Below, piece by piece: positions 1 to 61,308 of a stretch of 61,308 bases of DNA. Below the pieces are notes generated by a model. The model saw nothing but the letters and a program-made list of their open reading frames with translations. It was not told the origin of the DNA and searched no databases. Numbering within the stretch: the first letter of the stretch is position 1; each line of letters starts with the position of its first letter. Both the position numbers and the translations under genes were made by a program. The stretch lies in the IMG/VR virus record IMGVR_UViG_3300010383_000012; one strand, given 5' to 3'. The stretch comes from a virus.

Positions 1-55
1 AGAACTCGTCGTGCGCGGCGTTCCATTGCAACGGCTTGCGCCAGTTCGCCGGCGA
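1..55. repeat. Terminal overlap, identical to 61254..61308 (circular-contig closure)
   Basis: agaactcgtcgtgcgcggcgttccattgcaacggcttgcgccagttcgccggcga occurs at both ends, and a coding frame runs through the junction. Confidence 0.9.
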
Positions 56-223
56 GGTTCGGCGACGCGGCGCGCTTGGCCCCCAGTTGATCGCGGTGCC
101 GCCTGCGAAGCGCGCGTTGCGTGCCTCGGCGTAGCAGTGATCGCAACCGGGCCCAACCTTCTGGCAACCTTCCCACGGATTAAACGTGTGGTCGGTCCAT
201 TCGATTTTGCTGTTTTCGCTCAT
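1..223 (-). CDS. Gp37/Gp68-family (DUF5131) protein, 5' portion; continues at 61253..60391 across the junction (361 aa in total)
   Basis: ATG at 223-221. Translation MSENSKIEWTDHTFNPWEGCQKVGPGCDHCYAEARNARFAGG... joins in frame to ...QWNAAHDEFF of ORF 60391..61284. IEWTD..NPW.GC...GC..CYA is the family N-terminal signature. Confidence 0.8.
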   Translation of the reverse strand, partial: MSENSKIEWTDHTFNPWEGCQKVGPGCDHCYAEARNARFAGGTAINWGPSAPRRRTSPANWRKPLQWNAAHDEF

Positions 224-519
224 CGTTTTCCGCCCCTGCAGAAAATCCAAGTGACGTAATGCCCGGGGCGGCCGTCCGTCGACACGTTCGGAGACTCAGC
301 GCACACCACCTGAACCATCACCAGCTTCTGCGGGATGTTCGGCGGTGAGATGGTCCACAGCGAATAGTCTTCGCTGACCTCGCCATATTGCGCCTCGCCT
401 GGCGGCGCGTTCAAATACTCGAAAGGCGCTATCTGAACCGCTGTCTGAGCGTCGCTGACCAGCGGGCAAAGAGCCGCGACGGCTATGAGGAGGCGCCTAA
501 GAACCTGGATGGCAGTCAT
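220..519 (-). CDS. Small secreted hypothetical protein (N-terminal signal peptide)
   Basis: 99-aa ORF with hydrophobic N-terminus RRLLIAVAALCPLVSDAQ. ATGA overlaps with both neighbouring genes suggest translational coupling. Confidence 0.5.
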   Translation of the reverse strand: MTAIQVLRRLLIAVAALCPLVSDAQTAVQIAPFEYLNAPPGEAQYGEVSEDYSLWTISPPNIPQKLVMVQVVCAESPNVSTDGRPGHYVTWIFCRGGKR

Positions 520-1556
520 TGAGAGTCCTTTGCGCGAGCAGAGATCGCATCATGGATAGCTCGTAAATCGTCGTCAGACGGTTCTCGCATTAGCAGCAGC
601 ATCAGCGCGCAGGGGTTATCCGCGATTCGGCTAACGCCGTGAACGCGCGGCAGTGTCACCGCCTCGTCTGCTTGCTCGCTGGCGCGCGGAAGGTCATGAA
701 TCGCCTGCGTCCACCGCCGAACGAAGCTCTGCTCGACTTCAGGATCGGCGGCCATTGGCAGCGGCGAGTGCTTCGGCTTTGCCGCCTGCTTGGTGCGGAT
801 CTTCGCGACCGTCTCAGGCACGCTGATGCGCGCGAGCTCGGCCTCGCCGGCCGCGTGCATGTCCAGTCCGTTTGCAAGGCACAGCGCAGCGAGCGTCACC
901 ATCACGCCGCCCACCTCTTGGAACCTCTCACCTGTCGGCCGGGACCACGTGTAATCGACCAGCGCGTGCGCTTCCTCGCGGGTCATGCCGCATGCCTGCA
1001 CCAGCTCACCGGCTTCTTCGAAGAAGCGGTGATTGCGCTCCAACGTGTCCGCGGCGATCTCAGCGCCGAAGCACTCGAGCATCCACGGTTGGACTCGCGC
1101 TTGAAACGGAGCCCGTGAAACAGCCGATTGCTCAGCCAGTACGTCGCGAACCGCCGCAACGAAGTTTTTCACCGCATCGGGCTTGTGGCCTTCGCGGAAG
1201 TGGCGCCTGCCGATAGACACAATCCGCTCATCCGTCAAACCTGACTGCGGTGCCGCCGCGCGGCGGTAAAGCGGCGTCCAGAAGCTGCGGCGCGTGTCAC
1301 ACATGCGCGAGTCGCTATCCATGATCGGTCCTTCGAACCCGCCGTCGCTGCGATACCGAACCCACGCCACCGGTTTCGCCTCTTCAGTCGCCTCAGCGCT
1401 GGCGGTGTCGTGGGCTCGGAACTTGGCGGCGACGCGCAATGCCTCGTCGACTTTTTCCTGAGAGACCAGGCCGCCTGCGACGAGCATGCGCAGTGCAAAC
1501 GCTTCGCTCGACTCAGGCTTCAGATCGCTCTGCACGCTGGGTGTATTGGAGGTCAT
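516..1556 (-). CDS. Hypothetical protein with a MazG-like / dATP-dGTP pyrophosphohydrolase-like central domain
   Basis: 346 aa. The segment ERNHRFFEEAGELVQACGMTREEAHALVDYTWSRPTGERFQEVGGVMVTLAALCLANGLD resembles the EExxE...E/D helical MazG core. AAAGGA lies upstream of the ATG. Confidence 0.45.
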   Translation of the reverse strand: MTSNTPSVQSDLKPESSEAFALRMLVAGGLVSQEKVDEALRVAAKFRAHDTASAEATEEAKPVAWVRYRSDGGFEGPIMDSDSRMCDTRRSFWTPLYRRAAAPQSGLTDERIVSIGRRHFREGHKPDAVKNFVAAVRDVLAEQSAVSRAPFQARVQPWMLECFGAEIAADTLERNHRFFEEAGELVQACGMTREEAHALVDYTWSRPTGERFQEVGGVMVTLAALCLANGLDMHAAGEAELARISVPETVAKIRTKQAAKPKHSPLPMAADPEVEQSFVRRWTQAIHDLPRASEQADEAVTLPRVHGVSRIADNPCALMLLLMREPSDDDLRAIHDAISARAKDSQ

Positions 1557-1565
1557 GTCTGTCCT

Positions 1566-3509
1566 TTAGGCGGCGACGCCTGCCATCTGCTTTTCGTGAG
1601 TGAAATTCGCCCGGATCAGAGCGTCGGCCACATCCGGGCAAACGCTGTTACCGATCATGCGAACCTGCGAGGATTTCGAAAGCGGCTTGCCCTTGTGCAG
1701 CGGGTCCAGCACGTAGGAGTCCGGGAAGCCCTGCGCACGCGCGAGCTCGCGCGGCGTCAGCATGCGCATGCCGATGTCGACGATTACATAGTCCTCGCCT
1801 TGGATCGTCACCAGCCCGAAGCGGTCATGCGTCGGGATCGTGCCGAGCGGCATCCGCAGGCTCTGGCCGTCCTTGTCGTTGCCGTAGTACTTGATCAGAA
1901 ACGCCCGCACTTCGCCGACATGGCCGCCGCCGGCCGTAAGGGTCGGGATGGGCTCGCGCACGTCTTGGCCGAACTGGTTGTTGCGCAGCTTGAGCAGGGG
2001 CGATGTCACCACCGCTGTATCGGCCTTCGCCGTAACCGTTGCGGCTGGTTCGCTTACGTCGCGCGGCCGGGATTGTCCCGCGCGTCCGCCGCAGCCGACG
2101 AGCTGCGCAGTAACGATCGAGTGATGGTCGCTAGTTGTCACGGTGCCGGTCGGCACGTCTACGCCAGTTCCGACGACGCCGCCGTAGTGCTTCGCGAGAA
2201 ACGCGGAGACCACGGCGTGTTTGACCCCGCCGGCGACCGCAGTGCCGAGCGGCTTATCCAGTCCGGGCACGCGCGGCTCCTGCCCTTGGCGCTCGCCATA
2301 GCCGGTCTGGATGATCGTCGCGGATACGACTCCGAACTTGCTCCCTTGCGTCGTCACTGTATGCAACGGCGCGTCGACCTGTTGGCACGGTGTATCACCG
2401 AAGTTTTGCTTCACGATCGTTGCGGCGACGATCGCCTGCTCACCGCGGTGAGCGCCGGTCACAGTCGCGAGTGGCGCGTCGATGGCCGCCGCGCGATCGC
2501 TGCCGTGGTGCGTGACGTGCATCAAAGTCGGCGCGACGATGCCGAAGCGCGGCGCGCCAGCCATCACCGTGTGAAGAGGTTCGTCCGCAGCCTGTCCAGT
2601 ACTGTTCTCCGAAAACTTCACGATGAACGGATCTGCGCTGTTCACGACGAACTTCATGATGCCCTTGGCGATCCGCCGCAGCGTAGCGTCTTTCAGCGGC
2701 CGCGCGCGCTCGAAGATCGACGGGCACGGGATCGACCAGTCGATGCATTCGGCGGCGGTACGCCATGGCAGAAGCTTGCCGCTGCGTACCGCCTCGCTCT
2801 TCGGGTCGGCGTGCGTTGGCTGCGGCCAGACGATAGGTAGCCCGTCGCGACGCGCGAAGAAATACAGACGCTTGCGGATTGTCGGCGCGCCGAAGTCGCA
2901 CGCACGCAGCACACGCCAATCGGCCCGATAGCCGAGGCCCGCATAAAGTCGCTCCATAGGGAAATCAGCGCCGAGCGTCTCGAAGATTTCCTCTTCGTCG
3001 GGATGGCCCGGCTGCAGGCCGGTAGTGAGCGCCGCGATGAACGCGCGGAACGTGCGCCCCTTTTCAGCCTTTATCGGATGGCCGTCACCGTCGAGCGGCC
3101 CCCAGTCCAAAAATTCTTCGACATTCTCCAGCGCAATTGCACGCGGTGCCTGAAACGTCGCCCATTTCAACGTGATCCATGCGAGCCCGCGGATCTTCTG
3201 CTCGCGAGGCTTACCGCCTTTCGCCTTGCTGTGATGCTTGCAGTCGGGGCTGAACCACGCGAGCCCGATCGGCTGCTGCCCAGTCACGAATCCTGGATGG
3301 ACTGCGAACACATCCTCGGTATAGTGCGCGGTGGTCGGATGGTTGGCCGCGTGCATCGCGAGCGCCTCACCATCGTGGTTGATCGCAATATCGATGGCGC
3401 GCCCGAATGCGCGCTCAATGCCCGTGCTCGCGCCACCGCCGCCGGCGAAGTTGTCGACAATGAGTTCGCGGCCAAGGTCGAGCGGCAATGAGATCAGGTC
3501 ACGTTTCAT
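1566..3509 (-). CDS. dcm: DNA (cytosine-5)-methyltransferase with an expanded repeat-containing variable region
   Basis: 647 aa. Motif I is DNFAGGGGAS, motif IV is FSPDCKHHS, motif VI is ENVEEF, motif IX is LTPRELARAQGFPDSY and motif X is IGNSVCP. The start codon overlaps the RT stop (ATGA at 3506-3509). Confidence 0.9.
   Translation of the reverse strand: MKRDLISLPLDLGRELIVDNFAGGGGASTGIERAFGRAIDIAINHDGEALAMHAANHPTTAHYTEDVFAVHPGFVTGQQPIGLAWFSPDCKHHSKAKGGKPREQKIRGLAWITLKWATFQAPRAIALENVEEFLDWGPLDGDGHPIKAEKGRTFRAFIAALTTGLQPGHPDEEEIFETLGADFPMERLYAGLGYRADWRVLRACDFGAPTIRKRLYFFARRDGLPIVWPQPTHADPKSEAVRSGKLLPWRTAAECIDWSIPCPSIFERARPLKDATLRRIAKGIMKFVVNSADPFIVKFSENSTGQAADEPLHTVMAGAPRFGIVAPTLMHVTHHGSDRAAAIDAPLATVTGAHRGEQAIVAATIVKQNFGDTPCQQVDAPLHTVTTQGSKFGVVSATIIQTGYGERQGQEPRVPGLDKPLGTAVAGGVKHAVVSAFLAKHYGGVVGTGVDVPTGTVTTSDHHSIVTAQLVGCGGRAGQSRPRDVSEPAATVTAKADTAVVTSPLLKLRNNQFGQDVREPIPTLTAGGGHVGEVRAFLIKYYGNDKDGQSLRMPLGTIPTHDRFGLVTIQGEDYVIVDIGMRMLTPRELARAQGFPDSYVLDPLHKGKPLSKSSQVRMIGNSVCPDVADALIRANFTHEKQMAGVAA
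1785..2585 (-). repeat. About 8 tandem, roughly 33-aa degenerate coding repeats (TRD-like modules) inside the C5-MTase
   Basis: Repeated pattern [DE]xP(L)xT(V)T....(V)V...(L)....G. Examples: DEPLHTVMAGAPRFGIVAPTLM, DAPLATVTGAHRGEQAIVAATIV, DAPLHTVTTQGSKFGVVSATII, DKPLGTAVAGGVKHAVVSAFLA, DVPTGTVTTSDHHSIVTAQLV, SEPAATVTAKADTAVVTSPLL, REPIPTLTAGGGHVGEVRAFLI, RMPLGTIPTHDRFGLVTIQGE. Confidence 0.7.
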
Positions 3510-4711
3510 GCGTGCGTACCCTTATATGTTTTTGTTAGTGAACGGTCCACGGCGTGTCCGCGATCGCGAACCACGTTCGCCAACCGCGCGCGGTCGTGGT
3601 GACTGGACGGTGCCTGCCGCAGCAGACCGAAATAGCTATTCGCGAGCACATGCATGTCATCGGCCGGCGCGGCCGCGACGCGCTGCAAACCTTCTGAGGC
3701 AGTGCGGCGCCGCGTCGAGCGGCTCCACGGCTTGATCACCTGCCCGACGAAATCGACGCCGCGCGCGACCGGTTGCATGATGGTCTTGCGAGGATTCAGC
3801 CGCACGCCGAGCGCCGACGGCAGGAACGCGTCGATGTCGCGCAGCACGGCGTTCAGCCAGTCGGTGGACTCGTGCAGGAAGAGGAAGTCGTCCACATACC
3901 GGATGTAGTGCCGCGCGCCGATGACGTGCTTCGCGCGCTGGTCGAGCACGTCGAGGTAGACGTTGGCGAAGAACTGCGACGAGAGGTTGCCAATCGGCAG
4001 CCCAAGGTGCGCAGGTTGATTCATGAGGCGCTTGTGCGGCGGCACCAGCGCCATCAGCGATCGGTCTCCGCGCAGGTCGAAGTCCTCGCGCGGATCGTGG
4101 AACAGGACCGTCTCGGTCAGATCCATCCACCACGGCTCGCCGACCTTGCCCGCGAGCAGCTCGCGCAGAATCCGTTTGTCGATGCTGACGAAGAAATTCG
4201 CCAGATCGCACTTCAGGTAGTGCGCCGGACGACTCCAGTTTTGCGTGATGCTCCGGATCTTCGATTCAAGGCGTTGCGCCGCGTAGAGCGTTCCGCGTCC
4301 GACGATGCAAGCGCAACTGTCGGCGATGAACGAGCGCTCGAACCTTGGACCGATACGGTTGTAAAGCAGGTGATGCACGACGCGATCGCGGAAGTCAGCC
4401 GCCCACACCTCGCGCGGCTTCGGTCGCGTGACCACGAAACAGATCGACCGTCCCGGCGCGTAGCTTCCGTCCGTCAGTTCGTCGTAAAGGTGGCGAAGGT
4501 TACGCTCGAGGTTGGCCTCAAACGTCAGCGCGCTCGCGCTGTTGCGCTTCGTGCGCCGGCAGTCGAGGTACGCCTCGACGAGTTCGGTGAAGGTGAAATC
4601 AGCCTGCGCGTTCCAATCTGCGGACGGCACGCGCGCGGAGCGCGTTGGTCTTGTGGTTGTTGTTCTGGTTACCGTTGTTGAAGTTCTGATACCAGGCCCA
4701 ACCGCATCCAT
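3506..4711 (-). CDS. DGR reverse transcriptase (start uncertain: ATG 4711 reads through the TR; GTG 4630 is an alternative)
   Basis: RT motifs RPKPREVWAADFRDRVVHHLLY, the DGR-clade signature LPIGNLSSQFFANVYL and the catalytic RYVDDFLF. The ORF track extends to 4987, but that part overlaps avd and the TR. Confidence 0.9.
   Translation of the reverse strand: MDAVGPGIRTSTTVTRTTTTRPTRSARVPSADWNAQADFTFTELVEAYLDCRRTKRNSASALTFEANLERNLRHLYDELTDGSYAPGRSICFVVTRPKPREVWAADFRDRVVHHLLYNRIGPRFERSFIADSCACIVGRGTLYAAQRLESKIRSITQNWSRPAHYLKCDLANFFVSIDKRILRELLAGKVGEPWWMDLTETVLFHDPREDFDLRGDRSLMALVPPHKRLMNQPAHLGLPIGNLSSQFFANVYLDVLDQRAKHVIGARHYIRYVDDFLFLHESTDWLNAVLRDIDAFLPSALGVRLNPRKTIMQPVARGVDFVGQVIKPWSRSTRRRTASEGLQRVAAAPADDMHVLANSYFGLLRQAPSSHHDRARLANVVRDRGHAVDRSLTKTYKGTHA
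4615..4704 (-). repeat. DGR template repeat (TR), 90 nt
   Basis: The coding strand reads GGT TGG GCC TGG TAT CAG AAC TTC AAC AAC GGT AAC CAG AAC AAC AAC CAC AAG ACC AAC GCG CTC CGC GCG CGT GCC GTC CGC AGA TT, with 8 AAC codons. It is identical to both VRs except at adenines. Confidence 0.92.
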
Positions 4712-4847
4712 CGTGCTATCTACGTCGTCCGGCCGATCGCTCAGCGGGAAAACTGCGCCGGACCGTTCCGCACTCCGGCGGATGGTTTCCGTGGTGCGCA
4801 TGGCGGTGGCCTCGTGAGCCAGCGGCACGACCAGATTGAAAGATCGC

Positions 4848-5222
4848 TCAGTCATGGTGGCCTTGACCTCCATGAAGCGGGCGAATTGCGGCGCGACGCC
4901 ATCCAGTTGCCTGCTTGCCGATGCTCGTCGTGAGCTCGACCGCTTTGGCATAGCCGCCGCGAGAGATGAGGCGCTTGTCCATCGCAAGCCGGACCAGCAG
5001 CTCGATCACCTGAATACGCTCGAGCAATTCCGTCAAATGCACGGACTTGTCCTGTGCGACGTTCGCGCGGAACACGAGCACCGTTATTTCGATGCACTCG
5101 GCGCTGATCTTCTCGCCGATCGAACGCTTGAAATCGCGCTGCATGTTCTTGACGAGGTCGGTGACAGCGTCGAGAAGATCGTAGGCGACTTTGTAGATCG
5201 GCAGCTGTGTGTGGATGGCCAT
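4848..5222 (-). CDS. avd: DGR accessory variability determinant (Avd-like four-helix-bundle protein)
   Basis: 124 aa, basic and helical (LPIYKVAYDLLDAVTDLVKNM...ISAECIEITVLVFRAN...ERIQVIELLVRLAMDKRLIS). It sits between the target gene and the TR, as in canonical DGRs. Confidence 0.8.
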   Translation of the reverse strand: MAIHTQLPIYKVAYDLLDAVTDLVKNMQRDFKRSIGEKISAECIEITVLVFRANVAQDKSVHLTELLERIQVIELLVRLAMDKRLISRGGYAKAVELTTSIGKQATGWRRAAIRPLHGGQGHHD

Positions 5223-5239
5223 GCTGAGAAAGGACTAAA

Positions 5240-5698
5240 TTACTGAAGCACTAATCTGCGGACGGCACGCGCGCGGAGCGCGTAGGTCTTGAGGCCGTTG
5301 GTCTGGTGACCGCTGACGAAGCCCTGATACCAGGCCCAACCGGTCTCCTTCTCGTGCTGCTGGCACGACCAGTAGTAAGAGGACTGGAACTCGCCTTTCA
5401 GGTTGGCGAACAGCAGCGATTGCTCGCGCCGAGTCGGCAGCACACCGCCTTGCTCGCACGCCCACTTGACGGCCGCATGCCAGTCAACGCTTTCTGCCTC
5501 ACCGGGCAGCAGGATCAGGTGATGGCCAGCTTCGCCGTTCTCGCCGAGCACCAGACCTGCGTAGCGCTCGCCCGGCGCGAGGGTGATCGTCTGCGCATTC
5601 ACCACATACTCTGTCGTGGCGGCCTGCCTTTCGAACGCGGCGATCATTTCGCCGACCTTCGTGTGCTCGGCCTTGATGGCCTCAAGCGTGATCGTCAT
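5240..5698 (-). CDS. DGR variable protein 1 (DUF1566 / C-type-lectin-fold-like, 152 aa)
   Basis: Start MTITLEAIKAEH with GGAG upstream. Contains GGVLPTRREQSLLFANLKGEFQSSYYWSCQQ...GWAWYQGFVSGHQTNGLKTYALRARAVRRL. The VR covers the last roughly 30 codons. No signal peptide or TM segment is visible. Confidence 0.85.
   Translation of the reverse strand: MTITLEAIKAEHTKVGEMIAAFERQAATTEYVVNAQTITLAPGERYAGLVLGENGEAGHHLILLPGEAESVDWHAAVKWACEQGGVLPTRREQSLLFANLKGEFQSSYYWSCQQHEKETGWAWYQGFVSGHQTNGLKTYALRARAVRRLVLQ
5253..5342 (-). repeat. DGR variable repeat 1 (VR1)
   Basis: The 90-nt ungapped alignment to the TR has 11 mismatches, and every one falls where the TR coding strand has A. Confidence 0.92.
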
Positions 5699-5727
5699 TG
5701 CGAACGCTCCAGAAAATGGATGAATGA

Positions 5728-6087
5728 TTAAATGGACAATCTGCGGACGGCACGCGCGCGGAGCGCGTCGGTCTTGTGGTTGTCGTGCTGGCCACCGTAG
5801 CCGAAGTACTGACACCAGGCCCAACCGCTGTCGTCGGTATCCTCCTGATTGCTCCAGTACGCGGCCTCCTTGAACTGGTCGCGGCAGTTGGCAAACAGCA
5901 TTGCCTGCTCGACGCGCGTCGGCAGATCGCCGCCGATGCTCTTCGCCCATGCGAGCTGCTCGGACCACGACGCGCGCTCGTTGTCGCCCGGCAGCAGTAC
6001 GATGTGCTGCACGTCGCCGTTCTTGTCGCCGATCGCGCCCACATAAACTTCGCCTTCGGACAGCGGTGGAATCTGAAGTTGCTGCAT
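5728..6087 (-). CDS. DGR variable protein 2 (DUF1566 / C-type-lectin-fold-like, 119 aa)
   Basis: Start MQQLQIPPLSEG with GAGGAAA upstream. Contains GGDLPTRVEQAMLFANCRDQFKEAAYWSNQ...GWAWCQYFGYGGQHDNHKTDALRARAVRRL. It is a paralogue of variable protein 1, and the VR lies at its 3' end. Confidence 0.85.
   Translation of the reverse strand: MQQLQIPPLSEGEVYVGAIGDKNGDVQHIVLLPGDNERASWSEQLAWAKSIGGDLPTRVEQAMLFANCRDQFKEAAYWSNQEDTDDSGWAWCQYFGYGGQHDNHKTDALRARAVRRLSI
5738..5827 (-). repeat. DGR variable repeat 2 (VR2)
   Basis: The 90-nt ungapped alignment to the TR has 10 mismatches, all at TR adenines. The substitution pattern differs from VR1. Confidence 0.92.
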
Positions 6088-6099
6088 TCTGGTTTCCTC

Positions 6100-6130
6100 A
6101 AAAAATCGGGCGCTATGCGAGCCGCCCTTC
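6100..6130 (-). terminator. Intrinsic terminator/attenuator hairpin directly upstream of DGR target 2
   Basis: Minus strand: GGGCG-loop-CGCCC followed by a T6 run. It is a near copy of the hairpin at 6176..6204. Confidence 0.55.
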
Positions 6131-6175
6131 AAAACCAGCGCCTTGGACGGGACGCTGGGCGGGGGTAAATCGGTC

Positions 6176-6204
6176 AAAAAGCGGGCGCCGAACTGGCCGC
6201 CCTT
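6176..6204 (-). terminator. Intrinsic terminator/attenuator hairpin (first of a tandem pair)
   Basis: Minus strand: AAGGGCGGCCAGTTCGGCGCCCGCTTTTT. Confidence 0.55.
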
Positions 6205-6225
6205 AAAACACACGACGCGCTGATG

Positions 6226-6414
6226 TCAGCGTGCCGTACAGCCCAGTTGAGCAGCCAGCGCGCGGATGCGCTGGACAACGCGATCAGGGAGCGCGATCGC
6301 CTGGCCGCCGTGCAGCGCCGCGAACGCGGGCCGCAGGATCTCGCGGTCAGTCGGAGGGATGTCCGCGTGCTCGAGCCGCTTCAGCGCTTCGAATAGCGGT
6401 TCGTTCGTGGTCAT
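6226..6414 (-). CDS. Hypothetical protein (62 aa)
   Basis: ATG at 6414 overlaps the upstream stop (ATGA). The ORF track start at 6426 is an alternative. Confidence 0.45.
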   Translation of the reverse strand: MTTNEPLFEALKRLEHADIPPTDREILRPAFAALHGGQAIALPDRVVQRIRALAAQLGCTAR

Positions 6415-7187
6415 TGGGACCTCCACTCGGCACCGCGCACGACGCGCCCGACTGGTTCGAGCACGAGTACTTCCGACTCCTTCTCGGTGCGCACGAGCAG
6501 GTTCGCGCGGCGTTGCGCCTTCTCAAGCGTCCGATGGCGCTTCGGCGCTGCATAGCGACCGATGGTCACGAAAACCTGAGACGGCACGAATTCCGCATCC
6601 ACGAGCGTCAATTCGTCGATCTTCCGCTCGAGCGCGGCGTTGTTCGCGCGCAGTTTAGCGATGACCTCTTTTTGCGATCTAACTTCCGCGAGCGCCGCAT
6701 CTCGCTCGGCGGTGGTCTCACGATGCTTGTCGCATTCCGCGTTGTATAGGTCCCTGTATGAGCCCCAACACTGCACAGCGTTGTTGTGCTGTTCGCGCAG
6801 CTCGTCGCGCTCCCGGGTAACCGCCTGCAACTGCAAGGTGAGATCAAGCGCTTCCTCTACCGTGCTCAGCTCGGCATCGGTTACTTCCGGTTTCTCGACC
6901 TTCGGCGAGGCAGCAATTGCGGCTGACACGATCGCACCGACGAACGTCTTCCGTGGCGAAGTTGCGGTATCGGCGGTCGGCTCAACAACGTCCTTGCGGG
7001 TCAGCCAATAGTGGTATTCCGTGTGCCGCGGGCCGGTGCCTTCCAGCTTTCGCTCAAGGATGCCCTCGCTGACCATCGCGTTAAGCTCGCGGGACACGTG
7101 CAACCTGTCCATGCCGATACGCTCAGCGATCGTCTTTGCCGTCGACTGCATCACCGTGCCGAGGTACTTCTCGATCTGATCTCTCAC
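6411..7187 (-). CDS. Hypothetical protein with an N-terminal winged-helix-like domain and a central coiled coil
   Basis: 258 aa. TAKTIAERIGMDRLHVSRELNAMVSEGILER looks like a wHTH. A long heptad-like region follows (LQLQAVTRERDELREQ...AKLRANNAALERKIDEL). GTG start overlaps the upstream stop. Confidence 0.5.
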   Translation of the reverse strand: MRDQIEKYLGTVMQSTAKTIAERIGMDRLHVSRELNAMVSEGILERKLEGTGPRHTEYHYWLTRKDVVEPTADTATSPRKTFVGAIVSAAIAASPKVEKPEVTDAELSTVEEALDLTLQLQAVTRERDELREQHNNAVQCWGSYRDLYNAECDKHRETTAERDAALAEVRSQKEVIAKLRANNAALERKIDELTLVDAEFVPSQVFVTIGRYAAPKRHRTLEKAQRRANLLVRTEKESEVLVLEPVGRVVRGAEWRSQ

Positions 7188-7657
7188 GCTGCCTCCACAT
7201 AGCCGTACACCACCAGATCAGGCGCCGTTCCGTTGTTGAACACAGCGTCGACAATGCGCCCCATGTCCGCGCCTTCCGGCAACTTCCCATTCGCAACCCG
7301 AGCTACGGTCCGTTGCGCGATCTCCTGCGCGCGCTCACGAGTCAGGTCGATCCACACCCGCTGCCCAACTGCAGGCACGTGATCGGGTGCGTATTGGTCG
7401 CGTCCCCAATCGACGTGCCGCAAATTCGGCTCGCTGCACGACGGGCACTGAAGCCCGAACGCCGTTACGCCGTCGCGGCTGTTCCAGATCCGCTCCCGGT
7501 GACCGCACGCGCACGCGTACCACATCAGGCAGAAGGCCTCGGCGTGCTGATGGCCTTGCGGGGTCACGGCACGCACGTCCGGTGCAGCGGTGCCCGACGA
7601 CGCCTTTTTCTTTGCGGCGCGCTCCGCGGCGCGCCGGAGTTCACGCGTTTTGCTCAT
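7184..7657 (-). CDS. Hypothetical Cys-rich (zinc-ribbon-like) protein
   Basis: Start MSKTREL (ATGA overlap with the exonuclease stop). Contains CLMWYACACGH...LQCPSCS. Confidence 0.5.
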   Translation of the reverse strand: MSKTRELRRAAERAAKKKASSGTAAPDVRAVTPQGHQHAEAFCLMWYACACGHRERIWNSRDGVTAFGLQCPSCSEPNLRHVDWGRDQYAPDHVPAVGQRVWIDLTRERAQEIAQRTVARVANGKLPEGADMGRIVDAVFNNGTAPDLVVYGYVEAA

Positions 7658-8271
7658 GCCGCGGCCGCCAGATGCTTCTTGATGCCGTAATAGACGGCTT
7701 TGCAAGCCATCACATCGACGTTGGCGTTGTGTGCGCCTTCGAGCTTGCTGCCGGTAAAGAACTCGTATGCCTCTGCGAGGTTCGGCGACTTGGCGTGTTT
7801 ACGGCCGGCGGCGAGCATCTTTGCGGTAGGCGGAAGATTGATGATCTTCGTGCTCTTGCCTTGCGTGCAGAACGCCGGCGCGGACTTCCACGTGTCGTGG
7901 AAGGGATCGTCGTGATCGATCTCGCGGAAGTACTCGATGCGCAACATGCGGGCGTCGAACGATTCGTTGTGTCCCGCGCGCATCGCTGCGCGCTTCCACA
8001 TGTCGGTGAACTGACCGATCGCATCACGGCGGTCGATGCCTTCGGCCATCGCGCGCTCGGTCGTGATGCCGGTGAGCGCGGCCAGTTCGTCTGGAATCGT
8101 CCAGCCGTCCGGCTTGATCAGGACATCCATCGTCGCGATAACGTTGCCGTTGTGTTCGTCGCACAGCTCTGCGGCCAGTTGCGTGACGTAAGGCTGCGAC
8201 GGATCTTCCGAGGGCAACCCCCACTGCGGCAGGCCATTGGTTTCGGTGTCGTAGAAGAGAATGAGGTCCAT
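7654..8271 (-). CDS. DnaQ-like DEDDh 3'-5' exonuclease
   Basis: Exo I is FYDTETNG, Exo II is GHNESFDARML and Exo III is HNANVDVMAC. Confidence 0.85.
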   Translation of the reverse strand: MDLILFYDTETNGLPQWGLPSEDPSQPYVTQLAAELCDEHNGNVIATMDVLIKPDGWTIPDELAALTGITTERAMAEGIDRRDAIGQFTDMWKRAAMRAGHNESFDARMLRIEYFREIDHDDPFHDTWKSAPAFCTQGKSTKIINLPPTAKMLAAGRKHAKSPNLAEAYEFFTGSKLEGAHNANVDVMACKAVYYGIKKHLAAAA

Positions 8272-8301
8272 GCTGTGTCCAGGTGATGTGGGTTGAGCCG
8301 A

Positions 8302-10116
8302 TCAGGCCGCTTCGGCGACGGCTGCGCTGCCAATCAGTTCGCCCTGCTCGATCCAATGGGCCCGGGTAGTCGGAGGCAAGCCTTCCGGCAACTTCTTGAG
8401 GGTGCCGAACACGAGCGCCGTGCTGAGCTCTCCCTGGGTGGCCATGTCGTCGAGCAGCGCGAGCAGATCGCCTCGCCCCGTCAGGTCCAACACGTCGAAG
8501 CGATCGAACGACACGATGCGCGACTCGGAGATAACCGCGATCGTCAGCGCGAGCAGCGCATCCACGCGGTACTTTTCGGATTCACTGAGCAGCGCATACA
8601 GCCGGCCGCCGGCGCGGATCGTCATGTCCGTGCCGATTTCTGGAACCGCCCATTGCGCGAATGCGGCGAGCGAGCTCAGTTGGTGATTGATTGGCGCGAG
8701 CGCCTTGGCCAGCATGTCGCCGGGAATTCCGTCCGGTGCCAATGCGTCGGCGATCGCAAGCCATTGCGCGATGTCCGTGTGATATTCGGCAGCCTCTTTC
8801 GTCTTTCCAGCGGCGGCCTCGGCAGCGCGCCTCGCATTGCTGAGGCTGTCGAGCTCGCCGCGGAGCTTGTTGCGCTGCTCGGTTGCAGCCGTGACGCTGC
8901 GACGCGCGGCGTTGACATCTTCTTCGGTGACCTTCTCGACGTCGGCCTGCAGTTGCAGCGTCTTCGACGCCGCGGTGGCGGCCGCGAGGTCGCGTTCGTC
9001 GTTCTCGACGGCGCGCTTCATCAGATCACGAGCTTTCTTCAACTCCGGCAGCTTGGCGCGCGCCTCAGCGTCGCCGCCCGCGCCCGGCTCGCCGAACTGG
9101 TCGACGTACGCGCTGTACGCATTGGCCGCAGTGGAGAAGTCGTAGTTGTCCCAAGGCAGGATCGCGCCGGTGTCACGCTGCACGACACCTTCGGTGTCTG
9201 CGATGACCGCTGAGAACTCGCGAACCGCATTGGCGAGGTCGTGTACGAGCCCTTCGCGCGGCGCGTCGCCGGCGCGCTGCTGCGCGTCGAGCAAAGCCGC
9301 TTCAGCCGACGCGAGATGCTCCTTGTCGGTAGCCAGCTTCGCTTCAATGCGCGTGATGCTCTGCGCGAGGTCCGCGTTGTTCGCAGCGCTGGCCGTGGCC
9401 GCCGTGTAGGCGCGGTGTTTCTCCTGTACGACGCCGACCGCGGTGTTTGCTTCGGAAAGGCGCGCCTCAGCTGCCGTCAAAGCTTCCGTCGCGCTCGCGA
9501 GCTTCTTTGCGTCGAACGGCGGCACCTCCGCTTCCCAGCCGTCTGCCTTGTCTTTGCCCCACTGCTCGCCCGTCACCGTGCGCCACGCGCCCTTCGCTTC
9601 GCGCGCCTCGTCCTCGGCGAACTTGACCGCTGCGGGGAAGCCCGAGCGCAGCATCGGGATCACCTTGTCGATCTTCTTCGCGTCGCAGCCGCGCTCGAGC
9701 ATCAAGCCCTTCACAACTTCTGGCGTGGCACGCAAGCCGGTGAGGTCGAACAGCAATGTGCGGCGTTCGTCGGCCTTCAGACTGGCGAATCGCGACGGCT
9801 CCAGCACGTACGGAAGAGCAGCTGTGTACACCGCGAGGCCGACGTGCTTGCCATCGGGCAGCGTGAGGGACGCCGGGCCCGCGTCCGTCTCGATGGCGAC
9901 GATCGACTTCTTTGCGCCCTCGGTGATGATCGACGGGTAGTCTTTCTTGAGTGCAACGCGCGACACATCGCCGGTCAGCGCGGCGTTCACTGCCTCGCGA
10001 AGGCTGCTCTTGCCGGCGCCGTTCGGGCCCGCGAAGATGGTCACCGGCGTGTCGAGCTCGAGGTCGACGGCGCGTGCGCCGACGAAGTGCTTTGCGGAGA
10101 TGTGCTGGATGCGCAT
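8302..10116 (-). CDS. SMC/SbcC/Rad50-like AAA ATPase (recombination-associated)
   Basis: 604 aa. Walker A is FAGPNGAGKSS. A long Ala/Glu-rich coiled-coil middle follows. The C-terminal Walker B/D-loop is IVSFDRFDVLD. Confidence 0.75.
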   Translation of the reverse strand: MRIQHISAKHFVGARAVDLELDTPVTIFAGPNGAGKSSLREAVNAALTGDVSRVALKKDYPSIITEGAKKSIVAIETDAGPASLTLPDGKHVGLAVYTAALPYVLEPSRFASLKADERRTLLFDLTGLRATPEVVKGLMLERGCDAKKIDKVIPMLRSGFPAAVKFAEDEAREAKGAWRTVTGEQWGKDKADGWEAEVPPFDAKKLASATEALTAAEARLSEANTAVGVVQEKHRAYTAATASAANNADLAQSITRIEAKLATDKEHLASAEAALLDAQQRAGDAPREGLVHDLANAVREFSAVIADTEGVVQRDTGAILPWDNYDFSTAANAYSAYVDQFGEPGAGGDAEARAKLPELKKARDLMKRAVENDERDLAAATAASKTLQLQADVEKVTEEDVNAARRSVTAATEQRNKLRGELDSLSNARRAAEAAAGKTKEAAEYHTDIAQWLAIADALAPDGIPGDMLAKALAPINHQLSSLAAFAQWAVPEIGTDMTIRAGGRLYALLSESEKYRVDALLALTIAVISESRIVSFDRFDVLDLTGRGDLLALLDDMATQGELSTALVFGTLKKLPEGLPPTTRAHWIEQGELIGSAAVAEAA

Positions 10117-10231
10117 GTTGCTACCTTTGGTATGTGGTGGAGGCGTGCTGGCGGCTGATTGCGGCGTAGATTCGTACGCGGGAGAAACCGCGCTTCATAC
10201 CCGCGGCTGGCCAGCCGCCCCCGTTGAACGT

Positions 10232-10840
10232 TTATTCGACGATTGCCATCTGGCCGCGACCGCTGCGGCGCGCGGCCGGATCCTTTTCCGCCGCCATCTG
10301 CGCGGCTATGTCATTGGCACCGTCGCCGTAGTCGGCGTCCTCGTCCTCTTCTTCGCCGCCATCGGGCTCGACCGTGAGATAGATGCTCTGGCCGAGCACC
10401 GCGCTCAGCTTGGCGATGGCATCAGCATCGGGATCGCTGACCTGCACGCGGAACTCGACGATGCAGCTGCCGCCCTCCTGCGCTGTGATAACGAACTTGT
10501 TCACCTTGGCAAGACCGAAGACGATGTCGCTCTTTTCGTCGATGCCGTGATGCACCACCACCCGAGCGCATTCGTATTTCAGGTCCCACTTGATCGGGCC
10601 CATCGGCGGGTTCTTCAGCACAGTGAATGGCACCGATGCCGGATCGAAGTCCTGCTGCGGCGTGTCCTCGCGACGGTACAAGTCCGTCTTCAGCGTCGGG
10701 GAAAACTCCGCGAGCGCTTCGTTCGGCAACGTGGCGCGGAAACGCAGGTCGATACCGTTGACCTTCTCGTCGCCGTGCACCTCGCGGCGCAGATTCAGGT
10801 GCACGAACTCAACGAGCTCGTGGTTGCGTTCGAATGACAT
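10232..10840 (-). CDS. Hypothetical protein with an acidic C-terminal tail
   Basis: 202 aa with a strong GAGAGGAG RBS. It lies between the RecT gene and the ATPase gene. The acidic tail is GGEEEDEDADYGD. Confidence 0.55.
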   Translation of the reverse strand: MSFERNHELVEFVHLNLRREVHGDEKVNGIDLRFRATLPNEALAEFSPTLKTDLYRREDTPQQDFDPASVPFTVLKNPPMGPIKWDLKYECARVVVHHGIDEKSDIVFGLAKVNKFVITAQEGGSCIVEFRVQVSDPDADAIAKLSAVLGQSIYLTVEPDGGEEEDEDADYGDGANDIAAQMAAEKDPAARRSGRGQMAIVE

Positions 10841-10870
10841 TGCAGTGCTCCTCTCTGGATAAACGCGGGA

Positions 10871-12046
10871 TTACTCGACGGTCGGGCTCGCGCCGCGAGC
10901 GCGGCGGCCGGCGCGTTCGAATTTCTGCCGGAGGCCGGTGGCGAGTTCCGTCAAGCGCTGCTCGGCGTCCGGATCCGGCACGTCGGCGATCAGCGCTATC
11001 GCTGCCGTCAATGCATCGCTGCTGTCGGCGGAATTCAGGCGCTCGGCGATCTGCGATTCAGAAAGCGGCGACGCGGACTGAGCTTCGGTCCCACTCTCGG
11101 AAACCGCCTGCTTCTGATCCGTAACCTGCGTCTCGTCAGTCGCAGCGTTCTGACTTGCTTCCGCTGCCGTTTCGCGCGGTGAGTCCGTCGCCGCCACATC
11201 AGTCGCGGCTGCTTCGGCGCGGCGCGCGGCTGGCGATACCGCTGCAGCGCGCAGCGATTCGACGTCGACCGCGAACTTGCCATCGGCTGTCGGTTCGAGG
11301 TCGATAATGTCCTGCGCCTCTTCAGCGGTTTGCAGCCCCATCAGAAGCTCGGGTGCATAGAGCTTCCCGAAGAAGGCCGCAGATCGGTATCGAAGCATCA
11401 CCTCGGGCATCGTCATCCACTTGCTGCCGTTCTTCGTGAGCCAGCCTTCGTCGATCGCCATCTGGATGCTGATCGTCGGCGACTCGAGCCGCGCGCCAGT
11501 CTCTTTCTCGATCGCCCAGGCGACGCAGGTCTGATGGCGAACCTTCACCTTGCGCTCGACCGCGACCTTCTTGGCCCGGCCGCCATTCGGCTGGTCTTGC
11601 CATTCGGTCGCGGTGTAGGTCACCTCTTCCAGTTCACCGGGCTTGCTCAGGTCAAATCGCAGCGGCGAGTACTTCCCGCACGAATTGATCGCAGCGATGA
11701 TGAATTGCGAGGACCACGACGGACGCCCTTCGACGATGTAGAGGTTCTGCATCACCATCAGCGGGTCAGCGCCCATGCGCTGCGCCATGTTCAATGCGAC
11801 GACACAGTTCGAAAGGCCGGAAGGGTTGTCTTCGTAGCCTGTGACCTTTCCGTACTCCTTCACCTCCGTGCGCGCGCGGTACGCGACGGGCACCAGGGTC
11901 GAATGCGTGAGCATCTTTGCCGCACGCTGCATGAGCTCGAAAGACTGGCTGTTCGCAAATCCCATCTGCACTGCCGGCAGGTTGGCGTCTCGATTCGGTT
12001 GTTGCGCGACGTCCTGAAGCGATCGCGCCTGAGTTGGAGCGTTCAT
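10871..12046 (-). CDS. recT: RecT-family single-strand annealing protein
   Basis: 391 aa. The core ...NLYIVEGRPSWSSQFIIAAINS...MPEVMLRYRSAAFFGKLYAPE... is typical of RecT. It is adjacent to a nuclease gene. Confidence 0.75.
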   Translation of the reverse strand: MNAPTQARSLQDVAQQPNRDANLPAVQMGFANSQSFELMQRAAKMLTHSTLVPVAYRARTEVKEYGKVTGYEDNPSGLSNCVVALNMAQRMGADPLMVMQNLYIVEGRPSWSSQFIIAAINSCGKYSPLRFDLSKPGELEEVTYTATEWQDQPNGGRAKKVAVERKVKVRHQTCVAWAIEKETGARLESPTISIQMAIDEGWLTKNGSKWMTMPEVMLRYRSAAFFGKLYAPELLMGLQTAEEAQDIIDLEPTADGKFAVDVESLRAAAVSPAARRAEAAATDVAATDSPRETAAEASQNAATDETQVTDQKQAVSESGTEAQSASPLSESQIAERLNSADSSDALTAAIALIADVPDPDAEQRLTELATGLRQKFERAGRRARGASPTVE

Positions 12047-12059
12047 CTGTTACCCCTTT

Positions 12060-12860
12060 TTATTCGTGGTAGATGCAGCTGTTCCAGCGCGAGCAATACG
12101 TCTTGCTGCACAGGTACGACTGCGGATTCGGTGGGAAAAGGCCAGCGCGGAACATGTCGGCCGCCAACTGGATCAGGCCCGGCGTATCGTCATTGCCGAT
12201 CAGCACGCGGCGCGCGTCAAAGAGAGGGCTCACTGCGGTCGGCGCCTTCGATGTGGTGCCGAGCGCGATGATCTGCGCGCCCGCCGTGTGCTCGCCCGTT
12301 GTCTGCTCGTACATGAGCTGGTACGTACCGGTCTGCGCCGAGCGCGCCTTGATGTTGGCCTCGCCATTGGCGACAACGCGCGCGCCGGTCTTCACGTCCG
12401 GAATGATCGTGCCGTCAACGCCCTTCGCGACGCGAGCACGGTCCATCGTGCCGGTCAGCGTGATAGTCGTGCCGCCGCCGCAATCGATCTGCAGCGGCTC
12501 GAGTGCCATCTCGACGGCCGTGTACGTGAACTGCGGCGCGATTTCCGTGCAGTACTTCGTCGTGAGCGTCAGACCGATGCGCTCCGCTTCCGCGAACCGG
12601 ATGTTGTCGTCGGAGAAATCGACGTCGTATTCCGGGTGGTGCAGCGTGTCGATGAATGCGCCGGCAGCATCGTCCGGCGTGATCTCGTTGCCGTTCAGGC
12701 GTGCCGCGTCAAACGCCGCGGTGCCGGCGTGAACGCTCGTGCCGAGCAGCGCGCGCAATCCCGCTGGTTTCCGCATGCCAAGCAGATGCTCGCCTTCCCA
12801 TGCGTAGGCGCAGTCGAAGAACTTGCCGAACGACGAGGCGCGGATGCGGAGGTCGCTCAC
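12060..12860 (-). CDS. PD-(D/E)XK (Cas4/RecB-like) exonuclease with Cys cluster
   Basis: GTG at 12860 overlaps the upstream stop (GTGA). Motifs are GTMDRARV, IIPDVKTG and QTGTYQLMY. One N-terminal Cys (FFDC) plus C-terminal CSKTYCSRWNSC suggests an Fe-S cluster. The ORF track start at 13079 is probably too long. Confidence 0.7.
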   Translation of the reverse strand: MSDLRIRASSFGKFFDCAYAWEGEHLLGMRKPAGLRALLGTSVHAGTAAFDAARLNGNEITPDDAAGAFIDTLHHPEYDVDFSDDNIRFAEAERIGLTLTTKYCTEIAPQFTYTAVEMALEPLQIDCGGGTTITLTGTMDRARVAKGVDGTIIPDVKTGARVVANGEANIKARSAQTGTYQLMYEQTTGEHTAGAQIIALGTTSKAPTAVSPLFDARRVLIGNDDTPGLIQLAADMFRAGLFPPNPQSYLCSKTYCSRWNSCIYHE

Positions 12861-13006
12861 ACTGCACCTCGCGACGCGAACATCTGCAGGCGCAGTACCG
12901 ACGTTTCGGACTGGTCCCAGTCCCGCGCGATGTACATAATCGCGAAGACCGCGAGCACTGCGATCGCGAACGAGATGTTCGGGTGCTTCGCGTAGAAACG
13001 GTCCAT
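12857..13006 (-). CDS. Small membrane protein (49 aa)
   Basis: MDRFYAKHPNISFAIAVLAVFAIMYIARDW... has one TM segment. Its stop overlaps the nuclease start. Confidence 0.4.
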   Translation of the reverse strand: MDRFYAKHPNISFAIAVLAVFAIMYIARDWDQSETSVLRLQMFASRGAV

Positions 13007-13014
13007 TGCGCGGA

Positions 13015-13203
13015 TCACGCCAGACCTCGCACGTTCGTGTAAGTGAAGACGCGCGCCACGTTGCGCGGAACATAACCACCGCCGATGCGCACGCGCGGCG
13101 TCACGCCGCGACGAACGAGAGCGGCCTTCGCGGCCTCCTGACGGCGCCTCGTGCGCTCGCACAGCATTTCGTACTTCAGATCGAGAACGCGGTCTTTCAG
13201 CAT
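13015..13203 (-). CDS. Hypothetical small basic protein (62 aa)
   Basis: ATG at 13203 is preceded by GAGG. Confidence 0.4.
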   Translation of the reverse strand: MLKDRVLDLKYEMLCERTRRRQEAAKAALVRRGVTPRVRIGGGYVPRNVARVFTYTNVRGLA

Positions 13204-13394
13204 GTCGGCCTCACAGAAACAAACCACAGAACAGTTGCCATAATCACCATCGCTGCAGTGGCAGCGACGAACGCATATCCAACGTCGATCACGCGGTAGT
13301 CAGCCTCGGTGAGCTGGCGTACCGATTCGCGCTGCATTCCGAGCACACGCCGCATGACGCGGCCGGCGAGGCGGTTGAGGATGTAGCGGTTCAC
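13197..13394 (-). CDS. Small membrane protein (65 aa)
   Basis: GTG at 13394. The C-terminal TM segment is GYAFVAATAAMVIMATVLWFV. The start is uncertain (the track gives 13439). Confidence 0.35.
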   Translation of the reverse strand: MNRYILNRLAGRVMRRVLGMQRESVRQLTEADYRVIDVGYAFVAATAAMVIMATVLWFVSVRPTC

Positions 13395-13464
13395 TTGCGC
13401 CTCACCATCCGGCAAAGGCACCAGGCGACGAACGCCCACACAAGAAAACTGATTGCTAAACCGC

Positions 13465-13635
13465 TCATTGCAGCACCTGTGAAAACGAAAATGGCGCGGG
13501 AAAGTCCAGGTAAGCCTCGTCCTTCATGCGACGGTCGAGAAAATCGCTGTACGACTCTGGCTCCGACGGATCGACCTCTTCCGCGTCGCGTGTGAGCAGA
13601 TAGTCATGATTCGGGTCTTTGTCGACGTAGCGCAT
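13465..13635 (-). CDS. Hypothetical acidic protein (56 aa; below the ORF-track cutoff)
   Basis: AGGAG lies 6 nt upstream of ATG 13635. Translation is MRYVDKDPNHDYLLTRDAEEVDPSEPESYSDFLDRRMKDEAYLDFPAPFSFSQVLQ. Confidence 0.4.
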   Translation of the reverse strand: MRYVDKDPNHDYLLTRDAEEVDPSEPESYSDFLDRRMKDEAYLDFPAPFSFSQVLQ

Positions 13636-13987
13636 ACTGGACTCCTGACTAAATTTCCAACTTAACCCTCAAGCGTGGACGCTTGGCGCTCCCATATGGC
13701 AGGGTTGTGGCCGCGCTGCGTGTCGCTCTATGCAGCCCCGCCCACGGACTGCCGCCGAACATCCACACTTCAAGGTTCCCGCTTACCCTCGTGACGGGGA
13801 CTCGTCAGACGCCTGCGGCGGCGCCATCTTGAGCCGGGTGCCCTGCAATCGCCGCAGGGTGAAGCAAGGTGCCGGAGGCTCGGCGCCCTGCACTCTCTGG
13901 CGGACCTACCTCGCGACGCACAGCACTCGCACGTCGCTTGGATTGCTGCGATACATTGCAGCGCGGCCCTCTCGGGGTGCATCCTGT

Positions 13988-14302
13988 TCAATCGATCTCG
14001 ACGCCTGCAATTTCGGCGGAGAGGCTCGCCCTGCTTTCTCCTGCCCTCAGCCGCCACTGGATGACATCGGCGTTGACGATCTGCCACTTCGAAGGGTTGC
14101 TGATCAACGTTCCGATCTTCGGCCGGCTCGTGAGCACGCCCAAGAATTCCAGCTTGCTGACCGCCTCGCGCAGAACCGTCCGGCTTACGCCGAACTCGAT
14201 CGAGAGCGCGTCTTGTGACGGCATTCGGCCGCCAGCTCCGCGCGCGAGAACGATTTCCATCAGGCGATCGAGCGTTTCGTCGACGAGCAAAGCCATGATC
14301 AA
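13988..14302 (-). CDS. GntR-type winged-HTH protein (DNA-binding domain only)
   Basis: RMPSQDALSIEFGVSRTVLREAVSKLEFLGVLTSRPKIGTLI matches the GntR N-terminal wHTH pattern. No effector domain is present (104 aa). Confidence 0.7.
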   Translation of the reverse strand: MIMALLVDETLDRLMEIVLARGAGGRMPSQDALSIEFGVSRTVLREAVSKLEFLGVLTSRPKIGTLISNPSKWQIVNADVIQWRLRAGESRASLSAEIAGVEID

Positions 14303-14676
14303 AGTCCCTCGCCGGCGATGCGGAAGAAGCGCGGCGCGTCGACCGGCTCGCGGTACGGCATCTCACTCGCCTGCTGATCCGGGCCGCTCGCTTTCCACAC
14401 CATCCCGAGCTCGGCGAAGTCGCTGAGGCTGATGTGTCGCGTCGTGCGGCCGACCGTAAAGGTGACGATTCCGTTCGAGCGCAGCACGCCCGCGACAGAA
14501 TTGCCTTCGTCGTCAACTACCGTCCCTTGTGTCATGGCGATCTCCGTGGTTTGAGCGGTCGCGACCCCGTCGGCGATCAGATTCATCGCGATCTCGCGCA
14601 GCAGGTGTTCGGTTAGCGAGCCGTGAGGTGCGGGCAGCGCATTCAGTTCAAGCAGGTCTTTTGCGAGGACGGACAT
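14299..14676 (-). CDS. Hypothetical protein (125 aa)
   Basis: ORF with a 4-nt overlap onto the GntR-like gene. No motif recognised. Confidence 0.5.
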   Translation of the reverse strand: MSVLAKDLLELNALPAPHGSLTEHLLREIAMNLIADGVATAQTTEIAMTQGTVVDDEGNSVAGVLRSNGIVTFTVGRTTRHISLSDFAELGMVWKASGPDQQASEMPYREPVDAPRFFRIAGEGL

Positions 14677-14705
14677 GGCGTCACCTCCTACACGTGCCCG
14701 TTAGT

Positions 14706-15020
14706 TCAGGCGAAGATGACTGCGTTGATTTCGGTGATCGCCAGAGCGCAGCGCTGCGCGCGCTGGACAGCGGCGGCGGCAACCTTGTCGGCATGCTCCC
14801 AGGCGTCGGCGATCAGTTCGCGTGCTTCGACCGGCGTGATCTTCTCGATACCGTTGTGCGGCACGAACTTGTAGAGCTGCGTGCCCGCCTTGTTGACGAG
14901 GATGTAGGCGTCCGGCGCGAAGTCGCCCGGTGTCGCTACCGCCGCCTTGACGGTCAACGACAGGAAGCCCACCTTGACGGTCGAGCCAACTTCCCACGAC
15001 TGCTTGCTGTTCTTGATCAT
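14706..15020 (-). CDS. Hypothetical protein, first gene of the early-left operon (104 aa)
   Basis: ATG at 15020 with GGGAG 9 nt upstream. It lies about 40 nt downstream of the PL-like promoter. Confidence 0.55.
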   Translation of the reverse strand: MIKNSKQSWEVGSTVKVGFLSLTVKAAVATPGDFAPDAYILVNKAGTQLYKFVPHNGIEKITPVEARELIADAWEHADKVAAAAVQRAQRCALAITEINAVIFA

Positions 15021-15060
15021 GTCCGTGCTCCCGCTGTGTGTTGTGTGCTGCGTTGAAAGA

Positions 15061-15098
15061 ACAATAGCAAACGCTCTCGCACAACGCAAGCAAAAGCT
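15061..15098 (-). promoter_or_regulatory. PL-like promoter with two operator-like sites (OL)
   Basis: Minus strand: -35 TTGCGT (15089-15084), 17-nt spacer, -10 TATTGT (15066-15061). Operator-like AGCAAACGCT (15066-15075) and AGCAAAAGCT (15089-15098). Nearly collinear with the PR sequence. Confidence 0.6.
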
Positions 15099-15138
15099 AT
15101 CGTTGAACGATAAATTTTTTTATCGAAACTTCCGGGCG

Positions 15139-15166
15139 AAAAAAAAGCCCGCGGGAGCGGGCTTTT
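15139..15166. terminator. Bidirectional intrinsic terminator
   Basis: A8-GCCCGC-GGGA-GCGGGC-TTTT. It lies downstream of the cI operon on the minus strand. Confidence 0.8.
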
Positions 15167-15185
15167 AGCGTGCTACTGGACGTAG

Positions 15186-15488
15186 CTACCTGAGCGTCGT
15201 GAAGAAGGTGTACAGCTTGGTCGGTTCGCCGGGAATGCGCACGATGGCGTGAGATAGCATAGCCACGTCGACCAAAACCACTTGCTGGCCCTTCCGGAGC
15301 ATCACGCAACGGCCGGACGTGAATTCGCTTTCGAGAAGCTTGAACTCGTGGTTTGACAGATAGCTCCTGGCGTCAGAGAAGGCCTCTTCGCTTGTGCAGC
15401 CGAAGCTGTTGTCTGTGACCGTTTTTACGTTCTCAGCAAGGGCGAAGCTGGAAAACACGGCAAAGAGCGTTGCGATGAGCGCTCGCAT
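15186..15488 (-). CDS. Secreted small protein co-transcribed with the repressor (100 aa)
   Basis: Signal peptide MRALIATLFAVFSSFALA. Two Cys residues. Visibly lower GC than the flanks. The start shares one nucleotide with the cI stop. Confidence 0.6.
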   Translation of the reverse strand: MRALIATLFAVFSSFALAENVKTVTDNSFGCTSEEAFSDARSYLSNHEFKLLESEFTSGRCVMLRKGQQVVLVDVAMLSHAIVRIPGEPTKLYTFFTTLR

Positions 15489-16285
15489 CACCGCCGCCGA
15501 TATTTGCGGTGTTCGACCATGACGCCGATGATGTGAAGATGATCGCGCTCGCTATGCAGAATAGCGAAGTCGTCATTGAGCGGCACGAGCTCGAACACCA
15601 TCTCGCCGCGCTCGCTCGTTCCTCGCGGGCGGTATTTCTTAAAGGTCGCTTCCTCGTGCGAATTCTTCGCGACAACGAAGTCACCGGGCTGTGGGGAAAC
15701 GGCGGGGTCGATTATCACCTTGTCGCCTTCCTTGAACTCAGGCTCCATCGACGGCCCCTTGATGATCAGGCCAAAAGCGCCCGCTGATAGGTCCAAGTCC
15801 GTCGCGATAGTTTCAAATCCGTCGCCCAATGAAAATGGGTCTACTGCTTCTGTCATCATGCCGGCCTGCACGTAGCTAATTACGGGGATCTCTCGGTAAC
15901 CCACTGTCCCGCGCTCGAAATTCCCGTACGCAGTGGGCTTCTTTTCCGTAATGCTAGGCGCGTCACCGCCAGCCGATTTAACAATCAGGCTCCCGTTTGG
16001 TGCGCTGATCCGCTTATCAGCAGACGTTGAAATGTGTTGTGCGGCGAGCGCGCTTTCAATGCCAAGGTCGAAATAAAGGTTCGGGAGCCCGAGGGCTTTT
16101 TCCAGTTTGCGAGCCGCGCCTTCCTTGAACCCGGCTCCTCCGCGGTAATTGGGGTTGAGCATCTGCCTCAACCTGGTGGCGTCTGGCGCGTTGGGGTGCG
16201 CTCTGGCAAAGGCCGCGACATTGCCGTCAGCTTCCCTGTCTACCAACTCTTGAAGCCGCGCTCTGCGGTATGCATCGATATCCAT
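15488..16285 (-). CDS. cI: CI-type repressor (HTH plus S24 LexA-like autopeptidase)
   Basis: 265 aa. The catalytic Ser is in GPSMEPEF and the catalytic Lys in ATFKKY. It is divergent from the cro-like gene. Confidence 0.85.
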   Translation of the reverse strand: MDIDAYRRARLQELVDREADGNVAAFARAHPNAPDATRLRQMLNPNYRGGAGFKEGAARKLEKALGLPNLYFDLGIESALAAQHISTSADKRISAPNGSLIVKSAGGDAPSITEKKPTAYGNFERGTVGYREIPVISYVQAGMMTEAVDPFSLGDGFETIATDLDLSAGAFGLIIKGPSMEPEFKEGDKVIIDPAVSPQPGDFVVAKNSHEEATFKKYRPRGTSERGEMVFELVPLNDDFAILHSERDHLHIIGVMVEHRKYRRR

Positions 16286-16308
16286 AACCCGAATTAAAAC
16301 CGAAAACT

Positions 16309-16382
16309 AGCATTTGCTGTGAGCGCAAACGCTATTGTTTTGCGAGCAAGTGCTTGCGCTTGACGAGAGCAAATGCTATCGT
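16309..16382 (+). promoter_or_regulatory. OR operator cluster and PR-like promoter
   Basis: Sites AGCATTTGCT (16309-16318), CGCAAACGCT (16324-16333) and AGCAAATGCT (16368-16377). PR has -35 TTGCGC (16354-16359), a 17-nt spacer and -10 TATCGT (16377-16382), placing the start site at or next to the cro ATG. Confidence 0.6.
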
Positions 16383-16389
16383 CAACGCC

Positions 16390-16722
16390 ATGGATACCTT
16401 TCACACCTACCTCAAAGGGCTGACCAAAGACGAGCGTCAAGCGCTCGCCGATAGGGTCGGTACATCGGTCGCCTACCTCTGGCAAATCGCCTACAAACAG
16501 CGGCGCTGCAAAGAGTCGATGGCAATCGAGATCGAAAAAGCGTCGAACCGGGCCGTGCGCGTCGAGGATCTTCGTCCCGACGTCGACTGGGCTTACGTGC
16601 GGGCGTCTGCTGAATCTATCGCGGAAAGCGCACCGCAGGACGGCGCGACTGATCGCGCGGCCGCTAGTGACGACGTTCAGCCGCCTGTCGGCTCCGCCGA
16701 TCCGAGCGACGAAAAAGGTTGA
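16390..16722 (+). CDS. cro: Cro/YdaS-like HTH regulator
   Basis: MDTFHTYLKGLTKDERQALADRVGTSVAYLWQIAYKQRRC. It is divergent from cI across the operator region. Confidence 0.6.
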   Translation: MDTFHTYLKGLTKDERQALADRVGTSVAYLWQIAYKQRRCKESMAIEIEKASNRAVRVEDLRPDVDWAYVRASAESIAESAPQDGATDRAAASDDVQPPVGSADPSDEKG

Positions 16723-16760
16723 TCCTGGCATAGCAGCGGTTCTCATTTTTTGAAGTTTTT

Positions 16761-16785
16761 GGCTGACGTTTGTCAGCCTTTATTT
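16761..16785 (+). terminator. tR1-like intrinsic terminator after cro
   Basis: GGCTGAC-GTTT-GTCAGCC followed by TTTATTT. Confidence 0.7.
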
Positions 16786-16801
16786 GGCCCCTGCCGCATG
16801 T

Positions 16802-16837
16802 GGGTAAGCAACTGGGTAACCAACCGGGTAACGATGA
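16802..16837 (+). repeat. Three direct 12-bp repeats (GGGTAA-N6)
   Basis: GGGTAAGCAACT GGGTAACCAACC GGGTAACGATGA, with exact 12-bp phasing. Confidence 0.7.
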
Positions 16838-16858
16838 TTTTTCACTATTGCGACAGTC

Positions 16859-17227
16859 ATGAACCAAAAAGAAATTCGCATGTTTGCCCCCTACGTGGAA
16901 GGGGCTCGACTACCTGATCAAGAGATCGCGGCATTGTCGTTTGAGCAATGTCTGGCCATGGCGCTCGAGCTCGGGCTCAAGCGGTTTGACCGCAAGACGC
17001 TCGCGCGTCACTGCCACATCCACTACCCGCATTTCAACGAATTCATGTCCGGCAAGCGAAGGCTGGACAGGCATCGGCTCTTTCTTTTTTGCATGTTCAC
17101 CGGGTGCGACTACCCGTTGCAATGGAACGAGCTTGCAGAAGAGAAAGCGCGTGCCGAGTACAAGCGCCTCAGCGCGCAGGTGATCGGCGAGTACGTTCAG
17201 CAGGCAATGGGAAGGATCGCTGCATGA
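16859..17227 (+). CDS. Hypothetical early regulator in the CII position (possible HTH)
   Basis: 122 aa. It is the first gene after the cro terminator. TLARHCHIHYPHFNEFMSGKRR resembles an HTH recognition segment. Confidence 0.35.
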   Translation: MNQKEIRMFAPYVEGARLPDQEIAALSFEQCLAMALELGLKRFDRKTLARHCHIHYPHFNEFMSGKRRLDRHRLFLFCMFTGCDYPLQWNELAEEKARAEYKRLSAQVIGEYVQQAMGRIAA

Positions 17228-17442
17228 ATCTTAGAAAGTGCGATGCGGGGAAAGTGTTCATCGCACCTTCCGGCCGGCTCGTGTCGTTTGAAGCTGAAAA
17301 AGGTGGCGTCTATATGTTCACGTATCTGGACGACCCGACTGACGGGCTGGCACTGTCTTTCGACGGGCTGCGCATTCTCGAGCGCGCGCGAGAACTGCCA
17401 TGTGATGCGGTGCCGATCACACGCCCCATAGGTGTCGCATGA
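17224..17442 (+). CDS. Hypothetical protein (72 aa)
   Basis: ATGA overlaps on both sides. Confidence 0.45.
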   Translation: MNLRKCDAGKVFIAPSGRLVSFEAEKGGVYMFTYLDDPTDGLALSFDGLRILERARELPCDAVPITRPIGVA

Positions 17443-19940
17443 GCACGCCCGACTATGCCGCCTTCCTGCGGCAGAAGATCAAGATGGCGAACTTCGCGGG
17501 CTTCCGCGTCGAGCTCTCCGCCCTGCACGAATGCCTGTATCCGCACCAGCGTGACATCGTCCGTTGGGCCGTACTCGGCGGCAACCGCGCGATCTTTGCC
17601 AAGTTCGGCCTAGGCAAGTCGGTTATGCAATGCGAGTGGCTGCGCCAGATCATTATGGCGGCCGGCGGAATCGGCCTTGTTGTCTGCCCGCTCGGCGTGC
17701 GCCAGGAATTGATCCGCGACGCGTCGATGCTTGGCATTCAGCTGCGCTTTATCCGGAGCGCCAGGGAGATTACCGACGGGCACGCGTTCTATCTCACTAA
17801 CTACGAGACGATCCGCGACGGGAAGCTCGACCCGGCGCTGTTCACCGCTGTCAGCCTCGATGAGGCGAGCGTATTGCGCAGCTTTGGCAGCAAGACGTAT
17901 CAGGAATTCTTGCCGCTCTTCGACTACGTGAAATTCAAGCTGGTCAACACGGCCACGCCGAGCCCGAACCGCTTCAAGGAACTCATTCACTACGCCGCGT
18001 TCCTCGGCGTCATGGACAGCGGCCAGGCGTTGACACGCTTCTTCCAGCGTGACAGCGAGAAGGCCGGCAACCTGACGCTCTACCCGCACAAGGAGCAAGA
18101 GTTCTGGCTGTGGGTATCCAGCTGGGCTGTGTTCATCCAGTTCCCGAGCGACCTCGGTTACAGCGACGATGGCTATGACCTCCCCGCGCTGGACGTGCGC
18201 TATCACGAAGTGCCAACCGACTACGCCAAGGCCGGCGCCGACCGCGACGGTCAGGCACTGATGTTTCAGGACCCCGCACTAGGCCTGAGTGCCGCCGCAG
18301 CCGAGAAGCGCGACAGCCTGCCCGCGCGGGTCGCGAAGGTGAAGGAGATCATTGACGCGGATCGCGAGGATCACTTCGTTATCTGGCATGACCTCGAGTC
18401 GGAGCGCCACGCGATCCAGCAGGCCGTGCCGGACGTCGTCAGCGTGTGGGGCACGCAGGATCTGGAAGAGCGCGAAGCGCGCATCGTTGAGTTCGGCAAC
18501 GGCGCATACCGCCTGCTGTCGACCAAGCCGGTTATCGCCGGCTCCGGCTGCAATTTTCAGCGCCATTGCCACCGCGAGATCTTCGCCGGCATCGGCTTCA
18601 AGTTCAACGACTTCATCCAGGCGATTCACCGGGTGCAGCGTTTCCAGCAACCTCACCGCGTTCGCATCGACATCGTCTACAGCGAAGCCGAGCGCGAGGT
18701 GTTACGCACTCTCCAGCAGAAGTGGGTGCAGCACGATGAGATGGTGCAAAAAATGACCGAAATCATCCGTAAGTACGGGCTGAACCAGCTCGCGATGCAG
18801 GAGACGCTCGCGCGCTCCATCGGCGTCGACCGCATCGAAGTGAAGAGCGACCGCTTTTCCGTCGCGAACAACGACTGCGTCGAGGAAGCGAAGCTGCAAC
18901 CGGACAATCACGTCGACCTGATCGTTACGTCGATCCCGTTCGCAAACCACTACGAGTACTCGCCCAGTTACAACGACTTCGGGCACACGGACAACAACGA
19001 GCATTTCTGGAGCCAGATGGATTTTCTGACTCCCGAGCTGCTGCGCATTCTGAAGCCCGGCCGCATTTACGCGTGCCATGTGAAAGACCGGATCCTGTTC
19101 GGCAACGTCACGGGCGCCGGCGCGCCGACGGTCAGTCCGTTCCACTGCGAAGCGATCATGCACGGCCGCAAGCACGGCTTCGACTACATGGGCCTCGTTA
19201 CGGTCGTGACCGACGTCGTCCGGGAGAACAACCAGACTTATCGACTCGGCTGGTCGGAGCAGTGCAAGGACGGCTCGAAGATGGGCGTCGGCTCGCCTGA
19301 ATACATCGCGTTGTTCCGCAAGCCGCAAACGGACCGCTCGAAGGGTTACGCAGACACCCCGGTGAGGAAGTCGAAAGAGGAATACACGCGCGCGCACTGG
19401 CAGGTCGATGCACATGCCTTCTGGCGCAGCAGCGGCAACCGGCAGATCACCGCCGACGAACTCGCCTCGCTCGGGCCCGACAAGCTCGCCAGCATCTTCA
19501 CGCAATACAGCTTGCAGAACGTCTACGACTACGAGTTCCACGTGAAAATAGGCGAGGAACTGGAAGCGCGCGGCGCGCTTCCTTCGACGTTCATGAGCCT
19601 CGCTCCCGGCTCACACCATCCCGATGTCTGGCACGACGTCACACGTATGCTGACGCTCAATGGTGACCAGGCTAAGCGCGCCGTGGAAAAGCACGTGTGC
19701 CCGCTGCAGTTCGACATCGTCGACCGCCTGATCGACCGGTACAGCAATCCCGATGAGCTCGTCTACGACCCCTTCTGCGGCATCGGCACGGTGCCCTATC
19801 GCGCGATTCTGAAGGGGCGCCGCGGCGGCGGTTCGGAATTGAACGCCGCTTATTTCATGGATCAGGTTCATTACCTGCGCGCCGCTGAGCGCGAGTACTC
19901 CATGCCGTCGCTGTTCGACACGCTCGAGGTGGCCGCGTGA
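17439..19940 (+). CDS. SNF2/DEAD-like helicase fused to an N6/N4 DNA methyltransferase (beta-class motif order)
   Basis: Helicase motif I is AKFGLGKS, motif II is SLDEAS, motif III is NTATPSPN and motif VI is QAIHRVQRFQQ. MTase motif IV-like is DLIVTSIPFANHY and motif I is VYDPFCGIGTVPY. Confidence 0.8.
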   Translation: MSTPDYAAFLRQKIKMANFAGFRVELSALHECLYPHQRDIVRWAVLGGNRAIFAKFGLGKSVMQCEWLRQIIMAAGGIGLVVCPLGVRQELIRDASMLGIQLRFIRSAREITDGHAFYLTNYETIRDGKLDPALFTAVSLDEASVLRSFGSKTYQEFLPLFDYVKFKLVNTATPSPNRFKELIHYAAFLGVMDSGQALTRFFQRDSEKAGNLTLYPHKEQEFWLWVSSWAVFIQFPSDLGYSDDGYDLPALDVRYHEVPTDYAKAGADRDGQALMFQDPALGLSAAAAEKRDSLPARVAKVKEIIDADREDHFVIWHDLESERHAIQQAVPDVVSVWGTQDLEEREARIVEFGNGAYRLLSTKPVIAGSGCNFQRHCHREIFAGIGFKFNDFIQAIHRVQRFQQPHRVRIDIVYSEAEREVLRTLQQKWVQHDEMVQKMTEIIRKYGLNQLAMQETLARSIGVDRIEVKSDRFSVANNDCVEEAKLQPDNHVDLIVTSIPFANHYEYSPSYNDFGHTDNNEHFWSQMDFLTPELLRILKPGRIYACHVKDRILFGNVTGAGAPTVSPFHCEAIMHGRKHGFDYMGLVTVVTDVVRENNQTYRLGWSEQCKDGSKMGVGSPEYIALFRKPQTDRSKGYADTPVRKSKEEYTRAHWQVDAHAFWRSSGNRQITADELASLGPDKLASIFTQYSLQNVYDYEFHVKIGEELEARGALPSTFMSLAPGSHHPDVWHDVTRMLTLNGDQAKRAVEKHVCPLQFDIVDRLIDRYSNPDELVYDPFCGIGTVPYRAILKGRRGGGSELNAAYFMDQVHYLRAAEREYSMPSLFDTLEVAA

Positions 19941-20917
19941 CGGAACCTTCTCTGCCCGCCCCGCTGACGCCGGTTGACTGCGACCTGCGGGACTTTCCGT
20001 TCATCCCGCTCGAAATACAGCGCCTGCGTCGCAGCAAAGCCTGGTTGCGTTGCAAGCGCAACCCCGCACTTGCCTTTTACCTGATCAACCTGTGGACGGC
20101 GGCATGGCACGACGTACCGGCTGCGTCGCTCGAAGATGATGACGAGGTGCTCGCCGACCTCGCCGTCTGTGACCCGTCGAAGTGGGACAAGGTCCGGGAA
20201 GACGTGCTGCGCGGCTGGATCAAGTGCAGTGACGGGCGGCTCTATCACCCCGTTGTGGCTGAGAAGGTGCTCGAAGCATGGAAGGCCAAACAGGCTCAGC
20301 GCGCCCGCACTGAAGCCGCCCGCGCCGCGAAAGAAGCACGCCGTGCAGCAGAGCTGTCGAAGCAGCAACAAGCATCCTCACAGAACTCTGTCGGCACACC
20401 CGGATCAACCGACAGAAATATGTCGGCTAGTCCGACAGACTCTGTCACAGAGTCTGTGACAGACATTGTCACTGACTCCAAGAGAGAGGGACAGGGACAG
20501 AGAGAGGGAGAGAGACAGGGAGAGGGAGACTCTGTTAACCCCACCGTTCCTAACGGAACGGACGCTAAAGCGTCGCCGGGCCTAAGCGCACACGACGCGA
20601 TTTTTCAGATCGGACTGCCATGGCTCGTCAGCCATGCCGGCAAGGACGTCAAGGAATCGAACCTCCGCTCGATGCTCGGCGGTTCCGAGAAGCACCTCAC
20701 GCCTGACGGCGCATGGCAGCTCGTGCAGGACTGCATGAACGCCAAGCCGCTCGAGCCCGTCGCGTGGCTGGCCGCCGCGATCAACGAGCGAAAGAAGGTC
20801 GCCACAGGCGCTCCTGCACGGCGCAACGGCGCGCCGACACAGGCGGAGCTCGACGACACCAACGCCCGCGCGAAAGCGATCCTGTTCGGTCCGGAGGTGG
20901 CCAGTGGACAAGGCTGA
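19937..20917 (+). CDS. DUF1376 (YdaU-like) replication-module protein
   Basis: N-terminus FPFIPLEIQRLRRSKAWLRCKRNPALAFYLINLWTAAWH. The linker is encoded by ori-like repeats. Position matches lambdoid replication initiators. Confidence 0.55.
   Translation: MTEPSLPAPLTPVDCDLRDFPFIPLEIQRLRRSKAWLRCKRNPALAFYLINLWTAAWHDVPAASLEDDDEVLADLAVCDPSKWDKVREDVLRGWIKCSDGRLYHPVVAEKVLEAWKAKQAQRARTEAARAAKEARRAAELSKQQQASSQNSVGTPGSTDRNMSASPTDSVTESVTDIVTDSKREGQGQREGERQGEGDSVNPTVPNGTDAKASPGLSAHDAIFQIGLPWLVSHAGKDVKESNLRSMLGGSEKHLTPDGAWQLVQDCMNAKPLEPVAWLAAAINERKKVATGAPARRNGAPTQAELDDTNARAKAILFGPEVASGQG
20409..20560 (+). promoter_or_regulatory. Candidate replication origin: inverted repeats plus a roughly 50-bp GA tract inside the replication gene
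   Basis: CCGACAgaaatatGTCGG (20409-20426). Perfect 21-bp palindrome CAGACTCTGTCACAGAGTCTG (20436-20456). Purine tract AGAGAGAGGGACAGGGACAGAGAGAGGGAGAGAGACAGGGAGAGGGAGAC (20480-20529). CCGTTCCTAACGGAACGG (20543-20560). Confidence 0.45.
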
Positions 20918-21686
20918 CTTCGACAATTTCGCGAGCCTGATCGATCAGGTCTACGGGCTGCAATCGCAGCGCGTGCTCACCGCCGAGGCGAAGGCGCTGT
21001 TCTTCGCGACCATGGCCGAGCATTCCTTCGCTGATGTGCGGCGCGCCGCTTTCGCGCACCTCAAAGACCCGGTGAATGGCAAGTTTCCGCTGCTTCCGTC
21101 GCACATCGAAGCGCAGATCAGCGCGGCAAAAGGTGGCGACGGCCGGCCAGGCGCCGACGAAGCATGGGCACTCGCGCTGAAGTCGGTCGATGAGCGCTCT
21201 ACCGTCGTTTGGACGACCGAAGCGTTTGAGGCATTCCAGATCGCGCGCGCCGTGCTCGAAGGCGGCGACGAGGTCGGCGCGCGGATGGCGTTCAAGGACG
21301 CATACAACCGACTCGTTGCGCAGGCCCGCGCGGCCCGGCGCGCGACAGCATGGCAGCCGTCGCTCGGATGGGACGCCGAAGAGCGCGAGAGGGTGCTGCG
21401 CGACGCGGCAGCGCTCAACCGTTTGCCCGCGCCGATGGTTGCCGCCCTGCTTCCCGCGCCCGACGAGACGTCGACGTACGACGAGGCTGCGGCGCGCGCC
21501 AACCTGCAGCGCATCCGCGAATTCGTGTCGACCATCCCTTCCGCAATCGAGCGGATTGCCGCGACGCGGGCGAAAAAGCTTGCGGAGGAAAACGAGCGCA
21601 TCGCGGCGCGCAAGGAAGAGCTGCGCCAGCAGGCCGAGAGCCTAGGCGTGACAGACGAAGGCTACGAGGAGATCCAGCCGAAATGA
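20904..21686 (+). CDS. Hypothetical replication-module protein (260 aa)
   Basis: It lies between the DUF1376 gene and rusA, where lambdoid phages carry a helicase loader. No motif recognised. Confidence 0.5.
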   Translation: MDKADFDNFASLIDQVYGLQSQRVLTAEAKALFFATMAEHSFADVRRAAFAHLKDPVNGKFPLLPSHIEAQISAAKGGDGRPGADEAWALALKSVDERSTVVWTTEAFEAFQIARAVLEGGDEVGARMAFKDAYNRLVAQARAARRATAWQPSLGWDAEERERVLRDAAALNRLPAPMVAALLPAPDETSTYDEAAARANLQRIREFVSTIPSAIERIAATRAKKLAEENERIAARKEELRQQAESLGVTDEGYEEIQPK

Positions 21687-22132
21687 CTCCCATCAGATTC
21701 ATCATCCTGGGCGAACCGGCCAGCAAAGCGAACAGCCGCCAGATCGTCGTGCGCGGCGGCCGCCCGGCGAGCATCAAGAGCGAGAAGGCATTGAACTTCG
21801 AGGCGAACGCGCTGAAGCAGATCCCGCCTGTCGCGCGCCAGCAGCTCACCTGCCCCGTGCGCGTCACGCTGCGGATTTTTTACGCCAGCGAGCGTCCCGA
21901 CCTCGACGAGTCGATCGTGCTCGACGTGTTGCAGGACCGATATGCGACGTACAAGGCCGGCGACAAGAAGCTGCGAAAGCTGGTGCAACGCGGCGTGTAC
22001 GTCAACGATCGGCAGGTTCGTGAAAAGCACGTCTTCCATGCTATCGACCGCACGAACCCGCGCACGGAGGTGACGATTGAGCCGTTGTTGAGCGTGACGC
22101 ATCAACCGTCTCTCGAGCTGGAGTCCGCATGA
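21683..22132 (+). CDS. rusA: RusA-family Holliday junction resolvase
   Basis: MTPIRFIILGEPASKANSRQ...VRVTLRIFYASERPDLDESIVLDVLQ...GVYVNDRQV follows the RusA pattern. ATGA overlaps the upstream gene. Confidence 0.65.
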   Translation: MTPIRFIILGEPASKANSRQIVVRGGRPASIKSEKALNFEANALKQIPPVARQQLTCPVRVTLRIFYASERPDLDESIVLDVLQDRYATYKAGDKKLRKLVQRGVYVNDRQVREKHVFHAIDRTNPRTEVTIEPLLSVTHQPSLELESA

Positions 22133-22875
22133 AAATCATCTTCGGACCGCCTTGGACATCAGAACAGGATGCGATTGTGGCGGCGCACTGGCAAGGCGCC
22201 GAACCGATCAGCACGTGGGCGCATCTCCTGACCGGCCGCACGCCAGCCGCCGTCGAAATGCGCGGCCGGAAACTCAAGCTCGGACCGCGACCGAATCCGC
22301 ATGAATGGACCGAACAGCAGGACGCCGACCTGACGCGTCTGTGGTCCACGAACGAACGCATCACCGCGCATATGGACCTGTTCGAGGGCCACAGCTACGA
22401 CGCGGTGATGGCGCGTGCTCATAACCTCGGTCTCGGCAAGCGGCCAGACTGCCCCCGCGGGCAAGCGCCGATCGCGTGGCCGCTCATCGAGCGCCAACTC
22501 AAGAAAGAGTCTGCGCACCGGTACCGGCTAGCGGACGTTCTGCGGTTGCATCCCGCGACCGTGAGCAAGCAACTGAATCTCCATCACGACGCGAAAGAGA
22601 TTCACGTGGTCGAGTGGTTCCGCCGCACACGCACAAGTGCGCCGATTCCCGTCTTTGCGTATGGGCCGGGCATCGACGTGCCGAAGCCGGCGCCGCTGAC
22701 CAACGCAGAAAAGCAGCGGCGGATCGCCGCGCACGCGAAACAGAAACGCATTCTTGCTGCCGAGCCGGTTCGCGGCGTCAACCCATTCGCGACCGCATGC
22801 GGCACCGTTGCCGCGCCGCAGGGCGAGACGGGGCGCGTCGTTCGCAACCTGGTGGACGACCGGGAGGCCGCTTGA
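22129..22875 (+). CDS. Hypothetical protein with two Myb/SANT-like repeats
   Basis: PWTSEQDAIVAAHW... and EWTEQQDADLTRLW... are repeats with regularly spaced Trp residues. Confidence 0.45.
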   Translation: MKIIFGPPWTSEQDAIVAAHWQGAEPISTWAHLLTGRTPAAVEMRGRKLKLGPRPNPHEWTEQQDADLTRLWSTNERITAHMDLFEGHSYDAVMARAHNLGLGKRPDCPRGQAPIAWPLIERQLKKESAHRYRLADVLRLHPATVSKQLNLHHDAKEIHVVEWFRRTRTSAPIPVFAYGPGIDVPKPAPLTNAEKQRRIAAHAKQKRILAAEPVRGVNPFATACGTVAAPQGETGRVVRNLVDDREAA

Positions 22876-23048
22876 GCGCCGACATCGAGCAACAGCGATT
22901 CGACTGCGAAGTCCGCGACATTGCGCGCCGCTCGCTCCAGCAACGCCGCATGTACCTGTCCGAGGTAGAGAAGATGCGCGGCAAAGCGGCAGCTGACAGG
23001 TTGCGCGCCGCGCTGCGCGCGCTGTGGGATACGAAGGAGAAGTCATGA
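22872..23048 (+). CDS. Hypothetical small protein (58 aa, TTG start)
   Basis: GGGAGG lies 5 nt upstream of TTG 22872. TTGA and ATGA overlaps with the neighbouring genes. Confidence 0.4.
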   Translation: MSADIEQQRFDCEVRDIARRSLQQRRMYLSEVEKMRGKAAADRLRAALRALWDTKEKS

Positions 23049-23464
23049 GCAGAGCGATCTATCGTGAATTCGTGCTTCGCAGTCCAACGGACGCGCAGCA
23101 GTGCGTCGGCTTCATGAAGGAGAACGCCGGCTCCGCGGTCGAGCGCGGGAAGCCGTTGCGCGTGGTGGTGACCGCGGAAGACCGCAAGCGCACGCCCGAG
23201 CAGAACGCTCGCTACTGGGGGCGCGCCGTCCTCGGCACCATTGCCGACCAGGCTTGGATCGGCGGCCGTCAGTTCGACAGTGAGACGTGGCACGAGAACC
23301 TCGCAGAGATGTTCTGCCCGCGCGTCGAGTTCACGCGCACCGACGGCACGATCGGCAGCCGGCGGAAGTCCACGTCAGAAATGGGCGTTCGCGAATTTAG
23401 CGAGTACGTCGAGCGCGTCGAGATTTACGCCGCAACTGAACTGGGCGTGGAGTTCGACCGGTGA
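23045..23464 (+). CDS. ninB: NinB-like recombination protein
   Basis: AAGGAG RBS. KRTPEQNARYWG motif and lambdoid nin-region position. Confidence 0.6.
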   Translation: MSRAIYREFVLRSPTDAQQCVGFMKENAGSAVERGKPLRVVVTAEDRKRTPEQNARYWGRAVLGTIADQAWIGGRQFDSETWHENLAEMFCPRVEFTRTDGTIGSRRKSTSEMGVREFSEYVERVEIYAATELGVEFDR

Positions 23465-23796
23465 CGGCGCGACTTGTAGGTTTCCCGAAGAAGCTCACCT
23501 ATCGCGATGAAGCGCTGCGGCGCGCGGTGGTCCAGCTGCCGTGCATGAAGTGCGGGGTCTGTGGATACACGCAGGCCGCGCACATGAATCTCGGCAAGGG
23601 TGGCGCGATCAAGGCAAGCGACGCCGCAATTGCCGCCCTTTGCTGCGATCGGCCGGGCGTGCGCGGCTGCCATGCATTGCTGGATCAGGGCGGCGAATTG
23701 CCAAAGCTCGAGCGGCGCGCTTTCGAATTCGAGATGGTCGCGCTGACCTATATCGCGCTCGCCGAGCGCGGCTTACTGGAGGTGTCCAAGTGCTGA
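23461..23796 (+). CDS. YbcO/DUF1364-like putative nuclease
   Basis: LPCMKCGVCGYTQAAHMNLGKGGAIKASDAAIAALCCDRPGVRGCHALLD parallels the YbcO Cys/His pattern. Confidence 0.45.
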   Translation: MTARLVGFPKKLTYRDEALRRAVVQLPCMKCGVCGYTQAAHMNLGKGGAIKASDAAIAALCCDRPGVRGCHALLDQGGELPKLERRAFEFEMVALTYIALAERGLLEVSKC

Positions 23797-24185
23797 ACTG
23801 GCTAAAACATCTGGTCGCCGGCCGCGAACTTGCCGAGCTGGAGCGATGGAGAGTCGAGTGCGCGCAAGCGCAGCGCTGGCTCTGCGAATTTTATGAGGCA
23901 GACGCGGCTCTCTACTACCTCCGGCGCGCCGCCGAGGGCAAAGAAGCCTCGTCTGAATTATCGGGGATCCGCGATGCTCTGCGCACACGACGCGCCACGC
24001 CCCGGCCGTTCACCAGACCGCCGGTGGTTTATCCAGCGCCCGGTCTCCATGGCTGGCATCCGAAGCGGGCCGTCGTGATCTCGGCGCCGTTGCCGGAGCC
24101 GACGCTCTATGACGTCGGCATGCAGTCAGAGCGCGGCATCGACTATCGATTTCTCGGCGTGACCGGAGAAGAGGCTGACCAGTGA
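23790..24185 (+). CDS. Hypothetical protein (131 aa, GTG start)
   Basis: GTG at 23790 overlaps the end of the upstream gene. Confidence 0.4.
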   Translation: MLNWLKHLVAGRELAELERWRVECAQAQRWLCEFYEADAALYYLRRAAEGKEASSELSGIRDALRTRRATPRPFTRPPVVYPAPGLHGWHPKRAVVISAPLPEPTLYDVGMQSERGIDYRFLGVTGEEADQ

Positions 24186-24457
24186 CTTTCAGCAAGCGTG
24201 ACGACATCGGCCAGCGGGGATGGGAGCGCCGCGGGTCCGCCGAAGACGTGGCGATTCGCCGCGAGGCGGAAGAGCTCGCCGCGCGCGAGCGCACCTGTTT
24301 CGGCTGCGTCTTCGTCATGGCGTCGCCGTTCGGCGGCCCCGAGGTCGCCTGCCACAAGCGCAAGAGAAAGGCCAAGAGGTGCATCGAAGATACCAGGCGA
24401 TGCGAGATTTACAACGATGGGACCACTGTTGAGGTGAAAAATGGAAGGCATGTTTAA
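24182..24457 (+). CDS. Hypothetical Cys-containing protein (91 aa)
   Basis: ORF with overlaps on both sides. Contains CFGC...C....C. Confidence 0.45.
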   Translation: MTFSKRDDIGQRGWERRGSAEDVAIRREAEELAARERTCFGCVFVMASPFGGPEVACHKRKRKAKRCIEDTRRCEIYNDGTTVEVKNGRHV

Positions 24458-25064
24458 GTCGGCCGAGCAGGCCATTCACGTGGCGTATCTGGTGCTGTCG
24501 GTCGAACCGCGCCAACCGAACGCGCTCGCGCAGATGCTCCGGCACGTGCTCGAAGAGATGCCAGACCGCACGAAGAAGCAGGATGCGATGCTCGAATACC
24601 TCGGTGGCGCGCGCAGTGGCGACTACATCGACCCGGCGGAGCGGCTGACGATGGACGAGTTTCGCGGCCAGTGCGCGTCGATCGCGGACCGCATCTCAAA
24701 CACGCTGCCCGGCCCGGAGTGCTTCGCGGTATGGGCGCGCTGGGGCGTCATGACGGGCGAGACCGGCGAGAAGAGCATGGGAGTCCGAGGTCTCGCCAAC
24801 TATTGCGCGCCCATGCTGCGCGTCACAGACATCACCGCGATTCAGGCGCTGATCTACGGCCGCACGAATGAACGCTGGCGCATGCACGGCCTGTCGTATG
24901 CGGAGATCTCAAAGGAATGCTCGATCAGCGTGAAGACGCTGCGGCTGGCGATGGCAACCATCAAGGCAACGGCGGAAAGTCTGGAGACGCGAGCGATCCA
25001 GCGGCTGTCGCCGACCTGGGGGCGAGATGGCTTGCTTACAACGAAAGAGAATTCTTACGCCTGA
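24441..25064 (+). CDS. Putative late-gene regulator in the Q position (C-terminal sigma-70 region-4-like HTH)
   Basis: 207 aa. It is the last early-right gene, immediately upstream of the strongest sigma-70 promoter and a terminator. LSYAEISKECSISVKTLRLAMATIKA looks like an HTH. Confidence 0.4.
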   Translation: MEGMFKSAEQAIHVAYLVLSVEPRQPNALAQMLRHVLEEMPDRTKKQDAMLEYLGGARSGDYIDPAERLTMDEFRGQCASIADRISNTLPGPECFAVWARWGVMTGETGEKSMGVRGLANYCAPMLRVTDITAIQALIYGRTNERWRMHGLSYAEISKECSISVKTLRLAMATIKATAESLETRAIQRLSPTWGRDGLLTTKENSYA

Positions 25065-25076
25065 AGCTTTCAGGTA

Positions 25077-25105
25077 TTGACGGTTTAGGGCAGCTAACTT
25101 ATGAT
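25077..25105 (+). promoter_or_regulatory. Near-consensus sigma-70 promoter (PR'-like late promoter)
   Basis: TTGACG (25077-25082), 17-nt spacer, TATGAT (25100-25105). Confidence 0.65.
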
Positions 25106-25137
25106 TTTCGCAATTCTGGAAAGTGTCACTTGAGAAA

Positions 25138-25170
25138 GCCCCGCCCGGTTCATGCCGCGCGGGGCTTTTT
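25138..25170 (+). terminator. Intrinsic terminator about 30 nt downstream of the late promoter (tR'-like)
   Basis: GCCCCGC...GCGGGGC followed by TTTTT. Confidence 0.8.
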
Positions 25171-25173
25171 CGT

Positions 25174-25458
25174 TTAGGCTATCGGCAAGCCGCGCGCAGC
25201 CCAATGCGGCGTCATGCACGTAAAAGTCCAGAACGCACGTCCGGTCGTCGCAGCAGCTTCAGTAGCGAGCATCTCCACGCCCGGCGCATCAAGGTCTTCT
25301 GATTGCGAGAAGTACATTGCCGTTGGCAGGTCGTGGAGCACGCCAGATTCGTCTCTGATCGTGCGGAAGAACCGCCGATCGAGCATTTCGACATGCAGAC
25401 GCAGATAGTCTTGTTCGTCTGCGCCATGAAGTTCGACGCGGGTGATAAACCAGTTCAT
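25174..25458 (-). CDS. Hypothetical cargo protein (94 aa)
   Basis: MNWFITRVELHGADEQDYLRLHVEMLDRRFF... with AAAGGGGG upstream. Confidence 0.5.
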   Translation of the reverse strand: MNWFITRVELHGADEQDYLRLHVEMLDRRFFRTIRDESGVLHDLPTAMYFSQSEDLDAPGVEMLATEAAATTGRAFWTFTCMTPHWAARGLPIA

Positions 25459-25616
25459 TGCGGCCCCCTTTAGGTAGTGGCTACTGCCATCTGGCAGGAT
25501 TTGAATTCTGTCCTTTTGCCCAGTCACGCGGCGGTCGGCGCCGCAGAACACTCCCGGGCTGGCAAACACTGGGCACCCACGGCCGGTGTCTCGATACTTT
25601 GCCGGGATGCCCTCGC

Positions 25617-25916
25617 TCAGGCGTGAGCGTGCTGCTTGATCTCAGCGAGCTTCTCGGCGCCGATCTTCTCTTTCGCCATCTCGGTGTCGTAATGCGTCTG
25701 CAGGTTCATCCAACTTTGCGGATCGGTACCGAAGAACGTGCCGAGTCGTACGGCCGTGTCAGCCGAGATCGCGCGTTCGCCCTTGACGATTTCATTGATG
25801 CGGCGAGCCGGTACATCGATTGCCTTGGCAAGGGCGTACTGGCTGATGCCCATAGGTTCGAGCCAGTCCAGCGCGAGGATTTCTCCCGGCGTGGCCAGCG
25901 GAATTTCACGTGCCAT
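25617..25916 (-). CDS. higA: HigA-family antitoxin (XRE HTH)
   Basis: PGEILALDWLEPMGISQYALAKAIDVPARRINEIVKGERAISADTAVRLGTFFGTDPQSWMNLQTHYD. Confidence 0.85.
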   Translation of the reverse strand: MAREIPLATPGEILALDWLEPMGISQYALAKAIDVPARRINEIVKGERAISADTAVRLGTFFGTDPQSWMNLQTHYDTEMAKEKIGAEKLAEIKQHAHA

Positions 25917-25954
25917 AACTCACTCCATTAAATGTGCAACGAAGAGCTACCACC

Positions 25955-26233
25955 TCAGTGGTAGTCCACGATCTCAACGTCCGTTGCGTTGCCGTTCGCG
26001 AACCTGAAGCAGATTCGCCACTGGTCATTGATCCGGATGCTGTACTGCCCTTTGCGGTCACCCTTCAGTGCTTCCAACCGGTTTGCGGGCGGCACGCGAA
26101 GGAAATCCAGATCGACCGCAGCGTGAAGCTGCTGGAGCTTGCGGATCGCGACCCTCTCGATGTTGGCGAACCGGGCAACCCGGGTGCCTTCGAAGAGCGT
26201 CTGTGTGTCGCGGCTGTTGAACGATGTGATCAT
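25955..26233 (-). CDS. higB: HigB-family toxin (RelE/ParE superfamily)
   Basis: MITSFNSRDTQTLFEG...LEALKGDRKGQYSIRINDQWRICFRFANGNATDVEIVDYH. The toxin gene lies upstream of the antitoxin, as in hig loci. Confidence 0.85.
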   Translation of the reverse strand: MITSFNSRDTQTLFEGTRVARFANIERVAIRKLQQLHAAVDLDFLRVPPANRLEALKGDRKGQYSIRINDQWRICFRFANGNATDVEIVDYH

Positions 26234-26334
26234 GTAAAGGATAGTAACGCATTGCGTTATTAACGTCAAGCGTTATTAGTTCCGTCGCCCAAGTTATTAC
26301 GTGTCTCCTCCGAATGGCGAGAGCCAGCGGATTC

Positions 26335-26362
26335 GCCCGGCTCCGGCCGGGCTCTTTGTTTT
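26335..26362 (+). terminator. Intrinsic terminator-like hairpin upstream of terS
   Basis: GCCCGGC-TCC-GCCGGGC followed by TCTTTGTTTT. Confidence 0.55.
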
Positions 26363-26541
26363 CATCCCGCAAGCCGTGAGTGCGGACAACCGCGGCAGCC
26401 AGCCGACAGGGTACTGCCCACCTCCTTTGCCGGCGCAATGCCGGATTTGCAAGCGGCGCTGGGCGGCTGGCACCTCAATTCTGAGCGGATTCCTCTAAAG
26501 CCCCACGAGCGGAGAGAAATGATTCGCTCGCAAGGACCGCT

Positions 26542-27108
26542 ATGGCCACATCTAAACCGACCGTCGCACGAAAAGGCGGACGTCCAACTGCTTACCGCGC
26601 CGAGTACGCACAACAGGCTATCAAGCTTGCTCGCCTCGGCGCGACGGACGCACAGATGGCGGATTTCTTCGGCGTTTCAGAGCAAACGCTGAACAACTGG
26701 AAACGCCGCGAGCCGACGTTTTTTGAGTCCTTAAAAGCCGGCAAGCTGCTGGCGGACGCAGAGGTCGCTCACAGCCTGTTCCAGCGCGCTACCGGCTATG
26801 AGCACGAAGACCTCGACCTTCGCGTGATTGGCGGCAAGTTGCGAAAGACGAAGATCCGGAAGATTTACCCGCCCGATACCACGGCGGCGATCTTCTGGCT
26901 GAAGAACCGGCAGCCGGAGAAATGGCGAGACGTGGTGAAGGCTGAGCTAACGGGCAAGGACGGCGGTCCTATCGAGACACATGAACTATCCGACGCCGAG
27001 CGAGCTGCCCGAGTTGCTGCCCTTCTTGACGCCGCAAGAGCGCGCCGAGCTCGACCGGCTGCTGATGGCGAGAAAGAAGTGGGTGCCGTTACCGGGCCCG
27101 CAGACTGA
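26542..27108 (+). CDS. terS: Terminase small subunit
   Basis: GRPTAYRAEYAQQAIKLARLGATDAQMADFFGVSEQTLNNWKRREPTFFESLKAGK is the typical TerS HTH N-terminus. It overlaps terL by 128 nt. Confidence 0.8.
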   Translation: MATSKPTVARKGGRPTAYRAEYAQQAIKLARLGATDAQMADFFGVSEQTLNNWKRREPTFFESLKAGKLLADAEVAHSLFQRATGYEHEDLDLRVIGGKLRKTKIRKIYPPDTTAAIFWLKNRQPEKWRDVVKAELTGKDGGPIETHELSDAERAARVAALLDAARARRARPAADGEKEVGAVTGPAD

Positions 27109-28477
27109 GGCGTTCAACTGCGACGCGGACATCCTGCTGTATGGCGGCGCGGCCGGCGGCGGCAAGACGGACCTCGCGCTTGGCGCGGCCATCAACAAAC
27201 ATCGGCGCTCGCTCATACTGCGCCGCGAGTATCCGCAGCTTGCGGGCATCATCGAGCGCGCCGACGAAATGTACGGCCCGCACGGCTCCTACAACGAGAG
27301 TAAGGGACGGTGGCGCTGCGATTACAACGGCAAGCGCCGCATCATCGAGTTCGGCTCCGTCCAGTATGAGAAGGACAAGAGCAAGTATCAGGGGCGCCCG
27401 CACGACCTTATCGTCTTTGACGAGGCGGCGAACTTCCTTGAATCGATAGTCGAGTTCATCACCGGCTGGCTGCGTACGGAAGACCCCGAGCAGCGCACGC
27501 AAGTGCTGCTGTGCTCGAATCCGCCGACGGACGCGACAGGCGACTGGCTGATCAAGTGGTTCGCGCCATGGCTCGATCCACAGCATCCGCGCCCCGCGCT
27601 GCCCGGCGAGTTGCGCTGGTTCATCGTGGTCGGCGAAGAGCACATCGAAGTCGATGGGCCTTCCCCGGTCGACAGGGACGGCGAAACTTACACGCCACTG
27701 TCGCGGACGTTCATCCCAGCGAGGGTGACGGACAACCCCTATTACGCCGAGTCTGGCTACGTTGCAAAGCTGCAGGCTCTCCCGGAGCCCCTGCGCTCCA
27801 AGATGCTCTACGGCGACTTCGCTGCGGGCCGCGAGGACGATGCTTATCAGTTGATCCCTTCCGAATGGGTGCGCGCTGCGCAGGAGCGTTGGAAGGCGCG
27901 CATTCGGCCATCACTTCCGATGTCCGCTCTCGGAGTGGACGTGGCGCGCGGCGGGAAAGACAAGACGATCCATTCACCGCGATATGGAACATGGTTCGCC
28001 GAGCAGATTTGCTTTCCCGGCGCCGACACGCCAGACGGCTATGTCGTTGCAAAGCAGGTGTTCGACATCCGCGACGCAACGACGGTCGTCAACATCGACG
28101 CGGTCGGCGTTGGCGCATCACCGTACGACATCATTCGCCACGCCATCGGCGACAAGATCTGGGGCATTAGCAGCGCCGAGGGAACCGACGAGCTCGACGT
28201 ATCAGGTGTCTTTGGCTTTGCGAACGTGCGCGCGCTCTTGTGGTGGCGCATGCGTGAAGCCCTGGACCCGGTGAACGGCTACGACCTCGCTCTGCCACCT
28301 GATCGCGAATTGTTTGCGGATCTGTGCGCGCCGCGCTACAAGCGCACGCCGCGCGGCATACAGGCCGAGACGAAGGACGAGATCAAGAAGCGCATCGGGC
28401 GCAGTCCGGACAAAGGTGACAGCGCGGTCTACGCGCTAGCCGAGCATCGCAGCACGCTGGCGTTCGGCTCAATCTAA
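26981..28477 (+). CDS. terL: Terminase large subunit
   Basis: Walker A is LLYGGAAGGGKTDL and Walker B is DLIVFDEA. A C-terminal nuclease domain is present. 498 aa. Confidence 0.85.
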   Translation: MNYPTPSELPELLPFLTPQERAELDRLLMARKKWVPLPGPQTEAFNCDADILLYGGAAGGGKTDLALGAAINKHRRSLILRREYPQLAGIIERADEMYGPHGSYNESKGRWRCDYNGKRRIIEFGSVQYEKDKSKYQGRPHDLIVFDEAANFLESIVEFITGWLRTEDPEQRTQVLLCSNPPTDATGDWLIKWFAPWLDPQHPRPALPGELRWFIVVGEEHIEVDGPSPVDRDGETYTPLSRTFIPARVTDNPYYAESGYVAKLQALPEPLRSKMLYGDFAAGREDDAYQLIPSEWVRAAQERWKARIRPSLPMSALGVDVARGGKDKTIHSPRYGTWFAEQICFPGADTPDGYVVAKQVFDIRDATTVVNIDAVGVGASPYDIIRHAIGDKIWGISSAEGTDELDVSGVFGFANVRALLWWRMREALDPVNGYDLALPPDRELFADLCAPRYKRTPRGIQAETKDEIKKRIGRSPDKGDSAVYALAEHRSTLAFGSI

Positions 28478-28487
28478 CGGACCTTTC

Positions 28488-29837
28488 ATGGATCACACGA
28501 AGCTGCATCAGCGACCGCCGCCGTCGCGCTGGACGCGCATCAAGCGTGCGGTGACGGGCGTGGTGCGCACGCTGAGCGCCGGCCGGCCGCGCCATGAACC
28601 GACGCGCGTCACGTCCGCGTACGCGCGCATGCGCCAGGTCGGATCGTGGAACCTGCGCGATTCGCGGCCCATGATCAAGCCGGTGCCGGCGAACCTGCGT
28701 TACTTCTCGCGCACGCCGTACGCGACGCGCGCCATCCAGTTCTACACGCGGTCGATCTGCTCGCTCGACTGGTCGGTGCGCGTGAAAAACGACGTCGCCG
28801 AAAACAGCGAGATCAAGCGGCAGATCGACGTCACGTCTGCGTGCCTGTTCAGCCCGAATCACGACGACTCCTTCACGTCGCTGCTGCAGCAGGTCGTGGA
28901 AGACCTACTGGTGTGCGGCGCGGGAGCAATCGAGCAACAGATGGGCGGCGACAAGCTGCGCCCTCTGTGGCTGTGGCCGGTGGACGCGCTGTCCATTCAG
29001 ATCTATGCGGACTGGAACGGCGACGAAGCCAAGCCGCGCTACTGCCAGACGTTCGGCTACGGCAACGTCGGTGTGGCGCAGGGCCGCGACCTGCTCAATC
29101 GCGAGCTGGTGTACATCCGCGATCGCATCACGACCGATTCGCCGTTCGCGTTCGGCGCGCTCGAGGTGGCATTCGAGTCGATTAACCGGCTGCTGGGCGT
29201 GGCCGAGTATGCGGGCGACGTCGCGGCGAATGCTCACCCTCAAAACCTGATCTTCCTGCAACAGGCCGATCAGACGACTATCGAAGCGTTCCGCGGTTAC
29301 TGGCGCAACGACATCGAGGGCCAAGGGCAAACACCGGTCATCGGGGGCGCCGACGCGAAGGTTCTGAACCTGCGCGGCACGGACGACACCGCGCTCTTCC
29401 TGAAGTATCAGGAGTTCGTGATCCGCGAGATCGCGGTGGCGTTCGGCATCAGCGCGCAGAACCTCGGCGTCGAGCAGAACATCAACCGCAACAACGGCGA
29501 GGTCGCCGAGGATCGCGACTGGGACCTGTCGATCAAGCCGGTGACGCGCACCATCTGCGCGTACATCAATCGCGAGGTCATCTGGGGTCGGCTGGGCTTC
29601 ACGAATATCGAGCTGACGCCCGGCGGCCTCGACCGCGAGGACGAGAAGGCGACGGCTGAGATCTACCAGCTCGAATACAAGAACAACGCGATCACGCCGA
29701 ACGAGTACCGCGCGCGCCGCAATCTGCCGCCTCTGCAGAGCAAGTTCGGCGACATGATCAACGCCGACACGCTGATCGCCATCGAAGCCGCCAAGGGCGC
29801 GAAGACCGCGAATCCGGCGCTGACCAGCATCGAATAG
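28488..29837 (+). CDS. Portal protein
   Basis: 449 aa, immediately after terL. No portal motif was read; the call rests on size and position. Confidence 0.75.
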   Translation: MDHTKLHQRPPPSRWTRIKRAVTGVVRTLSAGRPRHEPTRVTSAYARMRQVGSWNLRDSRPMIKPVPANLRYFSRTPYATRAIQFYTRSICSLDWSVRVKNDVAENSEIKRQIDVTSACLFSPNHDDSFTSLLQQVVEDLLVCGAGAIEQQMGGDKLRPLWLWPVDALSIQIYADWNGDEAKPRYCQTFGYGNVGVAQGRDLLNRELVYIRDRITTDSPFAFGALEVAFESINRLLGVAEYAGDVAANAHPQNLIFLQQADQTTIEAFRGYWRNDIEGQGQTPVIGGADAKVLNLRGTDDTALFLKYQEFVIREIAVAFGISAQNLGVEQNINRNNGEVAEDRDWDLSIKPVTRTICAYINREVIWGRLGFTNIELTPGGLDREDEKATAEIYQLEYKNNAITPNEYRARRNLPPLQSKFGDMINADTLIAIEAAKGAKTANPALTSIE

Positions 29838-29904
29838 CAGGCCGAACGCCTGTTCATCGCCGTAAAGGCAACCCCTGGGCGTTCGCCCGATACAGGAGCA
29901 TTCA

Positions 29905-30213
29905 ATGGGACTTCCCATCCATACGCTTGAAGTCGCGCAGGGCAGCAACCCGCTCGCGCAGCCGGACCGCGTGCTGATCGCACTGCTCGAAGGTGTCGCC
30001 ACGCTAGCCGGCAGCGGCGCGGGCGCGGCGGTCGTGACGGCAATCAGCGGCTTGCAGTTGCCCGTCAGCTACGCCGTACAGGTGACGCCGAATCAGGACG
30101 CCGTGCCGTTCGTGAGCGGCAAAACGCAATCCGGCTTCAACGTCACGCTGAATCCGCGCCTCGCTGCCAACACGCTGGCCGCCGGCACGGTCGACATCGC
30201 CATCTTCGCGTAA
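29905..30213 (+). CDS. Hypothetical head-module protein
   Basis: 102-aa ORF in the late operon. Confidence 0.5.
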   Translation: MGLPIHTLEVAQGSNPLAQPDRVLIALLEGVATLAGSGAGAAVVTAISGLQLPVSYAVQVTPNQDAVPFVSGKTQSGFNVTLNPRLAANTLAAGTVDIAIFA

Positions 30214-30272
30214 CCCCTTTCGCGCCCCTGTGCGCGATCTTCGTCGTACCCAACCACGCATAGGAGAACGCC

Positions 30273-30482
30273 ATGGGCGTCCGTACTTCCCTGCTTGCTC
30301 TCACGCCGCTGACGGCGGAAACCGCGGCGTGCGCCGCAACCGGTCAAGACCTTCCGGGCATGCTCAACTTCGCTGCCGAGAAGGTCGCCGACGCGCTGCA
30401 GGTGCTCAACGCGATCAACAGCATGATCCCGGCGGGCTCCAACAAGACCGCCATCGCGACGCAGATCACGGCGCTCACCTAA
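30273..30482 (+). CDS. Hypothetical head-module protein
   Basis: 69-aa ORF with a GGAGAA RBS. Confidence 0.45.
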   Translation: MGVRTSLLALTPLTAETAACAATGQDLPGMLNFAAEKVADALQVLNAINSMIPAGSNKTAIATQITALT

Positions 30483-30535
30483 GCGCACGTTTCCACGCTG
30501 TTGCCGGGCAACTGACCCGGCACTGAGGAGGTTTC

Positions 30536-30793
30536 ATGGCTGAAAACCAGAAGCAGGCGCCCAAGGCTGCGGCCGCCAGCGCGAAAACTGCCGACAAACC
30601 GGTGAGCTTGTACAAAGAGCTCGAAGCCATGTCGGACAAGGCGCTGATGGCCGGTGACCACTCGTGCCACGCAGCGCTGCATTCGGTCGTCGTGGCGCTG
30701 GCCGCCGCGAAGTTCGCTGCATCGCAAGCCGAGCACGTGGGCACGCCTTCGGAAGAGGCTGTCGGGCTGCTCGAGCGCGTGAAGGCGCTGTAA
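30536..30793 (+). CDS. Hypothetical head-module protein
   Basis: 85-aa ORF with a GAGGAGG RBS. Confidence 0.5.
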   Translation: MAENQKQAPKAAAASAKTADKPVSLYKELEAMSDKALMAGDHSCHAALHSVVVALAAAKFAASQAEHVGTPSEEAVGLLERVKAL

Positions 30794-30805
30794 GGGGAAC
30801 TGACG

Positions 30806-32209
30806 ATGCCGCTCTCGAAAGAGGAACGCGACGCACTGCCGCCGGAGCACTTCGCCGTGCCCGGCAAGCGCAAGTTGCCGATCAACGACGAGACGCACAC
30901 GCGCCTCGCGTGGGATCAGGTCGACCGCACGCAGGGCCTGTCGGAAGCCGAGCGCTCGGAAGCGCGCGCCCGGATTCTGCGTCGCGCGCACGAACTCGGG
31001 ATCGATACATCCGATTGGGACAAGAGCGTGCACGCCGCGGCGATCACGCTCTGGGGCATGTCGCTGAACGTGCCCGAAATCGCAAACCATCCGAACCGCA
31101 TGCCGTTCTCTGGCGTGCTCACGTTCGTGAACCAGCCGTCTGACCTGCCTCCGGGCGGATCGGGCGGCAAGCGCACCTACCTGCCGAAGGACGTCGCTGA
31201 GAAGGCCCTCGAAAGCCTGCTCGGCATGGGGGTGGACTTTTCCGACGACCTGAGCGCCCACGACGTTACCCAGAAGATCGGGGTCATCACGGGCGCTGAG
31301 ATCGTCGGCGAAGAAGTGCGCATTGAAGGCTTTTTCTACGCTGCGGACTTTCCGCAGGTTTGCACCAGGATTCAGGACGAGAAAGAGGACCTGGGCTTCA
31401 GCTATGAAGTCCGGGCTCAAACTCGACCGATGGGCGACCTGCTTCAGATTGTGAGCTGCGTGTTCACCGGCGCTGCCGTCCTCTACAAGGACAAGGCTGC
31501 CTACCAGTCAACATCATTGGCCGCACAGGCTGAACAGGACATCGAAATGACGAAAGAAGAAATGGAAGCGCTGCTCGCCGGCGCACTGGGCCCGATCACG
31601 ACCCAACTCGCGAACGTCACGAAGGAAGTGACGGCGATCAAGGCCGCCGGTGAAACCGCTCTGCAAGCGAACAAGGAAACGCGCGACCGCGTCGCGCCGC
31701 ACGCCACCGCCCTGCGCAACTGCGCGGCCGCGATGGAAGCGTCGGGTATCGGCCTGCACAGCTCGCAAGGCCACGTGAAGGTGCTCCACCACATGGCCGC
31801 CTCCATGGAAGCGGACGCCGCCGCTGGCAAGGTGCCGCACATCTTCCGCGATCACGACTGGGGCTTCTCGGCTGCCGCCGCACCGGCCCCGACGCCTTCG
31901 CCGGCCGCTCCCGCGCTCGATGCAGAAAATCCGGTGATCAAGGGCATCACGGACACGCTGGCGTCGCTCGGCACGCAGCTGACGGACATCAAGGCCGCCG
32001 CGTTCAAGACCGCCGAGGCACCCGCGCGCAAGACCGTGCCGTCGGAAGTCCTGACGTTGCTCGCCAAGGGCGGCATCAAGGAAGCGCCGGCTGAAGGTCT
32101 GACCGAAGGGCAGATCGACACGATGCTGGAAGCGGCTGGCGTGACGGGCATCAGCGCCCGCATCGCCGCCAAACAGCAGATCGCTGCCGCCGGCCTGCTG
32201 CGCAAGTAA
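30806..32209 (+). CDS. Prohead protease / scaffolding fusion protein (putative)
   Basis: 467 aa, directly upstream of the capsid gene. N-terminus ALPPEHFAVPGKRKLPINDETHTRLA. The C-terminal half is Ala-rich and helical, like a scaffold. Confidence 0.5.
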   Translation: MPLSKEERDALPPEHFAVPGKRKLPINDETHTRLAWDQVDRTQGLSEAERSEARARILRRAHELGIDTSDWDKSVHAAAITLWGMSLNVPEIANHPNRMPFSGVLTFVNQPSDLPPGGSGGKRTYLPKDVAEKALESLLGMGVDFSDDLSAHDVTQKIGVITGAEIVGEEVRIEGFFYAADFPQVCTRIQDEKEDLGFSYEVRAQTRPMGDLLQIVSCVFTGAAVLYKDKAAYQSTSLAAQAEQDIEMTKEEMEALLAGALGPITTQLANVTKEVTAIKAAGETALQANKETRDRVAPHATALRNCAAAMEASGIGLHSSQGHVKVLHHMAASMEADAAAGKVPHIFRDHDWGFSAAAAPAPTPSPAAPALDAENPVIKGITDTLASLGTQLTDIKAAAFKTAEAPARKTVPSEVLTLLAKGGIKEAPAEGLTEGQIDTMLEAAGVTGISARIAAKQQIAAAGLLRK

Positions 32210-32252
32210 GCAGCGCCCAGCACCCCACATCCCAGACTTCACAGGAACAGCC

Positions 32253-33308
32253 ATGACCATCATTGCACGCGCGGCCGACGCTTCGTCGGATGTCGCGCTG
32301 ATTGCGCTCGGTAACACGCTGGGCGCGCAGGGCACCTCGCCGGCGGCTCTTTCGGCAGCGGCCGACTACAGCGGCCCCGGCGCGCTGGAAGTGCCGGTGT
32401 TCGAACGCGAGATCGTTGACCTGATCCGTCGTAACTCGGTTGCGCTCGAGCGCACGCCGCATGTTCCCGCGACCGGTCACCCGCACCGCTACTTCGAACA
32501 GATCGCGATCGCGACCGCCACCTCGAACGATCCGCGCAACCTCGCGGCGACGGCCTCGGGCCCGACCCGCGTCGAGCGCGCCGCGTTCATCAAGGCCAGC
32601 GTCGCGCAATCGAACCTGTCGCTGTTCGACCGCGATGTGACCGAGCAGCAGGGCCAGTTCGCGTCGCTGCAGGCGAAGGACGTCGAAGACATCATCACGG
32701 CGATCATCGTGCTGCGCGCACACATGTTCTGGAACGGCACGGATACGTCGTTGCTCGTGCCGACGACGCTCCAATGGGTCGGCGCGCTCGAGCAGATCAC
32801 GCAGCAGGCAACGATCCCCAACGGCTCGTCGATCATCGACGGCCTGAAGACGATGGTCGCCGCCATGATGGCGAACCAGACGTTCAAGCCGAAGCCCACC
32901 GCGATCTACCTGAACCCGCTGCTGATCGACAAGATCGAGAAGGAAGCGAAGGCTTCGCACATCGAACTGAAGACGAAGGACGTCACAGTCGGCGTGTCGG
33001 TGAAGTACCTCGCCACCCAGGCGGGCGACCTGCCGCTGATTCCGGATCCGTACGTGCCGACGGACTCCACCGGTCAGTATGGCTTCGCCAACCCGGGCAG
33101 CGGCCTGTTCAACTACTACGCCGCCATCGTGACCGAGCCGATGATCGAGATTGCGTACATCGGCAAGGGCACCGACGGCAAGCCGCGCATCTTCCAGCTC
33201 GGCCTGACGGGCAACCTCGCTGGCCAGTTCGTCGGCGTCCAGTTCGACGCGCTGATCGTGAAGGGCTACAGCTACGCGCACGCTGTCGTGGCGGTGGTGA
33301 GCAACTAA
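32253..33308 (+). CDS. Major capsid protein
   Basis: 351 aa. Called from its position after the scaffold/protease gene and the strong terminator downstream. Confidence 0.7.
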   Translation: MTIIARAADASSDVALIALGNTLGAQGTSPAALSAAADYSGPGALEVPVFEREIVDLIRRNSVALERTPHVPATGHPHRYFEQIAIATATSNDPRNLAATASGPTRVERAAFIKASVAQSNLSLFDRDVTEQQGQFASLQAKDVEDIITAIIVLRAHMFWNGTDTSLLVPTTLQWVGALEQITQQATIPNGSSIIDGLKTMVAAMMANQTFKPKPTAIYLNPLLIDKIEKEAKASHIELKTKDVTVGVSVKYLATQAGDLPLIPDPYVPTDSTGQYGFANPGSGLFNYYAAIVTEPMIEIAYIGKGTDGKPRIFQLGLTGNLAGQFVGVQFDALIVKGYSYAHAVVAVVSN

Positions 33309-33350
33309 GCTCGTCGCCGAAGCTGTCCAGCGCCGCATAGCGGCATCGAG

Positions 33351-33379
33351 GGGCACCGGTTAGCGCCGGTGCCCTTTTT
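33351..33379 (+). terminator. Intrinsic terminator after the capsid gene
   Basis: GGGCACCGG-loop-CCGGTGCCC followed by TTTTT. Confidence 0.8.
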
Positions 33380-33403
33380 CATTCACGCAACCAAAGGAAA
33401 GGC

Positions 33404-33688
33404 ATGCACCTGTATCTGACAACCGGCAAGCGCGACCATCTGATCATCGTGCAGCCTGGGAAGGAATTCCCGACGTCCGACTTCTGCGGTCCGGACGGCA
33501 CGCCGATCACGTTCAAGGTCGAGTTCGTCGACGGCAAAGCGTCGAACGTGCGCAATGACCTCGCGCAGTATCTGCTCGACAAGGGCGTCGCGCAGCGCTC
33601 GCCGATCATGACCGACCTCGCGATGGCGAAACGTCTGGAAGTGCAGGACGAGCGCGTACGCACCCACCGGATCCTGACCTCCACATGA
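33404..33688 (+). CDS. Hypothetical virion-module protein
   Basis: 94-aa ORF with an AAAGGAAAGG RBS. Confidence 0.5.
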   Translation: MHLYLTTGKRDHLIIVQPGKEFPTSDFCGPDGTPITFKVEFVDGKASNVRNDLAQYLLDKGVAQRSPIMTDLAMAKRLEVQDERVRTHRILTST

Positions 33689-34080
33689 CCTTCCGCAAAG
33701 ACAACTCCGGCGCCGGCGGCGAACTGGGCCCCTCGTTGCAGGTGCCATTGAGCGCCGCGCAGCTCGGCCTGAATGCTCAGATTCCGGCCAGCGGCCAGTT
33801 GCAGTCGTCGATCCTGCAGTCGAACGGCTGGAAGTACTTCGCGCTCGGCCTCACGTCGACTCAGGCTGGCGCGATCAGCATCCAGCGCTTCCTCGACGCG
33901 GCGGGCACAGTGCCCATCGGCGCGCCGGTCACTGCGACGCTTGCGGCTGCGACCGCACAGAGCGCATCGATCGGCACGGCCGACACGCTGCCGTTCATGT
34001 CGTACCAGGTCACCGTGACCAACACCGGCGGCGCTGCCGCTACGCTGTCCAACGTCGCAGGCTTGCTCCAAGCGAACTGA
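33685..34080 (+). CDS. Hypothetical virion-module protein
   Basis: 131-aa ORF with an ATGA overlap. Confidence 0.5.
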   Translation: MTFRKDNSGAGGELGPSLQVPLSAAQLGLNAQIPASGQLQSSILQSNGWKYFALGLTSTQAGAISIQRFLDAAGTVPIGAPVTATLAAATAQSASIGTADTLPFMSYQVTVTNTGGAAATLSNVAGLLQAN

Positions 34081-34081
34081 T

Positions 34082-34984
34082 ATGCCCTCTTCCTACCTGA
34101 CCACCGGCGATTACGCGACTTACGGGTTGCCGAGCACGACGACGGCGGCTCAGGTTGCGGCGGCATCGACGCTGATCGACATGTACCTGAAGCGCCCCGA
34201 GGGACTCGTCTGGGTGCCGGACGGTACCGGCGCGCCCGGCTGGATGGCCGCGCTCTCGCCGACGCAGACGTTCGGCTCGTCCGCGATTGCGGCCGGCAAG
34301 AACGTCACGGTGCCGTTGACCGGCGGCGTTGCGTCGCTGCTCGTCGGTGATGTGCTGATCCTTGATCGCGGCAGTGACCAGATCGCGGAGCCGGTCGCGG
34401 TCGTGTCGATCACGGGCCAGAACGTGATGCTGCAAGAGGTCGTGTTCGACCATCCGGGGCCGTGCACGCTCGACAAGGGCATGACGATCAAGCAGCACAA
34501 GTTCATGCCTGACGGCCGGCCGGTGACAAACCTCGCCTTCACGCCGGTCGCGCGCCTGCTCGCAGGGCAAGGCCGTTATGGCTACGGTCGCCGCGGCGCG
34601 TCGTCGCGCTATCAGGTGGACGAGTTCAACCTGCTGGCCTCGCTGTCGCATTTCGGTGGGCCGCCGGTCTGGGAATTCTTCCCCATCATCAACACCGGTG
34701 TGGACTTCGAAACCGGCATGGTCTGGGTGCCCGCCGGCGTGATGCTCGCCTACTACAGTGAGATCAACCTATGGTACGTGGCGGGCTTTCCCGCATCCGG
34801 TCTCCCGTCTTCGATCAAAGCCGCGTGCGCGAACCTGATCATGGCGCAAAGCGCTATTCCGCAAATCGGCGCGACGAAGTCCTATCGCGCCGGTGATACC
34901 GCAATTGAGCGCTTCGCATCGACGGTTATCGACGACGACACGAAGGCGCTGCTCGCGCCATTCCGCGCAAAGCTGTTCGTATGA
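34082..34984 (+). CDS. Hypothetical head-completion/connector-region protein
   Basis: 300-aa ORF between the capsid and tail genes. Confidence 0.5.
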   Translation: MPSSYLTTGDYATYGLPSTTTAAQVAAASTLIDMYLKRPEGLVWVPDGTGAPGWMAALSPTQTFGSSAIAAGKNVTVPLTGGVASLLVGDVLILDRGSDQIAEPVAVVSITGQNVMLQEVVFDHPGPCTLDKGMTIKQHKFMPDGRPVTNLAFTPVARLLAGQGRYGYGRRGASSRYQVDEFNLLASLSHFGGPPVWEFFPIINTGVDFETGMVWVPAGVMLAYYSEINLWYVAGFPASGLPSSIKAACANLIMAQSAIPQIGATKSYRAGDTAIERFASTVIDDDTKALLAPFRAKLFV

Positions 34985-35334
34985 GCTTCATCTATCCACG
35001 CACAGTCTCGATCTCGCGACAGCCCGTTCAGACGGGCGGCGGTCTGAAGCCATACGGCGGCATCGACCCAACGGCGGAGACGGTCCTGTTCTCCGATCTG
35101 CCTGCGTCGATCCAGCAGAAGAGCACTGGCGCCCGGCCTGATCCGCACCTGCCGGCCGACGCTGCGAATCGCTCGCTGTGGCGCGTGTTCATGCCTCGCT
35201 CGGTGAATCTGCCGCCCGAGTCGGTGCTCCGCGGCGACATCATCACCGATGAGACCGGGCAACGCTACATGGTGTCGGCGCCGTACATCAACTCGCTGGG
35301 GCCCAACTTCCTTGTCGAACGTCTGGAGGCGTGA
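34981..35334 (+). CDS. Hypothetical head-tail joining protein
   Basis: 117 aa with overlapping starts and stops. Confidence 0.45.
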   Translation: MSFIYPRTVSISRQPVQTGGGLKPYGGIDPTAETVLFSDLPASIQQKSTGARPDPHLPADAANRSLWRVFMPRSVNLPPESVLRGDIITDETGQRYMVSAPYINSLGPNFLVERLEA

Positions 35335-36176
35335 TGGCTGACGTTCAAGACGTATTGGATACGGTCGCCGCGCAGATCACCGGCTTCGTCTATCCGAATG
35401 GCACCGGCAACGCTTCGGTGACTGGGAAGAACATCAACGTCTTTCCCGGCTGGCCGTTGCCCAAACAGATCGACAACGACATGCCGCAGGGCATAGCGGA
35501 CGTCAGCGTCTACGCGACCCCTACAGAGAGGAACACGACGCGCTATAGGCCGCAGCAGAAGGTCATGTCGATCGCGGCGGCCACGATCACCCTGGCCGAC
35601 GGACAGGGAACGCTCACGGTGGGCGGCGCGATGCCCTCTCCTTTCACGCCGCACAACGTCGCGGCGCTGATCGGCAATCAGGCGTTCATCTATCCGGTGC
35701 AGGCGAGCGACACGCTGACCTCGATCGCGACCGGCCTCACCAGTCTGATCGCGGCGAAGTATCCCGGCACGACGAATAGCGGCCCGCTGATCACGCTGCC
35801 GCCCGGAGTTCAGGCGCGCGCCGCGCGTGTGGGCACAACCGGCGTTGTCACGACCGAATGGGAACGGCAGGCGCAGATTTTCCAGTTCACGGTCTGGGCG
35901 CCAGATCCCGCGACTCGGAAGGCAATCGGCAACGCGATCAAGGTCGCGCTGTCGCAGATCGCGTTCATCACGATGCCCGATGGCTACGGCGCACGCATCC
36001 GCTATCACCGCGGCGCGATCACCGACGAGTCGGAGAAGGTGCGCGTCTACCGTCGCGACCTGTACTACGAAATCGAGTTCGCGACGACCGTCACGAAGCA
36101 GATCGCCACGGTCGTGGCAACGGAAGTCGAGTTCGAAACACAGGACGGCGTGCCGATCCTCACCCGCACTTACTAG
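35331..36176 (+). CDS. Hypothetical tail-completion-region protein
   Basis: 281-aa ORF upstream of the sheath gene. Confidence 0.45.
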   Translation: MMADVQDVLDTVAAQITGFVYPNGTGNASVTGKNINVFPGWPLPKQIDNDMPQGIADVSVYATPTERNTTRYRPQQKVMSIAAATITLADGQGTLTVGGAMPSPFTPHNVAALIGNQAFIYPVQASDTLTSIATGLTSLIAAKYPGTTNSGPLITLPPGVQARAARVGTTGVVTTEWERQAQIFQFTVWAPDPATRKAIGNAIKVALSQIAFITMPDGYGARIRYHRGAITDESEKVRVYRRDLYYEIEFATTVTKQIATVVATEVEFETQDGVPILTRTY

Positions 36177-36184
36177 GAGCCGAC

Positions 36185-36364
36185 ATGGCAACGAAAGAAC
36201 AGACGGAAGAGCAGGCAGCAAAGCCTGTCGCTGATCGCACGCTCGTCGTGGTGCACGCGTTCGGCGATTACCGCCGCGGCGACAGCATCACCGATGCCGT
36301 CGAAGTGGCAAACATTCTCGGCAGCGAGAACGCGCACCACTGCCGCAAGGTAATTCCGCAGTAA
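36185..36364 (+). CDS. Hypothetical small protein (59 aa)
   Basis: ATG at 36185 with GGAG upstream. Confidence 0.4.
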   Translation: MATKEQTEEQAAKPVADRTLVVVHAFGDYRRGDSITDAVEVANILGSENAHHCRKVIPQ

Positions 36365-36385
36365 TCCACCTCACACCGCGCAGCA

Positions 36386-36408
36386 AGCCGCCTTCGGGCG
36401 GCTTCTTG
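36386..36408 (+). terminator. Terminator-like hairpin before the sheath gene
   Basis: AGCCGCC-TTCG-GGCGGCT followed by TCTT. Confidence 0.5.
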
Positions 36409-36425
36409 CATTCTGGAGCCGCTAC

Positions 36426-38417
36426 ATGGGCACGATGATTTACCAGTATGGCCAGCTAAATACGGCTGGTGCGATGGCGCCCGGCGCCTACGTGCAGATC
36501 GTCAAACCGCCGCCCGTCGTCGCCGGCGTCGCGACCAATGGCTACGGCCTGGTTGGTGTCGCATCGTGGGGGCCGGTCAACAGCCCGCTGATTACCGGTT
36601 CGCCGCAGGCAAACCAGGCCAACTGGGGCCCGGTCACGAACCGCATGCGCGACCTCGCAACCGCGATCGCTATCGCGTTCATGCTCGGCCAGTACAACAA
36701 CGTGGCGGTGCGTGTCACGGACGGCACCGACACGGCCGCTACTGGCGCGCTGAAGGATGGCGCGAACGCGACCGGCGCGACGCTGACCGGTTACTACACG
36801 GGCTCGCTGGGCAATAGCCTTGTCGCGACGACGTCCAATGGCACGAAGCCGAACAGCTACAAGCTGACACTTGCGCTGCCGGGCTTCCAGCCCGAAGTCT
36901 TCGACAACCTCACGCAGGGCGTGAGCAGCGCGACCGTCACGCCGGGCACCGGCTACACGTCCGTCCCGAACCTCGCTATCTCTGCGCCGCAAGGCGCGAA
37001 CGGCGTGCAGGCGGCGGCGAACGCCTCACTCAAAGTCGTATCGGCAAACGTGACGGGCGGCGGCGCAAGCGGCGGCAGCGGCTACGTCACGAACGACACG
37101 ATCACGCTGGCGAATGGCGTCGTGCTCACTGTCACAGCGGCGTCCGGCGCGATCACCTCGCTCGCGGTCGCGAATGCTGGCTCACTCTCGGGCGGTCCGA
37201 TTCCCACGAACCCGGTGGCGCCGCAGTCGACGTCGGGCTCGGGCACCGGCGCGCTGGTGAATCTCGTGTGGGGGCTCGGCGCGGTCACGATCACCAACCC
37301 GGGCAGCGGATACACGAGCGCGACCGCGACGCTGTCGGGCGGCGGCGCTGGCACTGGCGGATCCGTCACGCTTGCGACCAGCGTCTGGCTGAACTTGGTG
37401 AACGCGATCAATCTGGGGCAGTCGGGCGTACGCGGCCCGTCGCAGCTCGCGATCGCGACCATCGGCACATCGGCGGCCGTACCAGCGCTGACTTCGGTCA
37501 CGCTTTCGGGTGGTACCGACGGCGCGGCCGGCGTCACGGACGCAACGCAGATCGGTGCGAACACGACCCCACCGAGCGGCATGTACGCGCTGCAGAGTTC
37601 CGGCGTGCAAACGATGAACCTCGTTGACCACTCGACGTCGTCGCAGTGGAGCTCGATGGGCCTGTTCGGCCAGCAGTTCGGCATCTTCGGCGCGGCGCAG
37701 GGGCAACCGGGCCAGTCGATCGCGACTGTCTCGACGAACCTGAACACCGCGGGCGCCGACACGTACGGTCTCAAGTGCCTTGTCGGTGACTGGGTGTACT
37801 GGCAGGACAACATCAACAACGTGCAGCGCATGCTCGGCCCGGCAACGATCTGGGGGCCGATGCGCGCGAATCTCGCGCCGAACCAATCGACACTCAACAA
37901 GCCGGTTCAGGGCATCGTCGGTACGCAGCGCTCGATTCAGCAGGTGCAGTACTCCGGTCCCGAAACATTGGCTGCCGTGCAGGCTCGCCTGGACTTCCTC
38001 GCGAATCCGTCGCCGGGCGGCAACTACTTCTCGTTCCAGACGGACCGCAACACGTCGAGCGACGCGTCGACGAACAGCGAGTCGTACACCACGATGACGA
38101 ACTTCCTCGCGCTGACGCTCGCGGCGAACTTCGGCTATGTGGTGGGCAACCCGCAGACCGATGACCTGCGCACCGAAGTACGCGACGCGATCTCGGCGTT
38201 CCTCTCCGGCCTGTGGTTGACCAGCAAGTACATCGGGGACGTCAACAATCCGACGAAGCAGCCGTACAAGGTCACGCTGGACGCATCGAACAACCCCGAC
38301 AACAACGTCTCGCTGGGCCTCATGCAGTGCCTGGTGCAGGTCAAGTTCCAGTCGATCGTTCGTGAGTTCCTGATCTCACTGCAGGGCGGCTCGACGGTCA
38401 GCGTGTCGGTCAGCTAA
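36426..38417 (+). CDS. Tail sheath protein (with an inserted repeat domain)
   Basis: 663 aa. N-terminus PGAYVQIV...GLVGVASWGP is sheath-like. It is followed by the tube gene. The insertion carries three G(T/S)GY(T/V) repeats. Confidence 0.8.
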   Translation: MGTMIYQYGQLNTAGAMAPGAYVQIVKPPPVVAGVATNGYGLVGVASWGPVNSPLITGSPQANQANWGPVTNRMRDLATAIAIAFMLGQYNNVAVRVTDGTDTAATGALKDGANATGATLTGYYTGSLGNSLVATTSNGTKPNSYKLTLALPGFQPEVFDNLTQGVSSATVTPGTGYTSVPNLAISAPQGANGVQAAANASLKVVSANVTGGGASGGSGYVTNDTITLANGVVLTVTAASGAITSLAVANAGSLSGGPIPTNPVAPQSTSGSGTGALVNLVWGLGAVTITNPGSGYTSATATLSGGGAGTGGSVTLATSVWLNLVNAINLGQSGVRGPSQLAIATIGTSAAVPALTSVTLSGGTDGAAGVTDATQIGANTTPPSGMYALQSSGVQTMNLVDHSTSSQWSSMGLFGQQFGIFGAAQGQPGQSIATVSTNLNTAGADTYGLKCLVGDWVYWQDNINNVQRMLGPATIWGPMRANLAPNQSTLNKPVQGIVGTQRSIQQVQYSGPETLAAVQARLDFLANPSPGGNYFSFQTDRNTSSDASTNSESYTTMTNFLALTLAANFGYVVGNPQTDDLRTEVRDAISAFLSGLWLTSKYIGDVNNPTKQPYKVTLDASNNPDNNVSLGLMQCLVQVKFQSIVREFLISLQGGSTVSVSVS

Positions 38418-38439
38418 GCCTTATCAATCCAGCCTTTCC

Positions 38440-38466
38440 GCCCGCCTCGCGCGGGCTTTTCCTTTT
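38440..38466 (+). terminator. Intrinsic terminator-like hairpin after the sheath gene
   Basis: GCCCGC-CTCGC-GCGGGC followed by TTTTCCTTTT. Confidence 0.65.
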
Positions 38467-38478
38467 CGGGAGCCGCAC

Positions 38479-38919
38479 ATGGCGGGCGAAAATACTTTCA
38501 ATATTGGCCGCGACGGCGCGCAGGTCACGATCATCGACTCGAACGTCGGGCCGGTCACGATTAGCAACATCGTTTCTTTCGAGTCGAAGCCCGGAATGCT
38601 CAAGCTCAAGAGCAATCCTCTCAATGGCCGCATTCTTCGTCGCGCGATCTATGACGGCCATTCGGGCACCTTCGAGGTGGATCGTCAGGATTCGTCTTAC
38701 GACGATTACTTCGCTGACGCCGAGGCCGCCTACTTCGAAGGCTTGCCGCCCGGTCAAATCTTCATTACGCAGACCGTCAAAGAGCTCGACGGCTCAGTCT
38801 CGCAATGGCAATACAGCGACGTCGCGCTCTATCCCGAAGACAGCGGCACCTGGCGTGCGCAAGAAAAGGTCGTTGTGAAGTTCTCGTTCGAAGCGGGTCG
38901 AAAGATCCGCATTGCCTAA
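38479..38919 (+). CDS. Tail tube protein
   Basis: 146 aa, directly after the sheath gene. Confidence 0.6.
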   Translation: MAGENTFNIGRDGAQVTIIDSNVGPVTISNIVSFESKPGMLKLKSNPLNGRILRRAIYDGHSGTFEVDRQDSSYDDYFADAEAAYFEGLPPGQIFITQTVKELDGSVSQWQYSDVALYPEDSGTWRAQEKVVVKFSFEAGRKIRIA

Positions 38920-38931
38920 AGGAAGGTTTTC

Positions 38932-39312
38932 ATGAGCAAAGTGACGGTCAACCCCGGTGGCGCCGCGATGGCTCCGTCGTCTCAAGTGGTCGCTCATGCG
39001 GCATCCGAGGTGCAGGTCACCGACGCCCGCGGCCGCACGATCACGATGCGCAAGCCCAATCCAATCACGCGTCTGCGCTTCATCGAAGCGATGGGTGAGT
39101 CGTCCACCAATCGTCTGTGGGTGAGCAACGTATGGGCCCTCATGTTCGTCGCCGCCATCGACGGTAGTCCGGTACCGGCGCCGTCGAACAAGAACCAGAT
39201 CGAGGCACTGTACCAGCGGCTGGACGACGACGGCATCGTCTCGGTGTCCGAGGCTTTCGAACAGCACTTCACCGAGAAGACGGAGGTCGATGAGGACCTC
39301 GCAAAAAAATAG
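38932..39312 (+). CDS. Tail assembly chaperone (short, zero-frame form)
   Basis: 126 aa, between the tube and tape-measure genes. It ends in the slippery run GCA AAA AAA TAG. Confidence 0.65.
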   Translation: MSKVTVNPGGAAMAPSSQVVAHAASEVQVTDARGRTITMRKPNPITRLRFIEAMGESSTNRLWVSNVWALMFVAAIDGSPVPAPSNKNQIEALYQRLDDDGIVSVSEAFEQHFTEKTEVDEDLAKK

Positions 39313-39485
39313 TCGCTGACCCCGCGACGCGCCAGTCTCTGTGGTTGGTGCGTCACGGCGTGCCCTTCGATGTGGCGTTCGAGATCGACGGCACGACGCG
39401 AACTGCGTGGTCAATCATCTGCTCCGAGCAGACGAGCAACAAGCGCTACAACTTCGCAACCAGAACGTTCGAGAGTGACGAATGA
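39303..39485 (+). CDS. -1 frameshift extension of the tail assembly chaperone (G/GT-type long form)
   Basis: The A7 heptamer lies at 39303-39309. The -1 frame stays open for 58 codons (..KKIVADPATRQSLWLVRHGVPFDVAFEIDGTTRTAWSIICSEQ...) and stops at TGA 39483-39485, overlapping the next ATG. Confidence 0.6.
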   Translation, partial: KKIVADPATRQSLWLVRHGVPFDVAFEIDGTTRTAWSIICSEQTSNKRYNFATRTFESDE

Positions 39486-39958
39486 AGGAATTCAAAAGCT
39501 TTGGAGCCTTCGCCGCACATCTCGAGCGGCTCGCGCTTGAGTCTCCGGAGGTGAAGCATCACGCCGTTGACCGTGCGGCAGAAGAGATCCAGAAAACCGC
39601 GCAGGGCTTGATCGGCGAGTACCAAGGCGGAGTTGGCCCTTATGCCGCCTGGGAAGAGCTCGCGGAATCGACGCAGGCGGAGCGGTCCCGGCTCGGCTAT
39701 TCGGAGAACGACCCGGGCTATCGCGATGGCACCATGCAGCGATCCGTCAAGCGAACGGCGAACGGTGAAGAGGCAGCCGTCGGCTCCAACGATCAAAACC
39801 TCGTCTGGTTCGACCTTGGCACCAGCAAGCAGCCGCCGCGCCCGGTGCTCGGACCGGCCGCTATCCACAGCCGGCCCCGCGTGCAGAGGATCCTCGGAAT
39901 GACGGTTTTCGCGTGGCTCGCGTCGCGCGGCTGGCGGCGCCCCCGGATCAGCGCCTGA
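39482..39958 (+). CDS. HK97 gp10-like tail/neck component
   Basis: MKEFKSFGAFAAHLERLALE...GTSKQPPRPVLGPA resembles the gp10 family. 158 aa. Confidence 0.5.
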   Translation: MKEFKSFGAFAAHLERLALESPEVKHHAVDRAAEEIQKTAQGLIGEYQGGVGPYAAWEELAESTQAERSRLGYSENDPGYRDGTMQRSVKRTANGEEAAVGSNDQNLVWFDLGTSKQPPRPVLGPAAIHSRPRVQRILGMTVFAWLASRGWRRPRISA

Positions 39959-40193
39959 AGTACGCGAACAGAAAGATGACGCTCGCGATCGCGAGAAAGA
40001 CGCCGATGTAAGGAACGAACAGCATTGCCGTCGGCATGCAAATGGCCACGGCCTTGTTCATCGGCGGCCTGGTGGCCCATCGCGCGCGCCAGCCGTGGAG
40101 ATGCCCGCTCAGGCTCGTCACTCGCGGCTTTGGGTATTGAATCCACGAAAAGCGGTCGGCCAGCCATTCATGGGCGCGAAAAATGACGTCCAT
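39948..40193 (-). CDS. Antisense small membrane protein inside the tail operon (possible moron)
   Basis: 81 aa. It occupies the 270-nt plus-strand gap before the tape-measure gene. The C-terminal TM segment is MLFVPYIGVFLAIASVIFLFAYF. Confidence 0.4.
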   Translation of the reverse strand: MDVIFRAHEWLADRFSWIQYPKPRVTSLSGHLHGWRARWATRPPMNKAVAICMPTAMLFVPYIGVFLAIASVIFLFAYFRR

Positions 40194-40230
40194 ATCCCCT
40201 CCAACGGTAAGTGCTTGAGTGTAATCCAGA

Positions 40231-42171
40231 ATGATTGACGTCTATTCGATCGGAACGACTCTCAAGCTCCACGACCTGATCACGCCCCAACTGCTGAAGT
40301 TGTCGGAGCAGTTTGCCAAGGTCGATGCGCTGGCCCTTCAGGTCAACAAGCGTCTGCAGAAGATGGGGGCCGAAGTCGTCGGCGTGCGCAACTTGGCCGC
40401 CGCATCAAAGGCGCTGGATGCGAGCCTGAAGGGCGTCAACGCCGAATCCCTGCTCATCGAGCGCAACCTCCGCGCCGTCAAGGGCGCAATTCCGACAGGC
40501 GGCATCGGACTCGAGAAGGAACTAGTCCGCGCAAACGTCGAGGCAGATCTTCTGGAGAAGAAGATCGCAGCGATGCGCGCCATGGGCCGTGTGCCGGGTG
40601 GTGTATCCCCGATGCTGCCCGGCGGTGGCGGTGCCGGCGGTGGCGGCGGCCGTCATCGTGGTGGAGTGCACGGCGGCAACATGCATTTCGGCCCGCACGG
40701 CATCGGCGTCGGCGGCGTCGGAATGGGTCTCGCTAGCGACATGCTCGTGCCGCTGGCCGCCGCTGGCGTCGCCGTCTACGTTGGCCACAAGTTCTATGAG
40801 GCCGGCAAAGAGTACGAGATGGCGTTCAAGCGTTTCAAAACGCTGAACCTCGGTGCGCAGGTGAACGAGGACGCCGACAAGTTCGCGCGCGGCACTCAAC
40901 AGTTCGGCATTTCAATGACCGAACGCATGACGATGCTGCGCGACATGCACGAGGTGATGGGCAACTACGAAGAGGCGAAGGCGATCACGCCGCTCTTTGC
41001 CCGCATGCTTGCGGCAAACAAGGGCGTCTTCGGCGAGGAAGGCAACCGGTTCGACAACAAGACCTTCCAGGCGCTCGGCAAGGTCATCGAAATGCGCGGC
41101 GGCACCAACTCAGAAGCCGAGATGTTCAAGCAGGCCGACTTCGCGCAAAAGGTGCTCACTGGCTCCGCTGGCCTGGTCACTCCCACGGACTTGCTGGCGT
41201 TCATGAAGACTGGCGGCGTAGCGACGCGCCTGTTGTCGAACAAGTCGTTTTATGAAGAATCGGCGCCCATGATTCAGGAAATGGGCGGCAGCCGATTCGG
41301 TACCGCCCTCATGAGTGCGCACCAGAACCTCGCGATGGGGCGCGGCACCGTGCAGGCGATGAAGGAAGCGGTACGCCTAGGCATCATCGACTCGAAGATG
41401 GTCGAGTACACGAAGATCGGCACGCTCAAGCGGGTTCTTCCTGGCGCACTGAAGGATTCGCAGCTCTACGACACATCGAAGTTCGAGTACCTCCTGAAAG
41501 TGCTCGTGCCCGCCATCCGGCAGGTTGGCGTCATCGGGCCTGGCAAGAAGCTGGTCACAGGTGACGCTATCACCGACGAGATGATGGTCAACGAGCTGAA
41601 CACCATCTTCAGCCAGCGCACCGCCAGCAACGCATTCGCCCAGATGTACCTTCAGCGTCACAAGATCGAAAAGAACGTCGCCGTAACGGAAGGTGCGATG
41701 GGCTTGAACGATCTCGAGAAGGAATACAAGAACTCGCCCGCCGGCGCCGAAGCCGAATTTACAGCCGCGTGGACCGATTTCAAGACGGAGTTCGGCCGGA
41801 CGATGCTCCCTGCCATCACGAAGATGTTGCTCACTGGCGCAAGCATCCTTCGCTCTATTGGCCACCAGACAACGGACGCGCAGGTCGATAAGGCCATTGA
41901 GAAGGATCCGTCTTTGCAAAATGGCCGGGGCCGTTGGGGCGTGCTCGGAGACTTTTTCGGCCTTAACAAACCGACCGAGCCTTCGCACGCGAGCAGTTCT
42001 GTGTCGGGCGGTTCTGGCAATGGGAACGGCAGCGTGCACACGACCATCAACATCGACGGCCGCAAGGTCGCCAATGCTGTGTCGCCGTACTTCGCCGGCC
42101 CTCTCGGATCGGGCCTGCACATCGGCGGCATCGACAACAACCTCAGCCTCCCAATGCCCGGCCTGAAATGA
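40231..42171 (+). CDS. Tape measure protein
   Basis: 646 aa, after the chaperone gene. Helical, with a Gly tract GGGGAGGGGGRHRGGVHGG. Confidence 0.8.
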   Translation: MIDVYSIGTTLKLHDLITPQLLKLSEQFAKVDALALQVNKRLQKMGAEVVGVRNLAAASKALDASLKGVNAESLLIERNLRAVKGAIPTGGIGLEKELVRANVEADLLEKKIAAMRAMGRVPGGVSPMLPGGGGAGGGGGRHRGGVHGGNMHFGPHGIGVGGVGMGLASDMLVPLAAAGVAVYVGHKFYEAGKEYEMAFKRFKTLNLGAQVNEDADKFARGTQQFGISMTERMTMLRDMHEVMGNYEEAKAITPLFARMLAANKGVFGEEGNRFDNKTFQALGKVIEMRGGTNSEAEMFKQADFAQKVLTGSAGLVTPTDLLAFMKTGGVATRLLSNKSFYEESAPMIQEMGGSRFGTALMSAHQNLAMGRGTVQAMKEAVRLGIIDSKMVEYTKIGTLKRVLPGALKDSQLYDTSKFEYLLKVLVPAIRQVGVIGPGKKLVTGDAITDEMMVNELNTIFSQRTASNAFAQMYLQRHKIEKNVAVTEGAMGLNDLEKEYKNSPAGAEAEFTAAWTDFKTEFGRTMLPAITKMLLTGASILRSIGHQTTDAQVDKAIEKDPSLQNGRGRWGVLGDFFGLNKPTEPSHASSSVSGGSGNGNGSVHTTINIDGRKVANAVSPYFAGPLGSGLHIGGIDNNLSLPMPGLK

Positions 42172-43136
42172 GCGATATAACTCTCGTCCTCGGCGACTTT
42201 GTCTTTCAGGATTTCGAAGTCCCCGAGCGCATCCCGTTCAGCACCGAGCAGCGGCTCGCGATCAAGAAGATGGTCGGAGGTGTCCGGGATATTCAGGCGC
42301 TCGGCACTGACCCGCCGCCGATTGTCTGGACCGGCACCTTCATGCCGACGGCAGATGGACAGTCTGCGCTCGATCGAGCGCGCATCGTGCAGCAGATGGT
42401 GAACGATGCGCTGCCTGTTGCCCTCTCGTGGGACGAGCTGTATCTGCTCGTGATGATCCGGCTGTTCGATCCCGACTATCGGTTCTATCAGATTCCGTAT
42501 CGCATCACCTGCGAGGTGCTGCAGGATCTGACGGCACCGATCTACGCTGACGCCGGCTTCGACGCCGACGACGCGATCGACGGTGACCTCGACGCGGCGA
42601 ACGCGCTGACGGCCAGTACGGGGGACCTCACGTTGTCCGGCCTGATGGGTTCGGTCAGCACGGCCGTCGGCAACGTGAAGACGTTCGTGAGCGCGTCGCT
42701 CAGCCAAATTTCGACGGTGCTGCAACCGTTGAATAACGCGGCGCGGTACGTCTCAACGACCATCAGCCAGGTAGATAGCCTGCTGGCGAGCGTGGGCGTG
42801 CCCGCCGGCGTGCTGCCGTCACTGCCTATCGCGCAGAACGTCGCGAAGTTCGAGTCGATTTTCAATGCGACGACGATGCAGATGCAGTACGTACAGATCA
42901 ACGCCCTGCTGGGTCGCATGCAGCGCAATCTGACCCAGATCAGCTCGAGCGGAAGGATCGTGACGGTGGGCGGCGGCAACCTTTTCGATCTCGCGTCGAA
43001 GGAGTACGGCGACGCGACCGCATGGACACAGATCGCGCAGGCGAACAACCTGAGCGACCCGACGCTCGTGGGCGTGAACACGCTCATCATCCCGCCGTAC
43101 AACAACGGCACCAGTGGCGGCATTCTCAGTTCGTAA
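42168..43136 (+). CDS. Tail/baseplate-hub protein with a C-terminal LysM domain
   Basis: The N-terminus LVLGDFVFQDFEVPERIPF resembles Mu gpP / P2 gpU-type proteins. The C-terminus GNLFDLASKEYGDATAWTQIAQANNLSDPTLVGVNTLIIP is LysM-like. Confidence 0.55.
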   Translation: MSDITLVLGDFVFQDFEVPERIPFSTEQRLAIKKMVGGVRDIQALGTDPPPIVWTGTFMPTADGQSALDRARIVQQMVNDALPVALSWDELYLLVMIRLFDPDYRFYQIPYRITCEVLQDLTAPIYADAGFDADDAIDGDLDAANALTASTGDLTLSGLMGSVSTAVGNVKTFVSASLSQISTVLQPLNNAARYVSTTISQVDSLLASVGVPAGVLPSLPIAQNVAKFESIFNATTMQMQYVQINALLGRMQRNLTQISSSGRIVTVGGGNLFDLASKEYGDATAWTQIAQANNLSDPTLVGVNTLIIPPYNNGTSGGILSS

Positions 43137-44267
43137 ATGACCATGACTGCATTCCTTCAACCGTCCGCGCGGCGCCCGCGCGGCGCGGTGAAGGTGAACG
43201 GGGTTCTCATCCCCGGTTGGATGACGTTCGACGTCGACAACAACAACTTCTTCAGCGCCGATACTTTCCGGTGCAGTTTTTCGGGCTCGCGGCTGCCGAA
43301 CGACCGCAACACAGCATGGTTTTCCGAGCAGCGGGACATGTTCGTTGAACTGTTCATCGGCTTTCCGCAGAACCCCGCTGCGTACACGCCCGACGACCTC
43401 AAAAGCTGGATCTACGGGCAGGTCGATCACATAACGGTCAACCCGGTCACCAACACGATCGAGGTCGACGGCCGCGACCTCACGCGGGTTTTCATCGACA
43501 CCAAAACCACGCAGAAGTGGCCCAACCAGACGTCGTCGCAGATCGCGACGATGCTCGCGCAAAAGCACGGCCTTACGGCCGCTGTGCAGGCCACGACGAC
43601 CAAGGTTGGGAAGTACTACGAGATCGACCACGTCAACATGGCGGACGAGAGGTCGGAGTGGGACATCCTCAACTATCTCGCGGAGCTCGAGGGCGTCCGA
43701 GTCTGGGTGCGCGGGCAGACGCTGTATTTCCAGCCGCCGCCCGATCCGTCGAAAGCGACGCCGTACCCGGTTGTCTATCAAGTGGTCCAGACGGCCGGCG
43801 GCGCACCGAAGGCCAACTTCGAAAACCTGAAGATGAAGCGGGCGCTGACGGTATCACGCGGCATTCAGGTGAAGATCCGGTCGTGGAACAAGAAGTACGC
43901 GAAAGGCTTCGTCGTCTCGTATCCATCGAACGTCAAGACCATCAAGGTCGGCTCCTCGACGGTCGGCACCGGCGCGCAGATCTACTCAAAGACTGTTCCG
44001 AACCTCACGCAGGATCAGGCACTCCAGCGCGCGCAGCAGTGGTATCAGCAGCTGGTGGCGCATGAGATGCGGCTGGAGGATCTCGAGTTGCCGGGCGACA
44101 ACGACCTGGACATCACATCGATCATCCAGTTCAACGGCACTGGGACAGCGTTCGACCAGCAGTACTTCCCCGATTCGATTCACCGCAGCCTGAATTTCGA
44201 GGGCGGCTATTCGATGACGGTCAACGCCAAGAACCACTCGCCAGAATCGGAGATCGCGACGATATGA
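43137..44267 (+). CDS. Baseplate hub (gpD / Mu gp44-like) protein
   Basis: 376 aa, between the LysM tail protein and the spike gene. Confidence 0.5.
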   Translation: MTMTAFLQPSARRPRGAVKVNGVLIPGWMTFDVDNNNFFSADTFRCSFSGSRLPNDRNTAWFSEQRDMFVELFIGFPQNPAAYTPDDLKSWIYGQVDHITVNPVTNTIEVDGRDLTRVFIDTKTTQKWPNQTSSQIATMLAQKHGLTAAVQATTTKVGKYYEIDHVNMADERSEWDILNYLAELEGVRVWVRGQTLYFQPPPDPSKATPYPVVYQVVQTAGGAPKANFENLKMKRALTVSRGIQVKIRSWNKKYAKGFVVSYPSNVKTIKVGSSTVGTGAQIYSKTVPNLTQDQALQRAQQWYQQLVAHEMRLEDLELPGDNDLDITSIIQFNGTGTAFDQQYFPDSIHRSLNFEGGYSMTVNAKNHSPESEIATI

Positions 44268-44959
44268 GAGGCATTCATGCACTCGCGAACGCCGTGCGCC
44301 AGCAGGCGAGCATGGCAAACGCGCATCTGTCGTGGCCGACTCTCGCATCCATCAGCAGCTACGACGCCTCGAATCACGCTGTCAAGGTGACGATCGAGCC
44401 GGTCGACCCCGGCGAGCAGCCGACAGAGTCGAACTGGATGCCGCTGGGCGCGATCGGTATCGGCAATGGATGGGGCGTCGCGGTGGGCCCGCAGATCGGT
44501 GATCAGGTGCTCGTGGTTTTCGAGCATGGCGATTTTTCCTCTGGCGTCATCGTTGCGCGCATTTTTTCGGTCGCGCAGCAGGCCCCGGCCGTGCCCAGTG
44601 GCGAGATATGGGCACTGCATCAGACCGGCGCGTTCATCAAGCTGGTGACCGACGGGGACATCGACGTGAGCACCCCCGGCAACCTCAACGCAACCGTCGC
44701 CGGAAACATGACTGCGAATGTCACCGGCAACGCGAGCACGACGGCGCAGAACGCAAGTGTGACGGCGAGCGGCACGGCTTCGGTCACGGCGCCGACGATC
44801 AACCTTGGCGCCACCGGCCAGACGCTACTGCAATTCGTGACGTCCGCGTTCACGTCGCTCTTCAACGGTCATACGCACAACGAGACTGGCAGCGTGACGC
44901 TGGCGCCCAACCAGCAGATGGGCAGCTCGCACCTCACTTCGACTGTAAAAGGCGGCTGA
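44264..44959 (+). CDS. Baseplate central spike (gpV / Mu gp45-like)
   Basis: OB-fold-like GDQVLVVFEHGDFSSGVIV, followed by the beta-helix repeats NLNATVAGNMTANVTGNASTTAQNASVTASGTASVTA. Confidence 0.65.
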   Translation: MRGIHALANAVRQQASMANAHLSWPTLASISSYDASNHAVKVTIEPVDPGEQPTESNWMPLGAIGIGNGWGVAVGPQIGDQVLVVFEHGDFSSGVIVARIFSVAQQAPAVPSGEIWALHQTGAFIKLVTDGDIDVSTPGNLNATVAGNMTANVTGNASTTAQNASVTASGTASVTAPTINLGATGQTLLQFVTSAFTSLFNGHTHNETGSVTLAPNQQMGSSHLTSTVKGG

Positions 44960-45360
44960 TGGTGGACCTCTTTCATTACTACGGCAACGATCTGTCCGCG
45001 TCGCCGTCGGGTGACCTATTGCTCGCGGACCCATCGACGACCGGCACTCAGCGAGTGTATCGCCGCCTGCTGACGAATCCGGCGTTATCGAACTCCGCCG
45101 GTCAGCCGGTGGCGTCCGCCGACTACACCTGGCATCCCGGCTACGGCGCCGGCGTCCCGCGCAAGGTTGGCTCACCCGGCAACGTGCCCGCTACACGCGC
45201 GCTCATCCGCGGGCAGATGCTGCTCGAGTCCGCTGTCGCGCGACAACCACCTGCCCAGATCACCCTCACGCAGTCGCAAGACGTCGTCAGCACCGCTATC
45301 CAGTACACCGACGCGAACACTGCGCAAACGCAGCTCGTGAATTTCGACATCAACATCTGA
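44959..45360 (+). CDS. Baseplate wedge protein (gp25/W position)
   Basis: 133 aa. ATG at 44959 overlaps the spike stop. It lies upstream of the baseplate J gene. Confidence 0.4.
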   Translation: MVDLFHYYGNDLSASPSGDLLLADPSTTGTQRVYRRLLTNPALSNSAGQPVASADYTWHPGYGAGVPRKVGSPGNVPATRALIRGQMLLESAVARQPPAQITLTQSQDVVSTAIQYTDANTAQTQLVNFDINI

Positions 45361-45364
45361 CCCA

Positions 45365-46498
45365 ATGGCAAACCTCAACACCCAGTCGTTCTCGGCACTC
45401 GTGTCGAACTTCGCGACGGCCGTGCAGGGTTCGGCCTCGCAGCTGATCGACTTCACCATTGGCTCGGTGCTTCGTGCGATCGCTGAAGCGATGGCAGGCG
45501 TCGCGCTCTGGCTGCAAGGGCTGATCCTGCAAGTTGCTGCGCTGACGCGCGCGGCGACTTCGAGCGGAACGGATCTCGACTCATTCTTCGCGCAGTTCGG
45601 CTTCTCGCGGTTGCCCGCCGTCGCGGCCACGACGCAGGAGACGTTTTCGCGCTTCACACCAACGAACCAAGCGCTCATTCCGGTGGGCGCCGTCGTGCAG
45701 ACGGCGGATGGCACGGTGCAGTTCACTGTTGTCGCGGACGGCACGAACCCCGCTTACAGCCCCACGCAAAACGGCTACGTGCTGCCCTCTGGTCAGGCAA
45801 GCGTGAGCGTCGCGGTGCAGTGCACGGTCGCAGGGACCATCGGCAACGTGTCTCAGGGCGCGCTGAACACGTTGGGGACCGCCATTTCAGGCGTCGATAC
45901 CGTCTCGAACGGCGTGGCCGTCAGCAATGGCGAGGCAGCAGAGTCGGACTCTGCCGCGCGCGCCCGCTTCGTGCTGTTCATCGCGAGTCTTGAGCGCGCC
46001 ACGCTGCTCGCTGTGCTGAACGCGATTCAGAGCGTGCAGATCGGCATGACCGGCATCGTCGCAGAAAACCAGCAGTACAACGGAATGGCGCAGAACGGTT
46101 ATTTCACCGTCATCGCCAACGACGGCAGCGGGTCTTTGAATTCGACGGAAAAAAAGAACGTCGAAAACGCCGTTGAGGCAGTGCGCCCACTGTGCTCCAC
46201 CTACAGCGTGCACGCGCCGAGCACCGACGTGATCAACGTGTCGATGACGATCACGGTCGACTCGACGCACGTCAAGAGCGCCCTTGTGCCGCTGGTCCAG
46301 GCAGCCGTCGCGGCATACATCAAAAGCATCGAGACCACTGCGGAAGGCGCGCTGTTGCCCTATTCCGCTGTCGCGACGCAGGCGTACAGCGTAGACGGTG
46401 TCACGAACGTCACCGATGTGCTCGTCAACGGCACCACGTCCGACGTTGCGATCACTTACCAGCAGGCATTCCAACCGGGCAACATCACCGTCAACTGA
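45365..46498 (+). CDS. Baseplate J-like protein
   Basis: 377 aa. The N-terminus FSALVSNFATAVQGSASQLIDFTIGSVLRAIAEA is typical of gpJ / Mu gp47. Confidence 0.7.
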   Translation: MANLNTQSFSALVSNFATAVQGSASQLIDFTIGSVLRAIAEAMAGVALWLQGLILQVAALTRAATSSGTDLDSFFAQFGFSRLPAVAATTQETFSRFTPTNQALIPVGAVVQTADGTVQFTVVADGTNPAYSPTQNGYVLPSGQASVSVAVQCTVAGTIGNVSQGALNTLGTAISGVDTVSNGVAVSNGEAAESDSAARARFVLFIASLERATLLAVLNAIQSVQIGMTGIVAENQQYNGMAQNGYFTVIANDGSGSLNSTEKKNVENAVEAVRPLCSTYSVHAPSTDVINVSMTITVDSTHVKSALVPLVQAAVAAYIKSIETTAEGALLPYSAVATQAYSVDGVTNVTDVLVNGTTSDVAITYQQAFQPGNITVN

Positions 46499-46499
46499 C

Positions 46500-47246
46500 A
46501 TGGCCACTGGCGATCAAAGCGACATTCTTTCGAGGCTCAAATCGTATGTGCCGCGAGGCTGGTTTGGTGACTGGAGCGAAGCGCCGATCATATCGGCAGT
46601 GCTAACTGGCATCGCGTCTGTATTCACGACGATCTACCTGCTGGTCATATTCATCAAGGCACAGGCGCGGCTGGACACGTCGACCGGCGGCTGGATCGAT
46701 TTGTGGGCTGCGGACTTCTTCGGCGGCAACCTGCCGCGCAAACCGAACGAGTCAGACGCGAGCTACATCGCGCGCATCAAGGTGGCGATCTTCCAGCCGC
46801 GCGCGACACGGCCCGCGATGATCAGCGTCCTGACGCAGCTCACCGGTCGCGAGCCAATCATTTTTGAGCCAGCGCGACCGCTAGACAGCGGTTGCCTTGG
46901 CGCGAACACGGGCGTCAACAGCTTTTGCGGCGTGGCTCGCATGGGCTCCATCGCGTGCCCATTCACGGCACTTATCACCGTGTACCGACCGGTCGTAAGC
47001 GGCGGCTCAGCAGGCGCTGCTTACTGCGACGCGATTCAGATTTCGGCAATCAGCACGCCTGCCTCACAAAGCTATACCGGCTCATTGGCTGACGAGATCT
47101 CTGCGGCTTCCGACGCGGACATTTACGCAGCCATCAACGCCACGAGACCGGTCGCCACAAACATCGGCGTGTGCATCACCAACTACGGTTTACGGCCGCC
47201 GCAGCTCGATTCAACCTTCATTCTCGATCAGTCCACGCTCTCATGA
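46500..47246 (+). CDS. Baseplate/tail-fibre attachment protein (gpI / Mu gp48 position)
   Basis: 248 aa, between the J-like gene and the fibre gene. Confidence 0.4.
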   Translation: MATGDQSDILSRLKSYVPRGWFGDWSEAPIISAVLTGIASVFTTIYLLVIFIKAQARLDTSTGGWIDLWAADFFGGNLPRKPNESDASYIARIKVAIFQPRATRPAMISVLTQLTGREPIIFEPARPLDSGCLGANTGVNSFCGVARMGSIACPFTALITVYRPVVSGGSAGAAYCDAIQISAISTPASQSYTGSLADEISAASDADIYAAINATRPVATNIGVCITNYGLRPPQLDSTFILDQSTLS

Positions 47247-49078
47247 AACGACTAATCTGTGCGCTGCTTTTGCTCGTCCACGCTGCCGCTGGCTATGCGC
47301 AGTTCACGACGGGACAGGTCCTTACCGCGGCACAGCTGAATTCCGCTTTGGCTGCGCCGACTATCGTGGGCGGCTCAATCAACGGCGCGCCTATCGGGCA
47401 AAACAATCCGAACAGCGGCGCGTTCACCACGCTCAATGTCTCAGGCTCCGCCACGTTTTCCGTGCCGCTCGGGACGACAAACGGTGGGACCGGGCTCGCG
47501 TCGATGCCTTCGCACGGCGTCGTCATAGGCGCAGGCTCGAGCTCGCCGACGTTCGCGATGCCGGGCACGGCCAATTACGCGATGCTGTCGAATGGTTCGA
47601 CGTCCGATCCTTCGTTCCAGCAGCTGACTGCGCCCATCGTCAGCTATACGCCGTCCGGCACTGGCGCGGCTGTAACGACCGTTAAGGCGTTCCTCGACTC
47701 GTTCCTGCAGTATCCGTCGGGGCAGTTCTATCAGAACGCCAACGCGAAAGTGAACCGGATCCGCGACCGTCTTTTCGTCGGCCCGGCCGCGGACAATCTG
47801 GGCACCAACGTTGCCTCGCAGCCCGATTGGCTGACGCAGTATCAGTTGGCGAAGGGCCGGACGTATGGTTACGTTCAGACGTCGCAGATGGCCGTGCTGA
47901 ATGGACCTGCATCACAGGACTCGCTTACCACCGCAGTATTCGGCGCTCAAACGAGCGGGCGTACAGCTTCAGGATCCCAAGTAATCGCAACTACTGGTGT
48001 TGGCGTCAATAACAATTCCGGCAACATCGGAGCATCTGGTAATCAGGCATGGGGAGGGTATTTCGAGGGATGGCGCGACACCGCCACAGCCGGCAATGGT
48101 GGCGCATATGGCATCGAGGCAGATTCAATAAATCTAGTCGGCGTGGCGGATACCGATCCGTACGTGCAATCTAGCGATCAAACTATTAGCGCTCAGCTTG
48201 CGTCAGGCGGAGAGATCGTCGGGGCGTTCGATTCTACTGCTGCGATTAACATTCAAAATAACGGCTCGGCCTATCGCAAAGGTATCGTATTCGGTTCGAA
48301 TTCGATCACGGGCGCGACAGGATCGAGTGGAACTGGCATCGCAATCGCGCTCGGCAAAGGGCATGAGCTTCAGTGGTATGGCGCGGCATCCACCCCTACG
48401 TCGAGCATTCTGGGCATCGGTACCACGACTGCGGGCGGAGTGTCGCAGCAGTTCAGCGACAACCTAGTGCAGTGGATGAATTCAGCGAACGCGCCGATCT
48501 TTGGCGCTTCTGGCACATCGGGTTCTGCCAACTACATCCTGGCATCCAATGCGACGTCGGGCAACGCACCGGCTTTTGCAGCGCAAGGGACTGATGCCAA
48601 CATCTCGATTGCCATCGCGGGAAAAGGAACTGGTGGGGCGCTGCTGCAAGGTGGAACGTCGGGGACCGCAGCGCCGGCTGGGTACATGGGTCAGGTCGTC
48701 GGTTCGGATGTGCCGGCGCCGGGATCGTCAGTTACATCCGCTGCCATTGCCAATGTAACCTCGGCGAGCGTTCCGGCTGGCAACTGGATGTGCTACGGAA
48801 ACGTCCAGCAAATCCCCGGTGCCAGCACGGCAATTGGTCAGAACGCTGCGTGGATCAGCACCACTTCAGCAGCGCTGCCCAGTGCCCTTGAAAACTCCGG
48901 ATATGCCAAGAGGGTGACAACGGCGAGCGCCACCGCGACCATCGAAGGCATGAACGTTGGTCCGGTCTTCTACGGCTTCACATCGAGCACGACGGTTTAT
49001 CTATCGTCTCAGGTGAACTACAGCAGCGGCACAACGGGCACGCAATACGGCGCTCTAAACTGCGTGCGATTCCATTGA
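47243..49078 (+). CDS. Tail fibre protein 1
   Basis: 611 aa. Gly/Ser/Thr/Ala-rich and follows the baseplate genes. The N-terminus MKRLICALLLLVHAAAGYAQ is signal-peptide-like. Confidence 0.6.
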   Translation: MKRLICALLLLVHAAAGYAQFTTGQVLTAAQLNSALAAPTIVGGSINGAPIGQNNPNSGAFTTLNVSGSATFSVPLGTTNGGTGLASMPSHGVVIGAGSSSPTFAMPGTANYAMLSNGSTSDPSFQQLTAPIVSYTPSGTGAAVTTVKAFLDSFLQYPSGQFYQNANAKVNRIRDRLFVGPAADNLGTNVASQPDWLTQYQLAKGRTYGYVQTSQMAVLNGPASQDSLTTAVFGAQTSGRTASGSQVIATTGVGVNNNSGNIGASGNQAWGGYFEGWRDTATAGNGGAYGIEADSINLVGVADTDPYVQSSDQTISAQLASGGEIVGAFDSTAAINIQNNGSAYRKGIVFGSNSITGATGSSGTGIAIALGKGHELQWYGAASTPTSSILGIGTTTAGGVSQQFSDNLVQWMNSANAPIFGASGTSGSANYILASNATSGNAPAFAAQGTDANISIAIAGKGTGGALLQGGTSGTAAPAGYMGQVVGSDVPAPGSSVTSAAIANVTSASVPAGNWMCYGNVQQIPGASTAIGQNAAWISTTSAALPSALENSGYAKRVTTASATATIEGMNVGPVFYGFTSSTTVYLSSQVNYSSGTTGTQYGALNCVRFH

Positions 49079-49082
49079 TTTT

Positions 49083-50171
49083 CTAAGCGCTTTGGGCGCG
49101 CTCGAGTGCGCGCTCAGATCCAGTCTCGCCAGAGTGCAATTCGCGGGGCCGTCGGCGCATGAACGGTTGCTCGATCAGCCTGTGTGCTACCTCGGCTATC
49201 AGCATGCAGCCGGGGAAAAATATCAGGGCCGACGCGACGGGGTCCGTCTGGAACAACCCGTGGTGCAACATCGTCTTCAGCATCGTCACGTTACATAGAT
49301 ATAGCGCGTAGCTCCGGGTGCTGATCCACTTAACGACCGGCACGTTATCTAATTTTTGGAAGCTCGCCCACAGCACGATCGCGGCGAACGACGCGGAAGC
49401 GACGCTCATCGTCAGCGTCCGCGTGAAAAAGTCTCCAAACTTTATGACGTAAAGCATGAGCAGTATCGTTACGTCGGCGCCGATGAATCCCAAGACGCCG
49501 ATTGAGCGAGCCCATTTTCTCAAATCGAAGGTGTGCGCCGCCCATGCGGCCAGGATGCCATAGGCGATTGCGTCGAGCCTGAAGACGACGACGCGTCGGA
49601 AATGCAAATCGAAGTCGAGGTTTGGGTTGTAAGCGATCATGCGCAATGCCATGGGCAGGACCATGAGGGTCAGCGCAATCAGAAGGATTCGTGTGCGAGG
49701 CTTAACTCCCGCGCATATCGCGAACAGCACAGGGAATAGCAGGTAGAACCATTCTTCGACGGCCAGCGACCAACTTTCCTCGAACCAATGGGGCATCGGC
49801 CATGCAAGGTTTTGCAGGAAGACGAGATAAGCCAAGCATTTCGCAGTCCAGCCGTGGTCTAGAGTGAGCCCCCAAAATGTGACAAACATCGAGACCAGGA
49901 AGAACGTCCAGTAGAGCGGCACCGTCCGCATCCAGCGACGAACATAGAAGTTTCGCGCGACCTTCCATGAAAAGCCATTCTCGAAGTCACGCAATATGAT
50001 GCCGCCGATCAGGAATCCGCTTAGCGCGAAAAACAGTACGACGCCAAGGTCACCGAGTACGTAGAAAATCCTCGGAGTTTCTTTCACCGCGCAGGACATG
50101 TAGTGGCCGGCAAGCACCGGCAGGATGGCGCACATGCGCACGGCATCCAGAGCTGAGTTTCTGTTTTTCAT
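49083..50171 (-). CDS. Acyltransferase-3 family membrane O-acyltransferase (OafA/YrhL-like)
   Basis: 362 aa and polytopic. N-terminus NSALDAVRMCAILPVLAGHY. Lower GC than the flanks and antisense to the late operon. Confidence 0.8.
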   Translation of the reverse strand: MKNRNSALDAVRMCAILPVLAGHYMSCAVKETPRIFYVLGDLGVVLFFALSGFLIGGIILRDFENGFSWKVARNFYVRRWMRTVPLYWTFFLVSMFVTFWGLTLDHGWTAKCLAYLVFLQNLAWPMPHWFEESWSLAVEEWFYLLFPVLFAICAGVKPRTRILLIALTLMVLPMALRMIAYNPNLDFDLHFRRVVVFRLDAIAYGILAAWAAHTFDLRKWARSIGVLGFIGADVTILLMLYVIKFGDFFTRTLTMSVASASFAAIVLWASFQKLDNVPVVKWISTRSYALYLCNVTMLKTMLHHGLFQTDPVASALIFFPGCMLIAEVAHRLIEQPFMRRRPRELHSGETGSERALERAQSA

Positions 50172-50339
50172 ACTTTGTTATGCAAGGCGGATATACCGAG
50201 CTTTCCGCCCCAACCAGTCGTCGAAAACGTCAGATATTACAGCGTTTATCAAATCCTTCCGCGATATTGCTCGCCGCTCGTCAAAGCCCATGCCGCTTTA
50301 GCGATCAGCGGGTTTCGACGCCCACGTCGAATAACAGTC

Positions 50340-50394
50340 AACCGCCTTCGTGCGGTTTTTTATTTTCTGAGCCCGCTCCGAGCGGGCTTTTTTT
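50340..50394 (+). terminator. Two tandem intrinsic terminators upstream of fibre gene 2
   Basis: AACCGC-CTTCGT-GCGGTT followed by TTTT, then AGCCCGC-TCCGA-GCGGGCT followed by TTTTTT. Confidence 0.7.
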
Positions 50395-50408
50395 CGTCCG
50401 GAGTGTTT

Positions 50409-52145
50409 ATGCGCCGTGTAGAAACGTACGTTGGCCAGCAGGTTTATGAGTGGCTTTTCTCGTCTCAAGCACAGCAGACGATGACCGCGATCGCGAAAGT
50501 TTGCGCTGCCATGCTGGGGACCTCGGTCACGGTGAATGGCCTGCCCTGCACGCCGACGACGCCAGCTTCGATGACCGTTCAGATCGGCGCCGGAGAGCTA
50601 TATCAGCTGCAAGCGCTCGAGGCGACGAACTGTGGCACGCTGCCGGCCGACACGTCGCATCAGATCCTCAAGCAGGGCATTCGGCTCGACACGTTCACGA
50701 CCGGCACTTTCGCCGCGCCGGTTACGAGCGGCCAGTCCATCAACTACCTCATCGAAGCCCAGTATCAAGACTCGGACATCAGCCTTGATCCCACGACCGG
50801 CAATTCGCCCGTCGTGCTCCAGTTCTACAACGCAGAGAATCCGGGCACACCGTGGTCAGGTCCGAACAACAGCGGCTCGACGAGCAACACCTTCCGCGAC
50901 GGCACAATCGCATACCAGATCAAAGCGGGCGTCGCGGCCACGACCGGTTCACAGGTCACGCCGACGCCCGACGCGGGTTGGACTGGTCTGTGGGTCATCA
51001 CGGTCCCCTTCGGCGCGACCTCCCTCACGAGCTCGAACATCGCTCAGTACACCGGCGCGCCAGTGCTGCCGAGCGGCATGCTTCAGTCGATCCTTACCAG
51101 CAACCTGACGTACGGCATCGACGGTGGGACAGCCAACGTGGTGCAGGCGACGTTCCCCATTCCTGTGACCTCGCTCACGGACGGGATGAACGTGTGGGTG
51201 AAGGTCAAGACCGCCAACACCGGCGCGACGACCTTCACTCCGAACCCGGGTGTCATCTCCGCGGCGCCGGTTGTCGGTAGCGCTCACGCGGCCCTGCAAG
51301 GTGGCGAACTAGCCGCGAACGGGCGCGCGAACCTTGTCTGGCGTCAGGACATATCGTCGTGGGTGCTCACCGAGTGCACCGGAGGCGCTATGCAGGTTGC
51401 CCCTGCCACGCAAAGCGAACATGCGATGCAGTTGGGTCAAGCGACGGGCAGATTATTGCGGACAAGTGTTTATACGAATGTCGGTGGGACTCAATACGTC
51501 TCGGTGAATGGAGCCGCCCCTACGACGACTGGCGCGACAACGTGGTCTGCGTTGTCATCCACCAACGTGGTCGAATACGAGGGGTGTGGTGACGGTGCTG
51601 GAAGTAGTGGAGCGGGCGGTCAGGGCGCATCGACTGTGGGCATTGGGGCATCCGGTGGCAGCGGCGCATGGGGGCGAGGCAGGCTCACATCAGGCTTCGG
51701 AGGCACTCAAACCATCACTGTGGGACCCGGCGGCACCGCGGGTACCGCTGCGCCGACAAATGGGGGCGGCGGAACTGGTACTTCCTTCGGCACCCTCGCG
51801 TCATGGCCTGGCGGTGCAGCGTCAACTTTTACAAACGGTGTGACGACTCCTGCAATTGTCGGTGCCGGCACAGGCGGCCCGGCACCGTCCGGATGTAACG
51901 TCTTCGGGAGCGCGGGAAATTCGGCCGAAGCGGGCATCTTCGCGTCCGTGTCCGTCGGCGTCAGCGGAAAAGGCGGCGATACGCCATATGGCGCAGGCGG
52001 CCCCTCAGTGGCCGCAGGGACCGCTGGTCAATCCGGCTCCGGGTATGGGTCGGGCGCGAGCGGTGCCGCGGTCGGCGGATCAGGTACGGGTCAGCCTGGC
52101 GCCGTTGGCCGCCCCGGAATCTTGATCGTTCGCGAATTCAGCTAG
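50409..52145 (+). CDS. Tail fibre protein 2 (glycine-rich C-terminal domain)
   Basis: 578 aa starting MRRVETYVGQQVYEWLFSS. The C-terminal Gly-rich region is GAGSSGAGGQGAS...GAVGRPGILIVREF. Confidence 0.55.
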   Translation: MRRVETYVGQQVYEWLFSSQAQQTMTAIAKVCAAMLGTSVTVNGLPCTPTTPASMTVQIGAGELYQLQALEATNCGTLPADTSHQILKQGIRLDTFTTGTFAAPVTSGQSINYLIEAQYQDSDISLDPTTGNSPVVLQFYNAENPGTPWSGPNNSGSTSNTFRDGTIAYQIKAGVAATTGSQVTPTPDAGWTGLWVITVPFGATSLTSSNIAQYTGAPVLPSGMLQSILTSNLTYGIDGGTANVVQATFPIPVTSLTDGMNVWVKVKTANTGATTFTPNPGVISAAPVVGSAHAALQGGELAANGRANLVWRQDISSWVLTECTGGAMQVAPATQSEHAMQLGQATGRLLRTSVYTNVGGTQYVSVNGAAPTTTGATTWSALSSTNVVEYEGCGDGAGSSGAGGQGASTVGIGASGGSGAWGRGRLTSGFGGTQTITVGPGGTAGTAAPTNGGGGTGTSFGTLASWPGGAASTFTNGVTTPAIVGAGTGGPAPSGCNVFGSAGNSAEAGIFASVSVGVSGKGGDTPYGAGGPSVAAGTAGQSGSGYGSGASGAAVGGSGTGQPGAVGRPGILIVREFS

Positions 52146-53002
52146 TGCATCGCCGATTGCAGCCGGTAGGCAACGAGCTCCGCGAGCACCTCATGTCCGA
52201 GGTCATTTGGATGTACGGCGTCCTGTGTGATGTCGATCGCATTGAGCGCGCCCGACTGTTCTTCCGGCAGTAGCGCGTTCCTCTCGCTGACGTATGGCAG
52301 ATTGAATTCCTGCATCACGGGTATGTGCCAGTCCTGCGCGTTGTGCCCGGACCGGTCCATCACGGCAAGCATGACGACGGCAGGATGAGATGGAGCATTG
52401 AGAATCTGCTGGACGAGGTCGCGGTAGCTCGCGGTGCTGTTGCTATCCCACTGGTCGTTGACGTCAAAATCGACCATGACGAGGTCCGGGCTGTAACGCA
52501 GGACATCGTTCTGCACGCGCTGCGCGCCGAACGCCGAGTCCGTCTGCCCGATCCCCGCGTTGATCAACGTCATCTTCGATTGAGGGAAGCTGGCTTGCCA
52601 CCAGCCAAAGACGCGGTTCACGTAGCAGTACTGCGGCTCGGTGCACCACGCGCCTTGCGTGACGCTGCCGCCTATCGCTGCAATGGTGATGGGTTGGCCA
52701 GCAGCGGCCTTCGCGAGCACGGCTTTTATGCGCGCGTCATCGCCATAGTTCACGACCGATCTGTTCAGGACAGCTGCGTCGACAATGCACGTTGGATTCG
52801 CCTTGGCGTCCGTGACATAGCAGGTCTGCGTGGATTTAGACGGTTGGGAGGTGGCCGTCGGCGCGGCAGCACTTTCGTTACCTCCGCTGCCTCCGCCGCC
52901 ACAGGCGCTCAGACCTGCCGTACAACCGAGCGCGGCGGCTACTGCCGCTGATCTCCAACGGGACCCGACAGGATGACGATCTTCGCTCCGACATCCCTGC
53001 AC
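52142..53002 (-). CDS. SGNH/GDSL-family esterase lipoprotein (start uncertain; GTG 53002 proposed)
   Basis: Lipobox AAALGCTAGLSAC. Block I is IGGSVTQG, block II is NAGIGQTDS, block III is DFDVND and block V is DAVHPN. The 392-aa track ORF is too long because it overlaps the HTH gene. Confidence 0.7.
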   Translation of the reverse strand: MQGCRSEDRHPVGSRWRSAAVAAALGCTAGLSACGGGGSGGNESAAAPTATSQPSKSTQTCYVTDAKANPTCIVDAAVLNRSVVNYGDDARIKAVLAKAAAGQPITIAAIGGSVTQGAWCTEPQYCYVNRVFGWWQASFPQSKMTLINAGIGQTDSAFGAQRVQNDVLRYSPDLVMVDFDVNDQWDSNSTASYRDLVQQILNAPSHPAVVMLAVMDRSGHNAQDWHIPVMQEFNLPYVSERNALLPEEQSGALNAIDITQDAVHPNDLGHEVLAELVAYRLQSAMH

Positions 53003-53229
53003 CAGTCGAAGACTTGCGCGACCGTTGCGCGTGCGCCGAGATATGTTGCTCCGGCCAGGAACAGCATGGCGAGACTCATTGGCCGAGGGTTGGATTCGAG
53101 GCAGTACTTGTGCCACTGCTGCGAGCTGGCCAGCCCGAACAGATCCGCCATCTGCTGGCCGGACAGCTTCAGGCGCGTCTTCAGCTCGCGCAGGTGGCGC
53201 GGCGACGGCGGTTCGTACGAGATTGCCAT
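52939..53229 (-). CDS. HTH (XRE-like) DNA-binding protein
   Basis: LRELKTRLKLSGQQMADLFGLASSQQWHKY. 96 aa, upstream of and overlapping the esterase gene. Confidence 0.55.
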   Translation of the reverse strand: MAISYEPPSPRHLRELKTRLKLSGQQMADLFGLASSQQWHKYCLESNPRPMSLAMLFLAGATYLGARATVAQVFDWCRDVGAKIVILSGPVGDQRQ

Positions 53230-53368
53230 GGGCGAGTATGCGCAGCACGCGCGCGCGAAATGAGGTCTTCATGATCATCATCCTTTCGGAGTAGCGGGCT
53301 ATCGCGGTACGCGCGCCCAACGGATCGAAGAATAGTTCCCAAAGGGAACAAAGTCAAGAGCAACCATC

Positions 53369-53390
53369 AGCCGCCTCCGGGCGGCTTTTC
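53369..53390 (+). terminator. Intrinsic terminator-like hairpin upstream of the lysis genes
   Basis: AGCCGCC-TCCG-GGCGGCT followed by TTTC. Confidence 0.55.
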
Positions 53391-53406
53391 TATTGACGGG
53401 GCATCA

Positions 53407-53793
53407 ATGAGAGAACAGGACCAATCGGGCATCACGGAAGACGAACTGGAGTCCCTGACTACCGACGACAAACGCTGGAAAGACGTCGGTAAGCAGTTCG
53501 CCGCGATGAACATCCGGCTGAGCAATCAGGACGTCGTGATTGAAAGCACGGCTGCCGCAGTGAAGCAGATCGCCGAGGACACGAAGGCAATGCGTGATGC
53601 CTGGAATGACGGCGTCGCGGTCAAGCGCTTCTTTTGCCGGTTGGCCGAGGCGTGGAAGTTCATGCTGAAGCAGGTCTTCTTTCCGTTCGGCGTGCCTCTG
53701 CTCGCGCTGTATGGCATCTGGTACTACTCGCAGTTCCACCGCTTTCCGACGTGGCTTGGTGACTGCTTCAAATTCCTGATGGCGGTCTTATGA
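53407..53793 (+). CDS. Putative holin
   Basis: 128 aa, immediately upstream of the endolysin gene. The C-terminal hydrophobic segment is VFFPFGVPLLALYGIWYY. Confidence 0.4.
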   Translation: MREQDQSGITEDELESLTTDDKRWKDVGKQFAAMNIRLSNQDVVIESTAAAVKQIAEDTKAMRDAWNDGVAVKRFFCRLAEAWKFMLKQVFFPFGVPLLALYGIWYYSQFHRFPTWLGDCFKFLMAVL

Positions 53794-54242
53794 ACGTCGC
53801 CCTTCTCGAGGCTGAATTGCGGCGCGACGAAGGCGTGCGCAATCGCCCGTATCTCGACACCGCGAAGCCGCCGAAGTGGACCGTCGGCGTCGGCCACAAC
53901 CTGAGTGCATCGCCGCTGCCTGCCGGCTGGACTTACCCGCTCACGCCCGCGCAGATAACGCAGCTGCTCAGCATGGATATAGCGGACACGCTCCACCAGC
54001 TCGATGTGCATCTCCCGTGGTGGCGCAAGCTCGACGAGGTTCGTCAGCGCGTGGTCGCCAACATGTGCTTCAACCTCGGCATCGACAAGCTATTGGGCTT
54101 CAAGAATGCCCTTGCGGCAATGGCCAAGGGCACCTACTCGACGGCCTCCGCGGAGATGAAGGACTCGAAGTGGTTTAGGCAAGTGGGCGATCGCGCTGTG
54201 CGCCTGTGTGCTGCCATGGAAACAGGAGTGATGCCGTCATGA
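53790..54242 (+). CDS. Endolysin (GH24 T4-type lysozyme)
   Basis: LRRDEGVRNRPYLDTAKPPKWTVGVGHNL contains the catalytic E/D/T triad pattern. Confidence 0.85.
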   Translation: MNVALLEAELRRDEGVRNRPYLDTAKPPKWTVGVGHNLSASPLPAGWTYPLTPAQITQLLSMDIADTLHQLDVHLPWWRKLDEVRQRVVANMCFNLGIDKLLGFKNALAAMAKGTYSTASAEMKDSKWFRQVGDRAVRLCAAMETGVMPS

Positions 54243-54622
54243 GTAAAGCCAAGATAGTCCGCGACTCCGAAGGCCTGTTTTACGGCATCAAATGGTATTG
54301 CCCTGGCTGCGACGCGAACACGCGCGGTACCGGCTTGCATGTGCTGCCCGTGCACTGGCTACCGCCGGGTGAGAACCGTGAGTCTCCGCTCGTGGCAGGA
54401 AAGCCCCACTGGTCGTTTAACGGCAGTATGGAAGCGCCGGTGTTCGGTCCGAGCGTGCTTAGCAGCTGGGACGAATGGCAAGGCGACGGTGTCCCGCCGA
54501 AGAAACATGTCTGTCATTCGTTCGTCGGTTGCAACGGAGCTGCGCCCGGTCAAATCGTCTTTCTGGGTGATTGCACACACGATCTCGCCGGCAAGACCGT
54601 CGACCTGCCTGAAGTCCTCTAA
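54239..54622 (+). CDS. Hypothetical Cys/His-rich protein (DUF6527-like)
   Basis: CPGC...HVLPV...WSFNGSMEAPVFGPSV...CHSFVGCNGAAPGQIVFLGDCTHDLAG. Confidence 0.45.
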   Translation: MSKAKIVRDSEGLFYGIKWYCPGCDANTRGTGLHVLPVHWLPPGENRESPLVAGKPHWSFNGSMEAPVFGPSVLSSWDEWQGDGVPPKKHVCHSFVGCNGAAPGQIVFLGDCTHDLAGKTVDLPEVL

Positions 54623-54698
54623 GTCATTGATTTCCCTCCAAAGCTCGAATCCGAGTTTTGGCGACCAGCCGCCTCGAGCGGATTTTTCGTTTACTCCC

Positions 54699-55283
54699 AT
54701 GACCGAAAAAGCACCTGCCATCGCCGGCGAGCACGCCGTGCGCGTCACGGATGTCGAGCTGGAGTATTACCCCGACCATGCGCCGCGCGCCGAGTCGCCA
54801 ACGTTTCGGCACACCAAGCAACTCGGCCACAAGGCCGGGTTGCGTTGCGCGGTCAGCGGCCGGCCGGCTCCCGAATACCACCATCTGTGGATCGAATGGG
54901 CCGACGCGGATGCCGTCGACTGGACCATCGTCAAGGCAATCGCCCTTGGCGAAATCACCGAGGTGCCCGTGCTCGATCCGGTGACGGACCAGCCGAGCGG
55001 CGAGACCTTCCCCGTCGAGATGTCAGCGATCTGGATGATCTGCCGCATCACGGCGGTGCTCGGCTTCGACTGGCGCGCGTTCGACCCGGCCGCGCCCGAA
55101 ACCTTCATTGACAGCCCGCAAAACATGCTGCCGCTCGACGCGAAATTCCATCGCTCGCCGATGCACGGCATTCATCACCGGTCATTTCCCACCTTCGTGT
55201 TCCAGTCCTACCCGCGTCGCGCGGGCTTTGTTTTTTCACCGGACGAGATCGTCCCAACCCTGAAGGAATCGCCATGCCTGTGA
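54699..55283 (+). CDS. Hypothetical HNH-like (beta-beta-alpha-metal) protein
   Basis: CAVSGRPAPEYHHLWIEWA and NMLPLDAKFHRSPMHGIHH. 194 aa. Confidence 0.4.
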   Translation: MTEKAPAIAGEHAVRVTDVELEYYPDHAPRAESPTFRHTKQLGHKAGLRCAVSGRPAPEYHHLWIEWADADAVDWTIVKAIALGEITEVPVLDPVTDQPSGETFPVEMSAIWMICRITAVLGFDWRAFDPAAPETFIDSPQNMLPLDAKFHRSPMHGIHHRSFPTFVFQSYPRRAGFVFSPDEIVPTLKESPCL

Positions 55284-55495
55284 AATCCAGCCTTGTTAGC
55301 GGCGGCATCACCCTAGGTGTCACCGAACTCGTGCCCGCCGTCGACTGGGTACTCGGCGGCTGCCGCGGCCCGGTGCCGACCAGCGTCTCGTCGTTGATCG
55401 CTACGGCGATTGTCGCTGGCTTGCACGCCGCGTATAACGCGCTCGCCGCGCGCGCTGCGTCGAAGCAAAGCGCGCTGCCCGCCGCGCAGCAGTAA
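55274..55495 (+). CDS. Small membrane protein (73 aa)
   Basis: Two hydrophobic segments, GGITLGVTELVPAVDWVLGG and SSLIATAIVAGLHAAY. It overlaps the upstream gene. Confidence 0.45.
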   Translation: MPVKSSLVSGGITLGVTELVPAVDWVLGGCRGPVPTSVSSLIATAIVAGLHAAYNALAARAASKQSALPAAQQ

Positions 55496-55535
55496 CCCAC
55501 CGCCGCGCCCGCGGCACAACTCCGAAGGAACCACC

Positions 55536-56003
55536 ATGAAACGTATGCTGCTCATCGCGGCAGGCCTCGCCCTGCCCGCTTGTTTTGCAATGCTGGCCGC
55601 CTGCAACTCGCTGCCCACCGTCCAGCAGCAATTCCAGACCGGCTGCGCGATCGTCAACGGCGACCTCGAAATCATCGCCGCTTCGCCGCTGCTCAACGCC
55701 GATCAACAGGCGAAGATCACCAAGATGATCCTCCCCGCCAACCAGGCAATCTGCAAGGCTGGCGCAACGCTGAATGTTGCCGATCTGAAGCAGTTCCACG
55801 ATTCGCTGCTGCCTGCGGCAATTGCCATCGTTAAGGGTGCGCCTGCGATCCCGGATCAGCAGGCGATTCTGCTCGGGCTCCAAACGTTCGGCCCGATGGT
55901 TCAGGCGCTGATCGACCAGATCATTACGGCGACGACGGCCGCGACCGAAGCCGCAGCGCCAGCCCCCGCATCAACGCCGCTGGCGGGAGCGCCACTGCAA
56001 TGA
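55536..56003 (+). CDS. Lipoprotein (155 aa)
   Basis: MKRMLLIAAGLALPACFAMLAAC contains a lipobox. GAAGGAA RBS. ATGA overlap with the patatin gene. Confidence 0.6.
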   Translation: MKRMLLIAAGLALPACFAMLAACNSLPTVQQQFQTGCAIVNGDLEIIAASPLLNADQQAKITKMILPANQAICKAGATLNVADLKQFHDSLLPAAIAIVKGAPAIPDQQAILLGLQTFGPMVQALIDQIITATTAATEAAAPAPASTPLAGAPLQ

Positions 56004-56815
56004 AGCCCATCCGAGTCGCTTTCTCCGGCTCGGGCTTCAAGGTGCCGGCTCACGTCGGCGCCTTGCAAGCGATCGCCGACGCTGGCTATCAGCCGGTCGA
56101 ACTGGCCGGCACCTCAGGCGGCAGCATCTGCGCGGCGCTGTTCGCCGCAGGCATGCCGCTCTCGGACATGAAAACCCTCGCGCTCACGCACGACTGGTCG
56201 GACATGATGTCCTTCAGTCCGCTCGCCGCGTTGCGCATGCGCGGGTTCTGCGATGGCAAGAACCTGCTGGCGTGGATGACCGAGCACACCGGCGGCAAGA
56301 CTTTCGCGGATCTGTCCGTGGACCTGACGGCCGTGGCGTCGAACATCGTGAACGAAGGAGCATTCGACTTCTCGCGCGCGCAGACGCCCGACGTGCCGGT
56401 CGCGCTCGCCGTGCGATCATCGACGTCGATTCCCTTCGTGTTCGAACCCGTTGCGGTCGCCGGCGCGTTGCTGTCGGACGGCGGCATGGTGAACAACATA
56501 CCGGTCGATCGTCTGAAGGCGGACGCGGTGCCGCGGCTCGGCGTGCAGCTCGTGAGCATGGAACTGCCGCTCAAGCCAAAAGCGCGGCTGTGGCCGCACC
56601 AGTTCGCGATGCGCCTCATCGACCTGATGCTCTCGGCCTGCGAATCGACGCACGTCAGTGCGGCGCAGGCGGCCGGCGCGCGCATGGCATTCGTGGAGAC
56701 GGGATATGCTTCGACGCTCGACCGCAACATGCCGACCGAGATCCGGCAGCGCCTGTTCGACGACGGTTATGCTGCGACGAAGAAAGCCCTCGCGCTGACG
56801 GCGGTGACGGTGTGA
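56000..56815 (+). CDS. Patatin-like phospholipase
   Basis: The oxyanion region is FSGSGFKVPAHVG, the nucleophile elbow is GTSGG and the catalytic Asp is in SDGGMVNNIPV. Confidence 0.85.
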   Translation: MKPIRVAFSGSGFKVPAHVGALQAIADAGYQPVELAGTSGGSICAALFAAGMPLSDMKTLALTHDWSDMMSFSPLAALRMRGFCDGKNLLAWMTEHTGGKTFADLSVDLTAVASNIVNEGAFDFSRAQTPDVPVALAVRSSTSIPFVFEPVAVAGALLSDGGMVNNIPVDRLKADAVPRLGVQLVSMELPLKPKARLWPHQFAMRLIDLMLSACESTHVSAAQAAGARMAFVETGYASTLDRNMPTEIRQRLFDDGYAATKKALALTAVTV

Positions 56816-56893
56816 AAGTGGACTGCCTGAGAATGGGAATATTAGAAAGTTTCTAATATTCGAGCGTCCGTGATGAAAAAACAGGCACCAACG

Positions 56894-56926
56894 AAAAAGC
56901 CGCAACGCCTTACGGCGTGCGGCTTT
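56894..56926. terminator. Bidirectional terminator hairpin next to the attP core
   Basis: A5-GCCGCAACGCC-TTAC-GGCGTGCGGC-TTT. On the minus strand it follows the tRNA 3' end and precedes a T5 run. Confidence 0.7.
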
Positions 56927-56930
56927 GATC

Positions 56931-56976
<46 letters not shown>

Positions 56977-57108
56977 ACACCCACGCCGACACCCTTTAAC
57001 GCAATTAAATCAATCAGTTGCAAGACGGCTTTCTAATTGGTTGACTGAGTTTTGGGCACTATCAGGCGGCCTTTTGCGTGATGTTTATGCCGTCTTATTA
57101 GAAGCTTT

Positions 57109-58239
57109 TCAGGCCGATCTTCGCGCGGGAAGCGCCAGCCGAACGTTGGAAACCTTCACCTCCCGCGACTTGATATAACCCTCGGTGGTCGCGCGGTCGG
57201 TATGGGCCCCGGCCACCTGCAGCTCGTCGATGTCATACCCCGCCTTCTTCGCATCGGTCAGCGCTTTCGCGCGGATGTCCTTGATGGTGTACGGCGCATC
57301 CTTCAGTCCGCACCTTTCCATCGCCCCTTCCCACGCGTCGCGGACCGACTGATCTGTCTTCGGCTTGCCGTGCCTGTCACGAATGACATACGTCTGGCCG
57401 AAGGCCGGGTCGAGTTTGCGCGCGCGCTCGAGCACCGCGTCGATCTCCGGCGTTATCGGCCAATCCACCATCTCTCCACTGGAGTCCTCGGTCTTGGACG
57501 GCAGGAAGTGAAGCACGCCCGCGTCGCGGTCAACGTAGCTGCTGCTGAACCGGTCTTTTTCATCCACGGTCCAGCGAAGGTTCCGGATTTCGGTCGATCG
57601 CTGCGCAGTCAGGTAACAAAGGTCGATAAAGCACTGCATCATCGGGCCCGTCAGCACTTTGGATTGCCTTCCCGTCTTCGGGTGAGGCTTCGACAGCATG
57701 AGCGCATCGCGGATCGCGAGGAACGCCGAATCGGGTATGTAGACGGTGCGCGACTTTGGCTTCTTAACCTTCACCTCGCGGGCCGGGTTCACCGAAACGA
57801 GCTTCTTCTTGCGGATGATCCAGTTAAAGAACTTTGACACCCATGCTTTCATGGCCTTTTGCGTCGATAGTTTGTCGGGCCACTCGTCGGTTAGAAAGTC
57901 CTCAACGGCGCTCGCATCGAGCAGTTCGACATTCCAGTCGCGGAAGTAACTCGCGACGACTTCTCCGCGGCGCACCCATTCATCGCGAAACGACTCGGCA
58001 TAGCCGCCCTTGTGCAGATCGACGAACTCGCGCACGAGCCGCGGCAGATTTCCGGTGCCCAGTGACGGCTCAAATTTGCGCTTTTCCTCGGCGAGGCGCT
58101 CGAACATGCGGCGGTCGCCCTCGTCGGTGCGCGATAGCTTGATCCACTTGTTGTCGTGGCGCACCCAGTAATAGGCTCCCGATTTGACATACACGCGACT
58201 CGGCAGACCATCTGGGCGCGCGCGGCGTCGCGCATTCAT
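57109..58239 (-). CDS. int: Tyrosine integrase
   Basis: 376 aa. Contains LTAQRSTEIRNLRW (Arg), IKDIRAKALTD and AGAHTDRATTEGYI (His..Arg..Tyr). It is adjacent to attP. Confidence 0.9.
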   Translation of the reverse strand: MNARRRARPDGLPSRVYVKSGAYYWVRHDNKWIKLSRTDEGDRRMFERLAEEKRKFEPSLGTGNLPRLVREFVDLHKGGYAESFRDEWVRRGEVVASYFRDWNVELLDASAVEDFLTDEWPDKLSTQKAMKAWVSKFFNWIIRKKKLVSVNPAREVKVKKPKSRTVYIPDSAFLAIRDALMLSKPHPKTGRQSKVLTGPMMQCFIDLCYLTAQRSTEIRNLRWTVDEKDRFSSSYVDRDAGVLHFLPSKTEDSSGEMVDWPITPEIDAVLERARKLDPAFGQTYVIRDRHGKPKTDQSVRDAWEGAMERCGLKDAPYTIKDIRAKALTDAKKAGYDIDELQVAGAHTDRATTEGYIKSREVKVSNVRLALPARRSA

Positions 58240-58487
58240 GCTGCAGCCTTCCTCATCGAATAGACGGGCGGCCGCAGTGATGCCGCGCCCGGCGCGGCGT
58301 CTGTCATCAGACCGGCCTTCCGCGCCTGCAGCGCTTCGAAAGTCGCCCAGGTGAGAACGATTGTACCGTCACCCCGAAGGACCGGATCAATGCCGAATTG
58401 CCGCTTGAACCACCGCACCTGCGCCGAGCTGCGCTTCTTGTGCGTCACTTCCTCCAGATCCCGCTCGGACATAAGTCTCGTGTCCAT
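58236..58487 (-). CDS. DUF4224 / excisionase-like protein
   Basis: MDTRLMSERDLEEVTHKKRSSAQVRWFKRQFGIDPVLRGDGTIVL. ATGA overlap with the int start. Confidence 0.5.
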   Translation of the reverse strand: MDTRLMSERDLEEVTHKKRSSAQVRWFKRQFGIDPVLRGDGTIVLTWATFEALQARKAGLMTDAAPGAASLRPPVYSMRKAAA

Positions 58488-58489
58488 AG

Positions 58490-59023
58490 TCACTCCATAA
58501 CGAAAGGCTGCGGCCGCGTGCTCGCGGCGATGTACAGAGGGTGCTTTGGGCTGCCGTCCTTGTTGAGGCCGAGGTGATAAAGCTTGTTGCGCATGCCTAC
58601 TATTCGGATGATGTGCATGACTTCTGCCACGCGCGGCGCAGCAGCTGGGTGCGCGCCCCAAGCGCAAATGACCGTGTGCGATCGCTCGATGGCGTCGAGA
58701 ATGGCTCCTTCAGAGGGTCCACTGCCACGCTTCGGTCCGACCGGCTCCGGATGCGTCAACAGTTCATTCGGGTCCGTTGCGCGCAATGGGAACAGGTTGA
58801 CGACGTCAAGCCGCCCGAACTTGCCTGCGACCGCGCGCGACATGCAGCGTGTGATCGTAGCGTCGTCGGTCAGGTGATCCGCCGTGCTGGGGTTCAGCAT
58901 CAGGAATGCAAGCGTGGGTCGCGTGCGGTCCCATTCGCGCCACAGGCGGTATCGGTAGGTGCCGCAGTCGCTGAGAACGCAGCCGCGCTCGCCGGCGAGA
59001 TCGATGTCGGTCAGGTATTGCAT
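58490..59023 (-). CDS. DUF1643 domain protein
   Basis: YRYRLWREWD...LAFLMLNPSTAD...VVNLFPLRATDP...VICAWG...GSPKHPLY. Confidence 0.7.
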   Translation of the reverse strand: MQYLTDIDLAGERGCVLSDCGTYRYRLWREWDRTRPTLAFLMLNPSTADHLTDDATITRCMSRAVAGKFGRLDVVNLFPLRATDPNELLTHPEPVGPKRGSGPSEGAILDAIERSHTVICAWGAHPAAAPRVAEVMHIIRIVGMRNKLYHLGLNKDGSPKHPLYIAASTRPQPFVME

Positions 59024-59472
59024 GCTGACACCTCGTCCGGCACTTCGTCGCCGTAGTGGCTCGCCACCTTAGCGCGCATCGCGGCGATCAGCGGCGTCTC
59101 GCCGGCGCCGCGCCCGACGCCCCCGATGCCGGCCACCTTCGCGAATTCGCTGCTCGGCGGCAGTGTCCGCGTGCGGGCCGATACCGTCGCGCGCCAATGG
59201 TCGTAGCGGCGCCAGCCGTGGTTCGGCCCACCGTTGTAATGCACATCGCTTGGCGGCTGCAGATAGATCTGGTCGCGTTCAACGATCGGTCCGCCGGCGC
59301 ACCAACTGGTCGAGTAAGGCGGGCATTCCTGCACGCTGTAGCCGCGGACCAGCTGCAACCAGTAGCGGCCGGTATCCTCGTGCGGGTCTGGATGCTCCGG
59401 CGCACGCTTATAGCCTTCGCAAATGGCGACCCACAGATCGAGCAGGCCCCCAGTCAGTTCGTTCACCTTCAC
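59011..59472 (-). CDS. DUF2591-like phage protein
   Basis: The N-terminus MKVNELTGGLLDLWVAICEGY is typical of the family. Confidence 0.5.
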   Translation of the reverse strand: MKVNELTGGLLDLWVAICEGYKRAPEHPDPHEDTGRYWLQLVRGYSVQECPPYSTSWCAGGPIVERDQIYLQPPSDVHYNGGPNHGWRRYDHWRATVSARTRTLPPSSEFAKVAGIGGVGRGAGETPLIAAMRAKVASHYGDEVPDEVSACNT

Positions 59473-60098
59473 GCGAGTACCCTCCTAAATTCAACCACCC
59501 ATACCCACGGGTCCGCAAACCACGATCCCTTGCCATTTAGCTGCTCCCACAACTGTGCGTAGGAAAAGGTGTAGGGGTAGATAGGATCGCCGTCGCCGCG
59601 CTTCTCGACTCCTTCGGCCATAGCGTCGCTTTCGCTGATGTCCTGCAGTCGCTCAACCCGCACGCCGGTCACCTTGAGCGTGATGCGCGACGCCACGCGC
59701 GGCATAAATATCGCGGGGCGCTTCCACCAGCCAGGTGCAACGCCCCCGCGATCGTGTGCCAACGGCACATCGGGTTCGTCCGCCGCGTATTGGTAGGCGC
59801 GATCGCACTCCTCCGTCATGTCGATGAAGTGCCACTCGTCACGACCTTTCTTCGCGCTATAGCGCGTCTCCCAACGGCCGTACGCGAAGAAGGTCTCACG
59901 CACGAGCAAGCGATCGCCGGCGAATCCATATGGGCTCAAATCGTTCTCGGCCAGCGCAACGTACTCAGGGGCGAAGCTGTCCGGCCGCAACAGTTCGAGC
60001 GCGTAACCCTTTACCGGACGGCGCGTCTGCCCTTTACGGCCGTCGAGCAGCGCGCGCACCATCGCGCCGCTGAAAAGAATCTGACCTTCTTTCACCAC
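59469..60098 (-). CDS. Hypothetical ASCH-like phage protein
   Basis: ILFSGAMVRALLDGRKGQTRRPVK is a conserved phage N-terminal pattern. Confidence 0.4.
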   Translation of the reverse strand: MVKEGQILFSGAMVRALLDGRKGQTRRPVKGYALELLRPDSFAPEYVALAENDLSPYGFAGDRLLVRETFFAYGRWETRYSAKKGRDEWHFIDMTEECDRAYQYAADEPDVPLAHDRGGVAPGWWKRPAIFMPRVASRITLKVTGVRVERLQDISESDAMAEGVEKRGDGDPIYPYTFSYAQLWEQLNGKGSWFADPWVWVVEFRRVLA

Positions 60099-60394
60099 TC
60101 ACCTCCCAAACCGTTGAGCTTCAGCAGCACGAACCGCACGTTCTGCAGGCTCGACTCTCGATAGATGCCGCGCGCGATCGCGCCGATTAGCCACAGCAGG
60201 TAGAGCCGTTGGTTCACGCGATAGAACGCTTCGAGCTGCGGCTTATCGGTCGGCGCGGGCCCGACCGCCGCGCAATGAGGCCGCAGCTTCTCCGGCAGCG
60301 CGGCGATCGCGGCCGCGTGCTGCTCGCGGACCTCGGCCATCGGGTCCGGCTGCGCTTCCTCGATGGGATGGCCGAATAAATCGAACTGGCTCAC
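60092..60394 (-). CDS. Hypothetical protein (100 aa)
   Basis: ORF with overlapping start and stop in the operon. Confidence 0.45.
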   Translation of the reverse strand: MSQFDLFGHPIEEAQPDPMAEVREQHAAAIAALPEKLRPHCAAVGPAPTDKPQLEAFYRVNQRLYLLWLIGAIARGIYRESSLQNVRFVLLKLNGLGGEW

Positions 60395-61308
60395 TCGGCA
60401 CCTCGCGGGAATTCATCATGCGTGCGGCCGTCGAGGTGGCGACCGGCAGTTTTCTTGCCGACGCGGTAGACAGTCGGCTCGTCGTCATAGGTCATGCCCA
60501 CGGATGCGCCCGGCGTCAGGGTGCTGAACTTCCATTCGCCGCCCCACCAGTCTGCGACACGTTCAGTGCGTTTCATCGAGCCACCGCAGTTCTCGCCGGG
60601 CGCCCACTCGCCCCATTGCTTGAACAGGAAGGGCACCCTCGCGGATTGGCATTGATCTCGCAGCGAGCTTGCCCAGTCAGGATGCATCGGCCGCGCGTCG
60701 CGGCCGCTTTCTCCGCCGCAAATCACCCAGTCGATACCATCGTCGTAGCCGGTCCAGCTTGCCAGTTCACCGCAATGCGGGCAGCGCGGCGCGACTTCAT
60801 CACCGTCGCTCGATGTCTCGACGGCGTCCGCGTCGACGTATTTTGAGTCAGGGCAAACGTCCATACAGGTGATGCCCGTCGGGTCCAGCCACCGCGTTAG
60901 ATCGATGGGGCCAAGCATCGGCTCAACACTCAGGAAACGGACAGCGGCCGGCACCTCGAGCAGCTTCGGAATGTCGCGGTCTGCCTCTTCCTGATTGACG
61001 ATCGTTGCGCCGATCCAGACGTTGTCATGAAGTCTCGGCTTTTCGCTGCATTCCAAGTCGAACTGGTACTGAGCAGCCTCGCTCACCATCGACATGACAT
61101 TGCCGATACGCTTCGTGAGCAGCAGCCAGTCGAGGTTCGGCGTCTTTTCTATCAGGTCAAACAGGTCTGCGCGCCATTGATGGTCGACGGTGTTGTCGAA
61201 CACGTCCGCGAGCGATGCGCAGAACACGCGCTGGCGCCGGCCGTGCGCGGCGAAGAACTCGTCGTGCGCGGCGTTCCATTGCAACGGCTTGCGCCAGTTC
61301 GCCGGCGA
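60391..61308 (-). CDS. Gp37/Gp68-family (DUF5131) protein, 3' portion; its 5' end is at 223..1
   Basis: The frame stays open to the window edge. The 55-nt overlap joins it to the ATG at 223. Confidence 0.8.
   Translation of the reverse strand, partial: SPANWRKPLQWNAAHDEFFAAHGRRQRVFCASLADVFDNTVDHQWRADLFDLIEKTPNLDWLLLTKRIGNVMSMVSEAAQYQFDLECSEKPRLHDNVWIGATIVNQEEADRDIPKLLEVPAAVRFLSVEPMLGPIDLTRWLDPTGITCMDVCPDSKYVDADAVETSSDGDEVAPRCPHCGELASWTGYDDGIDWVICGGESGRDARPMHPDWASSLRDQCQSARVPFLFKQWGEWAPGENCGGSMKRTERVADWWGGEWKFSTLTPGASVGMTYDDEPTVYRVGKKTAGRHLDGRTHDEFPRGAE
61254..61308. repeat. Terminal overlap, identical to 1..55
   Basis: Exact 55/55 identity with the first 55 nt. Confidence 0.9.

Follow-up and report, generated by a model that had tools for sequence, protein, structure and literature searches.

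We asked whether the minus-strand genes between positions 3506 and 6087 of a 61,308-nucleotide viral sequence (the window, by which we mean the whole stretch analysed) form a complete diversity-generating retroelement (DGR), and what such an element might diversify. A sequence-only reading had proposed the minus-strand order target gene 2 (T2, 6087-5728), target gene 1 (T1, 5698-5240), avd (5222-4848), template repeat (TR, 4704-4615) and a reverse transcriptase (RT) ending at 3506. All of these coordinates hold, and so does the claim that the components are intact, with the ORFs open and the catalytic YVDD present. We are highly confident that the cassette is a complete, intact DGR of the 'target(s)-avd-TR-RT' type in the early/accessory arm of a temperate phage. 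The phage itself is temperate and myovirus-like, with a Paraburkholderia-type host. This DGR class is widespread and has been catalogued before, and the first reading overrated its novelty: the cassette type is annotated in phage Magia (PMC7883833), and the class of short DUF1566/CLec2 targets is known (Wu et al. 2018, PMC5758913).

The TR (minus strand, 4615-4704) contains 25 adenines and has eight AAC codons in the target frame. It aligned without gaps to two variable repeats at the 3' ends of the target genes, VR1 in T1 (minus strand, 5253-5342) and VR2 in T2 (minus strand, 5738-5827; the T2 stop codon lies 10 nt past the repeat), all three being 90 nt long. TR adenines accounted for all 11 mismatches with VR1 and all 10 with VR2 (Fisher p = 1e-7 and 6e-7, respectively, for the adenine bias), or 21/21 combined. 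The proposed TR/VR relationship thus survived formal alignment, with exclusively adenine-specific mismatches. In the target frame, 24 of the 25 TR adenines occupy codon position 1 or 2, and the theoretical repertoire amounts to ~1.7e14 peptides per target. The last variable adenine lies at offset 58 of 90, and the 3' end is formed by a GC-rich, IMH-like homing segment of ~32 nt (minus strand, 4615-4646) that is identical across TR, VR1 and VR2. A 29-nt 3' core occurs in exactly three copies within the window (0 expected from shuffles), and the VR flanks depart from the TR flank directly past CAGATT. Neither a third VR nor a third lectin paralogue was found within the window, and no stable hairpin was found 3' of VR1 or VR2, unlike in BPP-1 and Legionella.

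The adenine pattern extends to relatives of the cassette, which occurs in the genomes of at least 208 species. In Magia, vB_E192a and the window phage, 66/66 TR/VR mismatches fell at adenines, and across 80 related genomic loci, where two VRs are usual, 2,129/2,206 mismatches did so. This bears on the alternative that the locus is not a DGR at all, the repeats being duplication or gene-conversion remnants of lectin paralogues and the RT a retron/Abi/DRT-type defence enzyme or group II intron maturase. Duplication or gene conversion cannot yield adenine-only mismatches, and no lectin ORF contains the TR copy.

The proteins encoded next to the TR bear on the same alternative. The avd gene (accessory variability determinant; minus strand, 4848-5222) encodes 124 residues and is found in 79/80 related loci. 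The product, which the first reading could only propose as an Avd candidate, passed the HMM check, matching Pfam bAvd (5.4e-13; 49.8 bits against a gathering score of 40) and PHROG 3206, 'Avd protein of DGR' (8.8e-30); its NCBIfam DivGenRetAVD score of 47.7 bits falls short of the equivalog cut-off of 80. The RT (minus strand, 3506-4711, with the conserved domain starting near 4600) matched Pfam RVT_1 (7e-13) and PHROG 1423 (9.6e-111), and includes LPIGNLSSQFFANVYL and RYVDDFLF, with the motifs IGxxxSQ and YVDD. Its top match among solved structures was chain 8ub7_A (E 1.5e-32, 117 bits), which is 100% identical to Brt of Bordetella phage BPP-1. Group II intron and retron RTs ranked next at E 1e-7 or worse, so that Brt leads the solved relatives by 25 orders of magnitude. 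Weak generic RT-domain matches to DRT, retron and group II models (PADLOC, NCBIfam) are what a non-DGR enzyme could point to, but the NCBIfam group II, retron, Drt and Abi scores lie far under the curated cut-offs (group II, 76.7 vs 300; retron, 44 vs 235), and an Avd gene adjoins. PADLOC returned no hits, which was counted in favour of a DGR. The clade proposed for the RT is therefore upheld, and the non-DGR alternative is effectively refuted.

The RT frame is uninterrupted between 4987 and its terminal stop at 3506, which overlaps the methylase start codon (ATGA at 3509-3506). Candidate RT starts are ATG 4801, ATG 4711 and GTG 4630. In one correction to the first reading, the stretch from the TR to the conserved N-terminus of the RT contains no start codon, so that RT frame and TR overlap; a start codon after the TR is likewise missing in 62 of 77 related loci.

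The stretch between avd and the TR carries a structured RNA, Rfam RF03018 'RT-15' (minus strand, 4704-4886), which matched the model over its full length (1-192) with 170.5 bits against a gathering score of 82. The RNA begins within avd, sharing its final 39 nt, and takes up the whole avd-TR gap as far as the first TR base; it therefore lies 5' of the TR. It was found at the same position, abutting the TR, in all 10 related loci tested (Magia, vB_E192a and eight more). RNAalifold on 64 loci revealed compensatory changes in 15/21 pairs, and conservation within RT-15 had no 3-nt periodicity. Moreover, the RT-15 leader strand UUUCAAUCUG (minus strand, 4832-4841) is complementary to 4620-4611, and is predicted to pair there with a partner strand (minus strand, 4611-4620) made up of the TR 3' end CAGAUU and four nucleotides of TR-specific flank, GGAA, which is missing from both VRs. 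Across 64 loci, 75% of cells were paired in this helix as compared to at most 45% when it was slid, and covariation was 0.193 as compared to at most 0.097; none of 500 shuffles attained the observed value. One pair occurred as UA in 34, GC in 18 and CG in 8 loci. As judged from these alignments, covariation shows that leader and TR 3' end are base-paired. The new details here are the placement of RT-15 against the TR, the helix from leader to TR 3' end, which is absent from the Rfam model, and, for the targets, their small size, lack of a signal peptide and location in the early/accessory arm outside the tail module.

The two target genes encode paralogues with 47% identity. T1 (minus strand, 5240-5698) has 152 residues, in which a conserved helix at the N-terminus (residues 5-26) precedes a C-type-lectin fold, and has 1,172 full-length homologues of 151-154 aa. 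T2 (minus strand, 5728-6087; Shine-Dalgarno GAGGAA) is a 119-aa standalone C-type-lectin-fold protein (DUF1566/Lcl_C-like). A longer 161-aa form starting at GTG was unsupported, since the T2 homologues, of which there are more than 1,495 named 'DUF1566 domain-containing', measure 117-121 aa. The Lcl_C matches of both targets fall under the Pfam gathering score (T2, 2.4e-5). AF2 models (pLDDT 91.9 for T1 and 83 for T2) suggest that both proteins fold as C-type lectins, closest to the C-terminal domain of Legionella Lcl (DUF1566). Its structure, 8q4e, was the top Foldseek match of T1 (E 8.8e-5), followed by tetranectin and collectin-like lectins, and was also matched by T2 (TMq 0.65) alongside C-type lectin domains. 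Long fibre-like proteins of phages likewise carry DUF1566 domains at their tips (PHROG 4245; BFVD matches) in some cases.

What these lectins do for the phage is the part of the analysis on which two readings diverge. The target genes have early recombination, regulatory and methylase genes as neighbours and do not belong to the tail module, and no signal peptide, lipobox or fibre-attachment domain was found in T1 or T2. We therefore lean towards T1 and T2 acting as free binding proteins inside the infected or lysogenic cell and not as tail-fibre tropism determinants. Classical tropism switching, in which they would be virion receptor-binding adaptors and the DGR would vary host range as in BPP-1, is possible but rather less probable. 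T1 and T2 could, for example, form trimeric tips docked on the tail fibres encoded at 47171-49078 and 50175-52145. To our knowledge, Mtd is the only experimentally characterised phage DGR target, and it is a receptor-binding protein. DUF1566-type lectin domains also sit at the C-termini of long phage proteins (the PHROG 4245 profile has 583 positions, of which T1 and T2 match 476-580), a tail fibre and a Peptidase_S74 protein are among the BFVD matches, the PDB matches include Bd2740, a fibre tip of Bdellovibrio, and the helix-plus-lectin layout of T1 resembles trimeric tetranectin and collectins. Against such a role, gene order separates the target genes, which belong to the repressor/recombination/integrase arm, from the tail module by more than 40 kb, and the cassette flanks are mosaic across the 80 related loci, without linkage to tail genes. 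In addition, only ~12 residues precede the lectin fold of T2, leaving no evident docking domain, and a lone T2 homologue occurs in a Bordetella hinzii prophage remnant beside the early-region gene Sipho_Gp157.

The first reading had also placed the cassette in an 'early-left operon'. Placement in this region is a reasonable inference from co-orientation and neighbours: the cassette is co-oriented with and downstream of genes for a CI-like repressor, an exonuclease, RecT and an ATPase, and upstream of the methylase and, across the contig ends, the integrase. Co-transcription with the early operon is not assured, because three tandem terminator-like hairpins, each followed by four to six U, precede T2 directly upstream of its ribosome-binding site (minus strand, 6100-6204; -12.5, -13.8 and -9.8 kcal/mol). 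Only the middle one is set apart from shuffles (z -2.7), and a terminator is annotated at the corresponding site in Magia. The three hairpins may be terminators or attenuators that gate entry into the cassette.

These hairpins, together with the finding of no sigma-70-like promoter on the minus strand in 1400-7400, are also what one would expect of a structurally intact but currently silent copy whose VR differences are historical. In the same direction, the only other sample of this phage (L083) has an identical VR2, with one unrelated substitution in 1.6 kb; L083 is probably from the same population, and its VR2 identity is therefore weak evidence. We consider a silent copy unlikely. The open ORFs and intact YVDD, the adenine-rich TR with both VRs differing only at adenines, and the full-length score of the RT-15 scaffold all speak against it, as does a relative of identical layout and ~75% nucleotide identity that has clearly diversified both VRs between sibling phages. 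These siblings, vB_E192a and vB_PL1, have identical TRs and differ at 31 of 10,101 bases; 29 of the 31 differences fall in VR1 and VR2, all at TR adenines (binomial p ~1e-48), showing that the lineage is active. On this comparison, DGR activity would hold for the lineage, as represented by the sibling phages, and not directly for the window copy.

Taken together, these results are consistent with the following model. Leftward transcription of the cassette would yield an RNA in which the part spanning the avd end and the TR adopts the multi-helix RT-15 scaffold seen by covariation. Pairing of the leader with the TR 3' end and flank, likewise supported by covariation, would close the TR into a loop and might set the cDNA start site beside the scaffold, a priming role suggested by analogy with the BPP-1 spacer RNA. 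An RT-Avd complex would then copy the TR into cDNA with misincorporation opposite adenines, and this cDNA would replace VR1 and VR2, homing via the ~32-nt GC-rich 3' segment common to all three repeats. The outcome could be up to ~1e14 variants, the varied positions being ~14 residues on the face that binds ligand in these two paralogues, both of them small, soluble DUF1566 lectin-fold proteins.

The closest known systems are those of Burkholderia phage Magia (MT701587; MRA 2021, PMC7883833) and of phages vB_E192a and vB_PL1, which share the gene order HTH regulator, 120-aa target, 153-aa target, avd, RT-15, TR and RT, with ~75% nucleotide identity over 2.5 kb. Their DGRs likewise lie between recombination genes and the integrase and have adenine-only TR/VR mismatches. 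Beyond this stretch, in contrast, the genome is unrelated, with matches in only ~10% of the first 25 kb. The window also has a TR and IMH of different sequence, and it lacks the third, remote target (gene 57) that Magia carries. The RT is followed by a DNA methyltransferase gene in vB_E192a, as in the window, and by other genes in Magia and vB_PL1; the window methylase differs from this group, being a C5 enzyme of 647 aa with a start codon that overlaps the stop of the RT.

With the prototype BPP-1 (mtd-avd-TR-brt), the window shares the architecture of target, avd, TR and RT, an RT whose closest solved relative is Brt, an Avd partner, adenine mutagenesis with AAC codons, a VR at the C-terminus of a C-type-lectin fold and a structured RNA adjoining the TR. 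However, BPP-1 has one 381-aa tail-fibre target in the tail region, whereas the two window targets, with 119 and 152 aa, belong to the early arm. The BPP-1 TR directly follows avd, and the structured RNA of BPP-1, Rfam Phage_DGR RF03022 (previously RT-10), is located between TR and brt, on the 3' side of the TR. The window has another RNA, RT-15, on the 5' side of its TR, as well as an RT frame that overlaps with the TR, and its VRs are not followed by a GC hairpin. In the Legionella pneumophila DGR and the CLec2-DUF1566 class (category 'd'; Wu et al. 2018, PMC5758913), the VR likewise lies in a DUF1566/Lcl_C-type lectin domain, the Pfam match of the window targets being under the gathering score and their top structural match being the Lcl C-terminal domain. 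Roughly one half of the class consists of short proteins made up solely of the DUF1566 domain, and two targets occur in 13% of DGRs (Wu et al. 2018, PMC5758913). Legionella LdtA, the product of an ICE gene, is a lipoprotein exported to the surface, whereas T1 and T2 are phage-encoded and have neither signal peptide nor lipobox. Finally, the RT-15 motif was discovered adjoining RT genes in a study that assigned only RT-10 to DGRs and merely speculated on a DGR role for the other RT motifs (Weinberg et al. 2017, PMC5737381). Its full-length match in the window, placed precisely from the avd 3' end to the first TR base, goes beyond that assignment and ties an Rfam orphan motif to the avd-TR gap of a DGR.

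The element on the minus strand is a textbook diversity-generating retroelement (DGR). Every feature of the complete cassette claimed by the sequence-only reading was recovered from the listed ORFs and the sequence of the minus strand: target genes T2 (6087-5728, 119 aa) and T1 (5698-5240, 152 aa), a candidate for the accessory variability determinant (Avd; 5222-4848, 124 aa), and a reverse transcriptase (RT) frame, running open from 4987 down to its stop at 3506, that contains LPIGNLSSQFFANVYL and RYVDDFLF. Alignment and anchored ungapped comparison located three 90-nt repeats on the same strand, the template repeat (TR, 4704-4615) and the variable repeats VR1 in T1 (5342-5253) and VR2 in T2 (5827-5738). 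The proposed TR/VR relation was kept on formal alignment, with 21/21 mismatches at TR adenines (11/11 for VR1, Fisher p 1e-7; 10/10 for VR2, Fisher p 6e-7). TR has 25 adenines, 24 of them at codon positions 1 or 2 of the target frame, and eight AAC codons in that frame; the theoretical repertoire is ~1.7e14 peptides per target. The final ~32 nt are the same in TR, VR1 and VR2, and the likeness ends right after CAGATT. This GC-rich, invariant 3' segment, together with a TR-specific flank that pairs with the leader of the structured RNA RT-15, is of the IMH type. The window has three copies of a 29-nt core versus 0 expected, and the VRs end 10-13 nt ahead of the target stop codons. No third or remote VR and no third lectin paralogue was found in the window by tblastn or by a pattern search that allowed 3 mismatches. 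In Legionella and in the Bordetella phage BPP-1, which carries the prototype DGR (mtd-avd-TR-brt), a GC-rich hairpin or cruciform 3' of the VR is required. A GC-rich hairpin was not found 3' of the VRs here, where the 46 nt after each VR fold at -3.5 and -6.5 kcal/mol without beating shuffles, nor did any hairpin at the TR end do better than shuffles. Such structures follow the VR in just 34% of DGRs and are not universally defining (Wu et al., PMC5758913).

An HMM search of 4848-5222 identified the Avd candidate as a member of the Avd family, with 49.8 bits for Pfam bAvd (gathering score 40) and a match to the PHROG 'Avd protein of DGR' at 8.8e-30; its sequence had no significant match in the PDB. 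The RT was identified by Pfam RVT_1 (7e-13) and PHROG 1423 (~1e-110), and its ORF carries YVDD and the DGR-clade motif 4 LPIGNLSSQ (I/LGxxxSQ). Among solved structures, its best relative was 8ub7_A (1.5e-32), which is 100% identical to Brt, the RT of BPP-1 (tblastn), whereas group II and retron RTs ranked next at 1e-7 or worse (group II maturase 1.4e-7). A limited literature search on 8UB7 found no paper. The RT scored far under the curated cut-offs of all NCBIfam group II, retron, Drt and Abi models, with 76.7 versus 300 for group II, 44.1 versus 235 for retron St85, 36.7 versus 200 for Drt3a, 23.8 versus 450 for Drt4 and 14.8 versus 250 for AbiA. The motifs, the rank of Brt as best match by sequence and these low model scores thus identify the RT as DGR-type rather than group II, retron or Abi. 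Taken together, RT, TR/VR, C-type-lectin targets and Avd are all present, and the interpretation as a DGR was correct.

The start of the RT was compared across loci. In 62 of 77 loci, the stretch from TR to the conserved RT N-terminus is devoid of ATG, GTG and TTG codons, showing that the RT frame overlaps the template. The window offers candidate starts at 4801, 4711 and 4630, and comparison across loci revealed no conserved one. In Pseudomonas-type loci, the RT can start only inside TR, whereas in others the sole start is an ATG ~200 nt upstream, within RT-15. At twelve Pseudomonas loci, the frame is closed upstream and the first starts (ATG ATG) fall inside TR, so that TR encodes the RT N-terminus there.

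The 143-nt gap between avd and TR is conserved above the level of the RT coding sequence and has no codon periodicity. RT-15 (Rfam RF03018) matches the minus strand at 4886-4704 with 170.5 bits versus a gathering score of 82, covering model positions 1-192 of 192. The match ends at the first base of TR, and the same was seen in 10/10 related loci tested. RNAalifold helices derived from 64 loci show compensatory changes at 15 of 21 pairs. A stem considered upstream of TR (GTCCGGC/GCCGGAC) was dropped in favour of the RT-15 model and the structure from RNAalifold. The single-stranded RT-15 leader UUUCAAUCUG (4841-4832, minus strand) is complementary to CAGAUUGGAA (4620-4611, minus strand), which comprises the TR 3' end and four TR-specific flank bases. 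Pairing in this helix reaches 75% over 64 distinct loci versus at most 45% in slid controls, with a covariation of 0.193 versus at most 0.097, and one of its base pairs occurs as UA, GC and CG in 34, 18 and 8 cases. The helix would close TR into a loop and offer the TR 3' end to the RT-Avd complex. RF03022 (Phage_DGR) had no match in the window, even at E <=1 within 4400-6300; in BPP-1 itself, it scored 104.7 bits at the TR-brt spacer. Essentially no spacer separates TR from the conserved RT domain in the window.

T1 and T2 are paralogues with 47% identity. Their scores of 20.5 and 25.1 bits did not reach the gathering score of 34.9 for Pfam PF07603 (Lcl_C/DUF1566); many homologues with 60-70% identity carry a precomputed PF07603 match and are named DUF1566 by NCBI. 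Databases hold more than 1,495 T2-type proteins of 117-121 aa and 1,172 T1-type proteins of 151-154 aa, both widely named 'DUF1566 domain-containing'. AlphaFold (AF2) models built on homologue alignments were confident (pLDDT 91.9 for T1 and 83.1 for T2) and have C-type-lectin folds, preceded in T1 by a conserved helix at the N-terminus (residues 5-26). The top or near-top Foldseek match of both was the Legionella Lcl C-terminal domain, 8q4e_A (T1, E 8.8e-5, TM 0.54-0.62; T2, TM 0.60-0.65); by sequence, T2 had no significant match in the PDB. Neither target has a signal peptide or lipobox, as read from the sequence. PADLOC returned nothing for the targets and, for targets, Avd and neighbours combined, no defence-family matches beyond generic RT, methylase and ATPase domains. 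The data show that the targets are small lectin-fold proteins, with variable residues templated by TR, that are encoded in the early/accessory arm. We infer that they are free binders rather than components of a fibre. Their position, the mosaic flanks, the missing docking domain and a T2 homologue that stands alone beside Sipho_Gp157 in a Bordetella hinzii prophage remnant argue for free binders, whereas a fibre role is favoured by the same domain capping long fibre-like phage proteins elsewhere and by the likeness of T1 to trimeric collectin-type lectins.

A T2 homologue with 66% identity is found at two Bordetella hinzii-type loci (L095, 10001-10357; L096, 7151-7507) without RT, Avd or TR. 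There it sits in a 2-3 kb prophage remnant with HNH_3 and Sipho_Gp157 adjoining and host housekeeping genes on either side.

The exact T1 sequence is on record for a JGI contig of 61,308 bp, which makes the window an entire contig. PHROG annotation gave the window a lambdoid layout. The minus-strand order is CI-like repressor (15488-16285), exonuclease, RecT, SbcC-like ATPase, DnaQ-like exonuclease, HTH regulator, DGR and C5 methylase, and the leftward arm leads past further accessory genes across the contig ends to the integrase (57109-58239). The rightward arm encodes helicase and replication genes, terminase, portal, sheath, tape measure, baseplate, two fibre genes and endolysin. None of the tail fibres is a DGR target. 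Placement of the cassette inside the early-left operon was fair by gene order, but three consecutive hairpin-plus-U-tract motifs (6204-6100, minus strand; -12.5, -13.8 and -9.8 kcal/mol) stand directly ahead of T2. They lie within the 140-nt gap upstream of this gene, with 10 nt between the last of them and the ribosome-binding site, and only the middle one exceeds shuffles (z -2.7). These motifs, found by folding by hand after a terminator scan had missed them, may be tandem terminators or attenuators gating the cassette, and the Burkholderia phage Magia (MT701587) has an annotated terminator at the matching position. A promoter scan of 1400-7400 found no minus-strand site. Downstream, the ATG of the 647-aa C5 cytosine methylase (1566-3509, minus strand; Pfam motifs split between residues ~16-260 and ~570-634) overlaps the RT stop (ATGA at 3509-3506). 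Elsewhere in the window, the two tail-fibre genes are separated by an O-antigen or O-acetyltransferase gene (49083-50171, minus) of opposite orientation, which resembles a lysogenic-conversion moron. An HNH-endonuclease match lies in a 314-aa protein (54339-55283, plus) after the lysis genes; HNH genes also adjoin the lysis modules of Magia and another Burkholderia phage, vB_E192a.

The cassette is ~75% identical to those of Magia, vB_E192a and vB_PL1, a third Burkholderia phage, whereas the remaining genome is not. vB_E192a and vB_PL1 are colinear with identical TRs, and 31 of 10,101 positions distinguish them. Of these differences, 16 fall in VR1 and 13 in VR2, each at a TR adenine. This is strong evidence that the lineage is active on both targets, observed in these siblings and not in the window copy, and makes the sibling phages a clean natural demonstration of simultaneous activity on two targets. 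Exact-pattern scans of viral and metagenome contigs (9 loci, the closest compared ~86% identical) found no VR heterogeneity for the window's phage. The single other sample of this phage that was found (L083, JGI 3300010226) has an identical VR2. L083 is 99-100% identical to the window on either side of a differing, shorter segment (window 7174-7363, L083 1351-1463) that falls inside a 173-aa ORF (7184-7705), and the adjoining aligned block (window 7363-8698) has 14 gap positions.

A scan of species-representative genomes found a related RT at at least 208 loci. The best 80 of these (65-91% identity, with Paraburkholderia rhynchosiae on top at 91%) span Burkholderiales, Pseudomonas, Rhodocyclales, Gallionella and others. 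In all 80, TR is located a short way 5' of the conserved RT domain. Two VRs are present in 51 of them and three or four in 21, and TR adenines account for 2,129 of 2,206 mismatches. For Magia, vB_E192a and the window combined, the count is 66/66. Targets in related loci are uniformly small, in classes of ~120, 153 and 200 aa. Among the best 80 loci, the targets and Avd are the only genes that stay with the RT. Synteny conserved outside the cassette was rejected in view of the mosaic flanks: the RT is followed by a methylase in 17 loci, and 9 have an integrase no more than 5 kb away. Some relatives carry three or four VRs, among them those of remote targets as far as 5.6 kb upstream of the RT, with adenine-specific mismatches throughout; two loci have four VRs, and in five a VR lies ~5 kb upstream. 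One MAG contig (CBIHRA010000002.1) holds two cassette copies 62 kb apart with the same TR/VR statistics, which reflect either a pair of related prophages or a duplication in the assembly.

The DGR class found here is thus known, widespread and already annotated, and members of its lineage abound in Burkholderiales, Pseudomonas and Rhodocyclales prophages. The Magia record annotates genes for an RT, an Avd-like protein and a 'lectin fold... potential DGR target', and its announcement describes a potential DGR with short targets (PMC7883833). DUF1566/CLec2 is an established target class, half of it short, and two targets occur in 13% of DGRs (Wu et al. 2018, PMC5758913). What is added is the RT-15 assignment with inverted topology, the natural evidence of two-target activity, and the question of what a temperate phage gains from hypermutating two tiny soluble lectin-fold proteins encoded by early genes instead of its tail fibres. 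To our knowledge, no member of the lineage has been studied experimentally. The targets may be small binders that lack an effector and are encoded beside a translationally coupled cytosine methylase in the early arm, rather than receptor-binding tail proteins. They might serve as a hypervariable library of inhibitors or decoys inside the cell, aimed for instance at host defence proteins or superinfecting phages. If so, the phage would own an adaptive binder system working within the cell, and the known viral uses of DGRs would widen.

Weinberg et al. 2017 (PMC5737381) tied only RT-10 to a DGR, leaving the other RT motifs open and RT-15 without an assigned function, and our limited literature search turned up no publication that connects RT-15 with a retroelement. 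On comparative sequence grounds, we assign RT-15 as the RNA scaffold of the DGR in this lineage, which gives an orphan structured RNA a concrete, putative function and an exact placement. As far as we know, BPP-1 is the only mechanistically understood DGR, and its spacer RNA reportedly supplies the primer. By analogy, RT-15 may be the functional equivalent of that spacer, but located 5' of the template: the RT-15 leader would hold the 3' end of TR, and cDNA would be primed from an RNA element upstream of TR. This would constitute a second, topologically inverted route to DGR self-priming. We consider it unlikely that RT-15 as the 5'-side counterpart of the BPP-1 spacer and targets other than receptor-binding tail proteins hold as a linked pair. 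The order itself is observed: it is avd, RT-15, TR, RT in the window and avd, TR, structured RNA (RF03022, formerly RT-10), brt in BPP-1, which puts the structured RNA on opposite sides of the template, and the RNA topology here, which differs from that of BPP-1, is testable.

Follow-up and report, generated by a model that had tools for sequence, protein, structure and literature searches.

We identified, in a circular 61-kb genome of a temperate, myovirus-like phage (the 61,308-nucleotide stretch analyzed, hereafter the window), a locus that is very probably an intact diversity-generating retroelement (DGR) and that, judged by homology, would work by a BPP-1-like mechanism. Every protein and nucleic-acid component expected for a DGR was found around the repeats in canonical order, reading on the minus strand target 2, target 1, avd, RT-15 RNA (Rfam RF03018), TR, and reverse transcriptase (RT; Table 1). 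The DGR cassette is a known system and a textbook case: publications already exist on how such elements work, on this class of targets, on cassettes with two targets, and on an orthologous cassette from an isolated Burkholderia phage. The new detail is the arrangement of the RNA, as RT-15 abuts the 5′ end of the TR and covariation among relatives supports a predicted duplex between its 5′ strand and the TR 3′ end. Beyond that, the value of the locus is that it offers a clean example of a complete DGR, probably still active, in the circular genome of a temperate phage.

A repeat search of the window returned one three-copy direct repeat (4614–4705, 5252–5343, and 5737–5828), corresponding to the TR and the two VRs. 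An earlier note on this DNA had counted 11 mismatches between the TR and VR1 and 10 between the TR and VR2, and our ungapped 90-nt comparison gave the same numbers. Upon realignment, 21 of 21 mismatches again fell on a T of the plus strand, that is, on an A of the coding strand, with no mismatch at a non-adenine position; the three translations and the eight AAC codons given in the note agreed exactly with ours. The probability of both mismatch sets falling on T only is 6.1e-14 (hypergeometric; 25 T in 90 nt) and 2.6e-11 when limited to the 59-nt variable part with 22 T. All 21 substitutions are nonsynonymous and 19 of them lie in AAC codons, the remaining two being TAT>TGT (4690, VR2) and CAC>CTC (4654, VR1). 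The confinement of variation to adenines, claimed earlier, thus held, but the number of adenines 5′ of the invariant block is 23 and not 22, as the last AAC codon contributes its second A too, which both VRs leave unchanged.

Each VR equals the TR at all 65 non-adenine positions, yet VR1 and VR2 differ from one another at 15 positions, which supports the separate and fairly recent retrohoming events proposed in the note. The target genes themselves are only 67% identical over the 141 nt alignable upstream of the VRs; they are old paralogues whose VRs have been homogenized to match the TR wherever it has a base other than A. In both targets, the VR ends 4–5 codons ahead of the stop. The 3′ 31 nt are, as stated before, identical across TR, VR1, and VR2, and the comparison made there to an IMH-type element is borne out in position and GC-richness, though not in a distinction between IMH (in the VR) and IMH* (in the TR): the 3′ ends agree right up to the final homologous base, and the recipient mark of the VR must therefore lie outside the repeat. 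We found no GC-rich inverted repeat 3′ of VR1 or VR2, and for a hairpin or cruciform there, the DNA folds no better than shuffles (z −0.4 and −0.6). Identical IMH/IMH* occurs in some DGRs, and inverted repeats are present in only 34% (Wu et al. 2018). Within the window, neither a fourth copy of the 3′ 31 nt (search with ≤3 mismatches) nor a further VR or DUF1566 paralogue was found.

Table 1. Features of the DGR locus, in coordinates of the window
Feature	Position	Strand	Remarks
Target gene 2 (120 aa)	5728..6090	-	stand-alone, probable C-type-lectin/DUF1566 protein; no signal peptide
VR2	5738..5827	-	3′ end of target 2; 10 A-to-N differences vs. TR
Target gene 1 (152 aa)	5240..5698	-	N-terminal helix (residues 5–26), then C-type-lectin fold
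VR1	5253..5342	-	3′ end of target 1; 11 A-to-N differences vs. TR
avd, accessory variability determinant (124 aa, four-helix bundle)	4848..5222	-	PF22296 bAvd 5e-13, above cut-off
RT-15 RNA (Rfam RF03018), multihelix	4704..4886	-	from last 39 nt of avd to first TR base
Predicted duplex, 5′ strand UUUCAAUCUG	4832..4841	-	just 5′ of RT-15 helix P1
Predicted duplex, 3′ strand CAGAUUGGAA	4611..4620	-	last 6 nt of TR and next 4 nt
TR, template repeat	4615..4704	-	25 adenines, 8 AAC codons; inside RT open frame, in a different frame
Invariant GC-rich 3′ block of TR (IMH*-equivalent)	4615..4645	-	equals 5253–5283 (VR1) and 5738–5768 (VR2)
DGR reverse transcriptase	3506..4714	-	conserved core from about 4606; frame open to 4987
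Two tandem stem-loop and U-run repeats (D3)	6095..6215	-	upstream of target 2

Avd matches phrog_3206, "Avd protein of DGR" (8.8e-30), and gave no match to the PDB at the sequence level. The RT carries the DGR signature IGNLSSQ at residue 241 and YVDD at residue 273, matches RVT_1 (8e-13) and phrog_1423 (1e-110), and has BPP-1 bRT (8ub7; E 1.6e-32) as its best solved-structure match. Its start has three candidates, GTG 4630, ATG 4714, and ATG 4801: GTG 4630 aligns with Met1 of BPP-1 bRT, some close relatives have ATA or ATT in place of ATG 4714, and ATG 4801 is conserved and located in an invariant RT-15 helix. An in-frame ATG inside the TR, used by many relatives, is ACG in the window. Upstream of the TR, the window and its closest relative differ at codon positions 1 and 2 and not 3, so that this stretch does not look protein-coding.

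From 201 RT relatives we kept 80 loci. The same cassette is present in 80 or more genomes of beta- and gammaproteobacteria, and its family is widely distributed, both among Betaproteobacteria from soil and water and in Pseudomonas. Nearly all related loci have 2–4 VRs, and 2131 of their 2191 TR/VR mismatches are at adenines (60 at other bases). The adenines of AAC codons were substituted in 58% of cases, in comparison with 3/435 for the scaffold CAG adenine, a difference that indicates selection on functional proteins. The note had suggested comparing VRs among related prophages: in the closest relative, Paraburkholderia rhynchosiae, the RT is 91% identical and the TR differs by one base, whereas the VRs are entirely different. 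The cassette is conserved across relatives and its flanks differ. The phage itself encodes a terminase, portal, sheath, baseplate, tail fibres, a CI-like repressor, and an integrase. Searching for the same phage elsewhere, we found no match to an exact 32-mer from the avd/target-1 junction in viral or metagenome contigs, and an exact-protein look-up of target 1 returned no encoding contig on record. The invariant TR 3′ 29-mer has matches in four metagenome stretches; one of these, L083, has a different TR and is therefore not the same element.

Two explanations that deny an active element were weighed against these data. The repeats could be the remnant of a gene family, with no retroelement involved and the T/A differences produced by compositional bias or selection. 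The sole observation in favor of this is the location of the TR within an open reading frame; we consider the explanation extremely improbable and in effect refuted by the mismatch statistics and the context, as the chance probability is 6e-14, an RT and Avd adjoin the repeats, and about 170 TR/VR pairs at 78 other loci show the same restriction to adenines. Alternatively, the DGR could be a fossil that diversified both genes formerly and is now inactive, leaving the VRs as frozen alleles. The ambiguity of the RT start among its candidates, the absence in the window of the clade-typical ATG within the TR, and the failure to find a recipient-marking IMH difference or hairpin would all agree with this, but the 130 non-A positions contain 0 non-A mismatches against flanking gene sequence that is only 67% identical, the RT catalytic and DGR signature motifs, Avd, RT-15, and both target ORFs are intact, and each close relative has different VRs. 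We thus hold a fossil cassette to be improbable. Read from the single consensus sequence that the window provides for the DGR, the intactness of the parts and the absence of non-A drift suggest that the element is probably active or was so recently.

The RT-15 RNA was found with a covariance-model score of 170.5 bits, against a gathering score of 82, and covers model positions 1–192 of 192. An independent RNAalifold prediction for the region (64 loci) gave 33 pairs, of which 23 show compensatory changes, and RT-15 was recovered in 10 of 10 relatives, abutting the TR every time. We infer that it is a cis-acting accessory RNA of this DGR clade. The long-range duplex between the RT-15 5′ strand and the TR 3′ end has 81.6% of cells paired, in comparison with 24–45% when slid, and a covariation score of 0.223 vs. 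0.084 for shuffled data (0/500); one of its pairs occurs as U–A in 33, G–C in 18, and C–G in 8 cases. Most of the covariation comes from just one pair or two, in which the clades differ, and may thus reflect few independent events. RNAalifold proposed an alternative pairing of UCUGGU in RT-15 with ACCAGA inside the TR, both sides of which are invariant, whereas covariation is present for the pairing to the TR 3′ end. On the 3′ side, the TR continues directly into the RT coding sequence. There, an Sp-like conserved structure amounted to only four invariant pairs (RNAalifold, 60 loci), RT-10 RNA gave no match at E up to 1, and a 7-bp hairpin in the RT 5′ coding region of the window was rejected as not conserved among relatives. 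With no conserved RNA structure detected 3′ of the TR, the priming mechanism of BPP-1 is not simply transferable.

Target 1 starts with an ATG preceded by GGAG 10 nt upstream and has >1100 homologues, named DUF1566/Lcl C-terminal domain by their sources. Its AlphaFold model has a pLDDT of 90.9, and the best PDB match by Foldseek is the C-terminal domain of Legionella Lcl (8q4e), followed by C-type lectins. Target 2, with GAGGAA 8 nt upstream of its ATG, is 47% identical to target 1, is as long as gp47 of phage Magia, and matches Lcl_C at E 2.4e-5, below the Pfam cut-off. The scores of the targets for Lcl_C/DUF1566 (PF07603), 25.0 and 20.5 bits, are below the gathering cut-off of 34.9 bits; many of their close homologues have a precomputed PF07603 match, and NCBI/UniRef name them DUF1566. 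The variability among 58 target homologues is located at TR-adenine codons. Neither target has a signal peptide or lipobox, as read from the sequence. Upstream of target 2, the stem-loop repeats are possibly terminators insulating the cassette and their belonging to the DGR element is uncertain: their fold z-score is not significant and the consensus scan made no terminator call there, and the Magia record has a terminator annotated at the equivalent place.

Phage DGRs usually act on receptor-binding proteins (Roux et al. 2021; PMC10743442), and the targets could accordingly be part of the virion, for example as small adhesins on the tail fibres, with the DGR switching host range as in BPP-1. 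The N-terminal helix of target 1 could mediate oligomerization or docking, and a myovirus-type tail with fibre genes is encoded in the window. Nevertheless, both genes sit in the leftward early recombination operon, among RecT, nucleases, an ATPase, and a regulator and ~40 kb away from the tail-fibre genes; the proteins have only 120–152 aa and consist of the lectin fold alone; the cassette moves as a unit between unrelated flanks; and the PHROG family is annotated as of unknown function. A role in the virion is therefore, in our estimate, rather unlikely, and we read the targets as most likely being binding proteins of variable sequence that are expressed in early infection or by the prophage, and not the receptor-binding proteins of the tail fibres. 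Their site in an early operon and not in the tail module poses the question of what ligand an early, signal-less, hypervariable lectin-fold protein has.

By homology to BPP-1, an RT–Avd complex would bind a transcript spanning the avd end, RT-15, and the TR and running into the RT gene. The RT would make a cDNA of the TR, starting in the GC-rich 3′ block and placing random bases opposite template adenines, and this cDNA would then take the place of the homologous 90-nt VR in one or the other target gene, at its 3′ end. As many as 14 codons for the ligand-binding face of the C-type-lectin fold could change in this way with the scaffold residues kept constant, allowing about 3e13 possible peptides per target. 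If the RT-15 5′ strand pairs with the last TR bases, the TR forms a loop whose two ends are both fastened to the folded RNA, and RT-15 could set the start and stop sites of the cDNA like the Sp/avd RNA in BPP-1. Carrying this further, we tentatively combine two proposals, RT-15 as the counterpart of Sp placed 5′ of the TR and the targets as intracellular early-operon binders, a joint reading that we put forward as possible and that may well not hold. Priming could then occur from the 2′-OH of the last paired RT-15 nucleotide, G4832, opposite G4621, in parallel to Sp A56 of BPP-1, which primes opposite TR G117. The targets might act as, for example, counter-defence or exclusion factors and not as receptor-binding proteins. 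If true, the former would mean a permuted DGR RNA architecture common to a large proteobacterial clade, and the latter would widen the role of phage DGRs beyond host recognition to include conflict inside the cell.

In comparison with the DGR of BPP-1 (mtd-avd-TR-brt), the locus has the same gene order of target, avd, TR, and RT and shares a homologous RT, the presence of an Avd, the adenine-only TR/VR spectrum, AAC-rich TR codons, the VR at the C terminus of a C-type-lectin fold, and the GC-rich invariant 3′ block. BPP-1 has one target, the tail-fibre tip protein, whereas here two are found in tandem, as stand-alone lectin domains of 120–152 aa in an early operon. BPP-1 has IMH/IMH* and a cruciform 3′ of the VR, neither of which was found here, and its accessory RNA is RT-10/Sp located 3′ of the TR, in contrast to RT-15 on the 5′ side. 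Unlike in BPP-1, the TR here abuts or overlaps the RT coding sequence. The variable domain appears to belong to the same class (DUF1566/Lcl_C-type lectin fold) as in the Legionella pneumophila DGR (LdtA) and the CLec2/DUF1566 "category d" targets, of which about half are short and domain-only; two-target cassettes make up 13% of DGRs (Wu et al. 2018). LdtA, a lipoprotein of the cell surface, has export signals, which sets it apart from the targets here, which are without signal peptide or lipobox.

A close relative of the cassette is known from Burkholderia phage Magia, for which a "potential DGR" was published in 2021 (PMC7883833). Magia (NC_070954, genes 44–47 and 57) carries an orthologous cassette that is 75% identical in nucleotide sequence across the RT, avd, and the two targets. 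Gene order and RT-15 RNA agree, the mismatches are again confined to adenines, and the cassette likewise sits in the early operon, next to RecT, an AAA ATPase, and an HTH regulator; the remaining genome is unrelated at the DNA level. Phages vB_E192a and vB_PL1 group with Magia as carriers of the orthologous cassette. The differences are a third, remote VR gene (gp57) in Magia and, here, a C5 DNA methyltransferase after the RT and a different TR sequence. The RT-15 motif has been published only as occurring "near RT genes", RT-10 alone being linked to DGRs there (Weinberg et al. 2017). Our locus is the same motif by a full-length match far above the gathering score and adds its exact place, from the avd 3′ end to the TR 5′ end, together with the predicted pairing to the TR 3′ end. 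An orphan Rfam motif is now placed inside a DGR, between avd and TR, and provides a second, differently arranged DGR RNA for comparison with the cryo-EM model of BPP-1.

A repeat search of the window found a single three-copy direct repeat (4614-4705, 5252-5343 and 5737-5828) and no fourth copy. The 90-nt segments reported in the earlier note as a template repeat (TR; 4615-4704) and two variable repeats (VR1, 5253-5342; VR2, 5738-5827) were re-aligned without gaps, which reproduced the 11 and 10 mismatches, respectively. The VRs form the 3' ends of two target genes. Each mismatch falls on a plus-strand T and hence on an adenine of the minus strand, which is the coding one, with zero at other bases in either pair. 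With 25 T in the 90 nt of the TR, the probability of both sets hitting T only is 6e-14, and 3e-11 for the 59-nt variable part alone. The substitutions, 19 in AAC codons and 2 in TAT and CAC, are non-synonymous without exception. The three peptide translations, the eight AAC codons of the TR and the 3' 31 nt without a difference among the three copies likewise agree with what had been described, the sole adjustment being the number of adenines ahead of the invariant block, which is 23 and not 22. The proposed interpretation as a diversity-generating retroelement (DGR) is supported, and the element is probably still active. At non-adenine positions the VRs equal the TR at 65 of 65 sites in the window, while the target genes just upstream of the VRs share only 67% identity; sequence information has therefore passed from the TR into both VRs well after the target duplication. 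No base distinguishes the TR from the VRs before homology ends, and neither VR is followed by a hairpin; both situations are known in other DGRs (Wu et al.).

Features of the DGR cassette and associated phage genes
Feature	Coordinates	Strand	Length	Details
Target 2	6090-5728	-	120 aa	
Target 1	5698-5240	-	152 aa	
avd	5222-4848	-	124 aa	bAvd PF22296 5e-13; PHROG 'Avd protein of DGR' 9e-30
Structured RNA (RT-15)	4886-4704	-		Rfam RF03018
TR	4704-4615	-		
Reverse transcriptase	conserved core from about 4606, stop 3506	-		RVT_1; phrog_1423 1e-110
C5 cytosine DNA methyltransferase	1566-3509	-	647 aa	overlaps reverse transcriptase stop
CI-like S24 repressor	15488-16285			
Integrase	57109-58239			

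The reverse transcriptase (RT) has both IGNLSSQ, the signature motif of DGR enzymes, and a catalytic YVDD, and its best solved relative is bRT of the Bordetella phage BPP-1 (8ub7, 1.6e-32). Candidate RT start codons are GTG 4630, ATG 4714 and ATG 4801; whichever applies, the 3' end of the TR is inside the RT reading frame, and the RT coding sequence continues directly from the TR. The TR lies within the open frame of the RT gene (+1 frame, Thr-rich peptide; 4642-4801, minus strand). Relatives of the Pseudomonas clade have a stop just upstream and their sole in-frame ATG inside the TR, so that the TR itself encodes the RT N terminus; this ATG is ACG in the window. The C5 methyltransferase gene and the RT stop share an ATGA overlap, the former beginning 4 nt ahead of the latter, and 17 of 82 related loci have a homologue 3' of the RT, often directly. 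Two tandem GC stem-loops with a U-run (6101-6133 and 6176-6208, minus strand), situated between target 2 and a 66-aa ORF, resemble intrinsic terminators preceding the cassette; the copies fold no better than shuffles and were not called by a consensus scan, and a terminator is annotated at the equivalent place in Burkholderia phage Magia.

DNA similarity to phage records was limited to Magia and vB_E192a/vB_PL1 (75%, cassette only). According to its annotation and the 2021 announcement, Magia has a 'potential DGR' that comprises RT, Avd and, as targets, genes 47 and 57. These are the only targets named there; gp46 ('hypothetical protein'), the orthologue of target 1, also has a VR, which departs from the TR at 11 positions, all of them adenines (7709-7798 of the Magia locus, L001). 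An RT scan with one genome per species gave 201 relatives, and 80 loci were kept, from Paraburkholderia (best 91%), Ralstonia, Cupriavidus, Janthinobacterium, Undibacterium, Pseudomonas and others. By a scripted search, 53 loci have two VRs and 21 have three or four. The cassette is conserved across the relatives but the flanks are not, and the closest relative has a one-base TR difference and quite different VRs. The adenine specificity first noticed in the window holds across the related loci, where TR adenines account for 2131 TR/VR mismatches and the remaining bases for 60. The MAG contig CBIHRA010000002.1 has two cassette copies 62 kb apart (L013, 111293-124372; L014, 173393-186472) with the same TR/VR coordinates and mismatch counts, which points to prophage duplication or to an artefact of assembly.

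The 145-nt stretch from avd to the TR is strongly conserved, and of the 33 pairs that RNAalifold gave on 64 loci, 23 show compensatory changes. The Rfam match to RT-15 scores 170.5 bits (gathering score 82), and RT-15 was present in 10 of 10 relatives tested, its 3' end always no more than a few bases from the 5' boundary of the TR. RT-10 had no match here, and no conserved structure was detected 3' of the TR in the window and relatives. Immediately 5' of the RT-15 helix P1, UUUCAAUCUG (4841-4832) forms a predicted duplex with CAGAUUGGAA (4620-4611), the final six bases of the TR plus four more. Across 78 loci, the duplex is paired in 81.6% of cells, compared with 24-45% with a slid partner, and its covariation score of 0.223 exceeds that of shuffles (0.084; 0/500), one pair being U-A in 33, G-C in 18 and C-G in 8. 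With RT-15 at its 5' end and the duplex at its 3' end, the TR is, on this comparative evidence, a predicted loop held at both ends by folded RNA, and the duplex would bring the primer and G4621, the first base of the template, into position.

In related loci, substitution affects 58% of AAC adenines but, among adenines in CAG codons of the scaffold, just 3 of 435; in the window, the adenine of both TR CAG codons (4686-4688, 4665-4667) is the same in VR1 and VR2. The difference in rates fits purifying selection on scaffold glutamines and indicates that selection for functional proteins acts after mutagenesis. The CAG bases could also pair with RT-15 (UCUGGU:ACCAGA), both sides being invariant. 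The two targets are paralogues with 47% identity and sub-threshold Lcl_C/DUF1566 matches; they have more than 1100 homologues, named by their sources as DUF1566 or Lcl C-terminal domain proteins. The AlphaFold model of target 1 (pLDDT 90.9) places a C-type-lectin fold after an N-terminal helix and matches best the Legionella Lcl C-terminal domain and next classical C-type lectins in the PDB, and phage DUF1566 proteins in BFVD. An alignment of 58 homologues shows an invariant scaffold, the variable columns being those from TR adenine codons.

The first 55 bases (1-55) recur exactly at 61254-61308 as a terminal direct repeat, implying a circular assembly of about 61.25 kb and a complete temperate phage genome. 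Its genes specify terminase, portal, tail sheath, tape measure, baseplate and tail-fibre proteins, the repressor and integrase, a PD-(D/E)XK nuclease, an AAA ATPase and a RecT-like annealing protein, and the window is on these grounds the genome of a temperate myovirus-like phage. The gene at 17439-19940 (plus strand) codes for 833 aa with an N6/N4 DNA methylase domain; its DNA is similar to that of genes in Pseudomonas phages whose annotations vary between SNF2 helicase and methylase. A DUF5131 protein is encoded at 60391-61284 (minus strand). The leftward early operon contains the DGR, and the tail-fibre genes, which lie some 40 kb away, have no VR. A read of both target sequences revealed no signal peptide or lipobox. 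The small size of the targets, this lack of export signals and their place in the early operon make the usual tail-fibre role less likely.

The element belongs to category d (DUF1566/CLec2) of Wu et al. 2018, in which study two-target cassettes make up 13% of DGRs. A DGR of this kind is well known, and the orthologous cassette was already noted in Magia; the only aspects that might be new to specialists are where RT-15 lies, what it pairs with, and that the targets are sited outside the structural genes. Weinberg et al. 2017 presented RT-1 to RT-19 as no more than motifs in the vicinity of RT genes, linking RT-10 alone to a DGR, where it sits between the TR and brt in BPP-1. The predicted TR-anchoring duplex resembles in principle the upstream/downstream duplexes that Handa et al. 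reported in BPP-1 and predicted in 207 of 278 DGRs, whereas the accessory RNA is upstream in our cassette and downstream in BPP-1.

Follow-up and report, generated by a model that had tools for sequence, protein, structure and literature searches.

Two small genes near the start of a viral contig of 61,308 nucleotides (IMG/VR record IMGVR_UViG_3300010383_000012; the whole stretch is called the window here) carry the variable repeats (VRs) of a diversity-generating retroelement (DGR). What do the two variable proteins recognize, and do they act as part of the virion or inside the cell? Prokaryotes and their viruses have, to our knowledge, no natural system of targeted protein hypermutation other than DGRs, and the only phage DGR role that we know to be established experimentally is that of receptor-binding tail proteins. 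In a DGR, the reverse transcriptase (RT) and the accessory protein Avd copy the RNA of a template repeat (TR) into cDNA and misincorporate nucleotides opposite template adenines.

The minus-strand segment 3506–6087 is a complete and apparently functional DGR, and its identity as a DGR is practically certain. In the direction of transcription, the cassette consists of a short target, a long target, bAvd, the TR and the RT. The RT gene (3506–4711, minus strand) matches Pfam RVT_1 (E 1.4e-12) and encodes the motifs IGNLSSQ and YVDD; RTs of the DGR clade are recognized by the SQ dipeptide in the motif (I/L/V)GxxxSQ (PMC3521204) next to the catalytic motif YxDD. The start of the RT is uncertain, and the ATG at 4711 yields a 401-aa protein and places the TR within the 5' end of the RT gene. 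The RT is 64–90% identical to its counterparts in related loci at the protein level, and the locus that spans the RT gene of Burkholderia phage Magia is 75% identical at the nucleotide level. The 124-aa bAvd (4848–5222, minus strand) scores 49.8 bits against Pfam bAvd (cut-off 40) and matches NCBIfam DivGenRetAVD with an E-value of 1.5e-12, below the equivalog cut-off of that model.

The TR (4614–4705, minus strand; the reference copy of repeat family D1) encodes GWAWYQNFNNGNQNNNHKTNALRARAVRRL with eight AAC codons, from which codon analysis gives ~10^14 reachable protein variants. VR1 occupies the 3' end of the long target (5252–5343, minus strand; 86% identical to the TR) and VR2 that of the short target (5737–5828, minus strand; 89% identical), and each ends no more than 12 nt from the stop codon. 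All 10 mismatches between VR2 and the TR fall at template adenines, as do 11 of the 13 in VR1, whose other two lie at the two repeat ends, so that adenines account for 21 of the 23 mismatches in the window. A GC-rich, IMH-like 3' segment of 30 nt is identical in the TR, VR1 and VR2, and the window contains exactly three copies of this 30-mer, whereas 100 shuffles contained none. The possibility of a further VR, in the fibre genes or elsewhere, was rejected on this basis, since the 30-mer is confined to the three known repeats. The locus thus combines the features by which DGRs are recognized, namely DGR-type RT motifs, adenine-biased VRs at the 3' ends of the targets and an Avd gene that adjoins the TR and RT.

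The DGR of Bordetella phage BPP-1 (mtd-avd-TR-brt) arranges target, Avd, TR and RT in the same order. It, too, mutates specifically at adenines, has a TR rich in AAC codons and places the VR at the C-terminus of a CLec fold, and the 3' end of its repeat is likewise conserved and GC-rich. BPP-1 Mtd is a 381-aa trimeric tail-fibre tip whose gene lies among the tail genes. Unlike that system, the family described here has two or more targets, which measure 119 and 152 aa in the window, belong to the DUF1566/CLec2 type and are encoded in the early/lysogeny arm. At its other end, the cassette adjoins the gene of a 647-aa C5 cytosine DNA methylase (1566–3509, minus strand; Pfam DNA_methylase, 82 bits). 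The start codon of the methylase gene and the stop codon of the RT gene share bases (ATGA, read directly from the sequence), and the RT is translationally coupled to the methylase. The RT is also followed by a methylase homologue in phages vB_E192a and vB_Sb_QDWS, as well as in no fewer than 12 of 80 IMG/VR loci.

How widely are such targets diversified? Across 86 related loci with 200 VRs, 2,378 of 2,450 mismatches (97.1%) fall at A, which makes up 30% of the TR; this count was made on the true 86-nt repeat register with the 5' flank left out. Adenine mutation extends to 33 remote VR copies (96.4% of mismatches at A). At the protein level, entropy reaches 3.0–3.4 bits at 10 VR positions (126, 128, 129, 131, 133–136, 138 and 139), compared with a mean of 1.12 bits over residues 1–119, and the family-wide peaks coincide with AAC codons. 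Tyr, Gly, Asp and Ser predominate at the variable positions. Residues W123, Q125, F127, G130 and Q132 alternate with variable positions 126–139 and are essentially invariant; Q125 and Q132 remain so despite A-containing Gln codons, which indicates selection for a folded, working protein. In the window, the cDNA would replace the 3' ~90 nt of each target gene, randomizing about 10 codons, eight of which are AAC in the template, and leaving the interleaved scaffold residues fixed.

What kind of protein carries these variable residues? The short target (5728–6087, minus strand; ATG at 6087) is the first gene of the cassette and encodes a bare CLec/DUF1566 domain of 119 aa. The long target (5240–5698, minus strand; ATG at 5698) encodes 152 aa, with an N-terminal helix and a linker ahead of the same domain. 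A first-pass annotation of the window had reported these two open reading frames as paralogues with shared motifs. Both are present on the minus strand at the reported lengths, BLASTP aligns them with 47% identity across 116 aa (E 4e-36), and LLPG, GGxLPTRxEQ, YWS, GWAWxQ and RARAVRRL are invariant when the orthologues from Magia and vB_E192a are included. The long target has 1,172 homologues, mostly of 151–157 aa and named 'DUF1566 domain-containing protein'. Short and long targets are invariably paired, and this pairing, together with the presence of snake-venom heterodimeric lectins among the fold matches, suggests a short:long hetero-oligomer.

The DUF1566/C-type-lectin fold that had been proposed from the sequence was borne out by structure prediction. 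Matches to Pfam Lcl_C/DUF1566 (PF07603) are weak, at 20.5 and 25.1 bits against a gathering score of 34.9 (E 2.4e-5 for the short target), and neither target qualifies as a member by that score in the Pfam search. Several close homologues have a precomputed PF07603 match, and NCBI names them DUF1566 proteins. The AlphaFold models (AF2) have pLDDT values of 94.1 for the long target and 97.7 for the short target (pTM 0.89), and their DSSP topology comprises two helices followed by C-terminal strands. For both models, the top PDB match in Foldseek is the C-terminal domain of Legionella Lcl (8q4e_A; target-normalized TM 0.67), with E-values of 1.9e-5 for the long target and 5e-4 for the short target (query-normalized TM 0.73), and canonical C-type lectin domains fill both lists thereafter. 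A profile search of the PDB likewise returned 8q4e as the sole solved structure at E <0.001 (E 6e-4), although its sequence is only ~20% identical to those of the targets. Legionella Lcl is a large collagen-like adhesin that is not known to be DGR-diversified. Mtd and FGE-sulfatase-type proteins are absent from the top 50 structural matches. Both targets thus have, according to the models, the CLec/DUF1566 (Lcl_C-like) fold, in which the variable residues were located by secondary structure rather than on the three-dimensional surface. Searches of NCBIfam and PADLOC gave no functional lead for either target.

The N-terminal addition of the long target is an amphipathic helix in the AlphaFold model (residues 5–25) with conserved hydrophobic residues at a spacing of three to four (L5, I8, V15, I19 and F22), and it resembles the neck helix of collectins and tetranectin (matches 1htn and 4yli). 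This conserved helix could serve oligomerization or docking. No other candidate for attachment to a virion was found: the short form is a bare domain, and the long form adds just ~25 residues of helix in place of an N-terminal shaft or anchoring domain. The view that both targets lack a signal peptide, a membrane segment, a lipobox and a fibre-like anchor was upheld. The maximum Kyte-Doolittle hydropathy over 19 residues is 0.61 in each protein, hydropathy and sequence inspection revealed neither a hydrophobic N-terminal stretch nor an N-terminal lipobox in either one, and no membrane segment or fibre domain was found. Export signals are likewise absent from the family representatives; membrane- or signal-like flags in 12 of them and in one close homologue trace to Ala-rich N-termini or to the internal 'HVILLPG' strand and do not mark real signal peptides. 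Nor are the homologues always fused to fibre domains: among the best 150 cluster representatives, the median length is 155 aa, and none contains such a domain. However, the missing signal peptide carries no weight as an argument against a virion role, since components of the virion have none either; Mtd and other tail-fibre proteins are likewise assembled in the cytoplasm. The arguments against a virion role are confined to the position of the genes and the lack of an anchoring domain.

Where, then, do the target genes lie? The window carries a 55-bp terminal direct repeat and thus represents a circular genome of 61,253 bp. Its structural module occupies 27–52 kb on the plus strand and includes fibre-like genes at 47171–49078 and 50175–52145; it was annotated with PHROGs, a DNA-level comparison of the structural half with GenBank phages having given no match. 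The targets lie at 5.2–6.1 kb on the opposite strand, in the non-structural leftward arm, as the first-pass annotation had stated. Its figure of ~40 kb for the distance to the fibre genes is valid in window coordinates (41 kb) but not across the circular junction (14.3 kb). The placement of the targets between recombination genes and a DNA methylase was also correct. Downstream of the cassette is the C5 methylase, and upstream is a recombination block (7654–13079, minus strand; Pfam and PHROG) that encodes an RNase T-like exonuclease, an SbcC-like AAA ATPase, a RecT-like annealing protein and an exonuclease (Exo). Between the block and the targets are a winged-helix (HTH) regulator with a coiled coil (6411–7187, minus strand; weak Pfam HTH_Crp_2 match, MarR-like in PHROG) and a 66-aa open reading frame (6226–6426, minus strand), an upstream neighbour that is often kept with the cassette. 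Homologues of these two genes (6226–7187) directly precede the targets in many related loci. A cI-like repressor gene is located at 15488–16285, ~9.5–10.5 kb from the targets, and the window has no remote target copy.

The position of the cassette had led to its description as part of an early operon driven by PL. The gene order is lambda-like, and early expression from PL would follow by analogy with that order, but two terminator-like hairpins precede the cassette. The nearer one (6101–6133, minus strand; repeat family D4; dG -14.3 kcal/mol) is 18 nt upstream of the short-target ATG, and its U-run extends into the ribosome-binding site of that gene; the second, also followed by a U-run (6176–6208, minus strand), is 93 nt upstream of the same ATG. 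Both were detected by RNA folding and a custom scan with a control window. A simple consensus promoter/terminator scan of positions 1–17,500 missed them, and its matches were no commoner than in shuffles. A terminator is annotated at the equivalent place in Magia and was found in 41 of 113 related loci. The PL-driven description therefore holds only if transcription reads through the tandem hairpins before the first target, and simple early co-transcription is uncertain.

The arrangement extends far beyond the window. The same cassette occupies the same non-structural arm in at least 365 IMG/VR contigs and ~60 mainly betaproteobacterial genomes and is also found in Burkholderia phages Magia, vB_E192a and vB_PL1 and Shewanella phage vB_Sb_QDWS; temperate phages and prophages of the Magia type, mainly from Betaproteobacteria, have this cassette family in common. 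The targets belong to the non-structural arm in all 141 related loci examined (80 from IMG/VR and 61 from genomes). In these loci and in Magia, vB_E192a and vB_Sb_QDWS, the cassette lies downstream of Exo-RecT-AAA-HTH and upstream of methylase and integrase on the same strand, and neither there nor in the window are the target genes in or beside a tail or baseplate module. Magia, vB_E192a and many of the IMG/VR and genome loci repeat the full order Exo-RecT-AAA-HTH-targets-Avd-RT. Homologues of the window's terminase, portal, sheath, baseplate and fibre genes were absent within 10 kb of the cassette in the 141 loci and the three annotated phages, in a survey that was probed with the window's own proteins only and would miss unrelated structural genes in unannotated loci. 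Remote VR-bearing copies of the targets lie on the repressor strand in related loci, often 0.5–1.5 kb downstream of cI, and ~15 genome loci have a target without Avd-RT within 10 kb. The genome scan was seeded with a 7-sequence alignment, a 141-sequence alignment of diverse representatives being too gappy, and DGR-less relatives are probably under-sampled because the search patterns lie in the conserved scaffold and in VR-adjacent motifs. Judged from these gene neighbourhoods, small non-structural targets appear to be a conserved property of a large family rather than an oddity of one genome.

Is such a DGR new? The first-pass annotation called a role outside the fibre poorly described for phage DGRs, which is only partly right, given that the cassette, short DUF1566 targets and a non-structural phage target have all been published. 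The DGR cassette is widespread and already catalogued. In Magia (MT701587; genes 44–47 and 57), the syntenic short target, long target, Avd, TR and RT are 74–75% identical to the cassette of the window at the nucleotide level and likewise lie downstream of Exo-RecT-AAA-HTH, followed by an integrase. The window has two VRs only, whereas in Magia the leftward arm opens with a third target, gene 57, remote from the other two; Magia also lacks a methylase directly after the RT. Its authors pointed to genes 47 and 57, both 'relatively short' and with a lectin fold, as potential targets and proposed generic adaptation or host range as the DGR function, with nothing further (PMC7883833). Gene 46, the long form, was left 'hypothetical', yet it has an adenine-mutated VR. 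Multi-VR DGRs have also been listed for Ralstonia, Burkholderia, Sideroxydans and other genomes (PMC3521204), and these probably belong to the same cassette family.

More distant parallels concern the type of target. In the classification of Wu et al. [quoted passage not shown] As in the targets of the window, the VR of this category belongs to a CLec domain of DUF1566 type. LdtA carries an export signal and is a lipoprotein of the cell surface, whereas the window's targets and the family representatives lack such a signal and are phage-borne. A study of multicellular bacteria describes DGR-diversified putative antigen sensors that are apparently intracellular components of cellular conflict systems (PMC10907252), which shows that DGR targets need not be surface proteins, although those of the window are bare, phage-borne binding domains. 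The precedent for a non-structural target comes from the Quimbyvirus group ("Quimbyviridae") of Bacteroides phages, in which ORF84, a second DGR target, is encoded amid DNA methyltransferases, at a great distance from the structural module and on the other strand, and was read by Benler et al. (2021) as a player in phage-host conflict (PMC8008677). The Quimbyvirus DGR also diversifies a structural-module protein, whereas the window has no structural target, and the two phages differ in host phylum and phage lineage. Nevertheless, ORF84 is a published precedent for a non-structural phage DGR target and counts in favour of a non-virion role.

What is the function of the targets? We propose that they are non-virion, cytoplasmic variable binders in phage-host or phage-phage conflict. 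We judge this the most likely role on the genomic evidence, with a confidence that falls just short of an even chance, and we infer the expression timing, cellular location and ligand that it entails. The targets are minimal ligand-binding modules, one a bare C-type-lectin/DUF1566 domain of ~115 aa and the other that domain behind the N-terminal helix, and would recognize a variable host or competitor factor in early infection or induction rather than act as fibre tips; an intracellular anti-defence function would be plausible. A non-virion binder is favoured because the genes are never in the structural module, share a strand with the recombination genes, the overlapping methylase and the integrase, and have copies near the repressor. 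Against a conflict role counts the lack of an effector domain and of a PADLOC match: PADLOC gives no match for either target or for Avd and assigns the RT and methylase only to generic RT and methyltransferase models. The proximity of the cassette to Exo and RecT may also reflect the mechanics of retrohoming rather than the function of the targets (PMC12875486).

Tropism switching by detached adhesins would follow the established pattern, as all characterized phage DGRs (BPP-1 Mtd and others) diversify receptor-binding proteins (PMC5758913, PMC8144416). Here, the small lectins would dock non-covalently on the fibres or baseplate, the long one via its helix, as exchangeable receptor-binding tips. 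In long fibre-like phage proteins (PHROG 4245, a profile of 583 positions; BFVD matches of 594–1,341 aa, including one S74-peptidase fibre), distant DUF1566 relatives make up the C-terminal tip, and the Bdellovibrio fibre tip Bd2740 is a good structural match; both observations count against a non-virion role. The amphipathic helix could mediate docking or trimerization as in collectins and, since it could equally dock or oligomerize an extracellular lectin, counts against an intracellular binder. Moreover, a virion protein would be expected to lack a signal peptide, as the targets do, and the residues that predominate at the variable positions are those expected of a recognition surface. However, the genes are never beside tail genes in the 141 loci and three annotated phages, always lie on the recombination/lysogeny strand and include extra diversified copies directly downstream of cI, an unlikely site for a late structural gene. 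The overlap of the RT gene with an early-type methylase gene and the lack of a recognizable attachment domain in the short form speak against docking as well, and we consider this explanation unlikely. If the targets were nonetheless detachable fibre tips, that finding would still be useful, as DGR targets could then be encoded far from the virion module.

The copies near the repressor admit another reading, in which the lectins would be prophage-encoded, lysogen-expressed variable sensors or decoys that bind proteins of superinfecting phages or other invaders. They would equip the host with recognition that is diversified in advance, much like the DGR-diversified putative antigen sensors of multicellular bacteria. 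The lambda rexAB genes are lysogen-expressed and lie downstream of cI, and the remote copies, 0.5–1.5 kb downstream of cI, occupy the position of rexAB-type genes. The loci without a nearby Avd-RT imply that the protein can persist alone, and in bacteria the diversification of putative conflict-system sensors by DGRs is documented (PMC10907252; PMC10053308). In the window, however, the targets are distant from cI, terminator-like hairpins precede them and a remote copy is lacking; the targets have neither an effector or signalling domain nor a partner gene of such appearance, and PADLOC finds no match. This reading seems to us improbable. Still less credence attaches to soluble lectins that are freed at lysis and bind O-antigen or exopolysaccharide on neighbours or debris, for instance masking decoy receptors or promoting adsorption. 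The closest structure, the Lcl C-terminal domain, comes from a protein that NCBIfam names a collagen-like adhesin, the possible oligomerization helix would make the protein multivalent, as glycan lectins typically are, and a homologue of O-antigen acetyltransferase is encoded between the two fibre genes, which implies that surface glycans matter to the phage. Nothing in the locus points specifically to such release, which is purely speculative, and we know of no phage mechanism of lysis-released masking lectins.

The preferred reading of the targets as cytoplasmic binders can be extended, in a form that is possible but somewhat unlikely, to the whole family. Hundreds of temperate phages, mainly of Betaproteobacteria, would use a DGR to diversify minimal, antibody-like cytoplasmic binders built on a 115-aa lectin fold; these binders, present as two to four paralogues, would be made early or in the lysogen and would neutralize or sense variable host-defence or rival-phage proteins. 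The cassette may exploit the co-encoded RecT and Exo to install the mutagenized cDNA. If true, this would be the first phage-encoded adaptive counter-defence or exclusion system built on targeted hypermutation. The cassette family makes it testable whether phages hypermutate proteins that act inside the cell, for example against variable defences or competing phages, and the targets are attractive as very small, naturally diversifiable binding scaffolds. Cultured members (Magia, vB_Sb_QDWS and vB_E192a) put experimental work within reach. Comparison of two deposits of one related 47.9-kb phage, OK094664 and OP650936, shows, at the level of sequence, recent DGR activity: the deposits differ at 14 positions across 5.9 kb, and all 14 lie in the VR of the short target and face TR adenines.

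The genome carries a diversity-generating retroelement (DGR) whose two small target genes are followed directly downstream on the minus strand by a bAvd accessory protein, a template repeat (TR), a reverse transcriptase (RT) and a methylase. The short (119 aa, 5728-6087) and long (152 aa, 5240-5698) targets precede bAvd (4848-5222; Pfam 49.8 bits, cut-off 40), the 92-nt TR (4614-4705) and the RT (3506 to about 4711), which displays the DGR hallmarks IGNLSSQ and YVDD. The final ~90 nt of each target gene constitute its variable repeat (VR). VR2, in the short target gene, differs from the TR at 10 positions, all at template adenines, and VR1, in the long target gene, at 13, of which 11 lie at template adenines and two at the repeat ends. 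The TR codes for GWAWYQNFNNGNQNNNHKTNALRARAVRRL and contains eight AAC codons, from which codon analysis gives ~10^14 reachable protein variants. A GC-rich 30-nt 3' segment has the same sequence in the TR and both VRs and no further copy anywhere in the 61-kb window; the fibre genes are therefore rejected as DGR targets. Judged by its sequence, in which every defining feature is present, the element is a bona fide DGR, and the two tandem small targets described in the first-pass annotation are real, well beyond chance. The C5 DNA methylase (647 aa, 1566-3509, minus strand), whose ATG overlaps the RT stop codon in the tetranucleotide ATGA (3506-3509), is unusually long, and its Pfam match is broken into three stretches.

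The same cassette is found by megablast at 74-75% identity in the Burkholderia phages Magia, vB_E192a and vB_PL1, by tblastn in the Shewanella phage vB_Sb_QDWS, and in at least 365 IMG/VR relatives. Across 80 IMG/VR loci, the order short target, long target, Avd and RT is nearly always conserved, always on a single strand, and where the DNA is long enough the cassette lies downstream of Exo-RecT-AAA-HTH genes and upstream of a methylase or integrase. A methylase homologue directly follows the RT in at least 12 of these loci and in two cultured phages. With proteins of the window phage itself as probes, no homologue of its terminase, portal, sheath, baseplate or fibre proteins was found within 10 kb of the cassette at the 80 loci. 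The 61 loci from GTDB genomes, hosted by Burkholderiales, Rhodocyclales, Nitrosomonadales, Neisseriales and a few others, give the same picture. About 15 of these 61 have a target but no Avd-RT within 10 kb, which leaves two options, a distant RT or a protein that survives undiversified; the search patterns lay partly in the VR-adjacent region, and DGR-less relatives are thus under-sampled in this count. Four loci, from Undibacterium, Chitinilyticum and a betaproteobacterial MAG (L107, L111, L114 and L115), hold three to four long-form-like paralogues arrayed in tandem, in some cases with no Avd-RT inside 10 kb.

Of the 85 loci in which a VR was scored, two VRs occur in 44, three in 34 and four in one, and the six with a single VR are all truncated. 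Where there is an extra target copy, it stands in tandem with the others or lies 2-10 kb upstream, in many cases a short way downstream of cI. All VRs, remote copies included, share one orientation. The Magia announcement (PMC7883833) proposes as potential targets only genes 47 and 57, which it describes as 'relatively short'. Magia gene 46 (L001 13689-14153, QPB08727/8 region; 154 aa, annotated 'hypothetical protein') is a DGR target too, the long form, and its VR mismatches lie mostly at adenines.

Sequence evidence that diversification proceeds by the standard DGR mechanism is strong. Template adenines account for 97.1% of the 2,450 mismatches counted in 200 VRs, and for 96.4% of those in the 33 remote copies. 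In the long-form alignment, ten VR positions reach an entropy of 3.0-3.4 bits, compared with an average of 1.12 bits over residues 1-119, while W123, Q125, F127, G130 and Q132 are fixed scaffold residues. The two fixed Gln codons contain adenine, and purifying selection must therefore maintain the fold. Furthermore, two GenBank records of 47,902 bp each, OK094664 and OP650936, are the same across 5.9 kb save 14 positions, all of which lie in the short-target VR (L003 1855-1899) and face template adenines. We read these differences as the direct imprint that retrohoming has recently left in a cultured relative. OK094664 is vB_Sb_QDWS (L003) and OP650936 is 'UNVERIFIED_ORG Hujiaoplasma phage zrk29-1' (L147), with a Tenericutes bacterium as stated host; both seem to be one phage whose VR has been rewritten, which makes the Tenericutes assignment look doubtful.

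The targets are paralogues (47% identity across 116 residues, E 4e-36), and the motifs that the first-pass annotation had quoted are invariant in alignments with the orthologues of two Burkholderia phages. Pfam Lcl_C/DUF1566 matches are sub-threshold. The homologues make a stronger sequence case for the DUF1566 family: 1,172 were found, the best-scoring 120 of which measure 141-177 aa, come mostly from Paraburkholderia, Burkholderia, Ralstonia and Caballeronia and, where named, are called 'DUF1566 domain-containing protein'; when sequences are clustered at 50% identity, 1,225 clusters give a match with E ≤ 1e-3. The expected C-type-lectin fold is supported by confident AlphaFold models of both the long (pLDDT 94.1, pTM 0.78) and the short target (pLDDT 97.7, pTM 0.89), which have a two-helix, multi-strand C-type-lectin topology. 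The solved structure nearest to both models is that of the Lcl C-terminal domain of Legionella (8q4e, target-normalised TM 0.67), also recovered by profile search (E 6e-4); next in rank come snake-venom lectins, NK receptors, tetranectin, collectin CL-K1 and the Bdellovibrio fibre tip Bd2740. The extra part of the long target is a predicted helix (residues 5-25), whose hydrophobic residues L5, I8, V15, I19 and F22, most of them nearly invariant, follow a 3-4-3-4 spacing. This helix looks like an oligomerisation or docking element.

Neither target has a hydrophobic stretch at its N-terminus or a segment resembling a membrane span (maximum 19-residue hydropathy 0.61), in keeping with the earlier claim that signal and transmembrane segments are absent, and the best 150 family representatives (median 155 aa) likewise show no hydrophobic N-terminus or membrane-span-like segment. 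None of these 150 carries a fibre domain, and the few long proteins among them are tandem duplications or apparent gene-fusion artefacts. More distant DUF1566 relatives, on the other hand, are found in long fibre-like phage proteins, where they form the C-terminal tip.

An exact 55-bp terminal direct repeat (1-55 and 61254-61308) indicates that the contig is a complete circular, or circularly permuted, phage genome of 61,253 bp. A cI-like S24 repressor gene (15488-16285, minus strand) faces a cro-like gene (16354-16722, plus strand). The leftward arm, which starts at the repressor, first takes in the recombination genes (exonuclease, RecT, SbcC-like ATPase, RNase T-like exonuclease), then an HTH regulator gene, the DGR and the methylase gene, and past the contig junction reaches the integrase (57109-58239, minus strand). 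The virion module of terminase, portal, sheath, tape measure, baseplate and fibre-like genes occupies 27 to 52 kb of the plus strand and is thus, as first described, opposite in strand to the targets. The reported distance of about 40 kb to the fibre-like genes (47171-49078 and 50175-52145, both plus strand) holds in window coordinates (41 kb) but shrinks to 14.3 kb round the circle; in an integrated prophage, fibre genes and targets would lie at opposite ends.

The proposal that the cassette belongs to a PL-driven early operon is a reasonable guess from the lambda-like order, with expression timing deduced solely from gene order, but two terminator-like hairpins with U-runs (6101-6133 and 6176-6208) precede the cassette, 18 and 93 nt before the short-target ATG, between an upstream 66-aa ORF and the short target. 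Cassette transcription thus probably depends on read-through or antitermination. The hairpins are 76%-identical direct repeats of each other (family D4), which suggests that a single element was duplicated, not that two terminators arose independently. In Magia, a terminator was annotated by its authors at the equivalent place, and our scan found such a structure before the cassette in 41 of 113 related loci versus 7 of 109 control windows.

What is the biological function of the targets? We propose, with at best an even chance of being right, that they are cytoplasmic variable binders for use in conflict. This non-virion reading draws on four observations: throughout the family the targets are strictly kept out of the structural module; the cassette has the strand of an early-type methylase gene and overlaps its reading frame; diversified copies adjoin the repressor gene; and the short form is devoid of any attachment domain. 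It agrees with the only published precedent, the non-structural DGR target ORF84 of Quimbyvirus, which lies on the opposite strand among methyltransferases and which its authors link to phage-host conflict (PMC8008677). The same observations weigh against detachable receptor-binding adaptors on the virion, which we consider rather unlikely; the lack of a signal peptide is no argument here, given that virion proteins are expected to have none. It is improbable that the targets act in the lysogen as sensors or decoys against superinfecting phages, and still more so that they are lectins set free at lysis.

A caveat applies to every argument from position. Work with a reconstituted BPP-1 DGR (PMC12875486) indicates that the lagging-strand template is where cDNA becomes integrated, and that ExoI inhibits this step. 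The DGR (3506-6087) shares its strand and arm with a RecT-like annealing protein and two exonucleases (7654-13079), as in most related loci. By analogy, phage recombination genes might assist retrohoming, and the cassette may sit beside them for that benefit rather than for target function.

The targets are of the DUF1566/CLec2 type, category d of Wu et al. (PMC5758913), in which roughly every second protein is short and consists of the domain only. Multi-VR DGRs were listed in 2012 for Ralstonia pickettii, Burkholderia thailandensis, B. glumae, Sideroxydans, Collimonas, R. solanacearum and Pseudogulbenkiania (PMC3521204), and these are probably the same cassette. The large survey of Roux et al. 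classed viral targets as 'structural' or 'unknown' and did not discuss this group (PMC8144416). New here is the demonstration, by sequence comparison, that the arrangement constitutes a large, conserved and apparently active family restricted to the non-structural arm. Also new are the pairing of a short with a long target, the copies close to the repressor and the putative terminator that recurs upstream.

Three further genes stand out. A 101-aa ORF without family match (15186-15491, minus strand) has a clear N-terminal signal-peptide-like sequence (MMRALIATLFAVFSSFALA) and overlaps the end of the cI-like gene by 4 nt, and is for both reasons likely a secreted moron expressed in the lysogen. 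An O-antigen/O-acetyltransferase homologue (49083-50171, minus strand; PHROG 3333, E 2e-41), located between the two fibre-like genes, probably brings about serotype conversion, and acyltransferases occupy comparable places in Magia and vB_Sb_QDWS. Finally, the gene for an 833-aa protein (17439-19940, plus strand) shares ~71% nucleotide identity (17948-19726) with genes found in many Pseudomonas aeruginosa phages, whose annotations vary between SNF2 helicase and N4/N6 DNA methylase, and by this likeness is a second methylase-type gene of the genome, in the rightward arm.
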